A DNA stretch of 64,000 nt, taken from the NCBI GenBank assembly GCA_046290465.1, contig JBKAGP010000001.1, forward strand, positions 4,640,001 to 4,704,000, in the 5' to 3' direction. The notes beneath the pieces are model-generated. The model made no database searches and was not told the origin of the DNA. It saw only the letters and a list, made by a program, of their open reading frames with translations. Positions 1 to 64,000 of this stretch are shown here, piece after piece. Origin of the DNA: Planctomycetota bacterium. GTDB taxonomy: Bacteria; Planctomycetota; UBA1135; UBA2386. Position numbers and translations under genes: made by a program. Positions within the stretch are counted from its first letter, which is position 1. Every line of letters starts with the position of its first letter.

Positions 1-587
1 ATCGCGATGGCGGCGATCGAGCCACCGATCAGGACCTTCATGCCCTCCGCGGACAGCCGGTCGGTCTCGGCGAAGCGCGCGATCACGCGGCTGCGGAACT
101 CGCGGCGGATCTCCTCGGCGAGCCGGACGACCTCGCCGAGTTCGCGGTCGTCCGAGGCCGCGGCCCGGCGACCCTCGACGAGGTTGCCTTGCAGCACCTG
201 TCGCTGCGTCTCCAGGAGTCGGTCCAGCAGCGATTGCGCCAGCGAGGCGAACGTGCGCTGCTTCTCGGCGAGCGCGTCGGCGTCGTCGATCGCTCCGGTC
301 ATCGCTTCGAGGTCGCTCTCGGCCGCGCTGGCCCGCTCCGGGATCTCTCCGGTCAGGTCGCTCGCGCCGAGCAGCGCCAGCTGCAGGTTCTCGCCCTGGA
401 TCGTCACCAGCGTCGACTGGATCGACTCGAGGCGCGTCGACAGCTGCTGCGAACGTTCGGCTTCTTCGAGGGCGTCGGCCAGCGAGTAGCCGATCAGGAT
501 CAGCGGCACCAGCAGGGCCGCGATGGCCATCGTCGGAACGGTCAGCAGGAGCGCGCCCTTGCCGTTGATGGAGACGTTTCTGAGCAT
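1..587 (-). CDS. Membrane sensor protein, N-terminal part (TM - helical extracytoplasmic domain - TM); probably a sensor histidine kinase; runs off the window
   Basis: Own translation, absent from the ORF track: MLRNVSINGKGALLLTVPTMAIAALLVPLILIGYSL...helical region...MKVLIGGSIAAIA; open to the window edge. Confidence 0.6.
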   Translation of the reverse strand, partial: MLRNVSINGKGALLLTVPTMAIAALLVPLILIGYSLADALEEAERSQQLSTRLESIQSTLVTIQGENLQLALLGASDLTGEIPERASAAESDLEAMTGAIDDADALAEKQRTFASLAQSLLDRLLETQRQVLQGNLVEGRRAAASDDRELGEVVRLAEEIRREFRSRVIARFAETDRLSAEGMKVLIGGSIAAIA

Positions 588-647
588 GGTCGTGATTCCG
601 GTGCGATCCGATGGGCAGCGCCGATGGCGTCGATACGATAGTTGCCG

Positions 648-1334
648 ATGAGTTCGGACGACAGCCAACAAGTGGAGCCCGCCGGCGTCCTGCGCGGCAT
701 TCCGGAAGCGACCCTGCGCCGCGCGCTGCACGACCTCAGCGGTCCGCTCAACTCGATCTCGATCCTGAGCGAGCTGTTGCGAGCCAAGCTCGAGGGAGCG
801 GATCGCAGCGGCTCCGAGTTGATCGATCGCATCTCGGCGACCATCCAGCAGATGGGCCGCATGGTCCACCACGTGCGGCGGGCAGCGACGAGCATGTCGA
901 CCGACGCGTGCCGCGACCACGACCTCACAGAGGCGCTCGGCCGCGCCGCGGAACGCGCCGGTGAGTTCGAGACGACCTCGATCGACGGCGCCGATGGCCT
1001 GCAGGTCGCAGCTCCACCGGGCCAGCTCGATGGGCTGCTCGATTGCGCCTACCGCTGCGTGGCCGGCGGAGCCGCGTCGGCCTCCTGGCGGGCCGAGCGT
1101 GCCGACGGCGACGGGCCAGACGGTCGCCTGCTGCTGCGCATGCTGCTGGCAGGGGACGGCGTGGAGCTGCCGGCGGTGCCCGCTCGGCAGCACCTGGTCG
1201 CGGCCGGCGACGTCGACGCCGCGTGGTTCGAACTGTCGGCGCGCCTCGATGGGATCGGTGGCGGCTATGCCGATGGCGACGCTGGCTCCGGGCCGGTCGT
1301 CGCGATCTACTTGCCCTCGCCGATCCGAAGCTGA
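648..1334 (+). CDS. Histidine-kinase-like/phosphotransferase protein with H-box and degenerate ATPase domain
   Basis: ALHDLSGPLNSISIL H-box; no clear N/G1/G2 boxes. Confidence 0.6.
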   Translation: MSSDDSQQVEPAGVLRGIPEATLRRALHDLSGPLNSISILSELLRAKLEGADRSGSELIDRISATIQQMGRMVHHVRRAATSMSTDACRDHDLTEALGRAAERAGEFETTSIDGADGLQVAAPPGQLDGLLDCAYRCVAGGAASASWRAERADGDGPDGRLLLRMLLAGDGVELPAVPARQHLVAAGDVDAAWFELSARLDGIGGGYADGDAGSGPVVAIYLPSPIRS

Positions 1335-1365
1335 AACTGGGCGCCTTCCGCGCTCCCTCCGACCG

Positions 1366-2868
1366 ATGACCGAACTACGAACCCTGCTCGTCGAAGACGA
1401 CTCGGTGAGCGGTGCCGCCCTCGCCGAACACCTGGAGTCGCAGGGACTCCGGACCACCTTGGTGGCCTCGCTCGCGGACGCGCGTGCACAGCTGGCGGAC
1501 GGCGTGTTCGACCTCGTGTTGCTCGACATCCAGCTGCCCGACGGCAGCGGCGCCGAACTGCTCGCCGAGCTCGACGGGTCGCCCACGGACGTGGTGATGA
1601 TCTCGGGTCAGACCACCATCGAGGACACGCTCGACGCGCTCCGTCGCGGGGCGTTGGACTTCCTGCCGAAGCCGATCGACATGGCGCGGCTGAAGGCGAT
1701 CATCGCCAACCTCAACAGCCGCATGCAGCTGCGCGGCCAGGTGCAGGACCTGAGGCGCCAGCTGATCGAGCTCGGTCGCTTCGGCGGCATGGTCGGCTCG
1801 TCGCCGGCGATGAAGCGCGTCTACGACTGCATCGAGCGGGTCGCCCCGACCAACGAACGCGTGCTGATCATCGGGCCGTCCGGCGCGGGCAAGGAGGTCG
1901 CCGCGGCGACCATCCAGAAGTTGAGCCGTCGCAGCGACGCTCCCTACGTCGCGGTCAACTGCGGCGCGATCTCGCCCGCTCTGATCGAGTCCGAGTTGTT
2001 CGGCCACGAACGCGGCGCGTTCACCGGAGCCGATCGGCAGCGCAAGGGGGTGTTCGAGCAGGCGGACGGCGGCACGCTGTTCCTCGACGAGGTCACCGAG
2101 ATGCCGATCGAGCTGCAGGTGCGCCTGCTGCGCGTGCTCGAGACCGATCGCATCACCCGCGTCGGCGGACAGAAGGAGATCGAGGTCGACGTGCGCTTGA
2201 TCGCGGCGACCAACCGCGACCCCAAGGAGGCGGTCGCGCGCGGGATCCTGCGCCACGACCTGCTCTACCGACTGTTGGTGTTTCCGGTGGTTGTCCCGCC
2301 GCTCAAGGATCGCGAGGGCGACGTCCGGCTGCTTGCGCAGCACTTCCTCGAGACCCTGGACGAGTCGCACGGGGACCGGCGCACGCTCAGCGCGGCCGCC
2401 CTGCGCATGCTCGAAGCGCACGACTGGCCCGGCAACGTGCGCGAGCTGTACAACGCGCTGCGACGTGCCTACATCATGTCGACCGACGTGATCCAACCCG
2501 ACGACCTGCTGCTCGGGGACGTCGCGGTTGCGGACAGCGTCGGCGAACCGGTCGCTGCCGCGGCGGCTGAGCCGGCCGTCACCTCATCTGACGATTCGGC
2601 TGGCGATTCGGCGACCGGCGGCGTCGGCGACGCCGCCAGCGAACGGCCAGGACGATTCGGTGACGCAGCCGGCGGCAACGATGTCGATGCAGCCGGGCCG
2701 ATCACGATCCGACCCGGGATGAGCATCGCCGAGGCGGAGCGCCTGTTGATCCTCGCGACGCTCGAGTCCGTCGATGGCAACAAGAAGGCCGCGGTCGAGA
2801 GCCTCGGCATCAGCCTGAAGACGCTTTATTCGCGGCTGCAGGTCTACTCCGCCGCCGACGAGCGCTGA
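1366..2868 (+). CDS. Sigma54-dependent response regulator (NtrC family: REC-AAA+-Fis HTH)
   Basis: [55 protein letters not shown]-terminal LGISLKTLY; ATG at 1366. Confidence 0.95.
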   Translation: MTELRTLLVEDDSVSGAALAEHLESQGLRTTLVASLADARAQLADGVFDLVLLDIQLPDGSGAELLAELDGSPTDVVMISGQTTIEDTLDALRRGALDFLPKPIDMARLKAIIANLNSRMQLRGQVQDLRRQLIELGRFGGMVGSSPAMKRVYDCIERVAPTNERVLIIGPSGAGKEVAAATIQKLSRRSDAPYVAVNCGAISPALIESELFGHERGAFTGADRQRKGVFEQADGGTLFLDEVTEMPIELQVRLLRVLETDRITRVGGQKEIEVDVRLIAATNRDPKEAVARGILRHDLLYRLLVFPVVVPPLKDREGDVRLLAQHFLETLDESHGDRRTLSAAALRMLEAHDWPGNVRELYNALRRAYIMSTDVIQPDDLLLGDVAVADSVGEPVAAAAAEPAVTSSDDSAGDSATGGVGDAASERPGRFGDAAGGNDVDAAGPITIRPGMSIAEAERLLILATLESVDGNKKAAVESLGISLKTLYSRLQVYSAADER

Positions 2869-2981
2869 TCGCGGCGGCGATTCGGGCGCCCGTCATCACG
2901 GCCCGTGTGCATTCTGCAATCGGGATGCGCCGTGACGCCTTCGAGCAGGACGTTCGGTCGACGTGACGAGGGGAGGGGCCG

Positions 2982-2997
2982 TGGCATGGAGCTTGCT
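2982..2997 (+). promoter_or_regulatory. Sigma54 -24/-12 promoter
   Basis: TGGCAT-GGAGC-TTGCT vs consensus TGGCAC-N5-TTGCW. Confidence 0.75.
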
Positions 2998-3008
2998 CCC
3001 GGCGCGCC

Positions 3009-3695
3009 ATGCCAAAGCTGCACCGGTGCCTCTACCTCGCCGCCCCCCTGACCATGATCGCCTGCTCGACGCAGCACGCCACGCTGCCGCGAGCAGTCGG
3101 AGACGACCCGGCCAGTCCTGCATGGCGGGGTTCGCCGTCCGCAGCGGAACCGTTCGCGTCGACGGCACCCGCATCGCGCACCGTCCGCGCGCCCGAGCGT
3201 CCGCCGGTCCAGGAGCCCGAGGCCAAGAGCAGCGGCTGGCCGCGCGACGACGCGCCGTGGGAGATCACGGTCGGTGGTGCCGGTGCCAGCAACGACGACT
3301 TCGACGCGGGTGGCGCCCAGCTCGGCGTGACCGTCGGCTACTACCTCAACCCGGTGGTCCAGGTCTCGTTCCGCCAGAACGGTTGGTTCAGTGACGCCGG
3401 CCCGAGCATGTCGGAGCAGTGGAACGGCGCCTCGCGCTTCGCCATCGACCTGCATGTTCCCGGCGGTCCCGTGCAGCCGTACATCGGCGCCAACGTCGGC
3501 TACGTCTACGGCGACAGCGTCAAGGAGACGATGGTCGCGGGCCCCGAGGCCGGCGTGAAGTTCTACCTGCAGGACGACGCGTTCCTGCAGGCGGGGGCGG
3601 AGTACCAGTTCTTCTTTGACGAGGACGACTCGCTCGAGGCGGCGTTCGACGACGGCCAGGTGCTCTACGCGCTGACGATGGGCCTGCGCTTCTGA
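3009..3695 (+). CDS. Outer-membrane beta-barrel protein with lipoprotein-type signal
   Basis: Lipobox MIAC, Pro-rich linker, amphipathic strands ([20 protein letters not shown]), C-terminal LTMGLRF. Confidence 0.75.
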
Positions 3696-3910
3696 TCGTC
3701 GTTCCGCCGAACGGGACGCCACGCTCCGCCGGTTCGAGGGTGCCTTCGCAGCTTGCGAAGGTGCCCTCGTCGCGGTTTTGGGCGTTGGCCGCGGCGGTGC
3801 CGTGCGCGGCTGTGCAAAGGATGCAGCGTTGTGCAGAAACGGCGCGCCCGGTTGCGCAGATCCTGCTCGGGCGGTGCCACGCCACCGGGGGAACGGCAGT
3901 CTTCGAGGTT

Positions 3911-3926
3911 TGGCACGGCGGTTGCT
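3911..3926 (+). promoter_or_regulatory. Sigma54 -24/-12 promoter
   Basis: TGGCAC-GGCGG-TTGCT, perfect consensus, 46 bp before the DUF1328 ATG. Confidence 0.88.
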
Positions 3927-3972
3927 CCTGCTCTGGTGCGACCCGACACCCGGGTCATCGAGGTCCTATCCA

Positions 3973-4140
3973 ATGCTTTCCTACACCCTCACCTTCCTCT
4001 TCCTCGCCCTGATCGCTGCCGTGTTCGGCTTCGGCGGAATCGCCGCGAGCTTCGCCGGTATCGCCAAGATCCTCTTCGTCGTGTTCCTGGTGCTGCTGGT
4101 GATCAGCTTCCTGTTCGGTCGCCGCCGCGTCGTCGCCTGA
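3973..4140 (+). CDS. DUF1328 / UPF0391 small membrane protein (YtjA-like)
   Basis: [47 protein letters not shown], the family pattern. Confidence 0.93.
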
Positions 4141-4215
4141 TCGGCGAGCCGATCGACACGCACCCCAGCCCGAACCACGCCCGACGACCCGACCCTCTTC
4201 TTCAGGAGACCAGAC

Positions 4216-4404
4216 ATGCAAGCACGCACCAGCCCTTCCGTTCCCGCCAAGCCCGCCCGCAAGCTCACGGTCTGGGCGCTCGCCGCGATGTTGCCGTTGT
4301 TCGCGCTCACGGCATGTGACGGCGACGACATCGAAGACGTCGGCGACGAAATCCAGGACGTCGGCGAGGAGATCGGCGACAAGATCGAGGATATCGGCAA
4401 GTAG
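4216..4404 (+). CDS. Small acidic lipoprotein (entericidin/LEA-like)
   Basis: RBS AGGAG, lipobox LTAC, repeated DVG(D/E)EI units. Confidence 0.7.
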   Translation: MQARTSPSVPAKPARKLTVWALAAMLPLFALTACDGDDIEDVGDEIQDVGEEIGDKIEDIGK

Positions 4405-4482
4405 CCGTCGTCTTCGCTCGCCTTGCCCGCGGCTGCGTCACCAGGTGCGCGTCGCGGGTCGATCCCGACCGGCGATCCAGCC

Positions 4483-4896
4483 ATGGTCTTCATCACGTTG
4501 CCGAGCTGTTTCGTCGCCTGCCTGGTGCTGACCGCGTGCGTCTACGACGCCGCGGGCATCCGCCGAGGGCGCGTCGGGCGCGGCCTGGCCGACGCCGCGC
4601 GACTCGCGCGCGAAATCCAGTCGTGGCGCCTGCGCCTGTCGCGCGGCCACGTCGATCCGCTGCTGCCCGCCGAACTGTCGAGCTTCCAGCGACGCGCGGC
4701 CGCGATCGCGTCCGCGCTCGACGAGACCGACGCCGCACGGGAGCGGCTGCTCGGCGTGCGCGCCGCGCTCGCATCGATCGCCGACCTCGACGTGCCGTCG
4801 TTCGGTTCCCGGCCCGACACGCAGCAACTCGATCGCCTCGCCAGTCGCGCGGGGCGGCTCGACGGCGCCGTTCGTCGCGCCCGCTGCTCTGCCTGA
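4483..4896 (+). CDS. Hypothetical protein with N-terminal hydrophobic segment
   Basis: ATG at 4483, GC-rich third positions, operon position. Confidence 0.5.
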   Translation: MVFITLPSCFVACLVLTACVYDAAGIRRGRVGRGLADAARLAREIQSWRLRLSRGHVDPLLPAELSSFQRRAAAIASALDETDAARERLLGVRAALASIADLDVPSFGSRPDTQQLDRLASRAGRLDGAVRRARCSA

Positions 4897-5058
4897 GCGC
4901 AGCCGCCATTGCCGCCGACGCCGGGATGCGCGCATGCACGATCTACCACGACGAAGGGTGGATGTTGCAAAGCCAACGGCTGCCACCAGATCGCTCGCAC
5001 CCCGCAACTGGTTGCCGAGCAAGCGGCAACGATCAATGCGCGGAGAAGTCCGCAGGCT

Positions 5059-5074
5059 GGGCACGCGCCTTGCT
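5059..5074 (+). promoter_or_regulatory. Sigma54 -24/-12 promoter
   Basis: GGGCAC-GCGCC-TTGCT upstream of the CsbD pair. Confidence 0.75.
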
Positions 5075-5147
5075 TCTAAGGCTTCCGGCCGACGGCGAGG
5101 TTCGCCGCGCGGCCAACACATCCATCAACCAACCACAGGAGATTCCC

Positions 5148-5375
5148 GTGACTACCCGAGCCCTCGAGGGCAGCTGGCTCCGTCTCAAGAGCCAACTCAA
5201 ACGCAGCTGGAGCAAACTCACCGAAGGCGACCTGGTCGCGATCCGCGGTGACCACACGCACGCGGCCGTGCGCATCCAGATGCGCTACGGCTCGCAGCGC
5301 GAAGCTGCGCAGACCGAGTGGGCCCACTTCTGCGAGAACTACTCGCGCGGTCTCGTCGCCACGGGCAAGGAGTAA
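5148..5375 (+). CDS. CsbD/YjbJ-family stress protein
   Basis: RBS AGGAG then GTG; LEGSWLRLKSQLKRSWSKLTEGDLVAIRG...IQMRYG matches the CsbD pattern. Confidence 0.8.
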   Translation: MTTRALEGSWLRLKSQLKRSWSKLTEGDLVAIRGDHTHAAVRIQMRYGSQREAAQTEWAHFCENYSRGLVATGKE

Positions 5376-5380
5376 GAACC

Positions 5381-5833
5381 ATGCGATTCGAACGATTGGA
5401 AAACACCCTCAACGACCTCCGCACGCGCATCAAGGGCAAGTGGAGCAAGCTTACCAAGGCCGACCTCGACAAGATCGAGGGCCACTACTCGGAGCTGGCG
5501 GACGTCATCGCCAAGCGCTACTCGATGTCCAAGGGCGAGGCCAAGGAAGCCGTCGAGGAGTTCGGCGACGAGGTCGGCACGACGTTCGGCGAGGTCGCGC
5601 AGCACCTCGGGGACGCGGCGTCGGACGCCTGGCGCAACGGTCGCCATGCGGTCAAGGAGGCCTTCGACCGCACGGCCGAACGCGCCGGCGATGCGTGGCA
5701 GAGCACCAAGGACGGCGCGCAGCACCTGCGCGAGCGCACCGGCGAGGTCGTCAAGCAGAAGCCGCTGACGTCGATCCTGGTCGCCGCGGGCGTGGGTATC
5801 TTCGCCGGCTTCCTGCTGCGCCGGAGCCGCTGA
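5381..5833 (+). CDS. CsbD domain fused to ElaB/YqjD (DUF883)-like C-terminal membrane anchor
   Basis: IKGKWSKLTKADLDKIEG...KRYSMSKGEA; C-terminal VKQKPLTSILVAAGVGIFAGFLLRRSR. Confidence 0.85.
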   Translation: MRFERLENTLNDLRTRIKGKWSKLTKADLDKIEGHYSELADVIAKRYSMSKGEAKEAVEEFGDEVGTTFGEVAQHLGDAASDAWRNGRHAVKEAFDRTAERAGDAWQSTKDGAQHLRERTGEVVKQKPLTSILVAAGVGIFAGFLLRRSR

Positions 5834-5841
5834 ACGTGATC

Positions 5842-6459
5842 ATGCGCCGCGACCCCAGCAGCTCGCACGACGAGGGCCCTGAGCGGTCCTCTCTGCTGCA
5901 AGACCTGTCGCTTGCCGCCCAGGGTGCTCGCCAGGGCATCCGGGCGGCGGCCGGAATGGCCGAGCAGGAGCTGGAGCGGGTGCGCCTGCGCTCCAAGGTC
6001 TGGCTGTCGGAGCTCGCGCTGCGCGCACTGGCCGGCATCCTGCTGGTCTTCGCCGCCTGCCTTGCGTTGGCGCTCGGGGTCTACGGGCTCGTCACCGGCC
6101 TCACCGACGGCCTCGGCTTGCCGATGTGGGCCGCCGCGCTCACGGTCTCCGGTCTGATGCTGGCGACCGGTGCCGTCTCGTATCTTCGATGGCGCAGCAA
6201 CGTCCGCCGCAAGCAGCACGACGCCGGCGACCACACACACCATCTCGCCGAGCTTCGCCGTGCGCGCCGCAAGATCACGCGTGGCCTCTCGAGCCCCAAG
6301 GCGCTGCTGACCGTCGGTGGCGTCGGCGCGGGTGCCGCCGTGGCCCTTCGCAGCCGCGGCGTGCGCAGGATGGTCGTGGCCGGAACGCGCCTGGCGAAGT
6401 ACAGCACGCTGCGCAAGATCCTGCGCGATACGAGCCAGGCTTCGCGCCGCGCCAACTAG
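5842..6459 (+). CDS. YqjE/holin-like (phage_holin_3_6) membrane protein
   Basis: AEQELERVRL followed by two TM helices (..LPMWAAALTVSG..); directly follows the DUF883-like gene. Confidence 0.65.
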   Translation: MRRDPSSSHDEGPERSSLLQDLSLAAQGARQGIRAAAGMAEQELERVRLRSKVWLSELALRALAGILLVFAACLALALGVYGLVTGLTDGLGLPMWAAALTVSGLMLATGAVSYLRWRSNVRRKQHDAGDHTHHLAELRRARRKITRGLSSPKALLTVGGVGAGAAVALRSRGVRRMVVAGTRLAKYSTLRKILRDTSQASRRAN

Positions 6460-6591
6460 CGTCGCTGTCGATCCGCCGGCATTCGTGACGCGCGGCGGAT
6501 CCCGTTTCTACAAAGCAGCAGGACGCCACGGCCGCTGCGGTGGCCCTCTTGCCGAGCAGGCACGTGGTCTGGTTGTTGCGAAGGCGTGGGC

Positions 6592-6975
6592 ATGCAATCC
6601 CTCGTCCCCCTCTCGCTCGCAGCTGCCTGTCTCCTGATGTCCTCGTGCTCCGAAGGTCGCACCCGCACCGTCGAAGCCAGCACCGACGGCCCACAAGAGC
6701 CGATCAACGGATTCGACACCGACGTGCTCGAGCCGGACCTCGGCAACGACGGTGCATCCAGCGCGGGTGCTCCGCCGGGTACCGTCGACGACGCCTCGGT
6801 CGCTTCGTCTCCCGATCGTGCGTCTGCTGGCAGTTCGCCGCCGGGTGGTGGGGCGCAGGGAAGCGGCGCGCAGCCAGTGCCGGAGCCGAGCACGCTGCTG
6901 TTGCTCGGCAGCGGTTTGGCGGGGGTCGGAGCTTCGATGTTCCGACGCCGTCGCAAGCCGCAACAGGGCGCGTAG
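6592..6975 (+). CDS. Small PEP-CTERM sorting-domain protein with lipoprotein-like signal
   Basis: VPEPSTLLLLGSGLAGVGASMFRRRRK tail; N-terminal LLMSSC. Confidence 0.85.
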   Translation: MQSLVPLSLAAACLLMSSCSEGRTRTVEASTDGPQEPINGFDTDVLEPDLGNDGASSAGAPPGTVDDASVASSPDRASAGSSPPGGGAQGSGAQPVPEPSTLLLLGSGLAGVGASMFRRRRKPQQGA

Positions 6976-7154
6976 CGCACGTCGCTTCGCGCACGCCGCG
7001 CGTGCGACTTGCAGAATCTGCCGCGACCGACGCGCGAGGATGCGCTCGTTGGTCGACGCGGGTGCGATGCAGGCGCCGGTTCGCGCGCCGCCAACGGCCC
7101 AAAAGCAGGTCGTAGCGGACGACTTCGGGGTCCCGGTCCCCAGTTCGCCGCGCT

Positions 7155-7170
7155 TGGCACGCCTTCTGCA
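7155..7170 (+). promoter_or_regulatory. Sigma54 -24/-12 promoter
   Basis: TGGCAC-GCCTT-CTGCA (GG-N10-GC). Confidence 0.75.
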
Positions 7171-7291
7171 TTCGACCGCATGCCTTCGTCGCGAGGGCGG
7201 CCCATCCGGGAACGCTCCCGCGTCGCGAAGCAACTCGCAGGTCGGCACCTCGGTGGCGACCGACACCAACACCATCACCGAACGACAAACG

Positions 7292-8620
7292 ATGAACCTC
7301 AACCTCCCGCTCCTCGCCAGCGCCGCCGCTGCGCTGGCCGTTCTCAACCCGGCTACGGCGCAGGACGACGCCAAGAAACGCAGCGCCGACCGCCCGATCT
7401 TCGTCTCGACCGACTCCCTGATGGGCTGCAAGGTCGAGTGGCCCGGTGACGCGAAGTGCACCGTCAAGGACGCGCTGGTCGACCCGTCGACCGGACGCAT
7501 CGCCGGCCTCGTCATGGACAGCGGCGCGATCGCCAGCTTCGACCGCCTGTGCTGGAACCCGGACGCGAGCTGCTTCGCCTGCACGAAGCCGCAAGCCGGC
7601 ACCGCCGAGGCTGCGAGTTCGAAGAAGAAGACGGACGCGGAAGCCAAGGACGCCGCCGCGAGCACCAAGGCCGGCCGGCCGCTCGACGGCACCTTCCTGC
7701 TCTCGAGCGTCGTGAGCCTGCCGCTCGTCGGCTACGAGCGCACCGAAGAAGGGGACCGCAAGGACTGCGAGATCGGCTCGGTCGGCGGCGCGTTCGTCGA
7801 CACGTGCTCGGGCAACCTGGCGTTCGTCACGACGTCGGTCGGCGGTGTGCTCGGCATCGGCGCCGAGTCGCGCGTCATCCCGTGGTCGGCCGTCTGCGTC
7901 GAACGCGGCGCCGAGGGTGAGTTCCAGCTGAGCACCGACATCCACAAGAAGCGCCTCGAGAAGGCGCCGGCGTTCGGTGACGGCGCCGACAACCTGCACA
8001 ACCCGAACTACCGCGACACGCTCTACTCATACTACGGCACGCGCCGCGCCGACTTCGAGCCGGCGTCGAGCGACGGCGTCTCGGTGATCCCGGTCGACCA
8101 GATGATGGGGGCCACGATCGTCCGCGCCGGCAACGCGAAGGGCTCGCTGAAGGACCTCGTGCTCGACCCGAAGAGCGGCCAGGTGTCGCTCGCCATCTGT
8201 GCCAACGGCGACGTCGTGCCGGCGTCGGCGCTGCGCTGGGACGAGCGGGCGAAGCAGTTCCAACTGAGCGGTGACGTGAAGCCGGTCGAGATGGACGCCA
8301 ACCAGGAGCAGATCCTGGCCTCGGCGCTCGCCGACTACAGCGTCATGTGCGGCTCCGAGCGGACCGGTGACCTGGAGGACGTCTACTTCGACGCCAACGC
8401 CGGCAAGATCGCCTACCTGTCGATCGAGAAGGACGGCGTTCGGGTCCTGCCGTGGTCGGTGGTCACGCTGAACACGGAAGGCAAGCAGCCGAGCATCTGC
8501 CTCGGTTGCGCGCACGACGCCCTGGAGAACGCTCCGAAGCTCAACGGCGAAATGGGCGCGACCATCTACAGCCCGGCGTTCCGTGCGCGCGTCGCCGCCG
8601 TCGAAACCAAGCCGCAATAA
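7292..8620 (+). CDS. Secreted multi-PRC-barrel domain protein
   Basis: Signal peptide; four repeats such as VKDALVDPSTGRI, LKDLVLDPKSGQV, LEDVYFDANAGKI; GGVLGIG..RVIPWS. Confidence 0.85.
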   Translation: MNLNLPLLASAAAALAVLNPATAQDDAKKRSADRPIFVSTDSLMGCKVEWPGDAKCTVKDALVDPSTGRIAGLVMDSGAIASFDRLCWNPDASCFACTKPQAGTAEAASSKKKTDAEAKDAAASTKAGRPLDGTFLLSSVVSLPLVGYERTEEGDRKDCEIGSVGGAFVDTCSGNLAFVTTSVGGVLGIGAESRVIPWSAVCVERGAEGEFQLSTDIHKKRLEKAPAFGDGADNLHNPNYRDTLYSYYGTRRADFEPASSDGVSVIPVDQMMGATIVRAGNAKGSLKDLVLDPKSGQVSLAICANGDVVPASALRWDERAKQFQLSGDVKPVEMDANQEQILASALADYSVMCGSERTGDLEDVYFDANAGKIAYLSIEKDGVRVLPWSVVTLNTEGKQPSICLGCAHDALENAPKLNGEMGATIYSPAFRARVAAVETKPQ

Positions 8621-8632
8621 GGCACGCCTGCC

Positions 8633-8839
8633 ATGAACAAGCCCGTGAGCATCGCCCTGGTCGTCGTCGGTCTGATCCTGCTGGTGATGGGCTTCAACGC
8701 CACGGAGGCCTTCGCCTCCGAGGTGTCGGAGTTCTTCACCGGCTCGCCGACCGACAAGGCCATCTGGCTGATCCTCGGTGGTGCCGCGGCGCTCGTCCTC
8801 GGCGGCATCGGCCTCCTCAACCGTTCGAAGCGATCATGA
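8633..8839 (+). CDS. DUF3185 family membrane protein
   Basis: SEVSEFFTGSPTDKAIWLILGG between two TM helices. Confidence 0.9.
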   Translation: MNKPVSIALVVVGLILLVMGFNATEAFASEVSEFFTGSPTDKAIWLILGGAAALVLGGIGLLNRSKRS

Positions 8840-9252
8840 CACCCAAAGGCGAAGCAGTCGGCCCGATGGCCGACCCCGGCAGGTCGACGACGACGATCTG
8901 CACCGCGTTGTTCCCCAACGGTCGCGCGGCCGACGCCGCGGTGCACGACCTCGTCCGGTCGGGCGTCCCCGCGGGCGACATCAGCCTGATCGACTCCGAG
9001 CACGACGGCCGCGGTCCCGCGGTCGTCGGCGCCGATGCGGTTGCCGCCGAAGCGGACGCACATCGCGGGCAGCTCCTCGCGAGCGGCCCGACGTCCTCAC
9101 CCATCCCCGGTCGGCTGCCGACGAACGGCTCGGCCAACCGGGCAGCCGGAGCGCTGGTCATGGTCGGCCTGCACTGCGGCGATCCCAGCGGGAGCGATCG
9201 TGTCCTGACGATCTGCGCCGCCGCCGGCGCGCTCAGGACGTCGGCGATCTGA
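8836..9252 (+). CDS. General stress protein (YflT/17M-like), divergent
   Basis: TALFPNGRAADAAVHDLVRSGVPAGDISLI; ATGA overlap with DUF3185. Confidence 0.6.
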   Translation: MTPKGEAVGPMADPGRSTTTICTALFPNGRAADAAVHDLVRSGVPAGDISLIDSEHDGRGPAVVGADAVAAEADAHRGQLLASGPTSSPIPGRLPTNGSANRAAGALVMVGLHCGDPSGSDRVLTICAAAGALRTSAI

Positions 9253-9292
9253 ACCCGCGTTTCCGACCATCTCCGACCCGAACCAGGCAACC

Positions 9293-9730
9293 ATGGACAT
9301 CTACACCAGACTGAAGCAAGACCACCGACGCCAGCGCGAACTCGCGGCGCGACTCGCCGATACCAGCGGCGACTCCGCGGATCGGCAGCAACTCTGGCAG
9401 CAGTTCCGTGCCGAGCTGGAGAGCCACGCCAACGCGGAAGAGCAGACCCTCTACGCCGCTTTGATCGAGCGTCCCGAGGCACAGGAGAAGGCGCAGCACA
9501 GCATCGCCGAACACAAGGAAGCCTCCGACCTGATCGAGGAGCTCGACGACATCGACATGTCGAGTCCGGCCTGGCTGCAGAAGTTCAAGCAGCTCCAGGA
9601 CGAGGTCGAGCACCACCTCGACGAAGAGGAGGCCGAGGTGTTCCCGCTGGCCAGCCAGCTGTTCGACTCGAGCCTTGCCGAGCACCTCGGCGCGAAGTTC
9701 GACGAGCGCAAGGCTGCCGAGTGCGCGTGA
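9293..9730 (+). CDS. Hemerythrin/HHE cation-binding domain protein
   Basis: LKQDH, HANAEE, EHKEA, HHLDEEE motifs. Confidence 0.92.
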   Translation: MDIYTRLKQDHRRQRELAARLADTSGDSADRQQLWQQFRAELESHANAEEQTLYAALIERPEAQEKAQHSIAEHKEASDLIEELDDIDMSSPAWLQKFKQLQDEVEHHLDEEEAEVFPLASQLFDSSLAEHLGAKFDERKAAECA

Positions 9731-9805
9731 GCTACCGGCTGCACCTCATCCATCCACGACCACTTTCATCCACGACCACATCCGTCCGACCCACGAGAAC
9801 CTCCC

Positions 9806-10249
9806 ATGACCGACAACAAGCATCAGAACGACATCGACCGACTCAATTCCTTCCTTCGCGGCGAGATCTCCGCCGTCGAGACCTACCGGCAAGCGCTCGA
9901 GAAGGTCGAGGACGCGACCGCCGAGGTCGTGCTGCGTAACAACCTGGCCAACCACCAGGGGCGCGTGACCAGCCTCGCCGCCAGGATCCTGCGCCTGGGC
10001 GGCGAGCCCGCCGAGAGCAGCGGCGTGTGGGGCGCGTTCGCCAAGGCGATCGAAGGCGGCGCGAAGATCTTCGGCGAGTCCGCCGCGGTCGCCGCGCTCG
10101 AAGAGGTCGAGGACCACGGCCTGCACGACTACCAGAACGACCTCGACCGCCTCTCGCCGGAGATTCGCCAGATGGTCGCGACGGAGTTGCTCCCCGAACA
10201 GCAGCGCACCCACGATGCGCTGTCGCGCCTGAAGAAGGCGATGAACTGA
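9806..10249 (+). CDS. DUF2383/PA2169-family ferritin-like four-helix protein
   Basis: LNSFLRGEISAVETY, H..RV..L, LEEVEDHGLHDY. Confidence 0.88.
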   Translation: MTDNKHQNDIDRLNSFLRGEISAVETYRQALEKVEDATAEVVLRNNLANHQGRVTSLAARILRLGGEPAESSGVWGAFAKAIEGGAKIFGESAAVAALEEVEDHGLHDYQNDLDRLSPEIRQMVATELLPEQQRTHDALSRLKKAMN

Positions 10250-10344
10250 TCGACGACGCGCCGCACGTCCGCTTCATGCGGACGTGCTGCACTTCCCGAC
10301 GTCCCCGGCGCTCGCCGCCCACCGTGTCCGAAGCGTGACCCCCC

Positions 10345-11745
10345 GTGAAGTTCCTCCCGTGCCTGCTGTTCTCGTCGTTCCTGCTGCTGTCGCCGGCAGC
10401 GTTGGCGCAGCAAGCGCCCGACCCGAAGGCTCCTGAGGGGCTGCAGTCCTCGCAGAAGGAGGTCGAGGTCGAGCAGGTCACCGACGACGACCGCATCACC
10501 GACCGTCTGCGCGACATCCTGGCGACGACGGAGCGATTCCCCGACGTCGACCTGCGCGTCGAGCACGGCGTCGCGCTGGTGCGCGGCACCGTCGCCGACG
10601 AAGCGGAGCGCGCGTGGGTCGTCGACCTTGCGAGCAACACCGAGGGCGTGGCGGCGGTCTCCAGCCAGCTCAAGCTGCGCGAATTGCCGGTGTGGAACCT
10701 GACGCCCGCGCTCGATGAACTCGGCGGCTTGTGGCGCCAGTTCGTCGAATCGCTGCCGCGGATCCTGGCCGGAGTGCTCATCCTGATCGGCGTGATGATG
10801 TCGGCGGGCCGCGCGGCGAGGTGGTTGAGCAAACCCCTCGAACGCCGCATCTCCAGCGAACTGCTGCGGTCGGTTGCCAACAAGGCCGTGCTGGTGGCGT
10901 TCTGGCTGTCGGGCATCTACGTGTTCCTGCGCGTCTCCGGTCTGACCCAGGTAGCGATGACCGTCGTCGGCGGCACCGGCGTGCTCGGCATCGTGCTCGG
11001 CTTCGCGTTCCGCGACATCGCCGAGAACTTCCTCGCCAGCGTGCTGATCAGCCTGCAGCGCCCGTTCCGTTACGGCGACACGATCGAGGTCGACGGACAC
11101 CTCGGCGTGGTGCAGCGCGTGACCCCGCGCGGCACCATCCTGATGGACTTCGACGGCAACTACATCCAGATCGCCAACGCGCAGGTCTACAAGAGCACGA
11201 TCAAGAACTACACGGCCAACCCCAACGTCCGTCAGGACTTCACGGTGGGCATCGGCTACGACGTCGACGTCGTGCACGCCCAGGAGGTCGTGATGGAGAC
11301 CCTGCGCGAACACTCGGCCGTGCTCGCCGATCCGCGCCCGATGGTGCTCGTGCGCGAACTGGCCTCGTCGACGATCAACCTGCAGGTCTACTTCTGGATC
11401 GACGGCAGCAAGCACAGCCAGCTGAAGGTGCGTTCGGCGCTGATGCGGCTGGTGTTGAGCGCGTTGGAGCGCGAGGGTGTCAGCATGCCGGACGATGCTC
11501 GCGAGATCATCTTCCCCGACGACGTGCCCGTGCGCATGCTCGACAGCACGGCGGCCGCGGCCGCGTCCGCGTCCGAGGACGATGCTGGCGCGAGCGACGA
11601 CCGACCCGCGCAGCGTTCGCCGGAGTTGCAGGCCGAGGCGACCGCTGCCGAAGGCAGCCTCGAGAGCGAGACGCGCGAGGTCAACGACCAGGCCAGGCGG
11701 TCCCGTTCGCCCGAGGAGGGCGAGGACGTGCTCGCGGCGAACTGA
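10345..11745 (+). CDS. BON-domain + MscS small-conductance mechanosensitive channel
   Basis: BON (DDRITDRL..VRGTV..), GIVLGFAFRDIAENF, RPFRYGDTIEV. Confidence 0.92.
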   Translation: MKFLPCLLFSSFLLLSPAALAQQAPDPKAPEGLQSSQKEVEVEQVTDDDRITDRLRDILATTERFPDVDLRVEHGVALVRGTVADEAERAWVVDLASNTEGVAAVSSQLKLRELPVWNLTPALDELGGLWRQFVESLPRILAGVLILIGVMMSAGRAARWLSKPLERRISSELLRSVANKAVLVAFWLSGIYVFLRVSGLTQVAMTVVGGTGVLGIVLGFAFRDIAENFLASVLISLQRPFRYGDTIEVDGHLGVVQRVTPRGTILMDFDGNYIQIANAQVYKSTIKNYTANPNVRQDFTVGIGYDVDVVHAQEVVMETLREHSAVLADPRPMVLVRELASSTINLQVYFWIDGSKHSQLKVRSALMRLVLSALEREGVSMPDDAREIIFPDDVPVRMLDSTAAAAASASEDDAGASDDRPAQRSPELQAEATAAEGSLESETREVNDQARRSRSPEEGEDVLAAN

Positions 11746-11757
11746 CGCCGCGCGCGC

Positions 11758-13371
11758 TCAGAACAGCTGCGCGTCGCCGCTCTCCGGGTCGACGTAGCGC
11801 ACCGCGTAGAGGCTGGCCCGCCGGTCGTCCCACGGCTGGAACGTGCCGGCGTGACGCATGCGCCGCAGCAGTTCGAGGTCGACGTCGTGGATCACGAGCG
11901 TCTCGATATTGGGCGTGCACTCACCGCCGATGCCGTCGCGCGCGAACGAGAAGTCGACGGGCGTGAACACACCGGACTGCGAGTAGTGCACGTCGGCGTT
12001 CTGCACGAACGGCAGGTTGCCGGTCGCGCCGGAGATCGCGACGTAGACGTTGTTCTCGACGGCGCGGGCCTGCGCGCAGTAGCGCACGCGCAGGTAGGCC
12101 TGCCGGTTCTCGGTCGAGAACGGCACGAACAGCAGCCGCGCACCGCGGCTGACGGCGACCCGGGCGATCTCGGGGAACTCGACGTCGTAGCCGAGCAGGA
12201 TCGCGACCTTCCCGCAGTCGGTGTCGAACACCTCGATGCCGTCGCCGGCCTCCAGACCCCACCAGCGCCGCTCCGCCGGCGGAATGTGCAGCTTGTACTG
12301 CTTGTCGATCGTGCCGTCGCGGCGGAACAGGTAGGCGATGTTGTAGAGGTGGTCGTCCTCGACGGTGAACTGCGAGCCACCGACGATGTTGACGTTGTAC
12401 TTGATCGACATCCTCGTGAAGAACTCGAGGTAGGCCGGCGTGTGCTCGGCGAGCGCGCGCGCCGCGTCGCTCGGCCGCCGCTTGGTATCGGCGACCGCCA
12501 GCAGCTGCGTCGTGACCAGCTCCGGGAACACGACGAAGTCGGCTTTGCTGTCCGACGCGGTATCGAGGAAGTACTCGCACTGCGCGCAGAACTCCTCGAA
12601 CGTCTCGAGGTGCCGCATCTGGTACTGCACCGCGCAGATCCGCGCCAGCGCCACCGACTGCATGCGGCGCGGCGCGGTCTCCTCGACGTGGTCGAGGTTG
12701 GTCCACTCCAGGTGCGTCGCGAAGCCGCGCGATGCGGTGTCGGACGGGAAGTAGTTCGGGATCAGCTTCTTCAGCACGAAGCCGTTGGCGACCTGCGTCG
12801 TCAACACCGGGTCGTAGAGGCCGCGGCTGACGACCTTCTCGACATACTCACGCGGGGACAGTTCGTCCGCGTACTTGCCGTAGCCGGGGATGCGGCCGCC
12901 GATGATGATGCGCGCGAGGTTGTGCCGCCGCGCGATCTCCTTGCGCACCTCGTACAGCCGCCGCGCCAGGCGCATGCCGCGGTACTGCGGGTGCACCATG
13001 ATCTCGATGCCGTAGAGGGTGTCGCCGTTGGCGTCGTGGTTGCGGATGTAGCCGCCGTCGGCGATCTCGCGCCAGTCGTGCCACTCGTCGTGCATGCCGA
13101 AGTCGACGATCAACGAACTGCACGAGGCGACGATCTGCCCCTGGTACTCGATGCACGCCTGGCCCTCGGGGAACAGCGTCAGCTGGCTCTCGATCTGGTC
13201 GCGGCCCCACGGCTCCATGCCCGGAAAGCAGCGCTTCGCCATCTCGACCAGCTGCTCGTAGTCCTCGATGCGGGTCTGGCGCAGCAGGATCTTCTTCTCG
13301 AACGCCTCGAGCGGCAGCTCCCCGAACTCGTTCGGTTCGGGGGGCACGTCACCGGTGGGGGGCTGGCTCAT
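11758..13371 (-). CDS. Bifunctional GNAT acetyltransferase / carbon-nitrogen hydrolase (YhcX-like)
   Basis: FPEGQACIE, HPQYRGMRLA, FVVFPEL, QYKLHI, YDVEFPE; start set at MSQPP. Confidence 0.92.
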   Translation of the reverse strand: MSQPPTGDVPPEPNEFGELPLEAFEKKILLRQTRIEDYEQLVEMAKRCFPGMEPWGRDQIESQLTLFPEGQACIEYQGQIVASCSSLIVDFGMHDEWHDWREIADGGYIRNHDANGDTLYGIEIMVHPQYRGMRLARRLYEVRKEIARRHNLARIIIGGRIPGYGKYADELSPREYVEKVVSRGLYDPVLTTQVANGFVLKKLIPNYFPSDTASRGFATHLEWTNLDHVEETAPRRMQSVALARICAVQYQMRHLETFEEFCAQCEYFLDTASDSKADFVVFPELVTTQLLAVADTKRRPSDAARALAEHTPAYLEFFTRMSIKYNVNIVGGSQFTVEDDHLYNIAYLFRRDGTIDKQYKLHIPPAERRWWGLEAGDGIEVFDTDCGKVAILLGYDVEFPEIARVAVSRGARLLFVPFSTENRQAYLRVRYCAQARAVENNVYVAISGATGNLPFVQNADVHYSQSGVFTPVDFSFARDGIGGECTPNIETLVIHDVDLELLRRMRHAGTFQPWDDRRASLYAVRYVDPESGDAQLF

Positions 13372-13545
13372 CGTGGATCTCTTGCAATCATCTCGCCGAT
13401 GCCGCGGCTGATCTCGGCGCGCGGTCGTTCGGCGGCGGGAACGATAGCGGCGGCACTGCCGGCGCAACCAAGATCCTGGGGAATGTCGCGGTAGGCGGTC
13501 GTCCGGGCGGTTGTGGCCGCCCGCGCGCCGCGGTAGGTAGGGGGC

Positions 13546-14124
13546 ATGAGCCGATCCCAGCGCAGCCGGTCCCTCCGCGGCAGATCCCTCCGCGGCCGGG
13601 CCCTCCGCCGGGCGTCGTGGCTGCCGCTCGCGGTGCTGGCCGCGTGCGGTGCCGGGACCGAAGGCACTGCCGAGCTCGAACAGCGCCTGCTGGCCGCGGC
13701 CGAACGCATGGCGGTGGCGTTCACGACGATGGACCTGGATGCGCAGGTCGAGCTGACCCACCCGTCGGTGGTCCGGCAGCTCGGCGGCGAGCAGGGCTAC
13801 CGGCGGGTGCTGGAGCGCGGCAAGGCCAGCCTCGCCAAGGTCGAGCCGCCCAAGGGTCGGATCACCGGCGTCGATGGCCTGGTGGTGCGCGGCGAGAGCG
13901 CGTTCGCGTTCGTCCGCATCGAGCTGGAGATGACCAACCAGTCGGGCGAGCGCGGCGTCGTCGACTCCTACTTCGCCGCCGAGTCGCCGGCGGACGGCTC
14001 GTCGTGGAAGTTCCTCGACGGCAGCGGCCTGCAGGGCAGCCTCGCGCTGCTGCGCAAGGCGATCCCGGCGTGGCCGGACGAACTGCCCCCGCCGCAGACG
14101 GCCGGGACGTTCCGGAAGCTCTGA
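13546..14124 (+). CDS. Hypothetical lipoprotein
   Basis: Lipobox LAAC; typical codon usage. Confidence 0.7.
   Translation: MSRSQRSRSLRGRSLRGRALRRASWLPLAVLAACGAGTEGTAELEQRLLAAAERMAVAFTTMDLDAQVELTHPSVVRQLGGEQGYRRVLERGKASLAKVEPPKGRITGVDGLVVRGESAFAFVRIELEMTNQSGERGVVDSYFAAESPADGSSWKFLDGSGLQGSLALLRKAIPAWPDELPPPQTAGTFRKL
13567..13611 (+). repeat. 15-bp tandem repeat x3 in the signal-peptide region
   Basis: CGGTCCCTCCGCGGC / AGATCCCTCCGCGGC / CGGGCCCTCCGCCGG. Confidence 0.8.
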
Positions 14125-14502
14125 TCAGACGCTGCGCGTCAGCCGGCTGCCCGCGTCGTTCTCGGTCCGGTCGTAGCCGCGCAGCACCTTCTTGCCGCGC
14201 CGCTGCTTGCCGAGCTCCTTGCGGATGCCGTCGAGGCCGGCCTTCATCGCGTGCTGCAGCAGGCCGAAGGTGGTCGCGGCACGTTCGCGCAGCTTGCGCT
14301 CCGCTGGCGTATCGGTCGCGCCGTCGCCGGCCGCGCGTGCGTGGGCCTCGGCCTGTTCGAGCAGGCTGGTCACCGTGTCGAGCTCGTCGCGGGCCATGGC
14401 CTCGTGGGCCTGGCTCCAGCAGGCGTCGAGCTCCTGCAGCGCGAACGCGACGTCACTCTGCGTCGCGTAGGCGTCGGCTTCGCTAGGCCGGGACGATGCC
14501 AT
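14125..14502 (-). CDS. Helical protein in the FliT position (putative FliD chaperone)
   Basis: Overlaps the fliS end; helical; C-terminal RRGKKVLRGY. Confidence 0.55.
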   Translation of the reverse strand: MASSRPSEADAYATQSDVAFALQELDACWSQAHEAMARDELDTVTSLLEQAEAHARAAGDGATDTPAERKLRERAATTFGLLQHAMKAGLDGIRKELGKQRRGKKVLRGYDRTENDAGSRLTRSV

Positions 14503-14863
14503 CCCAGCCTTCCTTGAGCGTGCGCATGACCTGCAGCGTCGCGTTGACGCCGTCGATCGTACGCTGCAGGTTGGCCTGGCTGAGCTGGTCGAGCGAGAAC
14601 TCGTAGAGCGAGTCCAGGTTGCGCGAGATGTCGCCGCCGGCCGCGTGGTCGAGGCTGGCGCGCAGTTCGCCGATGATGCCCATCGCCTTGCTGAGGGCGT
14701 TGCCGACCTCCTGCGAACGGGCCGTCGACGGATCCTCGATGCCGGCGCGCGCCTGCTCGAGGTTCTTGAGGGCGCCGTCGTAGAGCATCTTGACGAGCTT
14801 CTCCGGCGAAGCCGTCATCACCGCGTTGCGTTGGTAGGTCGCCGCTGCCTGTGCGTAAGTCAT
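14483..14863 (-). CDS. fliS: Flagellin chaperone FliS
   Basis: YQRNAVMTASPEKLVKMLYDGA, ELRASLD, NLDSLYEF, LKEGW. Confidence 0.97.
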   Translation of the reverse strand: MTYAQAAATYQRNAVMTASPEKLVKMLYDGALKNLEQARAGIEDPSTARSQEVGNALSKAMGIIGELRASLDHAAGGDISRNLDSLYEFSLDQLSQANLQRTIDGVNATLQVMRTLKEGWDGIVPA

Positions 14864-14906
14864 GGGGGTCTCCTTTACCTGTCTCTCTTCTTCGGGGTTG
14901 GTCTGG

Positions 14907-16280
14907 TCACGCTTGTGCGATGTTGCCGATCGAGCTGCCCTGGCCCTGCAGGCGCGTCAGCAGCGTCTCGAGGTTGGCGTACTTCTGCGTCAGCCGCTCC
15001 TCGTAGAGGGTCAGCCGCCGCTCGGCGTCCTCGATGCGGTCCTTGGTCTGCTTGATGCGCCGGTCGAAACCTTCGGTGCGCGTCTTGATCAGGCCGTCGA
15101 CCGAGTCGGTGTAGAGGTCGATCTGGTCCTCGAGGGACTTGGCGATGCCGAACGTGTTGGAGGAGAACAGCGCGGTGACCGCGTCCTCGTCCTCGGCGAG
15201 CGCCTCCTCGAACTTGCTCTGGTTGAACTCGAGCTTGCCCTGCGTGTCGGCGGTGATGCCGATCTGCGAGAGCAGCTGGAACGCCTCGTTGCCGGTCTCG
15301 ACCGAGCCGCCGACGATGCTGCGCAGGCTCGATCGGATCGAGCGCAGCGTGGTGTCGCCGAACAGCGGGCCCGACGCGTTGCCCTCTTCGTCGACCTGGT
15401 TCTGCGCTTCGAAGAAGTCGACCAGGCTGTTGTAGGCCTCGACGAACTCCTTGACGTTGGTGCTCGTCTCCTCGCCGTCGGTCGCGACGGTGATCGTGAC
15501 GGTCTCGGCGAGGTCCGCGGACTTCAGGTCCAGCGTGATGCCGTTGAACAGGTCGCTGATCGTGTTGGTCGACCGGTAGGCGGTGACCCCGTTGACCTCG
15601 AGCTTGGCGTCCTGCGCCGCGGTCTCGTTGGCGTTGAGCGTGTTGACGAGGTCCTGGAAGCCGGTGCCGCCGTCGTCGTAGGTCAGCGTGAAGCCGTTCT
15701 CGGCGCCGGGCTCCTCGGAGCGCAGCACCAGCTGGTAGCGCTGGCTCGGGTCGGGGTTGCCCGACCCGGTGTCGACGACCTCGGCGCGCACGCCGCTGTT
15801 GTCGGTCTCGGCGTTGATCGCCGCGGCGATCGAGTCGAGGTTGTTGTTCGCGGTGATGAAGTAGGTCTCGCCACCCGAGTCGATCTGCAGTGAGACGGTC
15901 GAGTTGGAGTTGGCGATCGGGTCGCTCGGCGACGCGGCGCCGGCCTTGTTGATCTGGCCGCTGGCGAGGCGCTCGACCTTGACCTCGTAGGTCCCCGGCG
16001 TCGCCGTGCTGCTGGCGCTCGCCGTCAGGATGTCCTCGTTGCTCGACGTCGCCGACATCGACAGGAAGCTGCTGGTCGTCTTCAGCTTCTTGGCGGCGTC
16101 CGTCAGCTTGGTCAGCAGGCCGTCGAGGTCGCCGAACAGCGACTTCTGCTTCTTGAGATCGCTCTCCTTCTGCTCGAGCTGGAAGATCGGTCGCTGCTCG
16201 ACCGCGACCAGCGCCGAGATGATCGCCTGCGTGTCCAGACCGGACGCGAGGCCACCGAAGCTGATTCCTGCTGTGGACAT
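14907..16280 (-). CDS. fliD: Flagellar filament cap FliD
   Basis: GLASGLDTQAIISAL, AAQDAKLEVNG, FVEAYNSL, GPLFGDTTLRSI. Confidence 0.97.
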   Translation of the reverse strand: MSTAGISFGGLASGLDTQAIISALVAVEQRPIFQLEQKESDLKKQKSLFGDLDGLLTKLTDAAKKLKTTSSFLSMSATSSNEDILTASASSTATPGTYEVKVERLASGQINKAGAASPSDPIANSNSTVSLQIDSGGETYFITANNNLDSIAAAINAETDNSGVRAEVVDTGSGNPDPSQRYQLVLRSEEPGAENGFTLTYDDGGTGFQDLVNTLNANETAAQDAKLEVNGVTAYRSTNTISDLFNGITLDLKSADLAETVTITVATDGEETSTNVKEFVEAYNSLVDFFEAQNQVDEEGNASGPLFGDTTLRSIRSSLRSIVGGSVETGNEAFQLLSQIGITADTQGKLEFNQSKFEEALAEDEDAVTALFSSNTFGIAKSLEDQIDLYTDSVDGLIKTRTEGFDRRIKQTKDRIEDAERRLTLYEERLTQKYANLETLLTRLQGQGSSIGNIAQA

Positions 16281-16315
16281 GATTAGGTTGGCGCGGAACG
16301 GATTCCGCTACGGAA

Positions 16316-16343
16316 CTATCGGAACGGGCCCGGGGTCACTTGA
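16316..16343 (-). promoter_or_regulatory. Sigma28 (FliA)-like promoter of fliD
   Basis: TCAAG-N15-TCCGATAG on the minus strand. Confidence 0.65.
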
Positions 16344-16413
16344 CCGCGCAGTCGAGATTCCGGCCTTGTCGCCGGCGATTCGCCGCGGCTGCTGGGCCCA
16401 GAGGCCGGCCTCG

Positions 16414-16488
16414 GGCATGCCGGTCTCAGGTGTGCCGGTCCAGGGTGTGCCGGTCCAGGGCGTGCCGGTCCACGGCGTGCCGGTCGAG
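16414..16488. repeat. 15-bp tandem repeat x5 between flaG and fliD
   Basis: GGYRTGCCGGTCNNN units at 16414, 16429, 16444, 16459, 16474. Confidence 0.92.
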
Positions 16489-16510
16489 AACGTGCCTAGA
16501 ACGTGTCGGA

Positions 16511-16918
16511 CTAGAACTTGCGGTCGAGCAGCGCGCCGTGGAACTCGCGCAGCTGTTCGAACAGCCCGCCGGCTTCGCCCTCGGGGACCTGCCTGAGCAG
16601 TTCGCCGGTGTCGCGGTCGCGAATCTGGAACGTCACCTGCTCCTGCTGCACGTCGACCTGGATGTCGAGCTCCGTGCTGCCGGGGATCCGCAGGAACCTG
16701 GCGATCTTCTCCTGTGCCTCGCGGCGTCGCGCCTCGTCGTTGGCGTCCCGCTCGAGCCGGCTCTGCTGGTCCGTCTGGCTCGACGCCAGCGGCCCACCGT
16801 GCTGTGGCTCGACGGGCCGGGGCGCGTCGTCCGGCTGTTCGACGCGCTCCTGCGGCGCGGTCTTCTGCGTGCGCAGGTCCTGCGCGCGATCTCCGAGGGA
16901 TGTGCGATCGAGGTCCAT
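16511..16918 (-). CDS. flaG: Flagellar protein FlaG
   Basis: VTFQIRDRDTGELLRQVPE...GALLDRKF; located between flagellin and fliD. Confidence 0.92.
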   Translation of the reverse strand: MDLDRTSLGDRAQDLRTQKTAPQERVEQPDDAPRPVEPQHGGPLASSQTDQQSRLERDANDEARRREAQEKIARFLRIPGSTELDIQVDVQQEQVTFQIRDRDTGELLRQVPEGEAGGLFEQLREFHGALLDRKF

Positions 16919-17003
16919 GTCGTCTCCTGTTTCCAGATGGTCGCCGCCGGATCCTCACGGTCCGGCCGACGACCTCCTCCCGCCGAGCCTCGCTCGCCCT
17001 CGA

Positions 17004-17831
17004 TCAGCCCAACAGACGGAGGGCCGACTGCGGTTGAGCGTTGGCCTGCGACAGGACCGAGATGCTGGCCTGCTGCAGGATGTTGTTGCGCGTCAGCTGC
17101 GCCGTCTCGAAGGCGACGTCGACGTCGCGGATCCGCGATTCGGCAGCACTGAGGTTCTCGCTGGTGATCGCGAGGTTGTTGATCGTGCTGCCCAGACGGT
17201 TCTGGACGGCGCCGAGCGAACCGCGCAGCGAGCTGATCGCGTTGATGGCCGAGTCGATGTTGGTGATCGCCGTCGTGGTCGAACCGCTCGAGCCGATGTC
17301 GAGCGAGTTGAGCGCCAGCGACGTGCTCAGCGCGGCCGACAGGCTGACCGAGATCGTGTCGATGCCGGTCGTGGTGCCATAGCCGACCTGGAAGCTGACC
17401 GCGCTGGACGAGCCGTCGAGCAGCTTGATGCCCGAGAACTCGGTCGAACGGCCGATCCGGTTGACCTCGTTGACCAGGCTGGTGAACTCCTCGTTGAGCG
17501 TCGACTTGTCCTGGTCGCTGACCGAGCCGTTGCTGGCCTGGATCGACAGTTCGCGCAGGCGGGTCAGGATCGAGCTGACCTCGTTGAGCGCACCTTCCGC
17601 GGTCTGCACCAACGAGATGCCGTCGTTCGCGTTCCGCTTGGCCTGGTCGACCGAACGGATCTGCGAGCGCAAGCGCTCGGAGATCGCGAGGCCAGCAGCA
17701 TCGTCGGCCGCCGACGAGATGCGAAGGCCAGTGGACAGGCGGCGGAAGTTGCCGCTGAGCTTCTCACTGACGCCAGCCAGGTTGCGCTGTGCGTTGATCG
17801 AAGCGGTGTTGGTGTTGACTCGAAGTCCCAT
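17004..17831 (-). CDS. fliC: Flagellin 1 (275 aa)
   Basis: [36 protein letters not shown]; start reset to MGLRVNTN. Confidence 0.98.
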   Translation of the reverse strand: MGLRVNTNTASINAQRNLAGVSEKLSGNFRRLSTGLRISSAADDAAGLAISERLRSQIRSVDQAKRNANDGISLVQTAEGALNEVSSILTRLRELSIQASNGSVSDQDKSTLNEEFTSLVNEVNRIGRSTEFSGIKLLDGSSSAVSFQVGYGTTTGIDTISVSLSAALSTSLALNSLDIGSSGSTTTAITNIDSAINAISSLRGSLGAVQNRLGSTINNLAITSENLSAAESRIRDVDVAFETAQLTRNNILQQASISVLSQANAQPQSALRLLG

Positions 17832-17892
17832 TTTCTCCCCGTTGCGTAGCTCGTTAGTGGTGTGTGGGGCACGCCTGGACGCGCCATGAAGT

Positions 17893-17921
17893 GGATCGGC
17901 ATAGCCGGGGAAGGGACCTGA
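17893..17921 (-). promoter_or_regulatory. Sigma28-like promoter of flagellin 1
   Basis: TCAGG-N16-GCCGATCC. Confidence 0.5.
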
Positions 17922-18006
17922 AGGCCAAACGTCGGATTTCTGGCCGCACTGTGCGATTCCACGACGTTCTGCCAATGGCAACGCGCCGTGGACGTCGCAC
18001 GATCCA

Positions 18007-18834
18007 TCAGCCGAGCAGGCGCAATGCGGTCTGCGGCAGCGCGTTGGTCTGCGCGAGCACGCCGACGGCAGCCTGCTGCATGATCTGCAGGCGGGTGAGC
18101 TGGGCGGTCTCGTAGGCGACGTCGACGTCGCGGATGCGCGACTCGGCCGCGGTGAGGTTCTCGGCGGTGGCGCCCAGGTTGCTGATCGTCGACTGCAGGC
18201 GGTTCTGGGTCGCGCCGAGGCGGCCGCGCAGGCCCGACACCGAGTCGATCGCCGAGTCGATCGCGGTGATCGCGGCGGTCGGGTTGCCGGTGCTGCCGAT
18301 GTCGAGCGTGTCGATGCTCAGGTCGGCGGCCCGCGCCGAGCTCAGGTTGACCGACAGCGTGTCGACGCCGGTGGTCGTGCCGATGCCGACCTGGAACGTC
18401 ACCGAAGCCTGCGAGCCGTCGAGCAGGTTGATGTTGTTGAACTCGGTCGACTGCGCGATCCGGTCGATCTCGTCGACCAGGTCCGAGAACTCCTGCTGCA
18501 GCGTGTCGCGGTCGGCGCCGGACACCGTGCCGTTGTTGGCCTGCACCGACAGCTCGCGCAGCCGCAGCAGCAGGTTGCCGGTCTCGTCGAGCGCGCCCTC
18601 GGCGGTCTGCACCATCGAGATGCCGTCGTTGGCGTTGCGCCGCGCCTGGTCCATCGAGCGGATCTGCGCCCGCAGCCGTTCGGAGATCGCCAGGCCGGCG
18701 GCATCGTCGGCGGCGGTCGCGATGCGCAGGCCGCTGCTGAGCCGGCGGAAGCTCTGGCCGAGCTTCTGGGTGACGGAGCCGAGGCTGCGCTGGGCCTGGA
18801 TGGACGCGATGTTCGTGTTGACGGTCAGTGCCAT
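18007..18834 (-). CDS. fliC: Flagellin 2 (275 aa, most divergent copy)
   Basis: [40 protein letters not shown]. Confidence 0.98.
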
Positions 18835-18998
18835 GTCGTCTGTTCCCCTGTTGTCTCGCCGGCGGTCGTGCCGGCGACGGGGATTCACGGCGAGACCGCG
18901 GTCGGCTTCAGCGAGAACTGTCGGCTTTCTGGACGGTGCCCCGGATCGAGACGCGGTCGTGGTTGCAGCAGCGGCCGCACCAGCGCCGGCTGGCGGTT

Positions 18999-19082
18999 GC
19001 CCTCGGCGAGCATCGCGACGCCCTGCTCGGCATCGCGGCGCGCCTGGTCGTAGCTGCGGATCCGCGCGCGCAGCCGTGCGGA
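18999..19082 (-). pseudogene. Decayed flagellin N-terminal fragment
   Basis: [28 protein letters not shown] aligns with [30 protein letters not shown]; no in-frame start nearby. Confidence 0.7.
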
Positions 19083-19132
19083 CCTCGGAGCCGGCCGTGC
19101 TGGCTCGCGCCGGTCGCCACGAAGGCCCGCAA

Positions 19133-19178
19133 ACGACGAACGGCGCCGCCTCCGCGCGGGAGGCGACGCCGTCGTCGT
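19133..19178 (-). terminator. Hairpin terminator after flagellin 3
   Basis: ACGACG..GGCGCCGCCTCC / GGAGGCGACGCC..CGTCGT imperfect inverted repeat; ends TCGTTT on the minus strand. Confidence 0.7.
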
Positions 19179-19219
19179 GGCGAGCGGTAGGAGCGGCCGC
19201 TCCCGGGTTCGTGATCGGA

Positions 19220-20047
19220 CTAGCCGAGCAGCGACAGGGCCGACTGCGGCTGGGCGTTGGCCTGGGCCAACACCGAGATGCTGGCCGACTGCAGGATGTT
19301 GTTGCGCGTCAGCTGGGCGGTCTCGTAGGCGACGTCGACGTCGCGGATCCGCGACTCGGCAGCGCTGAGGTTCTCGGTCTGAATGGCGAGGTTGTTGATC
19401 GTGCTGCCCAGACGGTTCTGCACGGCACCGAGCGAACCGCGCAGCGAGCTGATCGTGTTGATCGCCGTGTCGATGTTGGTGATCGCGGTGGTGGTCGAAC
19501 CGGTCGAGCCGATGTCGAGGTTGTTGAGCGCCAGCGAGGTGCTGAGCGCGGCCGACAGGCTGACCGACAGGGTGTCGATGCCCGAGGTCGTGCCGAAGCC
19601 GACCTGGAAGCTGACCGCGCTGGACGAGCCGTCGAGCAGCTTGATGCCGTTGAACTCGGTCGAGCGGCCGATCCGGTTGACCTCGTTGACCAGGCTCGAG
19701 AACTCCTCGTTGAGCGTCGACTTGTCCTGGTCGCTGACCGAGCCGTTGCTGGCCTGGATCGACAGTTCGCGCAGACGGGTCAGGATCGAGCTGACCTCGT
19801 TGAGCGCGCCCTCGGCGGTCTGCACGAGCGAGATGCCGTCGTTGGCGTTCCGCTTGGACTGCTCGAGCGAGCGGACCTGCGAGCGCAGGCGTTCGGAGAT
19901 CGCCAGGCCGGCGGCGTCGTCGGCGGCCGTCGAGATGCGGAGTCCGGTGGACAGGCGGCGGAAGTTGTCGCCGAGTCGGCTGGTGACCGACGACAGGTTT
20001 CGCTGCGCGTTGATGGACGTGACGTTGGTGTTGACTCGAAGACCCAT
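19220..20047 (-). CDS. fliC: Flagellin 3 (275 aa)
   Basis: Flagellin N- and C-terminal motifs. Confidence 0.98.
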
Positions 20048-20103
20048 GTGTTCCCTGTTGTGTCTGCGGTGGTGCCGGCCTGGCCGGACATCGGATACAC
20101 GGA

Positions 20104-20130
20104 TGCTCGGTGGGAGTGCTCATTGCTTGA
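20104..20130 (-). promoter_or_regulatory. Sigma28-like promoter of flagellin 3
   Basis: TCAAG-N14-ACCGAGCA. Confidence 0.6.
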
Positions 20131-20379
20131 GCGGTGGCGGCCTGGAATCGGGCCGTGGTGTCGCCAAACGCGGCGAACCGATGCCGTTCTCGTCAGCCAT
20201 TGGCCGGTGATACCGGACGGACGCCCGGCGGCGTTTTTCTTGCGGCGTATGCCTCGGCGGGGTGTCGAAGATTCGAACGGCCGCGCGGCGCCGGTCTCAT
20301 CTCTGGTCACGCGGCGCGGCTCCGATCGCCGCGGCGGCGCGCCGGCGCGGCGGCGCGTCGGTGTGCCGGTACGCAACGA

Positions 20380-20411
20380 AGGCGGCGCCCTCCGATCGGA
20401 GGACGCCGCCT
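20380..20411 (-). terminator. Hairpin terminator after flagellin 4
   Basis: AGGCGGCGCCCTCC-GATC-GGAGGACGCCGCCT. Confidence 0.7.
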
Positions 20412-20438
20412 GCTTGCGTTGCTCTGCCGGAGAGCGCG

Positions 20439-21266
20439 TTAGCCGAGCAGCTGCAGGGCCGACTGCGGCTGGGCGTTGGCCTGCGACAACACCGAGATGC
20501 TGGCCGACTGCAGGATGTTGTTGCGCGTCAGCTGGGCGGTCTCGTAGGCGACGTCGACGTCGCGGATCCGCGACTCGGCAGCGCTGAGGTTCTCGCTCTG
20601 GATGGCGAGGTTGTTGATCGTGCTGCCCAGACGGTTCTGCACGGCACCGAGCGAACCACGCAGCGAGCTGATCGTGTTGATCGCCGAGTCGATGTTGGTG
20701 ATCGCGGTGGTGGTCGAACCGGACGAGCCGATGTCGAGGTTGTTGAGCGCCAGCGAGGTGCTGAGCGCGGCCGACAGGCTGACCGACAGGGTGTCGATGC
20801 CCGAGGTCGTGCCGAAGCCGACCTGGAAGCTGACCGCGCTGGACGAGCCGTCGAGCAGCTTGATGCCGTTGAACTCGGTCGAGCGGCCGATCCGGTTGAC
20901 CTCGCTGACCAGGCTCGAGAACTCCTCGTTGAGCGTGGCCTTGTCCTGGTCGCTGACCGAGCCGTTGCTCGCCTGGATCGACAGCTCGCGCAGACGGACC
21001 AGGATCGAGCTGACCTCGTTGAGGGCGCCCTCGGCCGTCTGGACGAACGAGATGCCGTCGTTGGCGTTGCGCTTGGCCTGCTCGAGCGAGCGGACCTGCG
21101 AACGCAGGCGCTCCGAGATCGCCAGGCCGGCGGCGTCGTCGGCGGCCGTCGAGATGCGGAGGCCGGTGGACAGGCGGCGGAAGTTGTTGCTCAGCCGGCT
21201 GGTGACCGAGCTGAGGTTCCGCTGCGCGTTGATGGAAGTGACGTTCGTGTTGACTCTGAGACCCAT
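20439..21266 (-). CDS. fliC: Flagellin 4 (275 aa)
   Basis: Flagellin motifs; near-identical to flagellin 3. Confidence 0.98.
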   Translation of the reverse strand: MGLRVNTNVTSINAQRNLSSVTSRLSNNFRRLSTGLRISTAADDAAGLAISERLRSQVRSLEQAKRNANDGISFVQTAEGALNEVSSILVRLRELSIQASNGSVSDQDKATLNEEFSSLVSEVNRIGRSTEFNGIKLLDGSSSAVSFQVGFGTTSGIDTLSVSLSAALSTSLALNNLDIGSSGSTTTAITNIDSAINTISSLRGSLGAVQNRLGSTINNLAIQSENLSAAESRIRDVDVAYETAQLTRNNILQSASISVLSQANAQPQSALQLLG

Positions 21267-21320
21267 GATCCCCTGTTGCTCCTAGTGTGCCCCGTTTCAG
21301 GATGTTGACTTCGGAAGCAT

Positions 21321-21347
21321 GATCCGGCGGTCCTGTTCACTCCTTGA
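21321..21347 (-). promoter_or_regulatory. Sigma28-like promoter of flagellin 4
   Basis: TCAAG-N14-GCCGGATC. Confidence 0.55.
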
Positions 21348-21503
21348 GGCGGAGGGGTCCGAACAGGAGCAAATCGCAGCGATTTTGGGGAAGTGACCAA
21401 AAGGTCGACGCCCGTTCGTGCCGAAAAGCCCCTTGGCAAGGCACCCAACGGCTTTCCGCAGGCTGATCCCGAGCCTGATGGAAAACAGCACACAGGTCGG
21501 CAC

Positions 21504-22921
<1,418 letters not shown>

Positions 22922-22925
<4 letters not shown>

Positions 22926-23554
22926 GCACGCTCGCCCAGGACCGTCTGCCCGGCCTGATCGGCCACGAGCTGCGCAACCCGCTGGCGTCGGCGATGACCG
23001 GCGCGATGCTCGCCCGCGACATGATCGACGCCGACGACCCGCGCGCGATCGTGCTCGACGGCGTGCTGCGCGACCTCGACCGCATGACCGGCCTGATCGA
23101 CGGCTGGTTGGACCTGGCCCGCGACCAGCAGGCCGCGCTGGCCCGCGTCGACGTCGAAGAACTGCTGACCGCGGTCACCGATCGCCAGCGCGCCGAGCTG
23201 GTCTGTGCGCCGCCGTCGGTGGCGGTGCGCGGCAACCCGGTGCTGCTCGAGCGCGCGCTCGAGAACCTGTGCGAGAACGCCCGCAACGCCGGCGCGACGA
23301 CCGTGCGGTTCGCCGCCCAGCACGACGGGGACCACATCCACATCCACGTCGAGGACGACGGCAGCGGCGTGGCGCCGTGCGACGTCGAACGCATCTTCGA
23401 AGCCGGCTGGTCGGCGTCCGGTGGCACCGGCCTCGGCCTGCACGCCGTGCGCAGGACGATCGCCGCGATCGACGGCGAGGTCCGCTGCGTGGCGCTGCCC
23501 GTCGGCACCCGCTTCACCATCACGCTCCCCCGTGGGGAGTCCGCACCGGCATGA
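22922..23554 (+). CDS. Histidine kinase with no input domain (HisKA + HATPase only)
   Basis: GHELRNPL, ENLCENA, DDGSG, GTGLGL. Confidence 0.9.
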
Positions 23555-24402
23555 AGTGCCTGCTCGTCGACGACGAGCCCGGCATCCGTGAAGGGCTGGC
23601 CATGCTGCTGCGGCGGCGCGGCTACGAGGTGCAGACCGCCGAGGACTGCGCCGGCGCGGCGGCCGAGCTCGAAGCCCAGCGCTTCGACGTCGTGGTCACC
23701 GACTGGCGGCTGCCCGATGGCACCGCGGTGACGTTCGCCGCGGCCTGCGACTGCCCGGTGCTGGCCGTCAGCGGCCACCCCGAGGAGGTCCAGCAGGTCG
23801 GCGCGATCCGCGACGCGCTCGCCAAGCCGGTCCGCCCCGACCGCCTGCTCCAACGCATCGCCGAGCTGGTCGACGACGTCGAGCGCACGGCCGATGCCGA
23901 GGTCGCGCTGGTGCGTGACGTGCAGCAGGTCGTCGACGACGTGCTGGCCCAGCTCCCCGACGGCATCGACGTCACGTGCCACGACGACGGCACCTTCGTC
24001 GTGCTGCGCGCGGCGCTGCCGGCCGACCACACCCCGACGGTGCGGCACCTCGGCGGCGATCTGCGCGTGGTCGAGAACGGCCTCGGACGCGAGCTCGAGC
24101 TGCGGCTCTGCCGCGATGGCCGGCCCGATCCCAACACGCCGGTGGTCGCGGTCGACGCGGCCTGGCCAGAGGCCGACGCCTTCGCGCTCGACTGCGACGG
24201 CACCGACGCGAGCGAGCAGACGTTCTCGAACTGGTGCGCCGCTGTTGCAGAACGCAACGCCGCGGGCGGCAGGATCTGCCTGCTCAACGTGCCGGCGCGT
24301 CTCGAACCGATCACGGCAGTTTGGGAAACGACCCATGACATGCCGATGAGGGAACGGGTCGGACCCCGCCTGTCGGCGGAGCTGGCCGAACTCTGGAGCT
24401 AG
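23551..24402 (+). CDS. Response regulator with possible C-terminal STAS-like domain
   Basis: LLVDDE, VVTDWRLPDG, SG, KP; tail FALDCDG...GGRICLLNVP. Confidence 0.8.
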   Translation: MKCLLVDDEPGIREGLAMLLRRRGYEVQTAEDCAGAAAELEAQRFDVVVTDWRLPDGTAVTFAAACDCPVLAVSGHPEEVQQVGAIRDALAKPVRPDRLLQRIAELVDDVERTADAEVALVRDVQQVVDDVLAQLPDGIDVTCHDDGTFVVLRAALPADHTPTVRHLGGDLRVVENGLGRELELRLCRDGRPDPNTPVVAVDAAWPEADAFALDCDGTDASEQTFSNWCAAVAERNAAGGRICLLNVPARLEPITAVWETTHDMPMRERVGPRLSAELAELWS

Positions 24403-24404
24403 CC

Positions 24405-25361
24405 GTGACTGACGACAAGGCCGACAACATCCCCGAACCGACCGACGACGTCGTGACGACCGAGCAGCAGGCGCAGCCCGAGGCCGGCGCCGAGGCGCAG
24501 CAGGGCGAGGAGAACCAGCTCAGCGGCCTGATGGCGGACCCGGCGTCGCCGGCGCCCGCCGCACCGAAGAAGCCGGCGGTCGACCTCGAGAAGCAGGCGC
24601 TGAAGGCGGCCGAGCAGGCGTTGGCGCAGGGCGAGCAGGCGCTCGCCGAGGCCAACGAGCAGCTCGCACAGGAGGCGGCGCGACCACAGCCGACGGCGAA
24701 GCCGACGCAGGGCGGCAAGCGCGAGCTCGCGCTGCGGGTCCTGTTGGCCGTCAACGTGCTGGCGATGGTCGTCGTCGCGATGCTGCCGAGTCCCGCGCCG
24801 GAGCAGACCACGACGCCGCCCGAGACCCATCGTCCGGATCCGATCCAGCAGCCGACGACGTCGGCGCCGACGATGAACGAGCCGTGGAACCAGGCGCTGC
24901 GCGCGTCCGAACGGCGCGACTTCGCCTCGGCGGTTTCGATCCTCGAGGCCTACCTGGAGGACAAGCCGCGCATGGCGCCGAGCGAACGGCTCAGCGTGCT
25001 GTCGGCGCTGTCGTTCTACGCGTCGCGCAACAAGGACTTCAAGAAGTCGCGCCTCTACTCGCAGCAGGCGCAGGCGCTCGAACAGAGCCACTCGCTGCCC
25101 GACGACCTCGTCAAGGAGGCGGCAGCGGCGCTCGAGAGCGGCGACCAGGAGTCGCTGCGGCGCGTCTGGGCGCGCTTCCTGCTGCAGCAGCGACAGATCC
25201 CGAGCTGGCTCTACCAGCACGTCGCGCAGGCCTACCTGCAGCTCGGCGACAGCTACCGCAAGGATGCCGACGCTGCCGAACGCAAGGCGCGCGAGCAGCA
25301 GCTCGAGGAAGCGGCCGCGCGGCTGCGCGCCGAGGCCGTCAACCGCAAGGGGGGCAAGTGA
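24405..25361 (+). CDS. Single-TM hypothetical protein with TPR-like helical domain
   Basis: Acidic N-terminus, TM helix, Pro/Thr linker, AQAYLQLGDSY. Confidence 0.7.
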   Translation: MTDDKADNIPEPTDDVVTTEQQAQPEAGAEAQQGEENQLSGLMADPASPAPAAPKKPAVDLEKQALKAAEQALAQGEQALAEANEQLAQEAARPQPTAKPTQGGKRELALRVLLAVNVLAMVVVAMLPSPAPEQTTTPPETHRPDPIQQPTTSAPTMNEPWNQALRASERRDFASAVSILEAYLEDKPRMAPSERLSVLSALSFYASRNKDFKKSRLYSQQAQALEQSHSLPDDLVKEAAAALESGDQESLRRVWARFLLQQRQIPSWLYQHVAQAYLQLGDSYRKDADAAERKAREQQLEEAAARLRAEAVNRKGGK

Positions 25362-27004
25362 TCGCCTCGCTGTTGGCCGTGCTCGCGCTGGTGCCACAGG
25401 CGCAGGAGCCCGACGTCTTCGTCGCCAAGCAGGTGGCGGCGACCGAGGCGCGTGCCGAGCACACGGTCGTCTCCGCCGACAAGCGGCAGATCCACTGCCT
25501 CGCGGCGCTGCGCGAGCTGGCCAGGACGATGAACTGGAACCTGGTCGTCGAGAGCACGCCGCTCGAGAACGACCTGCGGTTCGCGTCGATCGACCTCAAC
25601 CTCGCCGACCAGGACCCGCGCATGGTCGCGCAGCTGATCGCCGTCGCCGGCGGCGCCGACAGCATCTTCGACGAGCCCGCGGGCTTCGAGGGCGCGCGCG
25701 TCACGCTGCACGTCGTGCGGGTGCCGTCGGGCGAGACCGAGTCCGGCCGCCAGCGTCTGCGCGCGCTGGCCGGGCAGTGGTACCGTTCGTTCTTGCGCGA
25801 CGAACTGCAGTACGAACCGGTCGTGCAGCAGGAGGGCGTCGCGGTGCGCATGCACCTCGGCCAGCTGCTGGTCGACAGCGGCGACCTCGAGTCGGCGATC
25901 GGGTTCTTCAGCGACGTCTACGAGCGACGCCCGCACGACCACGTCGCGTCGGCGATCCTCAAGGTCGCCGAATGCCACCTCGATCTCGCCGCCGGCCACA
26001 TCGATCGCGACAGTAAGCTGCGTGAGTTCGAGGCGGCGGAGAAGTGGGTGCGTCGCGTGTTCGAGGGCGTGCCGAGCGCGCCCGAGGTGACGCCGGCGAC
26101 GATCCTGCTCGGCCGTGCGATGCTCGGCCAGGCGCGCAACCAGGAGACCCGCCAGCAGACCCGCTCCCGCGCTCGCGACACCCAGGACGAACTGCGCGCG
26201 CGCATCATCCGGCTGCTCGATTCGGTCGAGCTGCTCGAGGTCTGGCTGCTCGCCGGCGAGGCGCAGTTCTTGATGGGGCGGCCCGAGCGCACCTACCAGA
26301 CCATGCTGACGCTGCGTGAGTCGCCCTACTTCGAGGACCTCGGCCCCGAGCAGTTCCTCGACTACCACTTCCTGCTCGGCTACGGCGCGCTCGGCGCCGG
26401 CAAGAACGAGCTGGCGATGCGCGCGTTCGAGTGGTTCCTGATCCACGCCGAGGACGACCAGCGGCGCGGCCAGGCCTACGTGATGCTGGCCGAGTCCTAC
26501 CTGGCGCAGAACCGCTACGTCGAGGGGCGCGCGGCCAGCATCGAGGCGCGCAAGCGCCACCTCGCGCGGATGTCGCCGAGCTGGCGCGAACGCACGCTCA
26601 AGGTCTGGGCGCGCACGGCGCTGGCGATCGGCGAGAAGGAGAAGGCGTTCCTCGAACTCGAGCAGATGGTGCTGCGCGGCGAGGAGCCCGAGCTGACGCT
26701 GTTCCTGGTCGACGAACTGCTCGCCGACCACCAGTGGCAGCGCGCCATGTCGGTCGCGCGCCGGCTGATGGAGCGCGACGACTCGATCGGCGACCGCGCC
26801 CGCTACAAGACCATCGTGGCGCTCTACGAGCAGGCGGTCGCCGGCAAGCACCTCGACGACTTCCCGGCGCAGGCGGTCGCGATCGCGCCCAAGGTGAAGG
26901 ACGCCGAGCTGCGCGCCAAGGTCGCGACGATGATCGGTGAGGCCTACACCCAGCTCGACATGCTGGAGCACGCCGCGGACGCGTTCCGAGGGATCCTGCG
27001 ATGA
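25358..27004 (+). CDS. Secreted TPR-repeat protein
   Basis: GTG start overlapping the previous stop; signal IASLLAVLALVPQA; TPR-like helices (HLGQLLVDSGDLESA, AYVMLAESY). Confidence 0.75.
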   Translation: MIASLLAVLALVPQAQEPDVFVAKQVAATEARAEHTVVSADKRQIHCLAALRELARTMNWNLVVESTPLENDLRFASIDLNLADQDPRMVAQLIAVAGGADSIFDEPAGFEGARVTLHVVRVPSGETESGRQRLRALAGQWYRSFLRDELQYEPVVQQEGVAVRMHLGQLLVDSGDLESAIGFFSDVYERRPHDHVASAILKVAECHLDLAAGHIDRDSKLREFEAAEKWVRRVFEGVPSAPEVTPATILLGRAMLGQARNQETRQQTRSRARDTQDELRARIIRLLDSVELLEVWLLAGEAQFLMGRPERTYQTMLTLRESPYFEDLGPEQFLDYHFLLGYGALGAGKNELAMRAFEWFLIHAEDDQRRGQAYVMLAESYLAQNRYVEGRAASIEARKRHLARMSPSWRERTLKVWARTALAIGEKEKAFLELEQMVLRGEEPELTLFLVDELLADHQWQRAMSVARRLMERDDSIGDRARYKTIVALYEQAVAGKHLDDFPAQAVAIAPKVKDAELRAKVATMIGEAYTQLDMLEHAADAFRGILR

Positions 27005-28077
27005 AGCCGCTCGCCTGGATCGCGCTGTCGCTCGCGACCGCGCTCGCGGCGCAGGAGCCGCTGAACCCCGACCAGGTCGCGGAGCAGCGCCGGCTGGCGC
27101 AGCGCGCGCTCGAGCACAACGAATCGCAGGTAGAACGGCTGATCGACATGCGGCTGCGGCACGACCTCGGCCTGCTGCCCTCGCTCGACGACGACGTCGT
27201 GCGCGTGCAGCGGTCGACGTCGTCGCGCGACATGGACCGGATGCGCAGCGAGCTGCAGGACATCCAGGCGCGCAACACCGTGCTGGCCGGTGAATACGAC
27301 AAGGTCCGGCGCATGGTCGCCGACCTCAACCGCAAGGCCCGCGAGTCGGCTGCAGAGCCCGACCCGGGCCAGTTCGTGCCGGTGCCGTCGCCGGGAGCGC
27401 GGGTGTCGTCCAACGGCGCCAACGCGCGGCGGAACCCGTCGCGCCCGAACCAGTCGCGCCTGAACCAGGGCAGCCGGATGCCGGCCGCGCCGGCGGGTGA
27501 GTCGCAGGCCAGCAAGGTCGAGCCGTCGGACCTCGGCTCGCTCGCGCTGGATCCGCTGCGGGCCCAGATCCACGGTTCGAAGGACCACCAGCGCGTCGCG
27601 CAGTCGCTGTTCAAGGCCGGTCAGGCGCTGATGGACCGCGCCGTGTCGCTGCGCGCGCAGGGCCGTGTCGAAGCGGCCCGCGAACTCGACGACCGCGGCC
27701 GCGAGCGGCTGCTGCGCGCCGTCGACGAACTGCAGCCGCTGCTGCAGGAGAAGCAGCCGCCGTTCGTGTCGCTGTTCTACCTCGGTCGCTGCCGCGAACT
27801 GCTGTTCCGCTACAGCCAGCGCCACGAGGGGCTGTCGCTGGAGGCGTCGCGCCGCGCGTTCAACCAGCGTGCCCAGGAGGTGCGCGACCCGTTCTTGCAG
27901 ATCAGCGCCCGCGACGTGTCGAAGGGCGGCGAGTCCGGAGACGTCGAGACGCTCGGCCCGTGGGGGCAGGCGGCGAAGACCGCGATGGAGCACTTCCGTT
28001 GGATGAACATCAACTCGCGCTACGACGCGACGGCGAAGATCGAGGCCTTGACGTGGCCGGGTGCGGACCAGCGGTGA
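27001..28077 (+). CDS. Secreted hypothetical coiled-coil protein
   Basis: Signal peptide ALA-A; ATGA overlap. Confidence 0.75.
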   Translation: MKPLAWIALSLATALAAQEPLNPDQVAEQRRLAQRALEHNESQVERLIDMRLRHDLGLLPSLDDDVVRVQRSTSSRDMDRMRSELQDIQARNTVLAGEYDKVRRMVADLNRKARESAAEPDPGQFVPVPSPGARVSSNGANARRNPSRPNQSRLNQGSRMPAAPAGESQASKVEPSDLGSLALDPLRAQIHGSKDHQRVAQSLFKAGQALMDRAVSLRAQGRVEAARELDDRGRERLLRAVDELQPLLQEKQPPFVSLFYLGRCRELLFRYSQRHEGLSLEASRRAFNQRAQEVRDPFLQISARDVSKGGESGDVETLGPWGQAAKTAMEHFRWMNINSRYDATAKIEALTWPGADQR

Positions 28078-29152
28078 GTGGCGAACGGCAAATCCTCGAG
28101 GACGGCTTCGAACGCTTCGTCCAGGCCGCGCAGGAGCTCGAGGCCAGCTACGCGTCGCTCAAGCAGCGCGCCGCGGCGGTCGACGTCGAGCTGCAGCAGA
28201 CCAACCGCGCGTTGGCGCAGTCGCTGGCCGAGCGCGAGGCGATGTTCTCGGCGCTGCCGGTCGGCGTCGCGTCGCTGCGCGAGGATGGCACGATCGGCAC
28301 GAGCAACGTCGAGGCCGACCGCCTGATCGCCGCGGGTGCCGCCGCGGGCGAGGACCTGCTGCGCCGCGACGAGGGCACGGTCGTGTTCGGCGATCACGTC
28401 GTGCGCGTGCGCCGGGTGGCGTTGCCGGTCGGCCAACTGGTGATGCTCGAGGACCGTTCGCGGCTCGAGTCGCTGGAGCGCGAGGTGCGCCGGCTGGATC
28501 GGCTGGCCGGGCTGTCCGAGCTGGCGCTCGGCGTCGCGCACGAGATCAAGAACCCGCTCAACGGCGTGATGGGGTTCGCCAACCTGCTGGAGCGGAGCGA
28601 CGACCGGGCCACGATGCACCGCTATGCCGGCAAGATCGTCGCCGGCGTGCGCGCCGTCGACGAGATCGTCAAGGCGCTGCTCGGCTTCGCGCGACCCAAG
28701 GACAAGCCGGCGGTGTGCGAGCCGCTGTCGCGGATCGTCGAGCGGATCACCGCCGCGGCCAACCTGCCGCGTTCGCGCTGGCAGCTGCGCGGTGGCGTCG
28801 ACGCGATGGTCGACGCCGACGCGCTCGGCCGGGTGCTGTCCAACCTGGTGCGCAATGCGGTCGAGGCCGACGCCGACGCGACCGTGCGGATGACCGCCAC
28901 CGTCGCCCACGGCGAACTCGAGCTGTTGGTCGAGGACGACGGCCCCGGCGTCTCGCGCGAGGTCGCGCAGACCGTGTTCGAGCCGTTCGTGTCGACCAAG
29001 CAGCGCGGCACCGGCCTCGGCCTGGCGCTGAGCGCGCGCGTGCTGTCGTTCCTCGGCGGGCACCTCGAGCTGCTCAACCCCGGCCAGCCGGGCGCCCGCT
29101 TCCGGGTGCGTGTGCCGGTCGTGGCCGCTGCCCGCGCCGCGGAGGTGTGCGC

Positions 29153-29156
<4 letters not shown>
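28074..29156 (+). CDS. FleS/FlgS-like cytoplasmic histidine kinase
   Basis: FERFVQAAQELEASYASL N-terminus, degenerate PAS, AHEIKNPL, NLVRNA, DDGPG, GTGLGL. Confidence 0.88.
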
Positions 29157-30518
<1,362 letters not shown>

Positions 30519-30538
<20 letters not shown>

Positions 30539-31490
30539 ACCCCGCAGGACGCCGCGCCCGACCGGCGTGCTCTCGGGCAAGCGCACCGGCTCCCGACGCA
30601 CGCTCTCGATCGCGCTCGCCGCGGTCAATCGCTGGCTCGATCGCATGCCGTTCACGCACTGGCTGCACCGGCGGATCCGCAACAGCCTGCAGATGCCGGA
30701 TCTGACGCTGCCGCTGCGCGCCGAGGACGAGGCGCTCAGCGGGCTGCGGATCGCGTTCGTGTCGGACGTGCACGCGGGCAGCTTCCTCGACGAGAAGGAC
30801 CTCGCCGACATCTTCCGCCGGGTGCAGGAGCAGCAGCCCGACCTGGTGCTGTTCGGCGGCGACATGATCAACACGCGCGACCGCGAGATCCTGCTGTTCC
30901 GCGAGGGCCTGTCGCTGCTGCAACCTCGCTACGGCATGTTCGCGGTGCCGGGCAACCACGACCACTTCTTCGGTGACGACATCTCGCTGTGGCGGGCGTT
31001 CCTCGAGGAGCACGGCGTCACGGTGCTCGACAACCGCGGCGTGCGGATCCAGCACGGCGAACGGTCGGTCTGGCTGTGCGGCGTCGACGATCTGACCGAG
31101 GCCGAACCCGACCTGCAGGCGGCGCTCGACGGCCGCCACGACGGCGAGGCGACGATCCTGTTGAGCCACCATCCCGACTTCTTCTACGAGGCTGCGGCGG
31201 CCGGTATCGACATGCAGCTGTCCGGTCACACGCATGGTGGCCAGATCCGCGTCGGCGGCAAGGCGCCGCTGCACCACAGCCGGTTCGGCTACGAGCAGGG
31301 CTGGTTCGTCGACGGCGACAGCCGCCTCTACGTCGGCCGCGGCGTCGGCGTCACGGTGCTGCCGATCCGCATCGACGCGCCGCCGGAGATCCCGATGATC
31401 ACGCTGCGTTGTCCGGTCGAGCGCGGCACGTCGACGTCGCTGGTCGGCGAGCAGGCTCGCGAACGCGACGAGGCGCTGGTCACGCCGTAG
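30519..31490 (+). CDS. Calcineurin-like metallophosphoesterase (YkuE/YaeI-like)
   Basis: SDVH, GGD, GNHD, LSHHPD, SGHTHGGQ. Confidence 0.95.
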
Positions 31491-31546
31491 CCGGCGGCCC
31501 TGCCGCTGGGAACCGGCAACGGGCAGCGCTATCGTGTTCGCCCGAT

Positions 31547-32332
31547 ATGCAGTCCCGCACGCACGTCCTGCAGAAGCTCCGCGACCTGGGGGGCGGCTCG
31601 TTCGCCGTCGAAGTCGACGGTCCCATTCCGGAGACCGGGCCCGGCCAGTTCTACATGCTGCGGACCGAGAAGCGCTGGCCGGTGCAGTTGCCGCGCCCGC
31701 TGTCGATCTACGACCGCGCCGCCGACGGCTCGTGGGGCAGCTTCCTGGTCAAGCCGGTGGGCGAGGGCACGCGCGCGCTCTGTGACCTGGACCCCGGCGA
31801 GAAGGTCGTGCTGACCGGGCCGCTGGGGCGCACGTTCCCCGAGGACGTCGAGGACCCGATCTGCATCGCCGGTGGCGTCGGCCTGGCGCCGTTCCTGCTG
31901 CTGGCGCGCCAGCAGCACGCCCAGGGCAAGCGGATGCGGCTGCTGTTCGGCGGTCGCAACCGCGACGCGCTGTCGGGCATCGACGACTTCACCGCGATCG
32001 CCGACGTGCACGCGTCGACCGACGACGGCAGCTTCGGCTTCCACGGCCTGGTGACGGCGCTGCTCGAGGACCTGCTCGCCAACGGGGCCGTCCGCGAGGG
32101 CGAGACCGTGTTCTGCTGCGGACCCGACCCCATGATGCACGCCGTCGCCTCCCTGTGCGAACGGCGCGGCCTGCGCTGCTTCCTGAGCCTCGAGACCTAC
32201 ATGGCCTGCGGCTACGGCGTCTGCAACGGCTGCACCGTCGAAGTCCAGGGCGACCGCTTCCACGGCTGGCCCTACTCCAAGACCTGCATGGAAGGCCCCA
32301 TCTACGAAGCCTGCGAACTCAAGCAGTTCTGA
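31547..32332 (+). CDS. pyrK: Dihydroorotate dehydrogenase electron-transfer subunit
   Basis: RPLSI, GPLG, GGVGLAP, CGPDPMM, MACGYGVCNGC...C..GP. Confidence 0.9.
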   Translation: MQSRTHVLQKLRDLGGGSFAVEVDGPIPETGPGQFYMLRTEKRWPVQLPRPLSIYDRAADGSWGSFLVKPVGEGTRALCDLDPGEKVVLTGPLGRTFPEDVEDPICIAGGVGLAPFLLLARQQHAQGKRMRLLFGGRNRDALSGIDDFTAIADVHASTDDGSFGFHGLVTALLEDLLANGAVREGETVFCCGPDPMMHAVASLCERRGLRCFLSLETYMACGYGVCNGCTVEVQGDRFHGWPYSKTCMEGPIYEACELKQF

Positions 32333-32391
32333 GCCGTTCGTACGTCTGGTTTCGGGTCCATTAGGCTGGTTCCGGGAGCAGACCTGACGGA

Positions 32392-33036
32392 TCAGGAGTG
32401 CGATCCGGTGGGCTGTCGCTTGCGGCCGAACATCGCGCCGAGCAGGAAGCCGGCGGTGACGGTCCACGGCACCCAGAAGCCGCCCTGCGCGATCGCGGTG
32501 CTGAGCATGGTCGACGGCAGGTCGCGTTCGATGCCGGTCGGGCCGAACCTGGTGTAGTGCGTGTCCCACTCCATCTGCTTGGCGAGCAGCGTGAACACGA
32601 CGACCAGGGCGCGCGCCGGGATCGCGTAGCACAGCATCGTCAAGGCCAGTCGCGGCCACAGCACGAACATGCCGACCATCAGCGTCGACGCGATGCCGGC
32701 GAGTGTCAGCACGGCGACGCGCAGCTTCGCGAACGTCTCTTCGCTCTGGTCGGCCTCGAGCAGCGGCCCGAACTGCCAGCCGACCGACGCCACGATCGCG
32801 GCGAATCCGATCAGCGACCACGGCCACGCCGGCCAGATCCGCGGCGTCGAACCCTCGCGGCGCAGCTGCATCCCGAACCACGCGCCGAACACGATCGCCA
32901 GCCACGAGATGCCGAGCGGGTGCAGCGCGCCGCCGGAGCGCGGCGGGACCCACTCGTTGATCTCCGCGACCAGGCGCGCGGTGCTGACGAGCGCGGTGAT
33001 CAGCGACGGCCAGAGGATCAGGCGAAGCGTCGACAT
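32392..33036 (-). CDS. Multi-pass membrane protein
   Basis: About 6 hydrophobic segments. Confidence 0.75.
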   Translation of the reverse strand: MSTLRLILWPSLITALVSTARLVAEINEWVPPRSGGALHPLGISWLAIVFGAWFGMQLRREGSTPRIWPAWPWSLIGFAAIVASVGWQFGPLLEADQSEETFAKLRVAVLTLAGIASTLMVGMFVLWPRLALTMLCYAIPARALVVVFTLLAKQMEWDTHYTRFGPTGIERDLPSTMLSTAIAQGGFWVPWTVTAGFLLGAMFGRKRQPTGSHS

Positions 33037-33055
33037 GCGCAGCCCAACGGCGGGA

Positions 33056-33436
33056 TCAGCCCGGAATTGCGTGCTGCTGCAGCGCCGCGAGCGGCACGAT
33101 CTCCAGCGTGCGCTCGTGCGTCGACTCCAGCACGACCCGCGGCGCCTTGCCGGCCTCGGCCGCCTCCGCCCAGCGCGCCGCGCACAGGCACCAGCGGTCG
33201 CCCGGCTGCAGCCCGGCGAACGCGAACTCCGGTCGCGGCGTCGACAGGTCGTTGCCCGCCTCCTTGGAGAAGTGCAGGAACTCGTCGGTGACCTCGGCGC
33301 AGACCGTGTGCACGCCGTGGTCGTCGGCGGAGGTGTTGCAGCAGCCGTCGCGGAAGAACCCGGTCATGGGTTCGGTGCCACACGGTTTCAGTTCGGTTCC
33401 GAGGACGTTCTTGGCCAGGGCTTGCGTCGGGTTCAT
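33056..33436 (-). CDS. DUF2237 family protein
   Basis: NVLG..L..C...PMTGFFRDGCC, GNDLSTP, GDRWCLCAARW. Confidence 0.95.
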   Translation of the reverse strand: MNPTQALAKNVLGTELKPCGTEPMTGFFRDGCCNTSADDHGVHTVCAEVTDEFLHFSKEAGNDLSTPRPEFAFAGLQPGDRWCLCAARWAEAAEAGKAPRVVLESTHERTLEIVPLAALQQHAIPG

Positions 33437-33489
33437 CGGTGCTGGTCGCTTCGCGGTGACCAGCACTATAGATGCGTCGCCGGACGTTG

Positions 33490-35955
33490 CTACCAGCCGA
33501 TGCGCAGCGTGGTCGTGCGTTCGCGCTCGACCGAGAACCGCTCGAACCGCGCCGGCTCTTGGCCGCGTTGCGTCGACAGCACGTAGTCGCCCGGCGGCAG
33601 CTGCAGGTCGGTGTCGAGCACGCGCAGGCCGTCGACGCGCACGTCGAACGGTTGTCGCAGCGACGTGATCTCGACGTGCAGGTCCTTCGGCCGGTTCGTC
33701 GTCGGCGTCTCGAAGTGCAGCCGCCCGGGGCGCGGCAGCGGCACGGTGCCGAGGTCGCAGTCGGCCTTGCCGTCGATCCAGTGCCGTCCCAGCGACACCG
33801 CGCCGCAGCCGGGCAGCCACATCTCGACCTCGTAGAACCCGGCCGGCAGATGCTGTTGCTGCCACGGGAGGTGCGCCGACTCGACGACGCTCTCGATCTC
33901 CTGACCCTTGGCGTTGGTCCGCTTCGACTTCGCCCGCGGCACGCGGATGCCGCGGCTGACGTCCGACGCGACGTGCCGCACGCGCAGGCGCAGGTCGGTC
34001 AGGTCGCAGTCGTCGTCAGCGGTCGGCTGCATCGTCAGCGTGCTGCCTTCGCCGAGCGCGCCGGTCAGCGACAGGTCGGCCAGGCCGGGTAGCACGCTCG
34101 GTTCGCGTGCGATCGGGAAGCGACGGTCGTTGCCCTTGGCCCAGACCGTCACGGTGCCGCGCTGGTTGGGCAGGTTGGCGAGCACGAACGTGCCGTGCGC
34201 GTCGGTCATGGTCCGGTCGGCCCAGCTGCCGTCCTCGGCATACCACTCGACCGTGGCCTCGGCGATCGGCTCGCCGTCGCCGTCGAGCAGGACGCCGCGC
34301 ACGCACGCGTCGCGCTTCAGGTGCACGTCCTGGCGGTGCAGGCCGTTGGTCAGCAGCAGCGGCGCCGAGCCGAGCCCCGCCCGGTCGCCGCCGGCGCGGA
34401 TCACGACCTCGCCCCTGCCGAGGCCTTCGATGCGGTAGCGTCCCTGGTCGTCGGTGCGGGTCCGCTCGAGCGGCTGCGCGCCGCCGCCGAAGGCCATCAC
34501 CGGCACCCTGGCACACGGCCGGCCGTCCTCACCGAACACGATGCCCTCGACGACGCTGGTGGGCGCCTGCTCCGGGTTGGCCCGGTGCAGCCGGAACTTC
34601 GCGCCGCGAAGCTCGGGACTGGAGCCGGTGATCGCCAGCGAGGCGCTGGTGACCTCGTACTCGAGTTGCCCGAGCACGAGATCGAGGTGGCTGCTGGCGT
34701 CTTCGGGCTCGGTGCGGATCGACACCAGCGAACGTTCGCCAAACTGCGCGTGCGGATGGATGCCGAGGCCCAGTTCGGTGTCGTTGGTCCGTTCGGGGAT
34801 GGCCAGCTGCGAACTGATGTTGCTCAGGAAGCGAACCTGCGAGCCCTGGCTGTAGACGACGTACTGGCCGGTCTGCGCTTCGTGCAGCAGCGTCACGTGC
34901 GTTGGCTTGCCATGCTCGAGCACGACGCGCCGTCGGTGCCCGCGCGGATCGTGCAGGTCGACCTCGACGCGCGGCTGGCGGGCGTTCCACGAGACGACGG
35001 TGTCGCCGTCGGCGTCGGTGGCCTGCTTGCTGTAGCGCAACGCGCCGTGCGGTGGCGCCAGTCGCGGTCGGTAGTCCTTGATCGGCACGCCGAGCGGATC
35101 GACGACGTGCACGTGCAGCTCCATCGCGTACGGGTGCGCGAGCCAGCTGTCGTCGGTCGGGCCGCCGGCCATCGTCGTGCGCGCCGTGTCGTCGGGATCC
35201 GCGAGGTCGGGAGCCTCGGAGCTGCTCGCCGCGCCGTGCTCGACGCTCGTCTGCTGCTGGCCGATCGGTGGCGCCGGCTCACCGCCGTCGTAGAGCATCC
35301 ATCCGCCGAAACACAGCACGGCCGCCGCGGCGGCCACCTTCATCGAGGTCTTCATCACCAGCACTCCAGTCGTCACGGGAATCACGATGGAGCCGAGCGG
35401 CAGGCCGAACGCGACCGCGAGCGCGGGTCGCCATTCGTGTCGGCCGTCGCGGGACATGCGTTCGCGCAGCTGCGCCAGCCCGCGCGCGAGCCGGCTCTTG
35501 ACCGTCGCGACGTTGCTGTCGGTGCGCTTCGCGATCGCGCGCGGCGGCAGGTCCTCGAAGTAGCGCAGGAACACCACGGTCTGGTACGGCTCGTCGAGCT
35601 GCAGCACGGCGTCGGTCACCGACTGCAGCGTTTCCCGCCGCGCCAGGACCTCGGCCGGGGACGGCTGGCCCTCCCTTGCAGCACGCTCGGCGTGCCGGGT
35701 CTCCCGCTGCAGTCGGCGGCGTTCGCCACGCCGCCACTGGCGGGTGAAGTTGGTCACCGTGCGCTGCAGCCAGCCGCCGAGCGGCCCTGGCTGCAGTTCG
35801 TTCCGCGAGGTCCAGGCCTTGGCCAGCGTCTGCTGCGCGACGTCCTCGGCCGCGTGCGGGTCACGCAGCAGGTCGCGCGCGAGGCTGCGCACGGATGCGG
35901 CGTGGCGTTGCAGTTCCTGGTGTAGGTCGTCGGACATCGGCTCCGAGGGTTCCAT
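33490..35955 (-). CDS. ECF sigma factor fused to a TM segment and carboxypeptidase-regulatory-like (Ig/TTR) domains
   Basis: AEDVAQQT, WLQR, LDEPYQTVVFLRYFEDL, TVKSRLARG; later VEGIVFGEDGRP, TDDQGRYRIEGL, VRGVLLDGDGEPI. Confidence 0.88.
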   Translation of the reverse strand: MEPSEPMSDDLHQELQRHAASVRSLARDLLRDPHAAEDVAQQTLAKAWTSRNELQPGPLGGWLQRTVTNFTRQWRRGERRRLQRETRHAERAAREGQPSPAEVLARRETLQSVTDAVLQLDEPYQTVVFLRYFEDLPPRAIAKRTDSNVATVKSRLARGLAQLRERMSRDGRHEWRPALAVAFGLPLGSIVIPVTTGVLVMKTSMKVAAAAAVLCFGGWMLYDGGEPAPPIGQQQTSVEHGAASSSEAPDLADPDDTARTTMAGGPTDDSWLAHPYAMELHVHVVDPLGVPIKDYRPRLAPPHGALRYSKQATDADGDTVVSWNARQPRVEVDLHDPRGHRRRVVLEHGKPTHVTLLHEAQTGQYVVYSQGSQVRFLSNISSQLAIPERTNDTELGLGIHPHAQFGERSLVSIRTEPEDASSHLDLVLGQLEYEVTSASLAITGSSPELRGAKFRLHRANPEQAPTSVVEGIVFGEDGRPCARVPVMAFGGGAQPLERTRTDDQGRYRIEGLGRGEVVIRAGGDRAGLGSAPLLLTNGLHRQDVHLKRDACVRGVLLDGDGEPIAEATVEWYAEDGSWADRTMTDAHGTFVLANLPNQRGTVTVWAKGNDRRFPIAREPSVLPGLADLSLTGALGEGSTLTMQPTADDDCDLTDLRLRVRHVASDVSRGIRVPRAKSKRTNAKGQEIESVVESAHLPWQQQHLPAGFYEVEMWLPGCGAVSLGRHWIDGKADCDLGTVPLPRPGRLHFETPTTNRPKDLHVEITSLRQPFDVRVDGLRVLDTDLQLPPGDYVLSTQRGQEPARFERFSVERERTTTLRIGW

Positions 35956-36016
35956 GCCGCACGACGCCGATCGATGGCGGAGAACTCACGAGTTTTCCGC
36001 CGGTGGTCCGGAGGCG

Positions 36017-37549
36017 CTACTTGCCGTCGATCGCCTTCAGCGGAAAGACCGACGACGGCGTGTGTTCGCGTGCGGCGATCTTCATCAGCTCGGCGACCTT
36101 GTCGGGCATCTCGGCGGCCAGGTCGTGCTGCTCGCGAGGATCCTTGCGCAGGTCGTAGAGCTCGGTCTTGGGCTGCTTGTGCATGTTCTTGCGCACCAGC
36201 TTGTAGCCACCGGCCCAGACCGCCTGCCAGCCGCGGTAGCCGGCGAACTCGCGGTAGAGGAACTCGCGATCGGCCTGCTCCTCGCCGCGCAGGGTCTGCG
36301 CGAAGCCGACCCCGTTGCAGCCATCGGGAACCTCACCACCGCACAGCGCGGCCAGCGTCGGCATCCAGTCCTCGAAGCCGGTCACGCGATCGCTGGCGCT
36401 GCCGGGCTCGACGTGGCCGGGCCAGCGCACGATCGCGGGAACGCGCACGCCGCCCTCGTACATCGACCCCTTGCGGCCGCGCAGCTCGCCGCACGATTCG
36501 AAGTAGTCGACGTCGGTGCCGCCGATCGGGCTGTGGGTCGCGCCGTTGTCCGACGTGAACACGACGATCGTGTCGTCGGCGAGATCGAGCTCGTCGAGGA
36601 TGTCGAGCAGTTCGCCGACCGAGCGGTCGAGGCGCGTGATCATCGCCGCGTAGGCAGCCTTCGGCTTGAAGTGCGGGGTGTAGCCCTTGCCGCCCGGATA
36701 CGGCTTGTCGTCGAACGCACCTTCGTACTGCGCCAGCTCCTCCTCGGGGACGTGCAGCGCCAGGTGTGGGATCACCGACGGGTAGTAGAGGAAGAACGGC
36801 TTGTCCTTGTTGCTGATCAAGAACGCCTTCGCCGCCGCCAGGATGTGGTCCGGCGCGTAGTCCTGGCCGCGGAAGCGCGCGTAGTTGGCCGGGTCGTTGG
36901 CATCCTCGCCGTTCTTCAGCTTGCCGTGGCCGGGCACGGCCGGCGAATTGGCCAGCCGGACCTTCTCACGGTCGCTCCACAGGTAGTCGGGGTAGTAGCT
37001 GTGCGCGTGGCGCTGGCAGTTGTAGCCGAAGAAGCGGTCGTAGCCGCGCGCCAGCGGATCGGCGTCGCTGCCCGGTGGGCCGAGGCCCCACTTGCCGAAC
37101 GCGCCGGTCGCATAGCCGGCATCGTGCAGCATCTCGCTCATCATCGGTTCGCCGCTGGGCAGCGCCCACTGCCCCTCCGGCTTGTGCTCCTTGTTGTTGC
37201 GCACGGCGGCGGTGCCCGGGTGCTTGCCGGTCATCAGCACGCAGCGCGATGGTGCGCACACGGGAGAACCCGAATAGTGCCGCGTCAGCCGCATGCCCTG
37301 GGCCGCGAGCCGGTCGAGCCGCGGCGTGCGGATCTTCTTCTGGCCGAAGCTGCCGAGCTCGCCGTAGCCGAGGTCGTCGGCCATCACGAACAGCACGTTG
37401 GGCTGCTTGCGCGTCTCGGCGCCGACGGTGCGGCCGAGGAAGCCCGCGGCTGCGCGGCGCGCCTGCTGATCCGGCTGCTGGCCCGCCAGCGGGCTCGGCA
37501 TCGGGATCACCAGCACGGCGACGAATGCGGAGAGGAGGTGGCGTTGCAT
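36017..37549 (-). CDS. Secreted arylsulfatase (Cys-type, formylglycine dependent)
   Basis: PNVLFVMADDLGYG, CAPSR, GKWGLG, FTSDNG, YEGGVRVP. Confidence 0.96.
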   Translation of the reverse strand: MQRHLLSAFVAVLVIPMPSPLAGQQPDQQARRAAAGFLGRTVGAETRKQPNVLFVMADDLGYGELGSFGQKKIRTPRLDRLAAQGMRLTRHYSGSPVCAPSRCVLMTGKHPGTAAVRNNKEHKPEGQWALPSGEPMMSEMLHDAGYATGAFGKWGLGPPGSDADPLARGYDRFFGYNCQRHAHSYYPDYLWSDREKVRLANSPAVPGHGKLKNGEDANDPANYARFRGQDYAPDHILAAAKAFLISNKDKPFFLYYPSVIPHLALHVPEEELAQYEGAFDDKPYPGGKGYTPHFKPKAAYAAMITRLDRSVGELLDILDELDLADDTIVVFTSDNGATHSPIGGTDVDYFESCGELRGRKGSMYEGGVRVPAIVRWPGHVEPGSASDRVTGFEDWMPTLAALCGGEVPDGCNGVGFAQTLRGEEQADREFLYREFAGYRGWQAVWAGGYKLVRKNMHKQPKTELYDLRKDPREQHDLAAEMPDKVAELMKIAAREHTPSSVFPLKAIDGK

Positions 37550-37640
37550 GGCGCGCAGTCTAGCCCGCATCGCGGCGGCGGTCTCGATCTGGTCCGGCTC
37601 GCTACCGGGCGTGGCCGATACGGCCGAGGAGCTGGTGCGC

Positions 37641-38312
37641 ATGAACCCGAATCCGCAAGACCCTGACCTTCGCCCCGACCGCAGCCGCGCGCTGCAGCGC
37701 GCCGCGGTGCTGGTGGCGCTGCTGCTGCTGGCGTTCTACGCCGCGATCCCGAACCTCGACGGCGTGCCGCGACGATCGGCCAACGAGAGCGCGGCGATCG
37801 CGACGCTGAAGAACCTGCGCGCCGGCCAGCGGGACCTTCGTGAGCGCGCCCTGGTCGATCGCGATGGCGACGGCGTCGGTGAGCACGGCTTCCTCGCGCA
37901 GCTGGCGGGCGCGGCCGAGTTGCCCGGCGGCGGCGTCGCCGACCCGCCGCTGGTATCGAGGGCGTTCGGCAACGTCGTCGACGGGCGGGTCCTGCGCAGT
38001 GGCTACCGCTTCGCGATGTTCCTGCCGCGTGCCGGCGGCGGCTGGCTGTCGGAGCTGCCGGACGGCGGCGAGCCGGACGACGTCGACGCCGACGCCGCGG
38101 AGCGTTCGTGGCTGCTGTACGCATGGCCGGTGGCACCGCGACGTTCTGGTCGGCGCAGCTTCGTCATCGACGAGCACGGCGACGTGCACGCGACCGGGGA
38201 CCACCGCGAGCCGGTGCCGGGGGTCAGCGCGTTCTGCGTCGTCGACGGGCAGCGGCAACTGGCGCACGCCACGGCCGACGAGCGCGGGGCGGTCTGGGTG
38301 ATCGTGCAGTAG
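37641..38312 (+). CDS. Pilin-like protein (TM-IPNL..ANESAAIATLK), DUF2950-like C-terminus
   Basis: AIPNL, NESAAIATLKNL, DRDGDG, YAWPV..SGRRSFVIDEHGDV. Confidence 0.7.
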   Translation: MNPNPQDPDLRPDRSRALQRAAVLVALLLLAFYAAIPNLDGVPRRSANESAAIATLKNLRAGQRDLRERALVDRDGDGVGEHGFLAQLAGAAELPGGGVADPPLVSRAFGNVVDGRVLRSGYRFAMFLPRAGGGWLSELPDGGEPDDVDADAAERSWLLYAWPVAPRRSGRRSFVIDEHGDVHATGDHREPVPGVSAFCVVDGQRQLAHATADERGAVWVIVQ

Positions 38313-38465
38313 GCGTCGCCGTCTCATTCCGGGCTGCGCCGACTTCAGTCGAGCGCGCCGGCCGACGACATAGGTGCGCCGGAGTGGACGGAGCATCGAT
38401 CGGTGGTCCGCGCGCCCGGCGTCCACCCACACTTCGGCGCCACGTTCTCGAACCAAGGAATGGTC

Positions 38466-39506
38466 ATGAACGTGCACTCGCGTCCTTCTTCTGCTGCTCT
38501 TCGTCGCCGCCAGCGCCTTCCTGGCGGCATTCCTGCGGCGCCGCCTGGCCGGCGGCGACCTGCACGCACCGGTTGGCTGGTGCTCGCCGTCGGCGGCGTC
38601 GTCGCCGTCGCGGCGACCGCGTTCGGCGTGCCCGTCCTCGACGGGTTTGCGGGCGGACCGGATCGGCAGCACGTCGACGTGCTGTTCGGTCACGACGCGC
38701 GCGTGCTCGGCTCGGTGCAGACGAACGACGCGCAGGTGGAGCTCGGCAGGTGGCTGTTCGAGCACACGCCGGTCGCCGCCGGCGCGGGCCATGCGAGCTG
38801 TGCCGAATGCCATCCGCGCGATCGGCTCGGCACCGACGGCCGGACCCACGAACGCAACACGCCGGCGCTGGTCGACGTGTCGCGGCAGCTGGTGCTCGGC
38901 TGGGACGGGGGCGAACGCGACCTCGTCGAGGTGGTCCGTCGAGAGCTGATCTCGCGATGCGGGATCGTCGACGACGTCGCGGTGCGCGACCTCCTGGAAG
39001 CCGACGACGAGCTGCGCGCGCTCTACCAGCGCGCGTTCCCGCGGCAGCCGGCCTCGCTCGGACGGTTGGCGGTGGCGCTGTCCGGCGAGCTGTCGACCTG
39101 GACCACGCGCGGCCGCTGGGACCGCTACGTCGAAGGCGACGACCATGCGTTGACGGCACTCGAGCGCCGCGGCCTCGAGCAGTTCGTCGCGGTCGGCTGC
39201 GGCGCCTGCCATCGTGGCCGCAACCTCGGCGGTGCGTCGGCGCACGTGCTCGGCTTGCGCCACGAGTACGACACCGACGACGACGGCCGCATGGCCGTCA
39301 CCGGGCGGCGCGAGGACCATCGCGTGTTCAAGGCGCCGATGCTGCGCCACGCGGCGAGGACCGGCCCCTACCTGCACGACGGTTCGGTGCACGAGCTGGC
39401 GGAGGTGGTGCGGCGGATGGCGCACCACGAACTCGACCGGCAGCTGCGCGACGACCAGGTGCAGGCGATCGTCGCGTTCCTGCAGGCGACCTCCGAGTCG
39501 CGGTGA
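38466..39506 (+). CDS. Di-heme cytochrome c peroxidase/MauG family protein
   Basis: CAECH, RNTPAL, WDG, CGACH, FKAPMLR, GPYLHDG. Confidence 0.9.
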   Translation: MNVHSRPSSAALRRRQRLPGGIPAAPPGRRRPARTGWLVLAVGGVVAVAATAFGVPVLDGFAGGPDRQHVDVLFGHDARVLGSVQTNDAQVELGRWLFEHTPVAAGAGHASCAECHPRDRLGTDGRTHERNTPALVDVSRQLVLGWDGGERDLVEVVRRELISRCGIVDDVAVRDLLEADDELRALYQRAFPRQPASLGRLAVALSGELSTWTTRGRWDRYVEGDDHALTALERRGLEQFVAVGCGACHRGRNLGGASAHVLGLRHEYDTDDDGRMAVTGRREDHRVFKAPMLRHAARTGPYLHDGSVHELAEVVRRMAHHELDRQLRDDQVQAIVAFLQATSESR

Positions 39507-39560
39507 GCACGGCACGACGGAGCCACGTGCCTTCTTCCTACCGAGACCTGGAGACGAACG

Positions 39561-40298
39561 ATGAACGATGACAATGATGGGGTCGACGCGATCGATCCTC
39601 GAACGCCCGAACCCGAGGTCGCCCGACCGCGACGCCTGCGCTGGTGGTTGGCCGGTGCGCTGGCCGCGGCCCTGACGACGATCTGGTTGGTGGTGATCGA
39701 ACCCAACCTGCGCGCCGCGCGCATCAACCGCAACGAGTCCGCGGCGATCGCCGCACTCAAGAACATCTCGTCGGCGCAGGCGCAGATGCAGGCGGCCGGC
39801 GTCAACGACGGCGACGGCAACGGCCAGGGCGAGTATGCGTTCTTCGGCCAGCTGGCCGGCAGCGCGTTGCTGCGCCGCCCTTCGGGGCAGCCGCCGGTGC
39901 GCTGTGATCCGCCGGTGTTGTCGGCGAGGTTCGGCGACGTCGTCGACGGCCGCGTGCGCGTCGGCGGCTATTGGTTCGAGATGTTCCTGGCGACGGCCGA
40001 CGGAGAGTGGGTCGCGGAGCGCGCGGACCAGGTGCACCTGGTCAGCATCGCGGAGTCCGAGGTGCTGTGGACCTGCTACGCATATCCGGTCGAGCTGGGT
40101 GTGACCGGTCGACGTGCGTTCATGACCAACCAGTCCGGCGACGTGTTGATGACCAACCAGGCCGGCTATGCCGGCGACGATCGACCCGAGCCGGGACTAG
40201 CGGGGTTTGCCTACGACGGCGACCCGACCTGGATCGTCGGCGCGCGCGTCGCTGCCAACACCGCCGACGCGCACGGACACACCTGGGTCGTCGGTTGA
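39561..40298 (+). CDS. Pilin-like protein, paralog of 37641-38312
   Basis: IEPNL, NESAAIAALKNI, NDGDGNG, YAYPV..TGRRAFMTNQSGDV. Confidence 0.7.
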   Translation: MNDDNDGVDAIDPRTPEPEVARPRRLRWWLAGALAAALTTIWLVVIEPNLRAARINRNESAAIAALKNISSAQAQMQAAGVNDGDGNGQGEYAFFGQLAGSALLRRPSGQPPVRCDPPVLSARFGDVVDGRVRVGGYWFEMFLATADGEWVAERADQVHLVSIAESEVLWTCYAYPVELGVTGRRAFMTNQSGDVLMTNQAGYAGDDRPEPGLAGFAYDGDPTWIVGARVAANTADAHGHTWVVG

Positions 40299-40358
40299 TG
40301 AGAACGCTTCCAGTCGCGTGACGATTGGATCCCGAGCGTGGAGGCGTAGCCTGACCGC

Positions 40359-41573
40359 ATGAACACGGTCGGGCGGCGCCTGTTCTGGATCACGACGAGC
40401 CTCGCGCTCGCGGTCTGCTGCGTGCAGACGATCCGCAAGGCGCTGCGGCCGTATGGCTACGACCTGACGGCCTACCTCGACGCCGGCGCCGCGGCGCTCG
40501 CAGGCCAGAGCCCATACGGGTTGGAGGTGACGTTCCCCTATCTGTACTCGCCATTCTTCGCGTGCCTGATGGTGCCGTGGACCTGGCTGCCGGGGACCGT
40601 CGCGGCGCTCTTGTGGTTTGCGATCAGCGTCTGGTCGCTCGGCTACGTGGTCGCGCGCGTCGGTGGCTGGGTCGGCGGCACGGCGCGCAGCGGCGGCTGG
40701 TGGCTCGCGGCGATGGCGCTGCTCGCCGTCGGCTGGTACCGGATCGTGCACAGCAACCTCGTCAACGGCCAGGTCAACCTGATCCTGTTGGCCATGTGCG
40801 TCGCGAGCTTCGAGGCCGAACGGCGCGGCCGCAGCGCAAGGGCCGGGTTCTGGCTGGCGCTGGCCGTGCACACCAAGGCGCTGCCGATCCTGCTGCTCGG
40901 CTACCTGCTGGTCCGACGGCGCTGGGCCGCGATCGGTTGGTGCGCGTCGTTCGGCGTCGCGTTCGCGGTCGCGCCGGCGGTGTTCTGGGGTGATGAGACG
41001 CTGGCGGTGTATCGCGCCTACGTCGAACAGCTGCAGCAGAAGATCGCGCGCGGCACGATCGACGACGGCGCGATCACGATCGCCAGCCGCGGGGATCTCG
41101 AGTACTTCACGCTGCGCGGGTTGCTGGCGGTGCTGTTGCCGTCGACCTCGGCGAGCGTGCTCGTCAAGTATGCGTGCCTTGCGGCCGTGGTCGGTGGCGC
41201 GTTCGTCGTCGACCTGGTGGCGCGCCGGTCACGCGAACGGCTCGTGCACGGCGCCGCGTTCGCGACCTGGCTCGCGGCGTCGCTGCTGATCTCGCCGATC
41301 TCGGAGAAGCACCACCTGGCGTTGACGTTCCCGGCATGGGCGGTGGGGGCGTTTGCGGTGGCGCGGCGTCCAAGTGCGGTTGCGATCGGTCTGTTGGCCG
41401 CGTGCACGGTCGTGATCTGGATCGCCAAGCACCTGCCCGAGGGGCCTTGGTACCTGCTGACGATCGTCGTGTCGCTGGCGATGGTGTGGCACGCAGCGTC
41501 GCCACGCAGCGGCCAGGTGGAACGCGAGGCCGGCTCCCTGCGCGAGGCCGTCGGCGGATCGGCTTCGACCTAG
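40359..41573 (+). CDS. GT87/DUF2029 membrane glycosyltransferase
   Basis: DLTAY, YLYSPFFA, NGQVN, K..P, SPISEKHH; many TMs. Confidence 0.88.
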   Translation: MNTVGRRLFWITTSLALAVCCVQTIRKALRPYGYDLTAYLDAGAAALAGQSPYGLEVTFPYLYSPFFACLMVPWTWLPGTVAALLWFAISVWSLGYVVARVGGWVGGTARSGGWWLAAMALLAVGWYRIVHSNLVNGQVNLILLAMCVASFEAERRGRSARAGFWLALAVHTKALPILLLGYLLVRRRWAAIGWCASFGVAFAVAPAVFWGDETLAVYRAYVEQLQQKIARGTIDDGAITIASRGDLEYFTLRGLLAVLLPSTSASVLVKYACLAAVVGGAFVVDLVARRSRERLVHGAAFATWLAASLLISPISEKHHLALTFPAWAVGAFAVARRPSAVAIGLLAACTVVIWIAKHLPEGPWYLLTIVVSLAMVWHAASPRSGQVEREAGSLREAVGGSAST

Positions 41574-41601
41574 AGGAGCAACCGCCTTCTCGGCCGGTCC
41601 T

Positions 41602-41771
41602 CTAGTGGGCAAAGCCCCGTCCGCACGCGTACACGCCGCCTCCGCGATCACGGTTGGCAGCGCGTCCACTACATGGACGCGCTCCTAGCGGGCAAAGCCC
41701 CGTCCGCACGCGTACACGCCGCTTCCGCGATCACGGTTGGCAGCGCGTCCACTACATGGACGCGCTCCTAG
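41602..41771 (+). mobile_element. Tandem doublet of an 83-bp CTAG-bounded non-coding element
   Basis: CTAG at 41602, 41685 and 41768; units differ at 2 positions; hairpin AGCGCGTCCA-CTACA-TGGACGCGCT. The repeat is certain; mobility is inferred. Confidence 0.8.
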
Positions 41772-42820
41772 CGCCGCGGGAACCGCACCAGCCAGGCCTC
41801 GGGGCCGTCGCGCCGCTCCGACGCGACGAAGACCACGTCGCCGTCGGGCGCGAAGCAGATCGCCTCGCGCTGCGGCAGGATCGGCGTCGTGCCCGCGGGC
41901 AGCGTGCGCGGCGCGCGCTCCGGCAGATCGACCGTGAACGGCACCTGCAGCTGCATCGGGCGCTGCGCGAACGCGTCGCGCCAGCTTGCGTCACCGGCGC
42001 GGGTGTAGACGTAGGCGTGGCGGTTGGTCAGCAGCACGGCCTGGTCGCCGAGCAGGTCGAGTGCGGTCGGGTTGCGGCGCCAGGACGTCTGGTAGAGGTG
42101 TCGCGAGGCCAGGTCGTCGGGCTGTCGATCCCACGGGTCGAGGTCCGGCAGCGCAATCGACGTCCAGTCGGCAGCCGTCGGTGCATGGTGGTCGCGGTCG
42201 AGGTCGAGCACCAGCAGCCGCTTGTCGGCCGCGCGCTTCTCGACCAGCAGGACCTGCCGCCGCACCGCGTCGACCGCGACCGACTCGATATCCCGGATCG
42301 GTTCGCACGGCAGCTCGAACGTGATCGTGCGCAGCACGTCGACCTTCTTCTGCTTGGGCGAGGGCTCGCGCAGCACGTGCAGCTGGCCCACCTGGGCGCC
42401 GTCGTGGCGACGCGCGACCGTCTGCTCGCGGTTGGTGCCGACGTCGGCGATCAGCAAGAACGGCACGCCGCCGTCCTCGAACCAGGCCAGGTCCTCCCAG
42501 TCGAAGCGATCGACTCCGCGCACGTCGACCTTGCGCACCTTGACGCCGTCGTCGCGCACGCGGATCGAGAACAGCTTGGTGGCCGTGTCCGAGATCGCCC
42601 ACAGCGTGTGCTGGTGGGCGCGCGACGCCGCGAGTCCGCTGATCCCGCGCAGCTCGTCGTCGTGCGGCATCAGGTCGGCGACCACCTGCTGCGGCCCGAA
42701 CGGGGCGGCGGCCAACGGGCGGCCGTCGAGCGTGTCGATCAGCCCCGCGCCGGGTGCTCGTCGGCAGGCGGCCGACAGCGAAGCGACGGCCAGCAGAACG
42801 GCGATCGTTCGGCGTGCCAT
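41768..42820 (-). CDS. Lipoprotein with beta-propeller-like repeats
   Basis: Lipobox SAAC; ISGLAAS, DWEDLA, IADVGTN, DIESVA, QREAICF. Confidence 0.75.
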   Translation of the reverse strand: MARRTIAVLLAVASLSAACRRAPGAGLIDTLDGRPLAAAPFGPQQVVADLMPHDDELRGISGLAASRAHQHTLWAISDTATKLFSIRVRDDGVKVRKVDVRGVDRFDWEDLAWFEDGGVPFLLIADVGTNREQTVARRHDGAQVGQLHVLREPSPKQKKVDVLRTITFELPCEPIRDIESVAVDAVRRQVLLVEKRAADKRLLVLDLDRDHHAPTAADWTSIALPDLDPWDRQPDDLASRHLYQTSWRRNPTALDLLGDQAVLLTNRHAYVYTRAGDASWRDAFAQRPMQLQVPFTVDLPERAPRTLPAGTTPILPQREAICFAPDGDVVFVASERRDGPEAWLVRFPRR

Positions 42821-42824
42821 CGGG

Positions 42825-43034
42825 CTAGTCGCAGCCCGGTTCCTCGTGCAGCAGCGCGAGGTCGTTGCACGCGTTCCACAGCAGCACCATCGCCTGCTTG
42901 ACGTTGGCGGTGGCGACCGGCGGCAGGTCGTCGCGGGCGCTGAGCGTCTTGAGGCGCGCGTAGAGCCCGACGAGCTCCTTCTCGTCGGCCGTCATCTCGT
43001 TGCCGAGCAGGTCCTTGGTCGGTTCGTTCATCAC
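42825..43034 (-). CDS. Small hypothetical protein
   Basis: AGGA RBS, typical codon usage, 20 bp after the CoA ligase. Confidence 0.7.
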   Translation of the reverse strand: MMNEPTKDLLGNEMTADEKELVGLYARLKTLSARDDLPPVATANVKQAMVLLWNACNDLALLHEEPGCD

Positions 43035-43054
43035 GGTTTCCTGGTAGCGGTCGC

Positions 43055-44398
43055 TCAGTATTGGGGGCGGAGGTCCTGCAGGCGCTTGGCCTTCAGCTCG
43101 AAGCGCGGCAGCTCGCCGTCGTTGGCCAGTTCGACGTTGAAGCGAAGGCCCTCGTGCGCGTCGGCGAGGTCCTTGCCGAGCTGGGCCTGCAGCTTGGGCC
43201 AGGTGTCCTTGCGGTCGGGCTTGAGCTCGACCTTGACGGTGATCTCGTCCTGCACGTCGTCGCGGCGCGAGATGATGATCTGGAACTCCTCGACCTCGCC
43301 GTGCTCGCGAACGACCGCCTCGACCGCGCGCGGGTAGACGTTGGTGCCGCGGATCAGCTTCATGTCGTCGACCCGGCCGAGGATGCCGCCCTCGTAGATG
43401 TCGCCGGTGCGCCCGCAGTCGCAGGTCGTGTGCGGCACCTTGCAGACGAGGTCCTTGGTCTTGTAGCGGAGCAGCGGGATGAAGCCGCGACCGAACGACG
43501 TCACGACGCGTTCGCCGCGTTCGCCGTAGCCGACCGGCTCACCGCTGTCGGGGTCGAGCACCTCCTCGATGAAGTGGTCCTCGATGATGTGCGGGCCGCC
43601 GGGCTGGTGGTCGCACTCGAAGATCATGATCGTGCCGATCTCGGTCATGCCGGCGGTGTCGCCGCACTTGCCGCCCCACATGTCCTCGATCATCTGCTTG
43701 ACCGCCGGGATCGAACCGGCCGGTTCGCCCGAGACGACGACGCGGCGCACCTTGCCGTCCTTCTTGAGGTCGATGCCCATCTTCTCGGCGGCCTGGCCCA
43801 TGCGCAGCGCATAGGTCGGCGTCGCGCACACGACCGTGACGCCCAGCTCGACGATCTGCTTGACGCGCTGCTCGGTGGTCATGTTGCCGGACGCGAGCGT
43901 CAGCGTGCCCATCTTCTCGCAGCAGTAGTGCGCGCCCCAGAAGCCGATGAAGGAGCCGTAGCTGAACGCGAAGAACACCTTGTCCGTCGGTCGGATGCCG
44001 AAGCCCCAAAAGCCGTAGCACCACATGTCGGCGATCCACGACCAGTCCTTGCGCCCGTCGAGCACGCGCAGCGGCTGGCGGCCGGACGTTCCGGACGTGA
44101 GGTGGTAGCGGATCGCTTCGTGCTCGGGTCGCGTGATCATGTCGCCGAACAGCGGCTGTTGCGCCTGGCACTCCATCCAGTCCTCGCGCGTCATGAACGG
44201 CAACCGCCGGATGTCGTCGAGCGTGCGGATCTGCGCCGGCGTGACGCCGGCCTGCTCGTAGAGGCGGCGGTGGAACGGCGACGTGTACCAGGCGCGATCG
44301 ACCAGCCGTTGCAGCTTGGTCAGCTGCAGGGCGCGCAGCTGTTCCTTCGGCAGGGTCTCGGTCTTGGGGTTCCAGAACGGCGATTCACTGACGGGCAC
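43055..44398 (-). CDS. Phenylacetate-CoA ligase family protein (PaaK-like)
   Basis: TSGTSG, SGEP, GMTEIG, LLRYKTKD, GRVDDMKLIRGTNVYP; GGAGG RBS before GTG 44398. Confidence 0.92.
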   Translation of the reverse strand: MPVSESPFWNPKTETLPKEQLRALQLTKLQRLVDRAWYTSPFHRRLYEQAGVTPAQIRTLDDIRRLPFMTREDWMECQAQQPLFGDMITRPEHEAIRYHLTSGTSGRQPLRVLDGRKDWSWIADMWCYGFWGFGIRPTDKVFFAFSYGSFIGFWGAHYCCEKMGTLTLASGNMTTEQRVKQIVELGVTVVCATPTYALRMGQAAEKMGIDLKKDGKVRRVVVSGEPAGSIPAVKQMIEDMWGGKCGDTAGMTEIGTIMIFECDHQPGGPHIIEDHFIEEVLDPDSGEPVGYGERGERVVTSFGRGFIPLLRYKTKDLVCKVPHTTCDCGRTGDIYEGGILGRVDDMKLIRGTNVYPRAVEAVVREHGEVEEFQIIISRRDDVQDEITVKVELKPDRKDTWPKLQAQLGKDLADAHEGLRFNVELANDGELPRFELKAKRLQDLRPQY

Positions 44399-44815
44399 GG
44401 AGAGCCTCCCTGGGGTTCGAGTGGGGGCGGCAGCGTAGGTGCAGGAACGCGCGGGTGCGAGCTTCGAGCGGATGGCGAACCGGCGCCGCGGCAGGCCGCG
44501 CGGTTGGTTTCGCAGGATGCTCGACCAGGCGAGTCGCACTCGTCGAGGTGGGTCGAAGTGCCGAGCGAGCGGAGAGTTGGAATATCGGACGGCGAACCCC
44601 GTCTGAGCGGGGCTGGCAGCCATCCCGACGCCTTGGAGGGTTGGCGGAGAGTTGGCGTCATGGCGCCAATACGCAGAACGCCAATCGACCGGGCGATCCG
44701 CTCGTCGAGCGCGACGCATCCGGACCTCGAAGCGGGGGCGTGACCGCTGCGGATTTCGCATGGATTCGTCGTCCCCCTTCTTGTCACGCGCGGCGTCACG
44801 CCGCAGGATTTGTCG

Positions 44816-45037
44816 ATGGAAGAAAGCGATCTACCGCGTTCGATGTTCGATGTGCCCGGTAGGCGCCCGGCCCGGTCGGATGATCGCGCGCGGCCTGGTG
44901 AGCCTTCGTCGCAACGGCTCGGCGATCTCTGGATCGAGTCGCGCCCGCAGCCCAACGTCAGCGATCTGGGCAGGGCCTTCTTCACGATCGATGACCATGG
45001 CACGGTCGTGCCGACCCGTCGCCGTGATCGCGACTGA
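44816..45037 (+). CDS. Possible small hypothetical protein
   Basis: 73-codon ORF in an otherwise empty gap; no recognisable motif. Confidence 0.3.
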   Translation: MEESDLPRSMFDVPGRRPARSDDRARPGEPSSQRLGDLWIESRPQPNVSDLGRAFFTIDDHGTVVPTRRRDRD

Positions 45038-45093
45038 ACGACGTTGCCTGCGGCGGGCGCTCACGCCGAGCTGACCGGCGGTGGTAGGCGGCG

Positions 45094-46122
45094 TCAGCCG
45101 TGGTTGCTCGCCGCGCGCCCGCTCCGGAATCCGGGGTGGTTGCGAAGCGCGAAGTCGAGCCGCCCCCACTGGCAGTTCCGCGTCAGGGAGTGCAACACCG
45201 CGACCTGGTCCTGGAAGTCCCTTCGATGCGACCAATAGGTGTGCGTCACCCCGAGGTCCTCAAGGCGATCACACATCTCGCGTTGATTGGGAACGGCGCC
45301 GGGAGCGACCGAGGGCAGCATGGCCAGGTGCCCACCGCTGACGCGTCGGACCTGCGCAGCCAGTCGCAGCAGCTTGCGTACCGACGGGTCGGTGAAGCCG
45401 AATCCGTAGAACAGGCAGCGGTGCTGTGAGAACGTCGCGACCTGGAGCGAGTTCTGCCAGATGTCGGCGATCCCACCGCGAACCTCGTAGTCCTCGGCGG
45501 ACATCGTCAACGGTTGCTTGCGCAGGTCCTCCTCGAACTCGTCCGCCAACTGGCTCGCATCGACCGGAACCAGCCCGTGTGGGTGCAGGATGCGCACCTT
45601 CGGGAGGTCTCGAGCCGGGCGCTGTTCGGGTTCGAACACGACCTCGCGGTATGGCGCGGTCTCGCCGAGCACCGGTACCAGCGCGATCGCCTGGAAGCCC
45701 AGGCGTGCGATCGACAGTTCGAGCAGGCAGTCGACGTTGTAGGTGATCACGTGCGCCTGGCTGCGGGGCGCGCGCCACGCGATCTCGGCCGAGATCGCGG
45801 CCAGGTGCCGCACCGCGAAGAACGGCCAGGTGGTATCGGAGAGCACGAAGTTGTCTCCGTAGAGCGCGTCTCGGAGCGCCCGCCGGTAGCTCGCTTCGGA
45901 GCCGTTGCCGCGAACGCACTCGATGGCCCAGCTGGGCTCGACGTTGCAGCGTTGCAGCGAATCGCTGCCGCGAATGGCCTGCGCCAGATACGCAGCCAAC
46001 GTGTTCCAGTCGGGCAGCTGCGCATCCATGCTGGCGCCGGCACCGATGGCCAGGCGCAGGTCTCCCTCGTTGATCGCGGCGTCGCCGATCGACGCGAGTT
46101 CGCTGGCGGCGACTTCGCTCAT
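45094..46122 (-). CDS. Stand-alone SIR2-like (SIR2_2) protein, putative NADase effector
   Basis: LAIGAGAS..LPDW..L, ITYNVDCLLE, ILHPHG, DY, LFYGFGFTDPSVRKLL. Confidence 0.9.
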   Translation of the reverse strand: MSEVAASELASIGDAAINEGDLRLAIGAGASMDAQLPDWNTLAAYLAQAIRGSDSLQRCNVEPSWAIECVRGNGSEASYRRALRDALYGDNFVLSDTTWPFFAVRHLAAISAEIAWRAPRSQAHVITYNVDCLLELSIARLGFQAIALVPVLGETAPYREVVFEPEQRPARDLPKVRILHPHGLVPVDASQLADEFEEDLRKQPLTMSAEDYEVRGGIADIWQNSLQVATFSQHRCLFYGFGFTDPSVRKLLRLAAQVRRVSGGHLAMLPSVAPGAVPNQREMCDRLEDLGVTHTYWSHRRDFQDQVAVLHSLTRNCQWGRLDFALRNHPGFRSGRAASNHG

Positions 46123-49100
46123 AGCTCTGCCTCACCCTCCTGTCCCCGCGAACGGGGTTCCGGTGCCGTTCCGTGACGGGTACTCGTCTGCTGACTTGCG
46201 GCAGCGATGTTCTCGTCCGCCTGCGTCCGGTCCCCGAGCCGGGCGCTCGCTTGGATCGACGCGTTGCCGATGGCTCTGCGGATGCTCGGCTGCAGGGCGA
46301 TCATCGAGCCATAGAACGACGCGACATGACGGGCCCATTGCGCGGTGGTCGCGTCGGACACGAAGAACAGCCGACCTCTCTGGCACACGACGGCTTCGGA
46401 CGGATCGAGTGGCGGGCTGTGCGCATCGGCCATGCGCGCGGGCGGCAGGCGAAGTCGATCGTAGTCGGCGAATCTCGCGTCGTTCTCGCGCACCGGCTCG
46501 CGGATCCGTTCGTCCTCGTCGAGGTAGCCGCTGGTCACGGTCACGTTGTGGGTGTTGTTGAGCAGGAAGTCGCGGATGTCGCGCAGCCTTGCCCTCGCCG
46601 TAGCCCAGTGGCTGCGGGCCAGCGCCGCCGGCTTGCTGACCTTGACGGTTCCGGCCAGTCGCTCCTGCACGTATCGACGGCTGTCGCGGAAGAAGCTGGC
46701 GGCCATTCGCAGCACCCTCGGCGAACGAAGCCAGCCACACGCCTCGATCTGGTCGCCGACGAACTTGTCCCACGCGTTCTTCTCGAACAGATCGTGTAGC
46801 TGGCCGCGGCCGCCTGGATGCACGAGGCACTCCTTGTAGAGGCGCTCCCGCAGCAGCATGGCGCTGGCGCGCAGACGGTCCCGGATCCGGACCCAGCGGT
46901 CGAACTCCTCCCGATCATTGAGGTCTCCGTCGGCGTTGGGCTCGTCGGCCGACGCCGCGAGATCGCGGCAGAACTCGCCGAACAAGATGCGCATCACCAG
47001 GGTCAGAACGGTCTCCTGCTCGTAGGTCGTCCGTGCCGCGCCGCGGTCGTTCGCCTCCGAGTCGAGGCTCGAGGCGCGGATCTGGCAGGCGTCGTTCCTC
47101 AGCAGGCCCTGCAGCAACAGGGAGCGTGCCAGGGTCGCCGTGTCGACCTCGAGCAGCAGGCTGGCCAGGTAGAAGTTGGCTCCCAGCAGCAGCCGCTTCG
47201 AGTCCGTCGCGTCCGAGCACTCACGCAGATCGTGGTAGGCCTCGGCGAGCTGTCGCAGGTCCACGCTGCCTCCAGGGTCGTTGCCCTCGGGGTTGGGCCG
47301 GCCCTGCACGTCGAACTCGTTGAGGACCTCGAGGAACATCGTGGCGACGTGTGAGGCGAGTTCGTCGAAGAACAGGGGCTGCTCGACGATCGCGATGGGG
47401 ACGCGCAGCAGCACGACGTCGACCTGCAGGCTCGCCTGGCTCACGGGCTCCCCTACGGTGGCGATGCATGCCCGAGGCGGATCCAGCAGCGTGCCGACCA
47501 TCGTCCATCCAACCAGTGTGGCGATGCTGCGGATCTGCTCGAGGTTGCCTGGACGGCGCAGGTTCAGGTCCGCGTTCGAATCGATGGGGGCGACGCTCCA
47601 ATGCGGTGCCGACAGCACGGTCCGGACCGCGGCGAGGGTCTCGCCGATGTCCTGACTCAGGTGGCGCAGCCTCTGCTCGACGGCCTTTCGCCGGGTGGAG
47701 GCCGGGTTCTCGTGAAGGTCGCGCAGCCTGGCCGCCAGGCGACGCAGGTAGTCGACCAGCGACGAAACGACCGGTCGCAGCTCCACCGTGCCCTCCCACA
47801 GCCACATCGAGTCCCAGGTCCAGCGGAGCACGGAGACCGTGTTGATGACCTGTTCCGTGTCTTCGTACGTGACCTGCAGCACGCGCAGCAGGTTGCGCAT
47901 CTCGGCAGGGCCGTTGGGTGCCAGCTGGTTCCAGTTGGAGCCGAACAGGTGGCGGCGCGGATCCTCGTCGACGTGGTCCTTGGGCACGTCGTCGCAATCG
48001 CTCGACGCACTGGTCGAGATCGACGATGCCGACGCGAAGAAGTCCTGGCGCCCGCGTCCGTCCGATCGCGTTGCACCCCGGAACAGTCGCGTCCTGAGCA
48101 TCGTGGTCAGGGCTGCAGCCGCAATCGCATCGACGTGGTTGCCGTCTGCGTCGTCGGACTTCTTGCCGATCGGGTGGATGTCGAACGCGGGTGACGACGT
48201 GTCGTAGCCGCCGACGTTGAAGCTGGTGTTGCGTTCGGCCTGCTCGTGTTCGTCGAAGAACTGCAGGAACGGCTTCTCGTGGCCCGGGTTGATACAGAAG
48301 TGCGTTCGGCACGTCACGCGCGGGCCCTTGGGCTTGCTGCTGCGTCGCCCGGCGCGATGTGACTGACGCGAGAGATCTTCCGAGACGCGGTTCGCCGATT
48401 CCTGCAACTGCTCGAGTGTGGCATCGGGGCGCAGCCCCGCGGCCGCAGCGGCAGCTGCACTCTCGATTGCGTAGTCGAACCCCAGCGTCGAGGAGGTGAC
48501 GAGTGCGGTATGAGCGCTTGCCTGCTTGCCGACGGGCACCTGCGACCTGCGTACGCGCAGGATGAGGTCGAGCAGAGGGTGCAGATCGCTGGCGTGGGCG
48601 ACGAGCACCACTTCGTGCCACGAGAGCGACAGGCCGAGCGCGGCACGCGTCTGGTCCGACTTCCGTCGCCCGGGTTGCTCGTTGCGCCAGGCCTGCACCG
48701 TTTGCGCGATCGAACGCACGGCTTCGTGGGTTCGGCTGTTCTGGTTCTTGCTCCAGGTCGAGTAGGGGGAGAGCTTGATCTGGACGATCGCGAGGAAGCG
48801 GTCGCCTGCGTCCTTCGGCTGCTCATGGCTGGAGGCCTTGCCCACCGATTGCAGGTAGTGCGCGTTGCAGTCCTCGTCACCGGTGCCGAGCTTGGGCAGG
48901 AACAGCGAGAACTCGCTCTGCCGGACCTCCAGTTCTGGCGCTGCCGGCAGTGGTGTCAGGCTCGGGCTGAGGTAGACCGCGGCCAGATCGTACGAACCCC
49001 AGAGGCTGTACAGGGATGGCACGTAGGTCGGGGTCGACGCGGTGCTCGCACGTTGGTCGATACCCGTTGCCGATAGCTTGTCCAGAGTGGGTTCGTCGAT

Positions 49101-49286
49101 GCCGAGTCGCAGAGCGAGGTCACGCTTGCGCCGGATCGGGACCTCTTGGATACGTTTGAAAACGGCTTCGGCGGTCTTGTCGTAGTCCGCCGCCGCGTCT
49201 CCGTTCGTAAGGCGTCGCAGGGACGGCTGCAGCAGCCGTGCGTGCAAGAAGCTGTCGTGATACTCGAACGCATTGCGTCGCGACAT
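46119..49286 (-). CDS. Large hypothetical protein (~1055 aa) coupled to SIR2
   Basis: 3.2-kb open frame; GGAGG before ATG 49286 (track extends to 49337); stop overlaps the SIR2 start (ATGA). Confidence 0.85.
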   Translation of the reverse strand: MSRRNAFEYHDSFLHARLLQPSLRRLTNGDAAADYDKTAEAVFKRIQEVPIRRKRDLALRLGIDEPTLDKLSATGIDQRASTASTPTYVPSLYSLWGSYDLAAVYLSPSLTPLPAAPELEVRQSEFSLFLPKLGTGDEDCNAHYLQSVGKASSHEQPKDAGDRFLAIVQIKLSPYSTWSKNQNSRTHEAVRSIAQTVQAWRNEQPGRRKSDQTRAALGLSLSWHEVVLVAHASDLHPLLDLILRVRRSQVPVGKQASAHTALVTSSTLGFDYAIESAAAAAAAGLRPDATLEQLQESANRVSEDLSRQSHRAGRRSSKPKGPRVTCRTHFCINPGHEKPFLQFFDEHEQAERNTSFNVGGYDTSSPAFDIHPIGKKSDDADGNHVDAIAAAALTTMLRTRLFRGATRSDGRGRQDFFASASSISTSASSDCDDVPKDHVDEDPRRHLFGSNWNQLAPNGPAEMRNLLRVLQVTYEDTEQVINTVSVLRWTWDSMWLWEGTVELRPVVSSLVDYLRRLAARLRDLHENPASTRRKAVEQRLRHLSQDIGETLAAVRTVLSAPHWSVAPIDSNADLNLRRPGNLEQIRSIATLVGWTMVGTLLDPPRACIATVGEPVSQASLQVDVVLLRVPIAIVEQPLFFDELASHVATMFLEVLNEFDVQGRPNPEGNDPGGSVDLRQLAEAYHDLRECSDATDSKRLLLGANFYLASLLLEVDTATLARSLLLQGLLRNDACQIRASSLDSEANDRGAARTTYEQETVLTLVMRILFGEFCRDLAASADEPNADGDLNDREEFDRWVRIRDRLRASAMLLRERLYKECLVHPGGRGQLHDLFEKNAWDKFVGDQIEACGWLRSPRVLRMAASFFRDSRRYVQERLAGTVKVSKPAALARSHWATARARLRDIRDFLLNNTHNVTVTSGYLDEDERIREPVRENDARFADYDRLRLPPARMADAHSPPLDPSEAVVCQRGRLFFVSDATTAQWARHVASFYGSMIALQPSIRRAIGNASIQASARLGDRTQADENIAAASQQTSTRHGTAPEPRSRGQEGEAEL

Positions 49287-49495
49287 GTGGACTCGATCCT
49301 CCACGGCCACTGTCGTCGCAGGTCGTGTCGGATGCAAGTTGCGGGCATCTGCTCGTACGAAACCGTTGGGTATGGACCCATGCGCCGTACATCCACATGT
49401 GTGTCAGCCGCACGCCTGCAAGCGTCCGCCCAGGCACCGCCCGACGGCCATGGCCGCGCGCCACGATCGCCGTAACCCGTTCCGGGTGCGGACCC

Positions 49496-50587
49496 TCAGA
49501 AGCCGAAGCCGGTCGTGCGCAGCCGCATCCGCAGCAGGTAGCTGTCGGCGGTGACGAACAGCGTCGCGCCGTCCTCGCCGAACGCACAGTTGCTGGTCGC
49601 CTCGCCAGTGCGCAGCGTGCCGAGGTGGCGGCCGTCGGGCGTGATCACCAGCACCCCGCCGGGACCGGTCGCGAACAGCACGCCGTTGCGGTCGACCTTC
49701 AAGCCGTCCGGCAGACCCTTCTCGCGGCCGACCATCGACGTCGCGTCGAACAGCACGCGACCTTCGCCGAGCGTGCCGTCGGCCGCCACCGGGAACGCCA
49801 TCCAGATCGCGCGCTTCGGATCCGAGTTGGCGACGTACAGCGTGCGCTGGTCCGGCGAGAACGCGATCCCGTTGGGGCGCGACATCGCCTTCGTCAGCAG
49901 CGTCACCGTGCCGTCCCTGGCGCAGCGGTAGACCCCCTGGAACGGCAGGTCCTTGCTCGGATCCTCCATCTTGCGGGTCAGGCCGTATGGCGGGTCGGTG
50001 AAGTACAGGTCGCCATTGCGATGGAGCGTCGCGTCGTTGGGGCTGTTGAAGCGCTTGCCGTCGAACCGCTCCGCGATCGGCGCGTAGCTCGCCTTCGGCG
50101 CGTCGAGCGGCGCGCGCATGCGGCCGACCTGGCGTTCGCCGTGCTGGCACAGCACCAGACGTCCCTCGGGATCGAGCAGCAGGCCGTTGGAGCCGGGTTC
50201 GTCCGGCGCGATGTGTCGCGGCCGCGGCGTCGGGCCGAGGTAGCCGCTCTTGTCGAGGTAGACGCTGGTGCCTTCGCCGGCCTGCCATCGGATCACGCGG
50301 TTCGGCGGGATGTCCGAGAACAACACGTAGCCGCCGTCCTGCGGGATCCACAGCGGCCCCTCCGCCCATTCGAAGCCCTCGGCGAGCACGTCGAAGCGCG
50401 CGTCTTTCGCGACCAGGGCGTCGAGCTCTGGCGACAGCCGCTCGACCTCGCCGAGCGGGCGGAGCACGTCGCTGGTCGCGCAGGCGGCCAGCAGCGACAT
50501 GAGGGCCAGCAGCGGCATGAGGGGCAGCAGCGGCACGGGGGTCGGCTGGGACAGCGGAGAGTGGGCGGCGAGGCGTGGTGTGGGCAC
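49496..50587 (-). CDS. SMP-30/gluconolactonase family lipoprotein
   Basis: EGPLW, FSDIP, GSNGL, NSPND, YFTDPPYG, PNGIAFSPD, PDGLKVD; lipobox LAAC. Confidence 0.95.
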   Translation of the reverse strand: MPTPRLAAHSPLSQPTPVPLLPLMPLLALMSLLAACATSDVLRPLGEVERLSPELDALVAKDARFDVLAEGFEWAEGPLWIPQDGGYVLFSDIPPNRVIRWQAGEGTSVYLDKSGYLGPTPRPRHIAPDEPGSNGLLLDPEGRLVLCQHGERQVGRMRAPLDAPKASYAPIAERFDGKRFNSPNDATLHRNGDLYFTDPPYGLTRKMEDPSKDLPFQGVYRCARDGTVTLLTKAMSRPNGIAFSPDQRTLYVANSDPKRAIWMAFPVAADGTLGEGRVLFDATSMVGREKGLPDGLKVDRNGVLFATGPGGVLVITPDGRHLGTLRTGEATSNCAFGEDGATLFVTADSYLLRMRLRTTGFGF

Positions 50588-50626
50588 GCCGCCATTCGAT
50601 CCGGGTCGTTGCGCGGTTGCCAGACG

Positions 50627-52009
50627 TCAGCGCACGACGTGCCAGCGGGTCTGCCGGCCGCCGAGGTAGTAGACGCTGCGGCCGTCGAAGCAGGCGTCCT
50701 GTTCGAGGCCGATCTGCACCCATTGGTCGCCCCACTCCGGGACCTGCACCTTGACGTTGCCTTCGATCGCGTAGCAGGTGTTGGCGTGCAGCGGCCAGTC
50801 GCCGCGCACCGGCGTCGGGCCCTGGTTGTCCCACATGCCGATCGTCGGACCCGGGGCGTGCCCGAAGAAGCCGAGCGGGTGGGTGTAGACGCTGGCTCGC
50901 AGCCCTTCGGACGCGCACTTGCCGAGCGTCGTCGCCAGGATCTGGTTGCCGGTGCGACCGGCGACGAACGACGAGGTCAACAGGTCCTGCCAGTGGTTGC
51001 CGACCTGCAGCGCTGCGACCAGGCCGGCCGGCACGTCCCGTTCGTCGGGGTGCAGCACGTAGCCCATCTCCTGCGTGTCGGTGCACAGCCGCAGGTAGCG
51101 GATGCCGACGTCGCAGTGCAGCACGTCGCCGCGACGGATGGTCGCGTCGCTGTCGCCGAGGAACGGGCGGTCGCCGTCGGCCTGGTCGTTGCGTCGCTGC
51201 ACGTCGCAGATCGGATGGAACCAGACCGGCAGGCCGAGCGACGCGAAGCGCTGCCGCAGCCACCACCGAACGTCGTCGGTGGTGGTGACGCCGGGTGTGA
51301 TCACGTCGTTGGAGAACGCCTCGGCGATGACCCCTCGCGCCAGCTGCACGATCTGCGGATAGACCTCGAGTTCGAGCGTGGTGCGCGTCTCGAGCCAGCG
51401 CACGCACAGCTGCTCGGCGGAGCGCAGCCGCGCCGAACGTTCGCCGAGCGCCGCCTCGAGGCGGGCGCGCAGGCCCGCGCTCAGGCCGTCGGCGACGGCC
51501 CAGTCGTCGCTCGTGTCGACGGCGATCGTCTCGGGGTCGCGCTCGGCGACGATCTCACCGAGTCGCTGCCACTGCTCGTCGACGGAGCCGGTCGTGCCGC
51601 CGTCCCAGGCGCTCTGGTAGAGGTCGCCGAGGCCGTAGCGGCTGACGGTCAGGCGCTCGACCCCGTGCTCGTCGCCGCGGTCGAAGAACACCAGGATGGT
51701 CGTGCGCCGCGCCGCGAACACCGGCGCGGGCACCAGCGTGCGGTAGACGGGGTCCTCGTTGTACTCGCGATTGGCGACGATCCACATCGCGACGCCGCAC
51801 TCGCGCATCAGGCGCGGCAGCAGGTGGTCGAGCCGATCGACGAGCAGTTCGTTGATCTTCGCGCGCTGCGCCGCCAGCGGCAGCACCGCCGGCGGGCGAG
51901 GGACCTGGTAGCCCTGGTCCCATTGCTGCTGGGCCGGCAGGCCGGTGGCCGCGGCGGCGACCAGGGCGAGGGCTGCGGTGAGGTGGCGACGGGTTGGCTG
52001 CGCACGCAT
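50627..52009 (-). CDS. Secreted M24 (Xaa-Pro aminopeptidase-like) metallopeptidase
   Basis: REYNEDPV, HCDVGI..LCTDTQ, HPLGFFGHAPGP, AIE, LEQD. Confidence 0.9.
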   Translation of the reverse strand: MRAQPTRRHLTAALALVAAAATGLPAQQQWDQGYQVPRPPAVLPLAAQRAKINELLVDRLDHLLPRLMRECGVAMWIVANREYNEDPVYRTLVPAPVFAARRTTILVFFDRGDEHGVERLTVSRYGLGDLYQSAWDGGTTGSVDEQWQRLGEIVAERDPETIAVDTSDDWAVADGLSAGLRARLEAALGERSARLRSAEQLCVRWLETRTTLELEVYPQIVQLARGVIAEAFSNDVITPGVTTTDDVRWWLRQRFASLGLPVWFHPICDVQRRNDQADGDRPFLGDSDATIRRGDVLHCDVGIRYLRLCTDTQEMGYVLHPDERDVPAGLVAALQVGNHWQDLLTSSFVAGRTGNQILATTLGKCASEGLRASVYTHPLGFFGHAPGPTIGMWDNQGPTPVRGDWPLHANTCYAIEGNVKVQVPEWGDQWVQIGLEQDACFDGRSVYYLGGRQTRWHVVR

Positions 52010-52032
52010 GCCCGTCAGCGTAGCCGCCGCGG

Positions 52033-53682
52033 CTACGGACGCCGCAACGTCCAGCGTTCGGCGCCGAGCGCGCCGGCGCCGGTGTCGAGCCCGCCCTCGG
52101 GGATCGCACCCTGATGGTCGCGACCCGCGCCGAGCTGTGCCGGCAGGGACTGCGGGCGCGGAGCCTCGGTCGAGCGGCGCATCAGCCAGGTCAGTTCGGC
52201 GCCGAGGCGTTGGCCGGCGTCGTAGGGACGGATTGCGAACGAGGCGCCGTCGAACACGCGCGCGACCTCCGGGACCAGGATCGACGCGTTCTTGGCGACC
52301 TCGCCGTTGACGCGGCGCACCGCGGTCGTCTCGCGCCCGTGCCGCACCGTGTGGTTGCGATCGAGCATCGTCGGCATCGTGATGCGGCCGTCGCCGAGGT
52401 CGAGCCGCAGCTCGGCGTTGACGAGCGACGTGCGCTCGATCATGCGCAAGAACGAGATCGCGCGCTCCCTGGTCTCGCCCTCGGCGATCAGCAGCAGGCG
52501 GCCGCGACGGAACAGCGCGTGCGCGGTGTCGTCCCAGCTGTCGGGGCTGACGTTGCTGTGCAGCAGGTCCTGCAGCTCGTCGGCGTCGAAGCGGCCGGAC
52601 TGCGGCTCCTCGTCGTAGGACTCGTGCAGGTCCTCGCGGCCGCCGACCAGCCGTTCGCTGTCGTGGAAGCGCGGCCAGATGCCGCCGAACGAGGTCAGCG
52701 CCGAGGTCGGCAGCACGGCGACGTCGGCGGGGAGCTTGGCCTTCGGCGGTTCGTGGCGGGCGCGCACGACGATCGTGACGTTGCCGCCGAGTTCTGCCGG
52801 CGCGGTCGCGTTGAACACCAGCGCGCCGCCGTTGGGGATGCGCGCCGACATGCAGCCGGTGGTCGTGTCGACCAGCGGGCGCTGCAGGTCGCCCTGCAGC
52901 GACAGTCCGGTCTGGTGGTCGACCAGCGTGTCGAGTCGGCCGATCGCGAACTGCACCTGCACGACCAGGTCGTCGTCGCTGATCACGCGGTGCGGCGCCA
53001 CCAGCATGCCGACCCCGTCGAACGCCTCGTCGAACGTCGGCACCGCTAGCTGGCGGCCCTCGCTGATCTGCGGCTCGTAGGTGTGCAGGTAGCGCGTCGC
53101 GGTGTGGCGGCCGAGGTATGACGTCATGCCGGCCGGCGTCTGCGCCTTGCCGCGCCAGACCGGGTCGTGGCTCTCGAACAGACCGCGTGCCTGGTCGGGC
53201 TGCACGATCGTCGGCGGCAGCAGCGTGCCGTCGTGGCGGATCACGACCGCGTCGATCTGGACCTCGCAGACCAGGTGGTCGTCGAGTGCTGCGAGCAGCG
53301 CCTTGGTCTCGGCGAGGTGCGCCTTGGGTGCGGTGACGTGCAGGCGTCCTTCGCGCGCGTCGAGGCGGGCGCCGTCGGCCTCCTCCTCGAAGCGCCGATC
53401 GAGCAGGTGCACGATCTCGAACAGCTCGTCGAACTCGACCACGCACTCCGGTTCGGCGCGGGCGTGCACGAGGAACGGCCAGGACTCGAGCCGGCGCAGG
53501 CCGACCATCGACTGGAACGGCAGCCGCGGCGTCGGCTGGTGGACTCCGGTCAGGTGCTGGACCGGCAGGATCGCGTAGGCGTTGGGCTCGACGACGTCGC
53601 TCTGTGCTACGGCGGGGGTGGCGAGGGCGGCGAGCAGGACGGGCGACCACGCCGGACGGATGCGGCGGAGGGGGTGCTTCAT
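52033..53682 (-). CDS. Secreted secretin-like protein with two related modules
   Basis: Signal peptide; RYLHTYEPQISEG..AVP..FDG..VAP and AVRRVNGEVAKN..LVP..FDG..IRP; IPNGG / IPEGG. Confidence 0.55.
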   Translation of the reverse strand: MKHPLRRIRPAWSPVLLAALATPAVAQSDVVEPNAYAILPVQHLTGVHQPTPRLPFQSMVGLRRLESWPFLVHARAEPECVVEFDELFEIVHLLDRRFEEEADGARLDAREGRLHVTAPKAHLAETKALLAALDDHLVCEVQIDAVVIRHDGTLLPPTIVQPDQARGLFESHDPVWRGKAQTPAGMTSYLGRHTATRYLHTYEPQISEGRQLAVPTFDEAFDGVGMLVAPHRVISDDDLVVQVQFAIGRLDTLVDHQTGLSLQGDLQRPLVDTTTGCMSARIPNGGALVFNATAPAELGGNVTIVVRARHEPPKAKLPADVAVLPTSALTSFGGIWPRFHDSERLVGGREDLHESYDEEPQSGRFDADELQDLLHSNVSPDSWDDTAHALFRRGRLLLIAEGETRERAISFLRMIERTSLVNAELRLDLGDGRITMPTMLDRNHTVRHGRETTAVRRVNGEVAKNASILVPEVARVFDGASFAIRPYDAGQRLGAELTWLMRRSTEAPRPQSLPAQLGAGRDHQGAIPEGGLDTGAGALGAERWTLRRP

Positions 53683-53828
53683 GGGCGGGCTTCGAGGGTG
53701 ATGGGTTCGCCCGGTTGGACCGTGCGAGGCCGTGCGCGTAAGGACCGCGGCGCGTCGGCGGCGAATAGTTCCCGACCGTCACGTAGGCTGGCCCCGCCCG
53801 ATCGAACCCCCGCGACCGCGACCCCGCG

Positions 53829-55628
53829 ATGAGCCAAGCAAGCCAACCCAAGTCCCTCGGCCGCCGCCTGTTGACGTTCTTCGCCGTGGCTGCGGCGCTG
53901 CTCGGAGCGGTCGCCTTCTGGATCTGGAACGGCCCCGCCGCCGCGCCGCGCAATCCGCTGCGGCCGTTCGTCGTCGAGCGCCAGGCCGACGGCTCGTGGC
54001 CGCCGCTGCCGTCCGAGGAGCGGGCCTTCGAGGTGTCGTTCGGTGCGACCGAGCGGAGGTCGCAGACCCAGACGTCGACCCGGCAGGGCGTGACCGCCTC
54101 GCAGGACGCGCGCTTCGCCTGCCGTTCGATCCTGGTGACGACCCGCACGGACCGCCCGCTGGAGCAGGCGATCGCCGCGCGCGTCGTCGCCGGCCTGCAG
54201 CAGGACGACTACGTGCGGCAGGTGCGCTATCGGTCGGCGAACGCCGAGGTGCCGGTCGGCGTCGCGCGGCCGGACCTGGTCGTCGAGATCGAACTGCGGG
54301 ACGTCGACGACGACACGCTGCTCGGCAGCGGCGAAGGCAAGGCCGAACTCGTCGTGCACGTCGGCACCGGCATGCGGCACGGCAGCGTGCACAGGACCGA
54401 GGACCAGCCGGCGCCGCCGCGGATCGATCTGGATCTCGAGGTGACGGTGCAGTCGACGTTCGAGCAGGGTGGTTTCGCGACGCCCAACCTGGTGTTCGCG
54501 TCGATCGCCGACGAGCTGGCCGCGCCGGTGTGCAAGCACTTCGACAAGGAGTTCGCCGCGCTGCGCGAGCAGTACGGCGTGCCGCCGTACCTGCCGCCCG
54601 GCTTCGCCGTCGCGTTCCGTCCGGTCGACGAGCGCTTCGATGTCGCCCGGCTCGTGCCGGAGGGCGTGCCGGTCCGGCTGCTCGCTGCCTGGAACGGGCC
54701 GCTGATGCACAACGAGAGCTGGTGGTCGGCGCGCATCGACGGCACGGTGCAGGGCACGCTCGAGTGGGTCGAAGCCGCGATGGCCGAGATGGGCTACCAG
54801 CCCGACAAGGTCCACACGCGATCCCATCGCATCTACCGCGCGGGCGACGTCGTCATCACCGTCGACGCGATGCAGCCGCGCCGGCGGGTCGGCGTGCTCT
54901 ACCGCGCCGACGAGCCGCAGCCCGAGGTCGTCGACCTGAGCGTTCGCTATCGTCATCGCGCCGATCGGCAGCTGGTCGCGGCGGCGTTCGAGGGCGTGCT
55001 GGGGGACGGCGTCGCACCCGAAGTGCTGCTCGCCTGCCTCGCCAAGATGAAGGGCGACGCCCACGAGCGCGGCCTGCAGCGCGTCGGCGCGCTCGAGCTG
55101 GACGAACCGTCCGATCTGATGCTGCGGGCGCGCGCACGGGATCGCGCCGGCGACGCCGCCGGCGCGGCCGACGACCTGCTGCGGGCGCTGCTGTTCGCCG
55201 ACGTCAGCTTCGACCGGCGCAAGCAGGTCGAGAAGGTCGAGAGCGCCGCCAAGTCGCTGGAGATCGAGCTCGACCGCTACGGCGTCGCCCCGGAGTGGCT
55301 GCGGGACAACGGCTTCTTCGAGCTGCAGAAGGACGGCGAGGCCGTCGAGGCGACGGCGACCGGCAGCGAGCCGGTGCGCTGCTTCGTGATGTCGCAGGAC
55401 GGCGACGGACGCGACGTCGCCAGGCTGTTCGCGGTCGGGCCGGACCGCTCGAGCAGCAGCGGCGAGTGGCTGGGTTCGATCCTGGTGTTCGACCACGGCC
55501 ACACCAGTTCGCAGGGGCGCGGCGGCAGCGGGGAGCGCACCTACCCCTCGGACTTCGGCACGATCCACTACGAGTTCGTCGACGATCCGGCCGACGCGCG
55601 TGCCGACGTGCGCGTCCGGTTGCGCTGA
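53829..55628 (+). CDS. Membrane-anchored hypothetical protein
   Basis: N-terminal TM, 599-aa ORF with typical codon usage. Confidence 0.75.
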   Translation: MSQASQPKSLGRRLLTFFAVAAALLGAVAFWIWNGPAAAPRNPLRPFVVERQADGSWPPLPSEERAFEVSFGATERRSQTQTSTRQGVTASQDARFACRSILVTTRTDRPLEQAIAARVVAGLQQDDYVRQVRYRSANAEVPVGVARPDLVVEIELRDVDDDTLLGSGEGKAELVVHVGTGMRHGSVHRTEDQPAPPRIDLDLEVTVQSTFEQGGFATPNLVFASIADELAAPVCKHFDKEFAALREQYGVPPYLPPGFAVAFRPVDERFDVARLVPEGVPVRLLAAWNGPLMHNESWWSARIDGTVQGTLEWVEAAMAEMGYQPDKVHTRSHRIYRAGDVVITVDAMQPRRRVGVLYRADEPQPEVVDLSVRYRHRADRQLVAAAFEGVLGDGVAPEVLLACLAKMKGDAHERGLQRVGALELDEPSDLMLRARARDRAGDAAGAADDLLRALLFADVSFDRRKQVEKVESAAKSLEIELDRYGVAPEWLRDNGFFELQKDGEAVEATATGSEPVRCFVMSQDGDGRDVARLFAVGPDRSSSSGEWLGSILVFDHGHTSSQGRGGSGERTYPSDFGTIHYEFVDDPADARADVRVRLR

Positions 55629-55743
55629 CGCCGTCACCGATGCGCCGGTGCGAAGGGCTGGACGGCCGCGTGGCGCGCCCGGTGCGATCGGTGGTGCAAT
55701 CGGTGGCTTGAGTTGCGCGGCGTTCGGAAGTTCGATGGGGGCA

Positions 55744-56073
55744 ATGACCTCGGACTTCTACTGTGACGAAGTGCTGAGCGGGCGCACCGCCGTCGACGTG
55801 GTCGCGGAGACGCCCGAGGTGCTCGCCTACCACCACACGCGGCCGTTCTGGCCGGTGCACATCGTCGTGATCCCCAAGCTGCACGTGCCGTCGCTGACCG
55901 ACCTCGGAGACGGCGACGAGGCGCTGCTGCATCGGCTGCTGACGGTCGTGCGCGAGGTGGCTTCGGACGTCGAACGCGAGCACGGCAAGGCGCGCGTGCT
56001 GACCAACCTCGGCGCCTACCAGGACAGCAAGCACCTGCACTTCCACGTCAACAGCGGGGAGCCACGGCGATGA
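55744..56073 (+). CDS. HIT family nucleotide hydrolase
   Basis: HIVVIPKLH, HLHFH triad. Confidence 0.93.
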   Translation: MTSDFYCDEVLSGRTAVDVVAETPEVLAYHHTRPFWPVHIVVIPKLHVPSLTDLGDGDEALLHRLLTVVREVASDVEREHGKARVLTNLGAYQDSKHLHFHVNSGEPRR

Positions 56074-57173
56074 GTCGCGCTCCGATCGACCCCGCGCACC
56101 TGCGAGACGCGGTGTCGCAGTTCGCCATCGCCGGCGAGCTGTGCGACGTGCAGCCGCTGCAGCGTGGGCACATCCACGACACGTTCGTGTCGACCTGGTC
56201 GGACGAGGGGCGGCAGCGTCGCTTCCTGCACCAGCGCATGAACGACAAGGTGTTCCACGACATCCCGGCGGTGATGCACAACATCGAGACCGTCAGTCGG
56301 CACCTGCGGCGCAAGATGGCCGGCAAGAGCACGCTCGACGGCTTCCGTGTGCTCGACCTGGTGTCGACGCGTGAGGAGCGCTCCTACCTGGTGGCGGACA
56401 GCGGCCAGTGGCGCACCTACTCGTTCATCGAGAACACCTCGAGCCGTGATCACTGCAGCCGGCCGGAGCAGGCCTTCGAGGCGGCGCGCGCGTTCGGTTG
56501 GTTCACGTCCCAGCTCGCCGACCTCGACGCGAGCAACCTGCGCGAGACGTTGCCGCGGTTCTTCAGCACGCCCTACCGGCTGCAGCAGTTCGAGGATGCG
56601 CTCGCGGAGGATCCGCGCAACCGCGCCAAGGACTGCGTCGGCGAGATCCGCTTCGCGCAGACGCGGCGCGAGTCGGCGTTCGTGATCGACGGCATGCTGC
56701 AGCGCGGCGAGCTGCCGATGCGGACCGTGCACGGTGACACCAAGCTCAACAACGTGCTGTTCTGCAACGAGACCGACCGGGCGCAGTGCATCGTCGACCT
56801 CGACACCTGCATGCCCGGCTACTCGCTGTACGACTTCGGCGATCTGGTGCGATTCACCGCGGCGACCTCCGACGAGGACGAGCGCGACCTCGACCAGGTC
56901 GGCACCGACCTCGGCCTCTACCGACAGCTCGTCAACGGCTACCTCGAGGGCACGCGCGGCGCGCTCTCCAAGGTCGAGATCGAGCTGATGCCGTTCGCGG
57001 CGCGGCTGGTCACCTGCACGATCGGACTGCGCTTCCTCGCCGACCACCTGGCCGGCGACGTGTACTTCAAGGTCCATCGTGAAGGGCACAATCTCGATCG
57101 GGCGCGCGTGCAGTTTCGGATGGTCGAGAAGATGGAGGAGCAGGCCGACGCGATGGCCGTCGTCGCCAGCTGA
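56070..57173 (+). CDS. APH-family phosphotransferase (N-acetylhexosamine 1-kinase-like)
   Basis: GHIHDTF, HGDTKLNNVLF, VDLDT, YDFGD, RFLADHLAGDVYFK. Confidence 0.9.
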   Translation: MSRAPIDPAHLRDAVSQFAIAGELCDVQPLQRGHIHDTFVSTWSDEGRQRRFLHQRMNDKVFHDIPAVMHNIETVSRHLRRKMAGKSTLDGFRVLDLVSTREERSYLVADSGQWRTYSFIENTSSRDHCSRPEQAFEAARAFGWFTSQLADLDASNLRETLPRFFSTPYRLQQFEDALAEDPRNRAKDCVGEIRFAQTRRESAFVIDGMLQRGELPMRTVHGDTKLNNVLFCNETDRAQCIVDLDTCMPGYSLYDFGDLVRFTAATSDEDERDLDQVGTDLGLYRQLVNGYLEGTRGALSKVEIELMPFAARLVTCTIGLRFLADHLAGDVYFKVHREGHNLDRARVQFRMVEKMEEQADAMAVVAS

Positions 57174-57184
57174 GCTTCCGAACG

Positions 57185-57952
57185 ATGTGCGAGCTTCGCA
57201 GCTACCTGATCTGTGCGACGCAGCGATGCGGCAGCACGCTGCTGTGCGAGTGGCTCGACCAGACCGGCGTGCTGGGCCATCCCAACGAGTACCTCGGCCT
57301 GTGGCAGGAGTACGCGAATCGGGACGACGCGCCGTTCTGGGAGCTGGTGGTGCAGGAGACCAAGGACCGCTGGCGCGGCGCCAACGGCGTGTTCGGCTGC
57401 AAGGTGATGGCCAACACGTTTCCGGTCGCGATGCAGTGGCTGCGGCGAGTGCCGGCGGCCGCGGGCCTGGACGACTGGCGCGTCGGACAGCTGGCGTTCG
57501 GGCCGGGGCCGGTGGTGCGGGTGCAGCGGCGGGACCGGGTGCGACAGGCGATCTCGCGCTACATCGCGATGCAGACCGGCATCTACCACGTCGCCGCCGA
57601 CGATGCGGTCGGCAGCGAACTGCTCGGGGGCGCGCTGGGCAGTCGCGAGGCGGACCGCCGCGAGCGGATCCCGTTCGACTTCGCCGCGATCGACGCGCAG
57701 GTGGCGCTGATCGGCCGGGAGGAGCGCTACTGGGACGAGCTGTTCGCGGCGGCCGGGGTGGCGCCGCTCGAGCTGGTCTACGAGGACTTCGTGCGCGACC
57801 GGGCCGGCACCGTGCGGGCCGTGCTCGAGCACGTCGGCATCGACCCGGCGGACGCCAACCTCGCGTTCGAGGAGCGCATGGCGCGCATGTCGGACGGTGT
57901 CAACGAGCGGTTCTATCGGGAGTACCAGGCACACAAGGATGCGGCGGGCTGA
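57185..57952 (+). CDS. Stf0-family sulfotransferase
   Basis: ICATQRCGSTLLC, GHPNEY, NGVFGCK, RRDRVRQAIS, LVYED. Confidence 0.9.
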   Translation: MCELRSYLICATQRCGSTLLCEWLDQTGVLGHPNEYLGLWQEYANRDDAPFWELVVQETKDRWRGANGVFGCKVMANTFPVAMQWLRRVPAAAGLDDWRVGQLAFGPGPVVRVQRRDRVRQAISRYIAMQTGIYHVAADDAVGSELLGGALGSREADRRERIPFDFAAIDAQVALIGREERYWDELFAAAGVAPLELVYEDFVRDRAGTVRAVLEHVGIDPADANLAFEERMARMSDGVNERFYREYQAHKDAAG

Positions 57953-57973
57953 TCCGGTAAGGTCTCTCGGCCG

Positions 57974-59473
57974 ATGTCCGACGACGACCTGCACCAACGA
58001 GACCGACACGAGCCGCACCTGCAGTGGCTCGAGGCCCTGGCGGCCTCCCCCGAGCGGCTGCTCGACCTCGACGAAGACCTGCTCAACCGGCTGCGGCGCG
58101 CGGCCGGCAAGGTCGCGCTGCCCGACCGCATGACGCGCCGCAAGCTGGCGCACGAGCGGCGCAGCCGGCTCCGCCGTGAGGTTCGCGAGCAGGACGACCG
58201 CGCGCTCGAGGCGACCAGCAACCGCCAGCTGAAGCGCGCGCTGTCGTTCCCGGTGGCGCCGCGGCAGCTCGAGATCACCGCCGAACAGCGGCAGTTGCTG
58301 GAGCGGCAGGCGCGCGAACGACCCAAGGAAGAGCGCCGACGCCTCAACAAGTCGCAGGCGTGCTACGTCTGCAAGGAGCAGTACACCGAGCTGCACTTCC
58401 ACTACGACTCGATGTGCCCGAACTGCGCCGACCTCAACTGGGTCAAGCGCACCGCGACCGCCGATCTGAGCGGCCGGGTCGCGATCGTCACCGGCTCGCG
58501 CGTCAAGATCGGCTACGAGATCGTGCTGTTCCTGCTGCGCGCCGGCTGCCGGGTGATCGCGACGACGCGCTTTGCGTGCGATGCCGCGCGGCGCTTCGAG
58601 CAGGCCGAGGACTTCGAGCTGTGGCGCGATCGGCTCGACCTGCGCGCGCTCGACCTGCGCCACACGCCGTCGGTCGAGAACTTCTGCGACGAGCTGCTGC
58701 GCACCGAGACGCGGCTCGACTTCCTGGTGCACAACGCCTGCCAGACCGTTCGGCGGCCGCCCGACTGCTACCGCGACATGGCGTCGCGCGAGAATCCGCA
58801 GGACCTGCCGCCGCAGCTGCAGGGCCTGCTCGGCCAGCAGACGTCCGAACGGGCGCTGTCGATCCACCGCGCGCCGGACAGCGTCGCCGCGCTGAGCCAG
58901 CTCGACTTGCTGGGCGAGGGCGACCAGAGCCACCTGTTCCCGACCGAGATGAAGGACGGCGAGGGCCAGCAGCTCGACCTGCGCGACAAGAACTCGTGGC
59001 GCATGGAGCTGGCCGAGGTGCCGACGGTCGAACTGCTCGAGGTGCAGCTGGTCAACCAGATCGCTCCGTTCGTGATGAATGGCCGGCTCAAGCCGCTGAT
59101 GCTCGCGGTGCCGACGGCGGACAAGCACATCGTCAACGTGTCGGCGATGGAGGGGCAGTTCAACCGCGCGCTCAAGACGACGCGCCACCCGCACACCAAC
59201 ATGGCCAAGGCGGCGCTCAACATGATGACGCGCACGTCGGCGGCGGACTACGTCAAGGACGGCATCCACATGAACAGCGTCGACACCGGCTGGGTGACCG
59301 ACGAGGACGACTTCGCGCGCACGGTCGAGAAGGAGGAAGCGCAGAGGTTCGCGCCGCCGCTCGACTCGATCGACGGCGCCGCGCGGTGCGTCGATCCGAT
59401 CTTCGTCGGCATCAACACCGGCCACCACTGCTGGGGCCAGTTCCTCAAGGACTACGCGCCGGCGCCGTGGTAG
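57974..59473 (+). CDS. SDR-family oxidoreductase with N-terminal CxxC zinc-binding motif
   Basis: CYVCK..MCPNC, VTGSRVKIG, NVSAMEG, HTNMAKAALNM. Confidence 0.9.
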   Translation: MSDDDLHQRDRHEPHLQWLEALAASPERLLDLDEDLLNRLRRAAGKVALPDRMTRRKLAHERRSRLRREVREQDDRALEATSNRQLKRALSFPVAPRQLEITAEQRQLLERQARERPKEERRRLNKSQACYVCKEQYTELHFHYDSMCPNCADLNWVKRTATADLSGRVAIVTGSRVKIGYEIVLFLLRAGCRVIATTRFACDAARRFEQAEDFELWRDRLDLRALDLRHTPSVENFCDELLRTETRLDFLVHNACQTVRRPPDCYRDMASRENPQDLPPQLQGLLGQQTSERALSIHRAPDSVAALSQLDLLGEGDQSHLFPTEMKDGEGQQLDLRDKNSWRMELAEVPTVELLEVQLVNQIAPFVMNGRLKPLMLAVPTADKHIVNVSAMEGQFNRALKTTRHPHTNMAKAALNMMTRTSAADYVKDGIHMNSVDTGWVTDEDDFARTVEKEEAQRFAPPLDSIDGAARCVDPIFVGINTGHHCWGQFLKDYAPAPW

Positions 59474-59475
59474 GG

Positions 59476-60186
59476 ATGCTCGAACAGGTGCACGTCGTGC
59501 TGTTGCGGCCGCGCTGGGCGCGCAACCTCGGCAGCGTCGCGCGCGCGATGAAGAACTTCGGCCTGCAGCGGCTGTCGATCGTCGAGTCGCAGATCGGTTC
59601 GTGGAACGACGCGTGGCAGATGGCGGTGCACGCCGACGACGTGCTCGACGCGGCCGTGCAGACCGAGGACCTGGAGGCGACGCTCGCCGAGGCCAGCTGG
59701 GTCGTCGGCACGACCAACAACCCGCCGAAGTCGGTGCGCGTCATGACGCCGCGCGAGGTCGCCGAGGAGGCGTTGCGGCGCGGCCCGCCGACGCTGCTGT
59801 TCGGCGGCGAAATCAACGGCCTCGACCCCGCCGAACTGCTGCGCTGCCATGCCGTGTCGGTGGTGCCGACCGCGCCCGCGCAGTCGTCGCTCAACCTCGC
59901 CCAGGCGGTCTGCGTCTACGGTGCCGAGCTGTTCGCCGCGTGCCGGCAGGCGGAGACGAGCGACGCGCCGGTCGAGGTCGCGGCTTCGACCGAGTTGATG
60001 CAGCGGCTCGAGAAGCTGCTCGAGCACGCGCTGAGCCAGTCGCAGTGGGCCAAGGCCAACCGGCCGAAGAACGCGATCGGCCAGCTGATGCAGCCGTTCT
60101 ATCGGGCCGGCCTGACCGAGAGCGAGGTGCACGCGTGGCTGTCGGCGATGGGCAAGATCTGGCGCCCGAAGGACGCCGAGTACTAG
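59476..60186 (+). CDS. SPOUT RNA methyltransferase, TrmJ/LasT family
   Basis: NLGSVARAMKNFG, VVGTT, FGGEINGL, SLNLAQAV. Confidence 0.9.
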   Translation: MLEQVHVVLLRPRWARNLGSVARAMKNFGLQRLSIVESQIGSWNDAWQMAVHADDVLDAAVQTEDLEATLAEASWVVGTTNNPPKSVRVMTPREVAEEALRRGPPTLLFGGEINGLDPAELLRCHAVSVVPTAPAQSSLNLAQAVCVYGAELFAACRQAETSDAPVEVAASTELMQRLEKLLEHALSQSQWAKANRPKNAIGQLMQPFYRAGLTESEVHAWLSAMGKIWRPKDAEY

Positions 60187-60352
60187 GAGCGCGTCCATGT
60201 AGTGGACGCGCTGCCAACCGTGATCGCGGAAGCGGCGTGTACGCATACGGACGGGGCTTTGCCCACTAGGAGCGCGTCCATGTAGTGGACGCGATGCCAA
60301 CCGTGATCGCGGAAGCGGCGTGTACGCTTGCGGACGGGGATTTGCCAACTAG
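60183..60352 (-). mobile_element. Second tandem doublet of the 83-bp CTAG-bounded element, inverted orientation
   Basis: CTAG at 60183, 60266 and 60349; reverse complement of 41602-41771 with a few mismatches. Confidence 0.8.
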
Positions 60353-60493
60353 CCCGCAACCGCCCATGCCGTCGGGGGCACGGTCCCCGTTCACGATGCC
60401 GCGAGCGGCGTGCCGATGGAGCGATGTCGAGCCGCGCGTCCCACGGACGCGTGGCCCGGCCTTGTTCGACGAAGCGCACCCGCGACCTGCAGC

Positions 60494-61267
60494 ATGGACA
60501 TCTTCAGTCTCCTCGGCCTGATCCTCGCCTTCATCGGCGTCATCGGCGGCATGATCCTCGAAGGGGGTCACCCGGAGGAACTGCTGCAGGTCACGGCCTT
60601 CATGATCGTGATCATCGGCTCGCTCGGCGCGACCCTGGTGGCGACGCTGCCGTCGGACACCGGCCATGCGATCCAGTCGCTGAAGCGGATCTTCCTGCCC
60701 GGCAAGTACGACTTCCACGGGCTGATGGACAAGATCCTCGAGCTCGCCAACCTGGCGCGCCGCGAGGGGCTGCTGGCGCTCGAGACCTATGCCAACAGCG
60801 GCGAGGGCGACCCGTTCCTGGTCAAGTGCCTGACGCTGGCAATCGACGGCAGCTCGGCCGAGGCCATCCGTGAGACCGTCGAGGTCGACATGCACATCGC
60901 CGAGGAGGACCAGAAGGCCGGCATGAAGTTCTGGGAGACCTGGGGGGCGCTGGCGCCGACGGTCGGCGTGCTGGGCGCGGTGCTCGGTCTGATGCACGTG
61001 ATGTCCGTGCTCGACCAGCCGGAGCTGATCGGTCCCGGTATCGCCGTCGCGTTCGTGGCGACGGTCTACGGCGTCGGCTTCGCCAACGTCGTCTGCCTGC
61101 CGATGTCGTTCAAGCTGAAGCGCCACATCGAGCACGACCAGCTGCTCAAGAGCATGGTGCTCGAGGGCGTCGTCGGTATCCAGTCCGGCATCGCGCCGGG
61201 CGCCTTGCGCAGCAAGCTGAAGGTCTACGCCGACAGCCACGGCGGCGGCGGCGGCGACAAGCACTAG
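60494..61267 (+). CDS. motA: Flagellar stator MotA
   Basis: ARREGLLALE, DPFL..LAIDG, APTVGVLGAVLGL, GIAVAFVATVYGV. Confidence 0.96.
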   Translation: MDIFSLLGLILAFIGVIGGMILEGGHPEELLQVTAFMIVIIGSLGATLVATLPSDTGHAIQSLKRIFLPGKYDFHGLMDKILELANLARREGLLALETYANSGEGDPFLVKCLTLAIDGSSAEAIRETVEVDMHIAEEDQKAGMKFWETWGALAPTVGVLGAVLGLMHVMSVLDQPELIGPGIAVAFVATVYGVGFANVVCLPMSFKLKRHIEHDQLLKSMVLEGVVGIQSGIAPGALRSKLKVYADSHGGGGGDKH

Positions 61268-61287
61268 CAATCCGGATCCGCGCAGCG

Positions 61288-62022
61288 ATGGCGAAGAAGC
61301 ACAAGCACGAAGAGCACGTCAACCACGAGCGGTGGGTCATCTCGTTCGCGGACATGATGACGCTGCTGTTCGCGCTGTTCGTCGTGCTCTACGCGATGGG
61401 CGTGCAGGACCTCGAGAAGCTCAAGAAGCTGAAGAAGTCGATCCAGTTCGCGTTCAACATCGCCGGCGAAGGCAAGACGCGCGACACCGGCATCTTCGAC
61501 GACGTCAAGGGGGCGGGCGAGGTGCAGGTGCCCGCGCCGCTGGTGACCGCGCAGGACGGGTCGATGAAGGAGTTCCTCGAGGAGATGCTCGAGGAGTTCC
61601 GCGAGGAGAACGGCAAGTCGCTCGACATCGTGATGGTCGACGACACGATCTCGCTGACCGCGCCGATGTCGAAGTTCTTCGGCGAGGGCCGCGCCTATCC
61701 GGTGCGCCGCGAGATGGCCGATCGACTGGACCGCCTGTTCGACGGCTCGCTGTCGTTCACGTCGACGATCCGCATCCGCGTCGAGACGCCGAATCTCCCG
61801 ATCGCCGAGCGGCGTGACGGCAGCGTCGTGACGTCGATGGACCTCTGCGTCGCGCGCGTGCGCACCCTCGGTCGCATCGCCCGCAACAACCCGCAGGTGT
61901 TGCCGGAGATGGTCAACCACGAGTTCGTCGAACAGAACGAACGGCCCGGTGTCGGCGGCACCTGGGAGGATCAGGCCAAGGTCGTCATCTCGTTCTCCAA
62001 CGCCCGTCCCGAGAACCGCTGA
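61288..62022 (+). CDS. motB: Flagellar stator MotB with atypical C-terminal domain
   Basis: HERWVISFADMMTLLFALFVVLYA. Confidence 0.9.
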   Translation: MAKKHKHEEHVNHERWVISFADMMTLLFALFVVLYAMGVQDLEKLKKLKKSIQFAFNIAGEGKTRDTGIFDDVKGAGEVQVPAPLVTAQDGSMKEFLEEMLEEFREENGKSLDIVMVDDTISLTAPMSKFFGEGRAYPVRREMADRLDRLFDGSLSFTSTIRIRVETPNLPIAERRDGSVVTSMDLCVARVRTLGRIARNNPQVLPEMVNHEFVEQNERPGVGGTWEDQAKVVISFSNARPENR

Positions 62023-62103
62023 CGGCAGCGCGCCGACGGGCGGTTGGTAGGGTCTGCTCCCGGAACCGCACGTGCGGACCGCGGGACCGAACTTGCGGAC
62101 CGG

Positions 62104-62745
62104 TCAGACCAGGCCCAGTTCGATGGCGCGGAGGACGGCGCGGGTGCGGTCGTCGGCGGCGAGTTTGCCGAGGATGACGCTGACGTGGTTCTTGACGGTG
62201 CCCTCGGCGAGGCCGAGGCCGTCGGCGATCTCGCGGTTGGTCAGGCCGGCAGCCATCAGGCGGAGCACGTCCGACTCGCGCGGCGTCAACGCCGGCGCTG
62301 CCGCCTCCTGCGGTGCGCCCGAACGTCCGGCCAGCACGTTGCGCACCCGGTCGCCGACGGCCGGCCGCAGCGCCAGTCGCCCCTCGTGAACGTCCCGGAT
62401 CGCCTCGAGCAGTTCGTCGCGCGACGTGTCCTTGAGCAGGAAGCCGCGTGCACCGCGCCGCGCCGCGAGCAGCAGCGCCGCGTCGTCGTCGAACGTCGTC
62501 AGCACCAGCGCGCGCGGCCGCTCCCGTTCGGCCTCCTGCAGCCGGCGCAGCACTTCGTGGCCGTCCATCTCCGGCATGCGCAGGTCGAGCAGCAGCACGT
62601 CGACCTCGGTCTCGGCCAACAGGTCGAGCGCCTCGACACCGTCGGCGGCGTGGCCGACCACGGTGACGTCGTCGCTCGTGTGCAGCAGCGCTGCGAAGCC
62701 CTCGCGCACGAGTCGGTGGTCGTCGACGATCGCGACGCGGATCAT
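62104..62745 (-). CDS. NarL/LuxR-family response regulator
   Basis: IVDDH, LLDLRMPEMDG, LTTFDDD, LTPRE, GTVKNHVS. Confidence 0.96.
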   Translation of the reverse strand: MIRVAIVDDHRLVREGFAALLHTSDDVTVVGHAADGVEALDLLAETEVDVLLLDLRMPEMDGHEVLRRLQEAERERPRALVLTTFDDDAALLLAARRGARGFLLKDTSRDELLEAIRDVHEGRLALRPAVGDRVRNVLAGRSGAPQEAAAPALTPRESDVLRLMAAGLTNREIADGLGLAEGTVKNHVSVILGKLAADDRTRAVLRAIELGLV

Positions 62746-63851
62746 GCTCGTTCCTCCGCGGGCAGCGACATGCGAACGGTCGTGCCCTCGCCGGGGATGC
62801 GTTCGATCGCGAACCCGCAGCCGGCCGCGCGGCAACGTTCGGTCATGCCCGAGATGCCGCGGCCCCGCAGCGCACCGCTCCAGCTGGCACCGTCGTCCTG
62901 CACCTCGATGGCGTCGGTGTCGACACGCAGCGCGATACGCTCGGCGCGCGCGTGCTTGCGCGCGTTGGTGACGGCCTCCTGCACCGCACGGAAGCACTCG
63001 CGCGCGGCGGCGGCGGGCATCGCGCGGGCGCGCCGGTCGTCGCGCACGTCGACGGTGACCGGCGGGTGCGTGCGTTCGTCGTGCAGCTCCTGCAGCGCAT
63101 GCACGAGGTCGAAGTCCTCGCGCTCCTGCATCTCGTCGACGACGCCGCGCACCTCGGCCAGCAGCAGCCGCGACAGCTGCCTCGCCTGCTCCAGGTGCGG
63201 GTTGCAGCCGTCGCCGCGCGCCGCCTCGAGCTGCAGCTGCAGCGCGACCAGGTGGTGGCCGAGCACGTCGTGCAGGTCGGCGGCGATCTGGTTGCGTTCG
63301 GCGCGGCGGGCCGCGGCCTCGAGTTCGACCCGCGTCCGTGCCAGCGCCGTGCGCGCGCGCCGTTCCGACGCCGCCGTGCGCGAGAACCGGTAGCCGATGA
63401 CCTGGAACCCGAAGAACCCGAACGCCGCCGAGATCCCGACCTCGACGCTCCATCGGCTCACGTAGACCGACACCAGCACCAGGCTCTGCGCGAGGATCCA
63501 CGGCATCGCGTGACGCGGTGCGACGTCGTGCAGCCGCGCGGCGACCAGCACCAGCAGCGTCGCGGTCAGCGCCGCGCCGCCGTAGACCACCGGGATCAGC
63601 CAGATCGCGACGCACGCGAGCACCGAGGCCAACGCCAGCAGGGCGAACCGCGGCGGCCCGCTGCGGCGGATCGCGACCTGGTCGACGGCGGCGAACACCG
63701 CGACGCACGCGAGCCACCAGCCGAGGTGGTCCGGCAGCGTCTCCGGGTGCAGCAGCGAACGCTGCACGATCGGGCTGATCGCGACGGCGATCGCGAGCGG
63801 GCCGAGCCACGCCGAGATCGAGCGTGCGCCAGCTTCGCGACCGTCTGCCAT
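62742..63851 (-). CDS. Membrane sensor histidine kinase, HisKA_3 (DesK/NarX-like)
   Basis: About 5 TMs, ERNQIAADLHDVLGH, QEAVTNARKHA, DDG, GRGISGMTER. Confidence 0.95.
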   Translation of the reverse strand: MADGREAGARSISAWLGPLAIAVAISPIVQRSLLHPETLPDHLGWWLACVAVFAAVDQVAIRRSGPPRFALLALASVLACVAIWLIPVVYGGAALTATLLVLVAARLHDVAPRHAMPWILAQSLVLVSVYVSRWSVEVGISAAFGFFGFQVIGYRFSRTAASERRARTALARTRVELEAAARRAERNQIAADLHDVLGHHLVALQLQLEAARGDGCNPHLEQARQLSRLLLAEVRGVVDEMQEREDFDLVHALQELHDERTHPPVTVDVRDDRRARAMPAAAARECFRAVQEAVTNARKHARAERIALRVDTDAIEVQDDGASWSGALRGRGISGMTERCRAAGCGFAIERIPGEGTTVRMSLPAEERA

Positions 63852-63960
63852 CGCGCGGATCCTAGCGGGTGGGCCGGACCGGCACCCGTGCCGATGGTCA
63901 TGGGTCGACAGGGGACCGGCGGCACTGTCGCGGCCGGTCGCCGCGATGCATCTTGGGGCC

Positions 63961-64000
63961 ATGAACCTCCGACTGCCTCGTCCGTCTCGCTGGCTGGGTC
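63961..64000 (+). CDS. Possible start of a divergent gene (partial)
   Basis: ATG at 63961, MNLRLPRPSRWLG, open to the window edge. Confidence 0.3.
   Translation, partial: MNLRLPRPSRWLG

What the first reader, a model, noticed from the sequence alone, without database searches (positions are those of the whole stretch)
45094..49286. Candidate undescribed anti-phage system: ~1055-aa unknown protein translationally coupled to a stand-alone SIR2
Seen: two minus-strand genes overlap ATGA at 46119-46122. The SIR2 motifs are intact (GAGAS, TYNxD, HxHG, GFGFxD) with no fused sensor domain. The partner shows no Walker A, PIWI or TIR motif I can recognise. Known: bacterial SIR2 NADases are effectors in Thoeris (ThsA), DSR1/2, SIR2-HerA, SIR2-APAZ/pAgo and some Avs systems. 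The partner here fits none of these. Inference: a sensor-or-inhibitor plus NAD-depleting effector pair.
Basis: partly seen in the sequence, partly recalled or inferred. Interest (0 to 1): 0.88.

Follow-up and report, generated by a model that had tools for sequence, protein, structure and literature searches.

The report
Unnamed large protein paired with SIR2
A 5-kb strain-specific insertion carries two overlapping genes, a stand-alone SIR2 (NAD-cleaving type) enzyme and a 1055-residue protein of a very rare unnamed family; the pair travels together in other bacteria and is most likely an uncatalogued phage-defence or suicide module, though this is untested.

Summary
A 342-aa SIR2_2 protein (45094-46122, minus strand) and a 1055-aa protein (46119-49286, minus strand) overlap in ATGA. 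All four SIR2 motifs are intact.

The large protein matches nothing in Pfam, NCBIfam, PADLOC 2.0 or PHROGs. It has only 27 relatives among 1.84 billion cluster representatives.

The pair is adjacent in 4 of 4 loci whose DNA I could read, each between different housekeeping genes. One of these copies is decayed.

In the window the pair sits in a ~5.07-kb insertion. Four congeners lack it and have the flanking genes adjacent.

A ~98%-identical strain keeps the insertion. There, 33 of 36 listed differences in the large gene fall on third codon positions.

The large gene was not found in 0 of 400 other sampled genomes of the phylum. No defence genes lie nearby.

Verdict: a real, mobile, conserved two-gene SIR2 module with a new partner family. 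A defence role is plausible (~0.5) but unproven.

The parts
44426..49495 (.). About 5.07-kb strain-specific insertion holding only the two genes. Four congeners lack it and have the flanking genes 49-82 bp apart.
   Evidence: BLASTN of window 42900-50700 against congener loci. Homology stops at 44386-44462 and resumes at 49495/49496, with both flanks adjacent in G005, G007, G003 and G012.
45094..46122 (-). Stand-alone SIR2_2 protein, 342 aa, the putative NAD+-cleaving effector. It carries GAGAS 27-31, YNVD 128-131, HPHG 180-183 and GFGFTD 240-245.
   Evidence: N129, D131, H180 and H182 are invariant in 7 subfamily members.
46119..49286 (-). 1055-aa protein of an unnamed, very rare family; the putative sensor or regulator.
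   Evidence: No family hit. 28 hits including itself among 1.84 billion representatives. AF2 model pLDDT 76.9, pTM 0.83.
46119..46122 (-). ATGA stop/start overlap, suggesting translational coupling.
   Evidence: G544 has the equivalent TTGA overlap.
48447..49259 (-). Residues 10-280: tandem ferredoxin-like (dimeric alpha+beta barrel) domain of the Cld/HemQ/DyP/ABM type.
47997..48317 (-). Residues 324-430: beta-rich middle region with the family's most conserved motif, PGHE (334-337), plus G359 and D362.
   Evidence: P334 and G335 in 23 of 23; H336, E337 and D362 in 22 of 23. Secondary structure.
46167..47981 (-). Residues 436-1040: mainly helical C-terminal domain for which no solved counterpart was found.
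47340..47354 (-). Residues 645-649 (SHVAT): the position where 19 of 28 relatives have HExxH. The motif is lost in the window's protein and in its three closest relatives.
49287..49495 (-). 209-bp upstream region inside the insertion, including the RBS GGAGGA at 49302-49297. The promoter is presumed to lie here.
   Evidence: No sigma-70 consensus match was found.
44399..45093 (.). 695-bp stretch downstream of the SIR2 gene, mostly inside the insertion, with no coding signal.
   Evidence: No frame shows coding-type GC3. No credible Rfam match.

Best explanation
A horizontally acquired, self-contained two-gene module. The SIR2_2 protein is an NAD+-cleaving effector. The 1055-aa protein is its dedicated partner, keeping it silent and switching it on. 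The most likely role is abortive-infection-type phage defence. In that model the large protein recognises an infection cue through its conserved N-terminal alpha+beta-barrel/PGHE region or its large helical C-terminal domain. It then releases or assembles the SIR2 into an active NADase, and NAD+ depletion stops the infected cell. Shown: gene structure, intact SIR2 motifs, conserved adjacency, mobility, rarity, and purifying selection. Inferred: NADase activity, physical complex, trigger, and the defence role.
For: 1. The SIR2 is of the SIR2_2 type (PF13289, 34.5 bits). GAGAS and the N129, D131, H180 and H182 residues are invariant in 7 subfamily members.

2. Its best profile hits among solved structures are defence NADases: KomC 4.3e-6, ThsA 1.4e-5, and DSR2 weakly. 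In PADLOC the best hits are ThsA and SIR2 models.

3. The two genes overlap in ATGA.

4. A SIR2 gene directly follows the large gene in 4 of 4 loci read, from at least two phyla: the window, G451 (L002/L006), G544 (L008, TTGA overlap) and G1087 (L023).

5. Both families are about equally diverged across pairs: large protein 22-37%, SIR2 29-36% identity.

6. The flanks differ in every locus.

7. The window copy lies in a ~5.07-kb insertion that four congeners lack. GC3 is 0.83-0.85 in the pair against 0.92-0.95 in the flanks.

8. The distribution is extremely sporadic. The large gene was found in 0 of 60 relatives, 0 of 400 other genomes of the phylum sample, 2 of 401 in the phylum sample of G451, 1 of 119 in the class of G544, and 2 of 401 in the class of G451. 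The last three counts include the centre genomes.

9. The G1087 copy is decayed. The large gene lacks about 150 N-terminal residues and the SIR2 stops after 106 codons. This fits an accessory, costly gene pair.

10. A ~98%-identical strain in another study keeps the insertion at the same junctions. There 33 of 36 listed differences inside the large gene fall at codon position 3.
Against: No defence-island context was found. No PADLOC hit at E<=1e-5 to a named defence system appeared among 22 window neighbours or 6 flanking genes of L008; the only hits were a weak candidate-family match (PDC-S10, 7.4e-6) and a desaturase-type model in L008. All four loci are flanked by housekeeping genes. There is no integrase, tRNA or flanking repeat that would mark a classical mobile element. 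The large gene was not found in viral contigs, plasmids or PHROGs. The partner has no recognisable sensor domain of known defence systems. The HExxH motif that most relatives carry is absent here, so the family's core activity is unclear. No experiment of any kind exists. Only four loci could be read, and PADLOC-DB dates from 2023.
Confidence: 0.5

Rival explanations
1. A toxin-antitoxin-like or addiction module with no phage role. The SIR2 is a toxic NADase, and the large protein is its antidote or regulator. The pair persists as a selfish cassette or answers a non-viral stress.
For: It shares the operon logic, mobility, sporadic distribution and decay in G1087 with the main reading. No defence neighbours were found.
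Against: A 1055-aa antidote with two large conserved domains is far bigger than neutralisation alone would need. Many conserved positions (W200, W223, R246, PGHE) suggest a function beyond masking. Defence and TA roles are not exclusive, so this rival is hard to separate by sequence.
Confidence: 0.2
2. A housekeeping or regulatory enzyme pair. The SIR2 acts as an NAD-dependent protein deacylase or ADP-ribosyltransferase on or with the large protein. The Cld/DyP/ABM-like barrel of the large protein would bind a cofactor or metabolite such as a tetrapyrrole.
Against: The flanking genes differ in every locus, so no pathway is conserved with the pair. The pair is absent from close relatives that keep the flanks. 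It is found in under 1% of sampled genomes. The SIR2 is of the SIR2_2 type, not a canonical sirtuin; no other Pfam family matched. The shared fold is common and does not establish function.
Confidence: 0.2
3. A decaying relic with no present function in this genome.
For: The G1087 copy is truncated in both genes. The window protein has lost the HExxH that 19 of 28 relatives carry.
Against: Both window genes are full length with intact SIR2 motifs and RBSs. Of 36 listed strain differences in the large gene, 33 are at third codon positions. The N-terminal conserved residues are all retained.
Confidence: 0.05

Closest known systems
DSR2 / DSR1 (defence-associated sirtuins)
   Same: A SIR2 NADase is combined with about 700-1000 residues of non-NTPase, largely helical sensor region. 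In DSR2 that region binds a phage protein (function recalled; DSR2 entries appear among the PDB hits).
   Different: DSR proteins are single polypeptides with SIR2 at the N-terminus. Here the SIR2 is a separate downstream gene. No PADLOC DSR model matched either protein, and DSR2 scored only E 0.095 against the SIR2 profile. The partner's N-terminal Cld/DyP-like barrel is not a DSR feature that I know of (recalled).
SIR2-HerA (including the Vibrio cholerae NAD-depleting system, PMC11559045, abstract seen in the listing)
   Same: A two-gene operon with a stand-alone SIR2 and a larger partner that controls it.
   Different: The partner there is a HerA RecA-like ATPase (abstracts of PMC11514289 and PMC11472057). 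Here there is no Walker A and no PADLOC HerA hit.
Thoeris ThsA and Kongming KomC
   Same: These are the best sequence matches of the SIR2 domain: KomC 4.3e-6, ThsA 1.4e-5, and PADLOC ThsA 1.3e-5.
   Different: The matches cover only 40-70 residues around GAGAS and GFGFxD. There is no SLOG domain, no TIR gene and no KomA or KomB gene. The insertion holds only two genes.
sole-Sir2 (bioRxiv 10.1101/2024.12.27.630466, passages read)
   Same: A small stand-alone Sir2-like protein reported there to convert NAD+ to ADPR. A close homolog is reported to protect E. coli against T2 and T4.
   Different: That system is a single ~440-aa gene without a partner. Here the 342-aa SIR2 was found with the large gene at each of the four loci read.
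Chlorite dismutase / HemQ / DyP / ABM dimeric alpha+beta barrel superfamily
   Different: There is no sequence similarity: 6-13% identity in the aligned regions, and no Pfam hit. Heme ligands could not be mapped. In this protein the barrel is the N-terminal quarter of a 1055-aa protein.

Membership tests
SIR2_2 (Pfam PF13289) NADase-type sirtuin-like domain | Score above Pfam's gathering cut-off | tested here: met
   34.5 bits against a 24.5 cut-off, residues 124-288. The homologs in L008 and L002 also pass, at 42.5 and 32.9 bits.
SIR2_2 (Pfam PF13289) NADase-type sirtuin-like domain | NAD-binding GAGxS loop and the catalytic Asn and His. Their roles are recalled from ThsA and DSR2; mutant entries DSR2 H171A and KomC H146N are listed. 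| tested here: met
   GAGAS 27-31, N129/D131 and H180/H182 are present and invariant in 7 subfamily sequences. The exact equivalence to the catalytic residues of solved enzymes was not checked by structure.
Thoeris | ThsA with a SLOG/STALD domain plus a ThsB TIR gene | tested here: not met
   The PADLOC ThsA hit is 22 bits over about 50 residues only. There is no further domain in the 342-aa protein and no third gene in the insertion.
SIR2-HerA | HerA-type ATPase partner with Walker A | tested here: not met
   No Walker A pattern. There are no PADLOC or Pfam hits for the partner or for 22 relatives.
DSR1/DSR2 | A single polypeptide with an N-terminal SIR2 fused to the sensor region | tested here: not met
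   There are two separate ORFs in all four loci. None of the 23 large-family members has a SIR2_2 hit. No PADLOC DSR hit.
SIR2-APAZ / short pAgo (SPARSA) | APAZ region on the SIR2 protein and a PIWI/MID pAgo partner | tested here: not met
   The only hit is Aga_SIR2 at E 0.076 over 38 residues. The partner has no PADLOC or Pfam hit.
Lamassu (LmuA-SIR2 + LmuB SMC-like) | LmuB SMC/ABC-type ATPase partner | tested here: not met
   LmuA scored E 0.021 over 34 residues. The partner has no LmuB hit and no Walker A.
Cld/HemQ/DyP/ABM dimeric alpha+beta barrel | Two ferredoxin-like beta-alpha-beta units forming a barrel | tested here: met
Cld/HemQ/DyP/ABM dimeric alpha+beta barrel | Heme or cofactor binding through a proximal His and distal Arg/Asp | not testable with these tools
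   Conserved R246, H259, H336, D362 and H438 exist, but coordinates of the model could not be inspected.
Zincin metallopeptidase | HExxH metal-binding and catalytic motif | tested here: not met
   The window protein has SHVAT at the aligned position and no HExxH anywhere. 19 of 28 relatives do have HExxH.
Zincin metallopeptidase | Zincin fold around the motif helix | tested here: inconclusive
   No zincin appears among the top 50 rows of the VIA or Foldseek searches of the C-terminal model, but the lists were filled by helical matches to model residues 1-228. One weak BFVD row names a zincin fusion (E 1.9e-3, TM 0.09). No Pfam peptidase hit even at E<=10 in 8 HExxH-bearing members.

The most novel reading that the evidence does not exclude
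A new class of SIR2 immune module whose sensor is built on a chlorite-dismutase/DyP-like barrel plus a large helical domain with no solved counterpart found. The barrel/PGHE site would bind a small molecule, such as a tetrapyrrole or an infection-derived metabolite. In most relatives an HExxH metal site would add a hydrolytic or proteolytic gating step, and the window's clade would have dispensed with it. This would be a sensing principle not yet described for NAD-depleting defence.
Probability: 0.15. Interest if true: 0.8.

Novelty: new variant of a known kind. Interest (0 to 1): 0.58.

Why it matters
SIR2 NADases are a recurring effector of bacterial immunity, and each known system pairs them with a different sensor. 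This pair adds a partner family with no name, no detectable sequence relatives outside about 28 clusters, and a 600-residue domain for which no solved structural counterpart was found. If it defends against phages, it gives a new sensing module to dissect. It would also be an example of a defence system that lies outside defence islands and in poorly cultured phyla, where island-based discovery does not reach. If it is not defensive, it would show a non-immune use of SIR2_2 enzymes in bacteria.

Tried and rejected
**Complex prediction.** I submitted the large protein's C-terminal domain (alignment A3) with the SIR2 (alignment A1). The result was no verdict, with score 0.00 in two runs and controls not folded. 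This says nothing for or against binding. The N-terminal half was not tested.

**Sequence searches that found nothing.**
- The word-index search of the large protein found only itself.
- A PDB sequence search with the family profile gave 0 hits at E<=10.
- The ESM Atlas search of residues 440-1036 gave no usable hit.
- tblastn against plasmids gave none.
- The first viral-contig scan with A2 errored because no conserved stretch was available. Repeated with the narrower A4, none of 41 pattern matches encoded a relative.
- PHROGs gave only a 0.016 hit to a family of unknown function.
- Pfam at E<=10 on 8 HExxH-bearing members gave only scattered single-member hits.
- Rfam gave one sub-threshold viral hairpin match inside the coding region, taken as chance.

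**Rejected or inconclusive leads.**
- Metagenome locus L003 matched the plus strand, while the long ORF there runs on the opposite strand. I rejected it.
- No sigma-70 promoter match was found. The only terminator-like site is no more than the shuffles give.
- No terminal direct or inverted repeats mark the insertion ends.
- The correlation of pairwise identities between the two families over 5 pairs was r = 0.32, too few pairs to mean anything.
- The earlier-findings index had nothing by place, sequence or words.
- No RNA holder was listed for the locus.
- The top BFVD row, a crAssphage protein named as a zincin fusion, has TM 0.09 and rmsd 30. I rejected it as a structural match.

**Literature.** Five searches found no description of this pair. 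A search for the accessions ANM30801, ABI59_16305, ABI59_16310 and MFK7927759 returned 0 papers. Supplementary tables of large discovery screens were not opened and could list the family.
Full report
**Observation.** The window is 66-73% GC, so long chance ORFs abound. I picked genes by third-position GC.

Two minus-strand genes stand out at the reported place. A 342-aa gene lies at 45094-46122. A large gene ends at 46119. Its longest ORF starts at TTG 49337. The ATG at 49286 is preceded by GGAGGA at a 10-nt spacing, and it gives the 1055-aa product that also stands in the protein collection (P0003).

The stop of the large gene and the start of the small one share ATGA at 46119-46122, with GGAGGG 12 nt upstream.

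The small protein scores 34.5 bits on Pfam SIR2_2 against a cut-off of 24.5, with no other domain. It carries GAGAS, YNVD, HPHG and GFGFTD.

The large protein has no Walker A. It has no hit in Pfam, PADLOC-DB 2.0 or NCBIfam, and nothing meaningful in PHROGs.

**The large protein is a member of a very rare, unnamed family.** The word-index search of 5.8 billion clusters returned only itself. HMMER against 1.84 billion representatives returned 28 proteins at E<=1e-3, itself included, and 26 at E<=1e-10. Most are 960-1310 aa and 21-35% identical to the window protein.

None of the 23 aligned members has a Pfam domain, apart from one stray 0.004 hit. Source names, where given, are 'hypothetical protein' from an Acidobacteria isolate and a Myxococcota MAG.

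Conservation is strongest in the N-terminal half. W200, W223, R246, P334, G335 and G359 are present in 23 of 23 sequences. H259, H336, E337, D362 and H438 are present in 22 of 23.

In the C-terminal half, 19 of the 28 sequences that cover the region carry HExxH (typically LAHEVGH). The window protein has SHVAT there. Its three closest relatives (P0010-P0012) and five others also lack the full motif. Among the latter is the G544 protein (HEVGN), which still has a full-length SIR2 neighbour.

**Structure.** With the 23-sequence alignment, AlphaFold2 gave a confident full-length model (pLDDT 76.9, pTM 0.83).

A profile search of PDB sequences and the ESM Atlas gave nothing.

**The pair is conserved.** I could read DNA around the large gene in four genomes.
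- In the window the genes overlap by ATGA.
- In G544 (L008) the 998-aa homolog overlaps a 331-aa SIR2_2 gene by TTGA.
- In G451, an Acidobacteriota MAG, the large gene is split over two contig ends (L006 holds the N-terminus, L002 the C-terminus). A SIR2_2 gene follows it directly.
- In G1087 (L023) the large gene lacks about 150 N-terminal residues that a 99.9%-identical database member (P0052) has. The SIR2 frame behind it stops after 106 codons, just before a LolA gene. This copy is decayed.

So the large gene is directly followed by SIR2 coding sequence in 4 of 4 loci.

There are two more likely co-occurrences. Large-family members P0023 and P0019 have exactly the contig length and source on record for SIR2-subfamily members P0044 (85334) and P0008 (5144). 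This is indirect evidence.

P0016 and P0040 carry adjacent locus tags. Their contig length equals that of the G544 contig, so I do not count them again.

The SIR2 subfamily is itself small, with 11 members at E<=1e-51 using the profile. It is as diverged as the large family: 29-36% against 22-37% identity over five pairs.

**The pair is mobile and rare.** BLASTN of window 42900-50700 against the 14 congeners shows homology to the left flank in all 14. That flank is an AMP-binding enzyme whose true start is GTG 44398.

In G005, G007, G003 and G012 the right flank (an SMP-30/gluconolactonase-like gene at 49496-50587) follows after only 49-82 bp. Window 44426-49495, about 5.07 kb, is therefore an insertion relative to those genomes. 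In six other congeners the left flank is followed by other genes, or the contig ends.

The insertion holds only the two genes, 209 bp upstream and about 670 bp of non-coding DNA downstream. It has no integrase, no tRNA and no terminal repeats. Its genes have GC3 of 0.83-0.85, against 0.92-0.95 in the flanks.

The large gene was found in:
- 0 of 60 relatives, with the single protein as query;
- 0 of 400 other genomes sampled from the phylum;
- 2 of 401 in the phylum sample around G451, G451 included;
- 1 of 119 in the class of G544, G544 itself;
- 2 of 401 in the class of G451, G451 included.

These samples overlap and many of the genomes are incomplete MAGs.

**The genes are maintained.** DNA nearly identical to the locus is held by 20 listed runs of 11 studies, from algal and marine metagenomes and coded organisms. 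Laid on window 43500-50500, two contigs of run X6 cross both insertion junctions (43500-47295 and 47270-50500) at about 98% identity.

Of the 40 differences listed (105 more were not shown), 36 lie in the large gene. Of these, 33 are at third codon positions by my count from the printed coordinates. A diverged strain thus keeps the cassette at the same site under purifying selection.

**Context.** Neither the 22 window neighbours between 24 and 64 kb nor the 6 flanking genes of L008 hit a model of a named defence system at E<=1e-5. The exceptions are a weak candidate-family match (PDC-S10, 7.4e-6, at 30519-31490) and a desaturase-type model in L008.

Pfam shows housekeeping or metabolic flanks in all four loci:
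- window: AMP-binding enzyme, gluconolactonase-like protein and M24 peptidase;
- G544: Nramp, MopE-motif protein and hydantoinase;
- G451: TetR and CoA-transferase;
- G1087: thioesterase, HPPK, LolA, Tgt and SecDF.

This is the main weakness of the defence reading. It is also the pattern of a small cassette that inserts anywhere.

**Mechanism.** I think it most likely (about 0.5) that this is an abortive-infection-type module. The SIR2_2 protein would cleave NAD+. The large protein would be its dedicated sensor or regulator.

The grounds are as follows.
- The SIR2 type, its intact catalytic motifs, and its nearest profile hits: KomC, ThsA and the PADLOC SIR2 models.
- The obligatory adjacency and overlap of the two genes.
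- The mobility, rarity and occasional decay of the cassette.
- The general modular use of Sir2 effectors in defence. This is stated in the introduction of PMC13069673 (passages read) and in the abstracts listed.

Which part senses is inferred, not shown. The invariant residues point to the barrel/PGHE region as the family's core site. The HExxH site of most relatives may add a metal-dependent step that the window's clade has lost.

A physical complex is expected but not shown. The one complex job gave no verdict (see Tried and rejected).

The rivals are a TA-like or addiction cassette without a phage role (0.2), a cofactor-linked enzyme pair (0.2) and a relic (0.05). The last is contradicted.

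**Comparison with known systems.** The pair works most like DSR2 split into two genes, or like SIR2-HerA with a non-ATPase partner. It fails the defining features of Thoeris, SIR2-HerA, DSR1/2, SPARSA, Lamassu and Kongming (see Membership tests).

The 'sole-Sir2' single-gene system (bioRxiv 10.1101/2024.12.27.630466, passages read) shows that small stand-alone Sir2 proteins can cleave NAD+ and defend. It has no partner.

Five full-text searches found no description of this pair or of its accessions. Supplements of large screens were not read, and DefenseFinder could not be run.

**Verdict.** This is a real, conserved, horizontally moving two-gene SIR2 module with a partner family that no library names. 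I rate it a new variant of a known kind: a SIR2 NADase effector with a new partner. The function is unproven. Interest is moderate to high.

Noticed in passing
window 44399-45093: About 695 bp downstream of the SIR2 gene, mostly inside the insertion, has no coding-type frame and no Rfam match. It could be a decayed third gene or a regulatory or terminator region.
   Followed up: partly
window 43055-44761: The longest ORF of the AMP-binding enzyme (568 aa from ATG 44761) over-extends into the insertion. Homology to congeners and GC3 put the real start at GTG 44398, behind GGGAGG (447 aa).
   Followed up: yes
L023 7931-11014 (G1087): A decayed copy of the cassette. The large gene lacks about 150 N-terminal residues that a 99.9%-identical database protein (P0052) has. 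The SIR2 frame stops after 106 codons, directly before a LolA gene.
   Followed up: yes
L019, L020, L021 (G004, G001, G014): In other congeners the 5' side of the AMP-binding gene is followed by different genes: an MCP with an RND efflux set in G004, and a SASA esterase in G001 and G014. The site is therefore variable within the genus. GC of these stretches ranges from 55 to 61% in L021 and L020, against 66-73% in the window.
   Followed up: partly
window 33490-35955 (-): An 821-aa protein with an N-terminal ECF-type sigma-70 (regions 2 and 4) fused to CarboxypepD_reg/Ig-like domains. This is an unusual sigma-factor architecture.
   Followed up: no
window 56070-59473 (+): A run of three genes: an APH-type phosphotransferase, an Stf0 sulfotransferase, and a 499-aa protein with a short-chain dehydrogenase domain and a weak TackOD1 match. 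It may be a small sulfated-metabolite cluster.
   Followed up: no
window 52033-53682 (-) and 53829-55628 (+): Two divergently transcribed genes of 549 and 599 aa with strong coding signal (GC3 0.92-0.93) and no Pfam or PADLOC hit.
   Followed up: no
window 45094-49286: Near-identical DNA of the cassette is held by 20 listed public runs from 11 studies, including algal and marine metagenomes. The host lineage with this cassette therefore recurs in such samples.
   Followed up: partly
window 30519-31490 (+): A 323-aa protein with a weak match (7.4e-6, 23 bits) to the PADLOC candidate family PDC-S10. It is the only candidate-defence hit among 22 neighbours.
   Followed up: no
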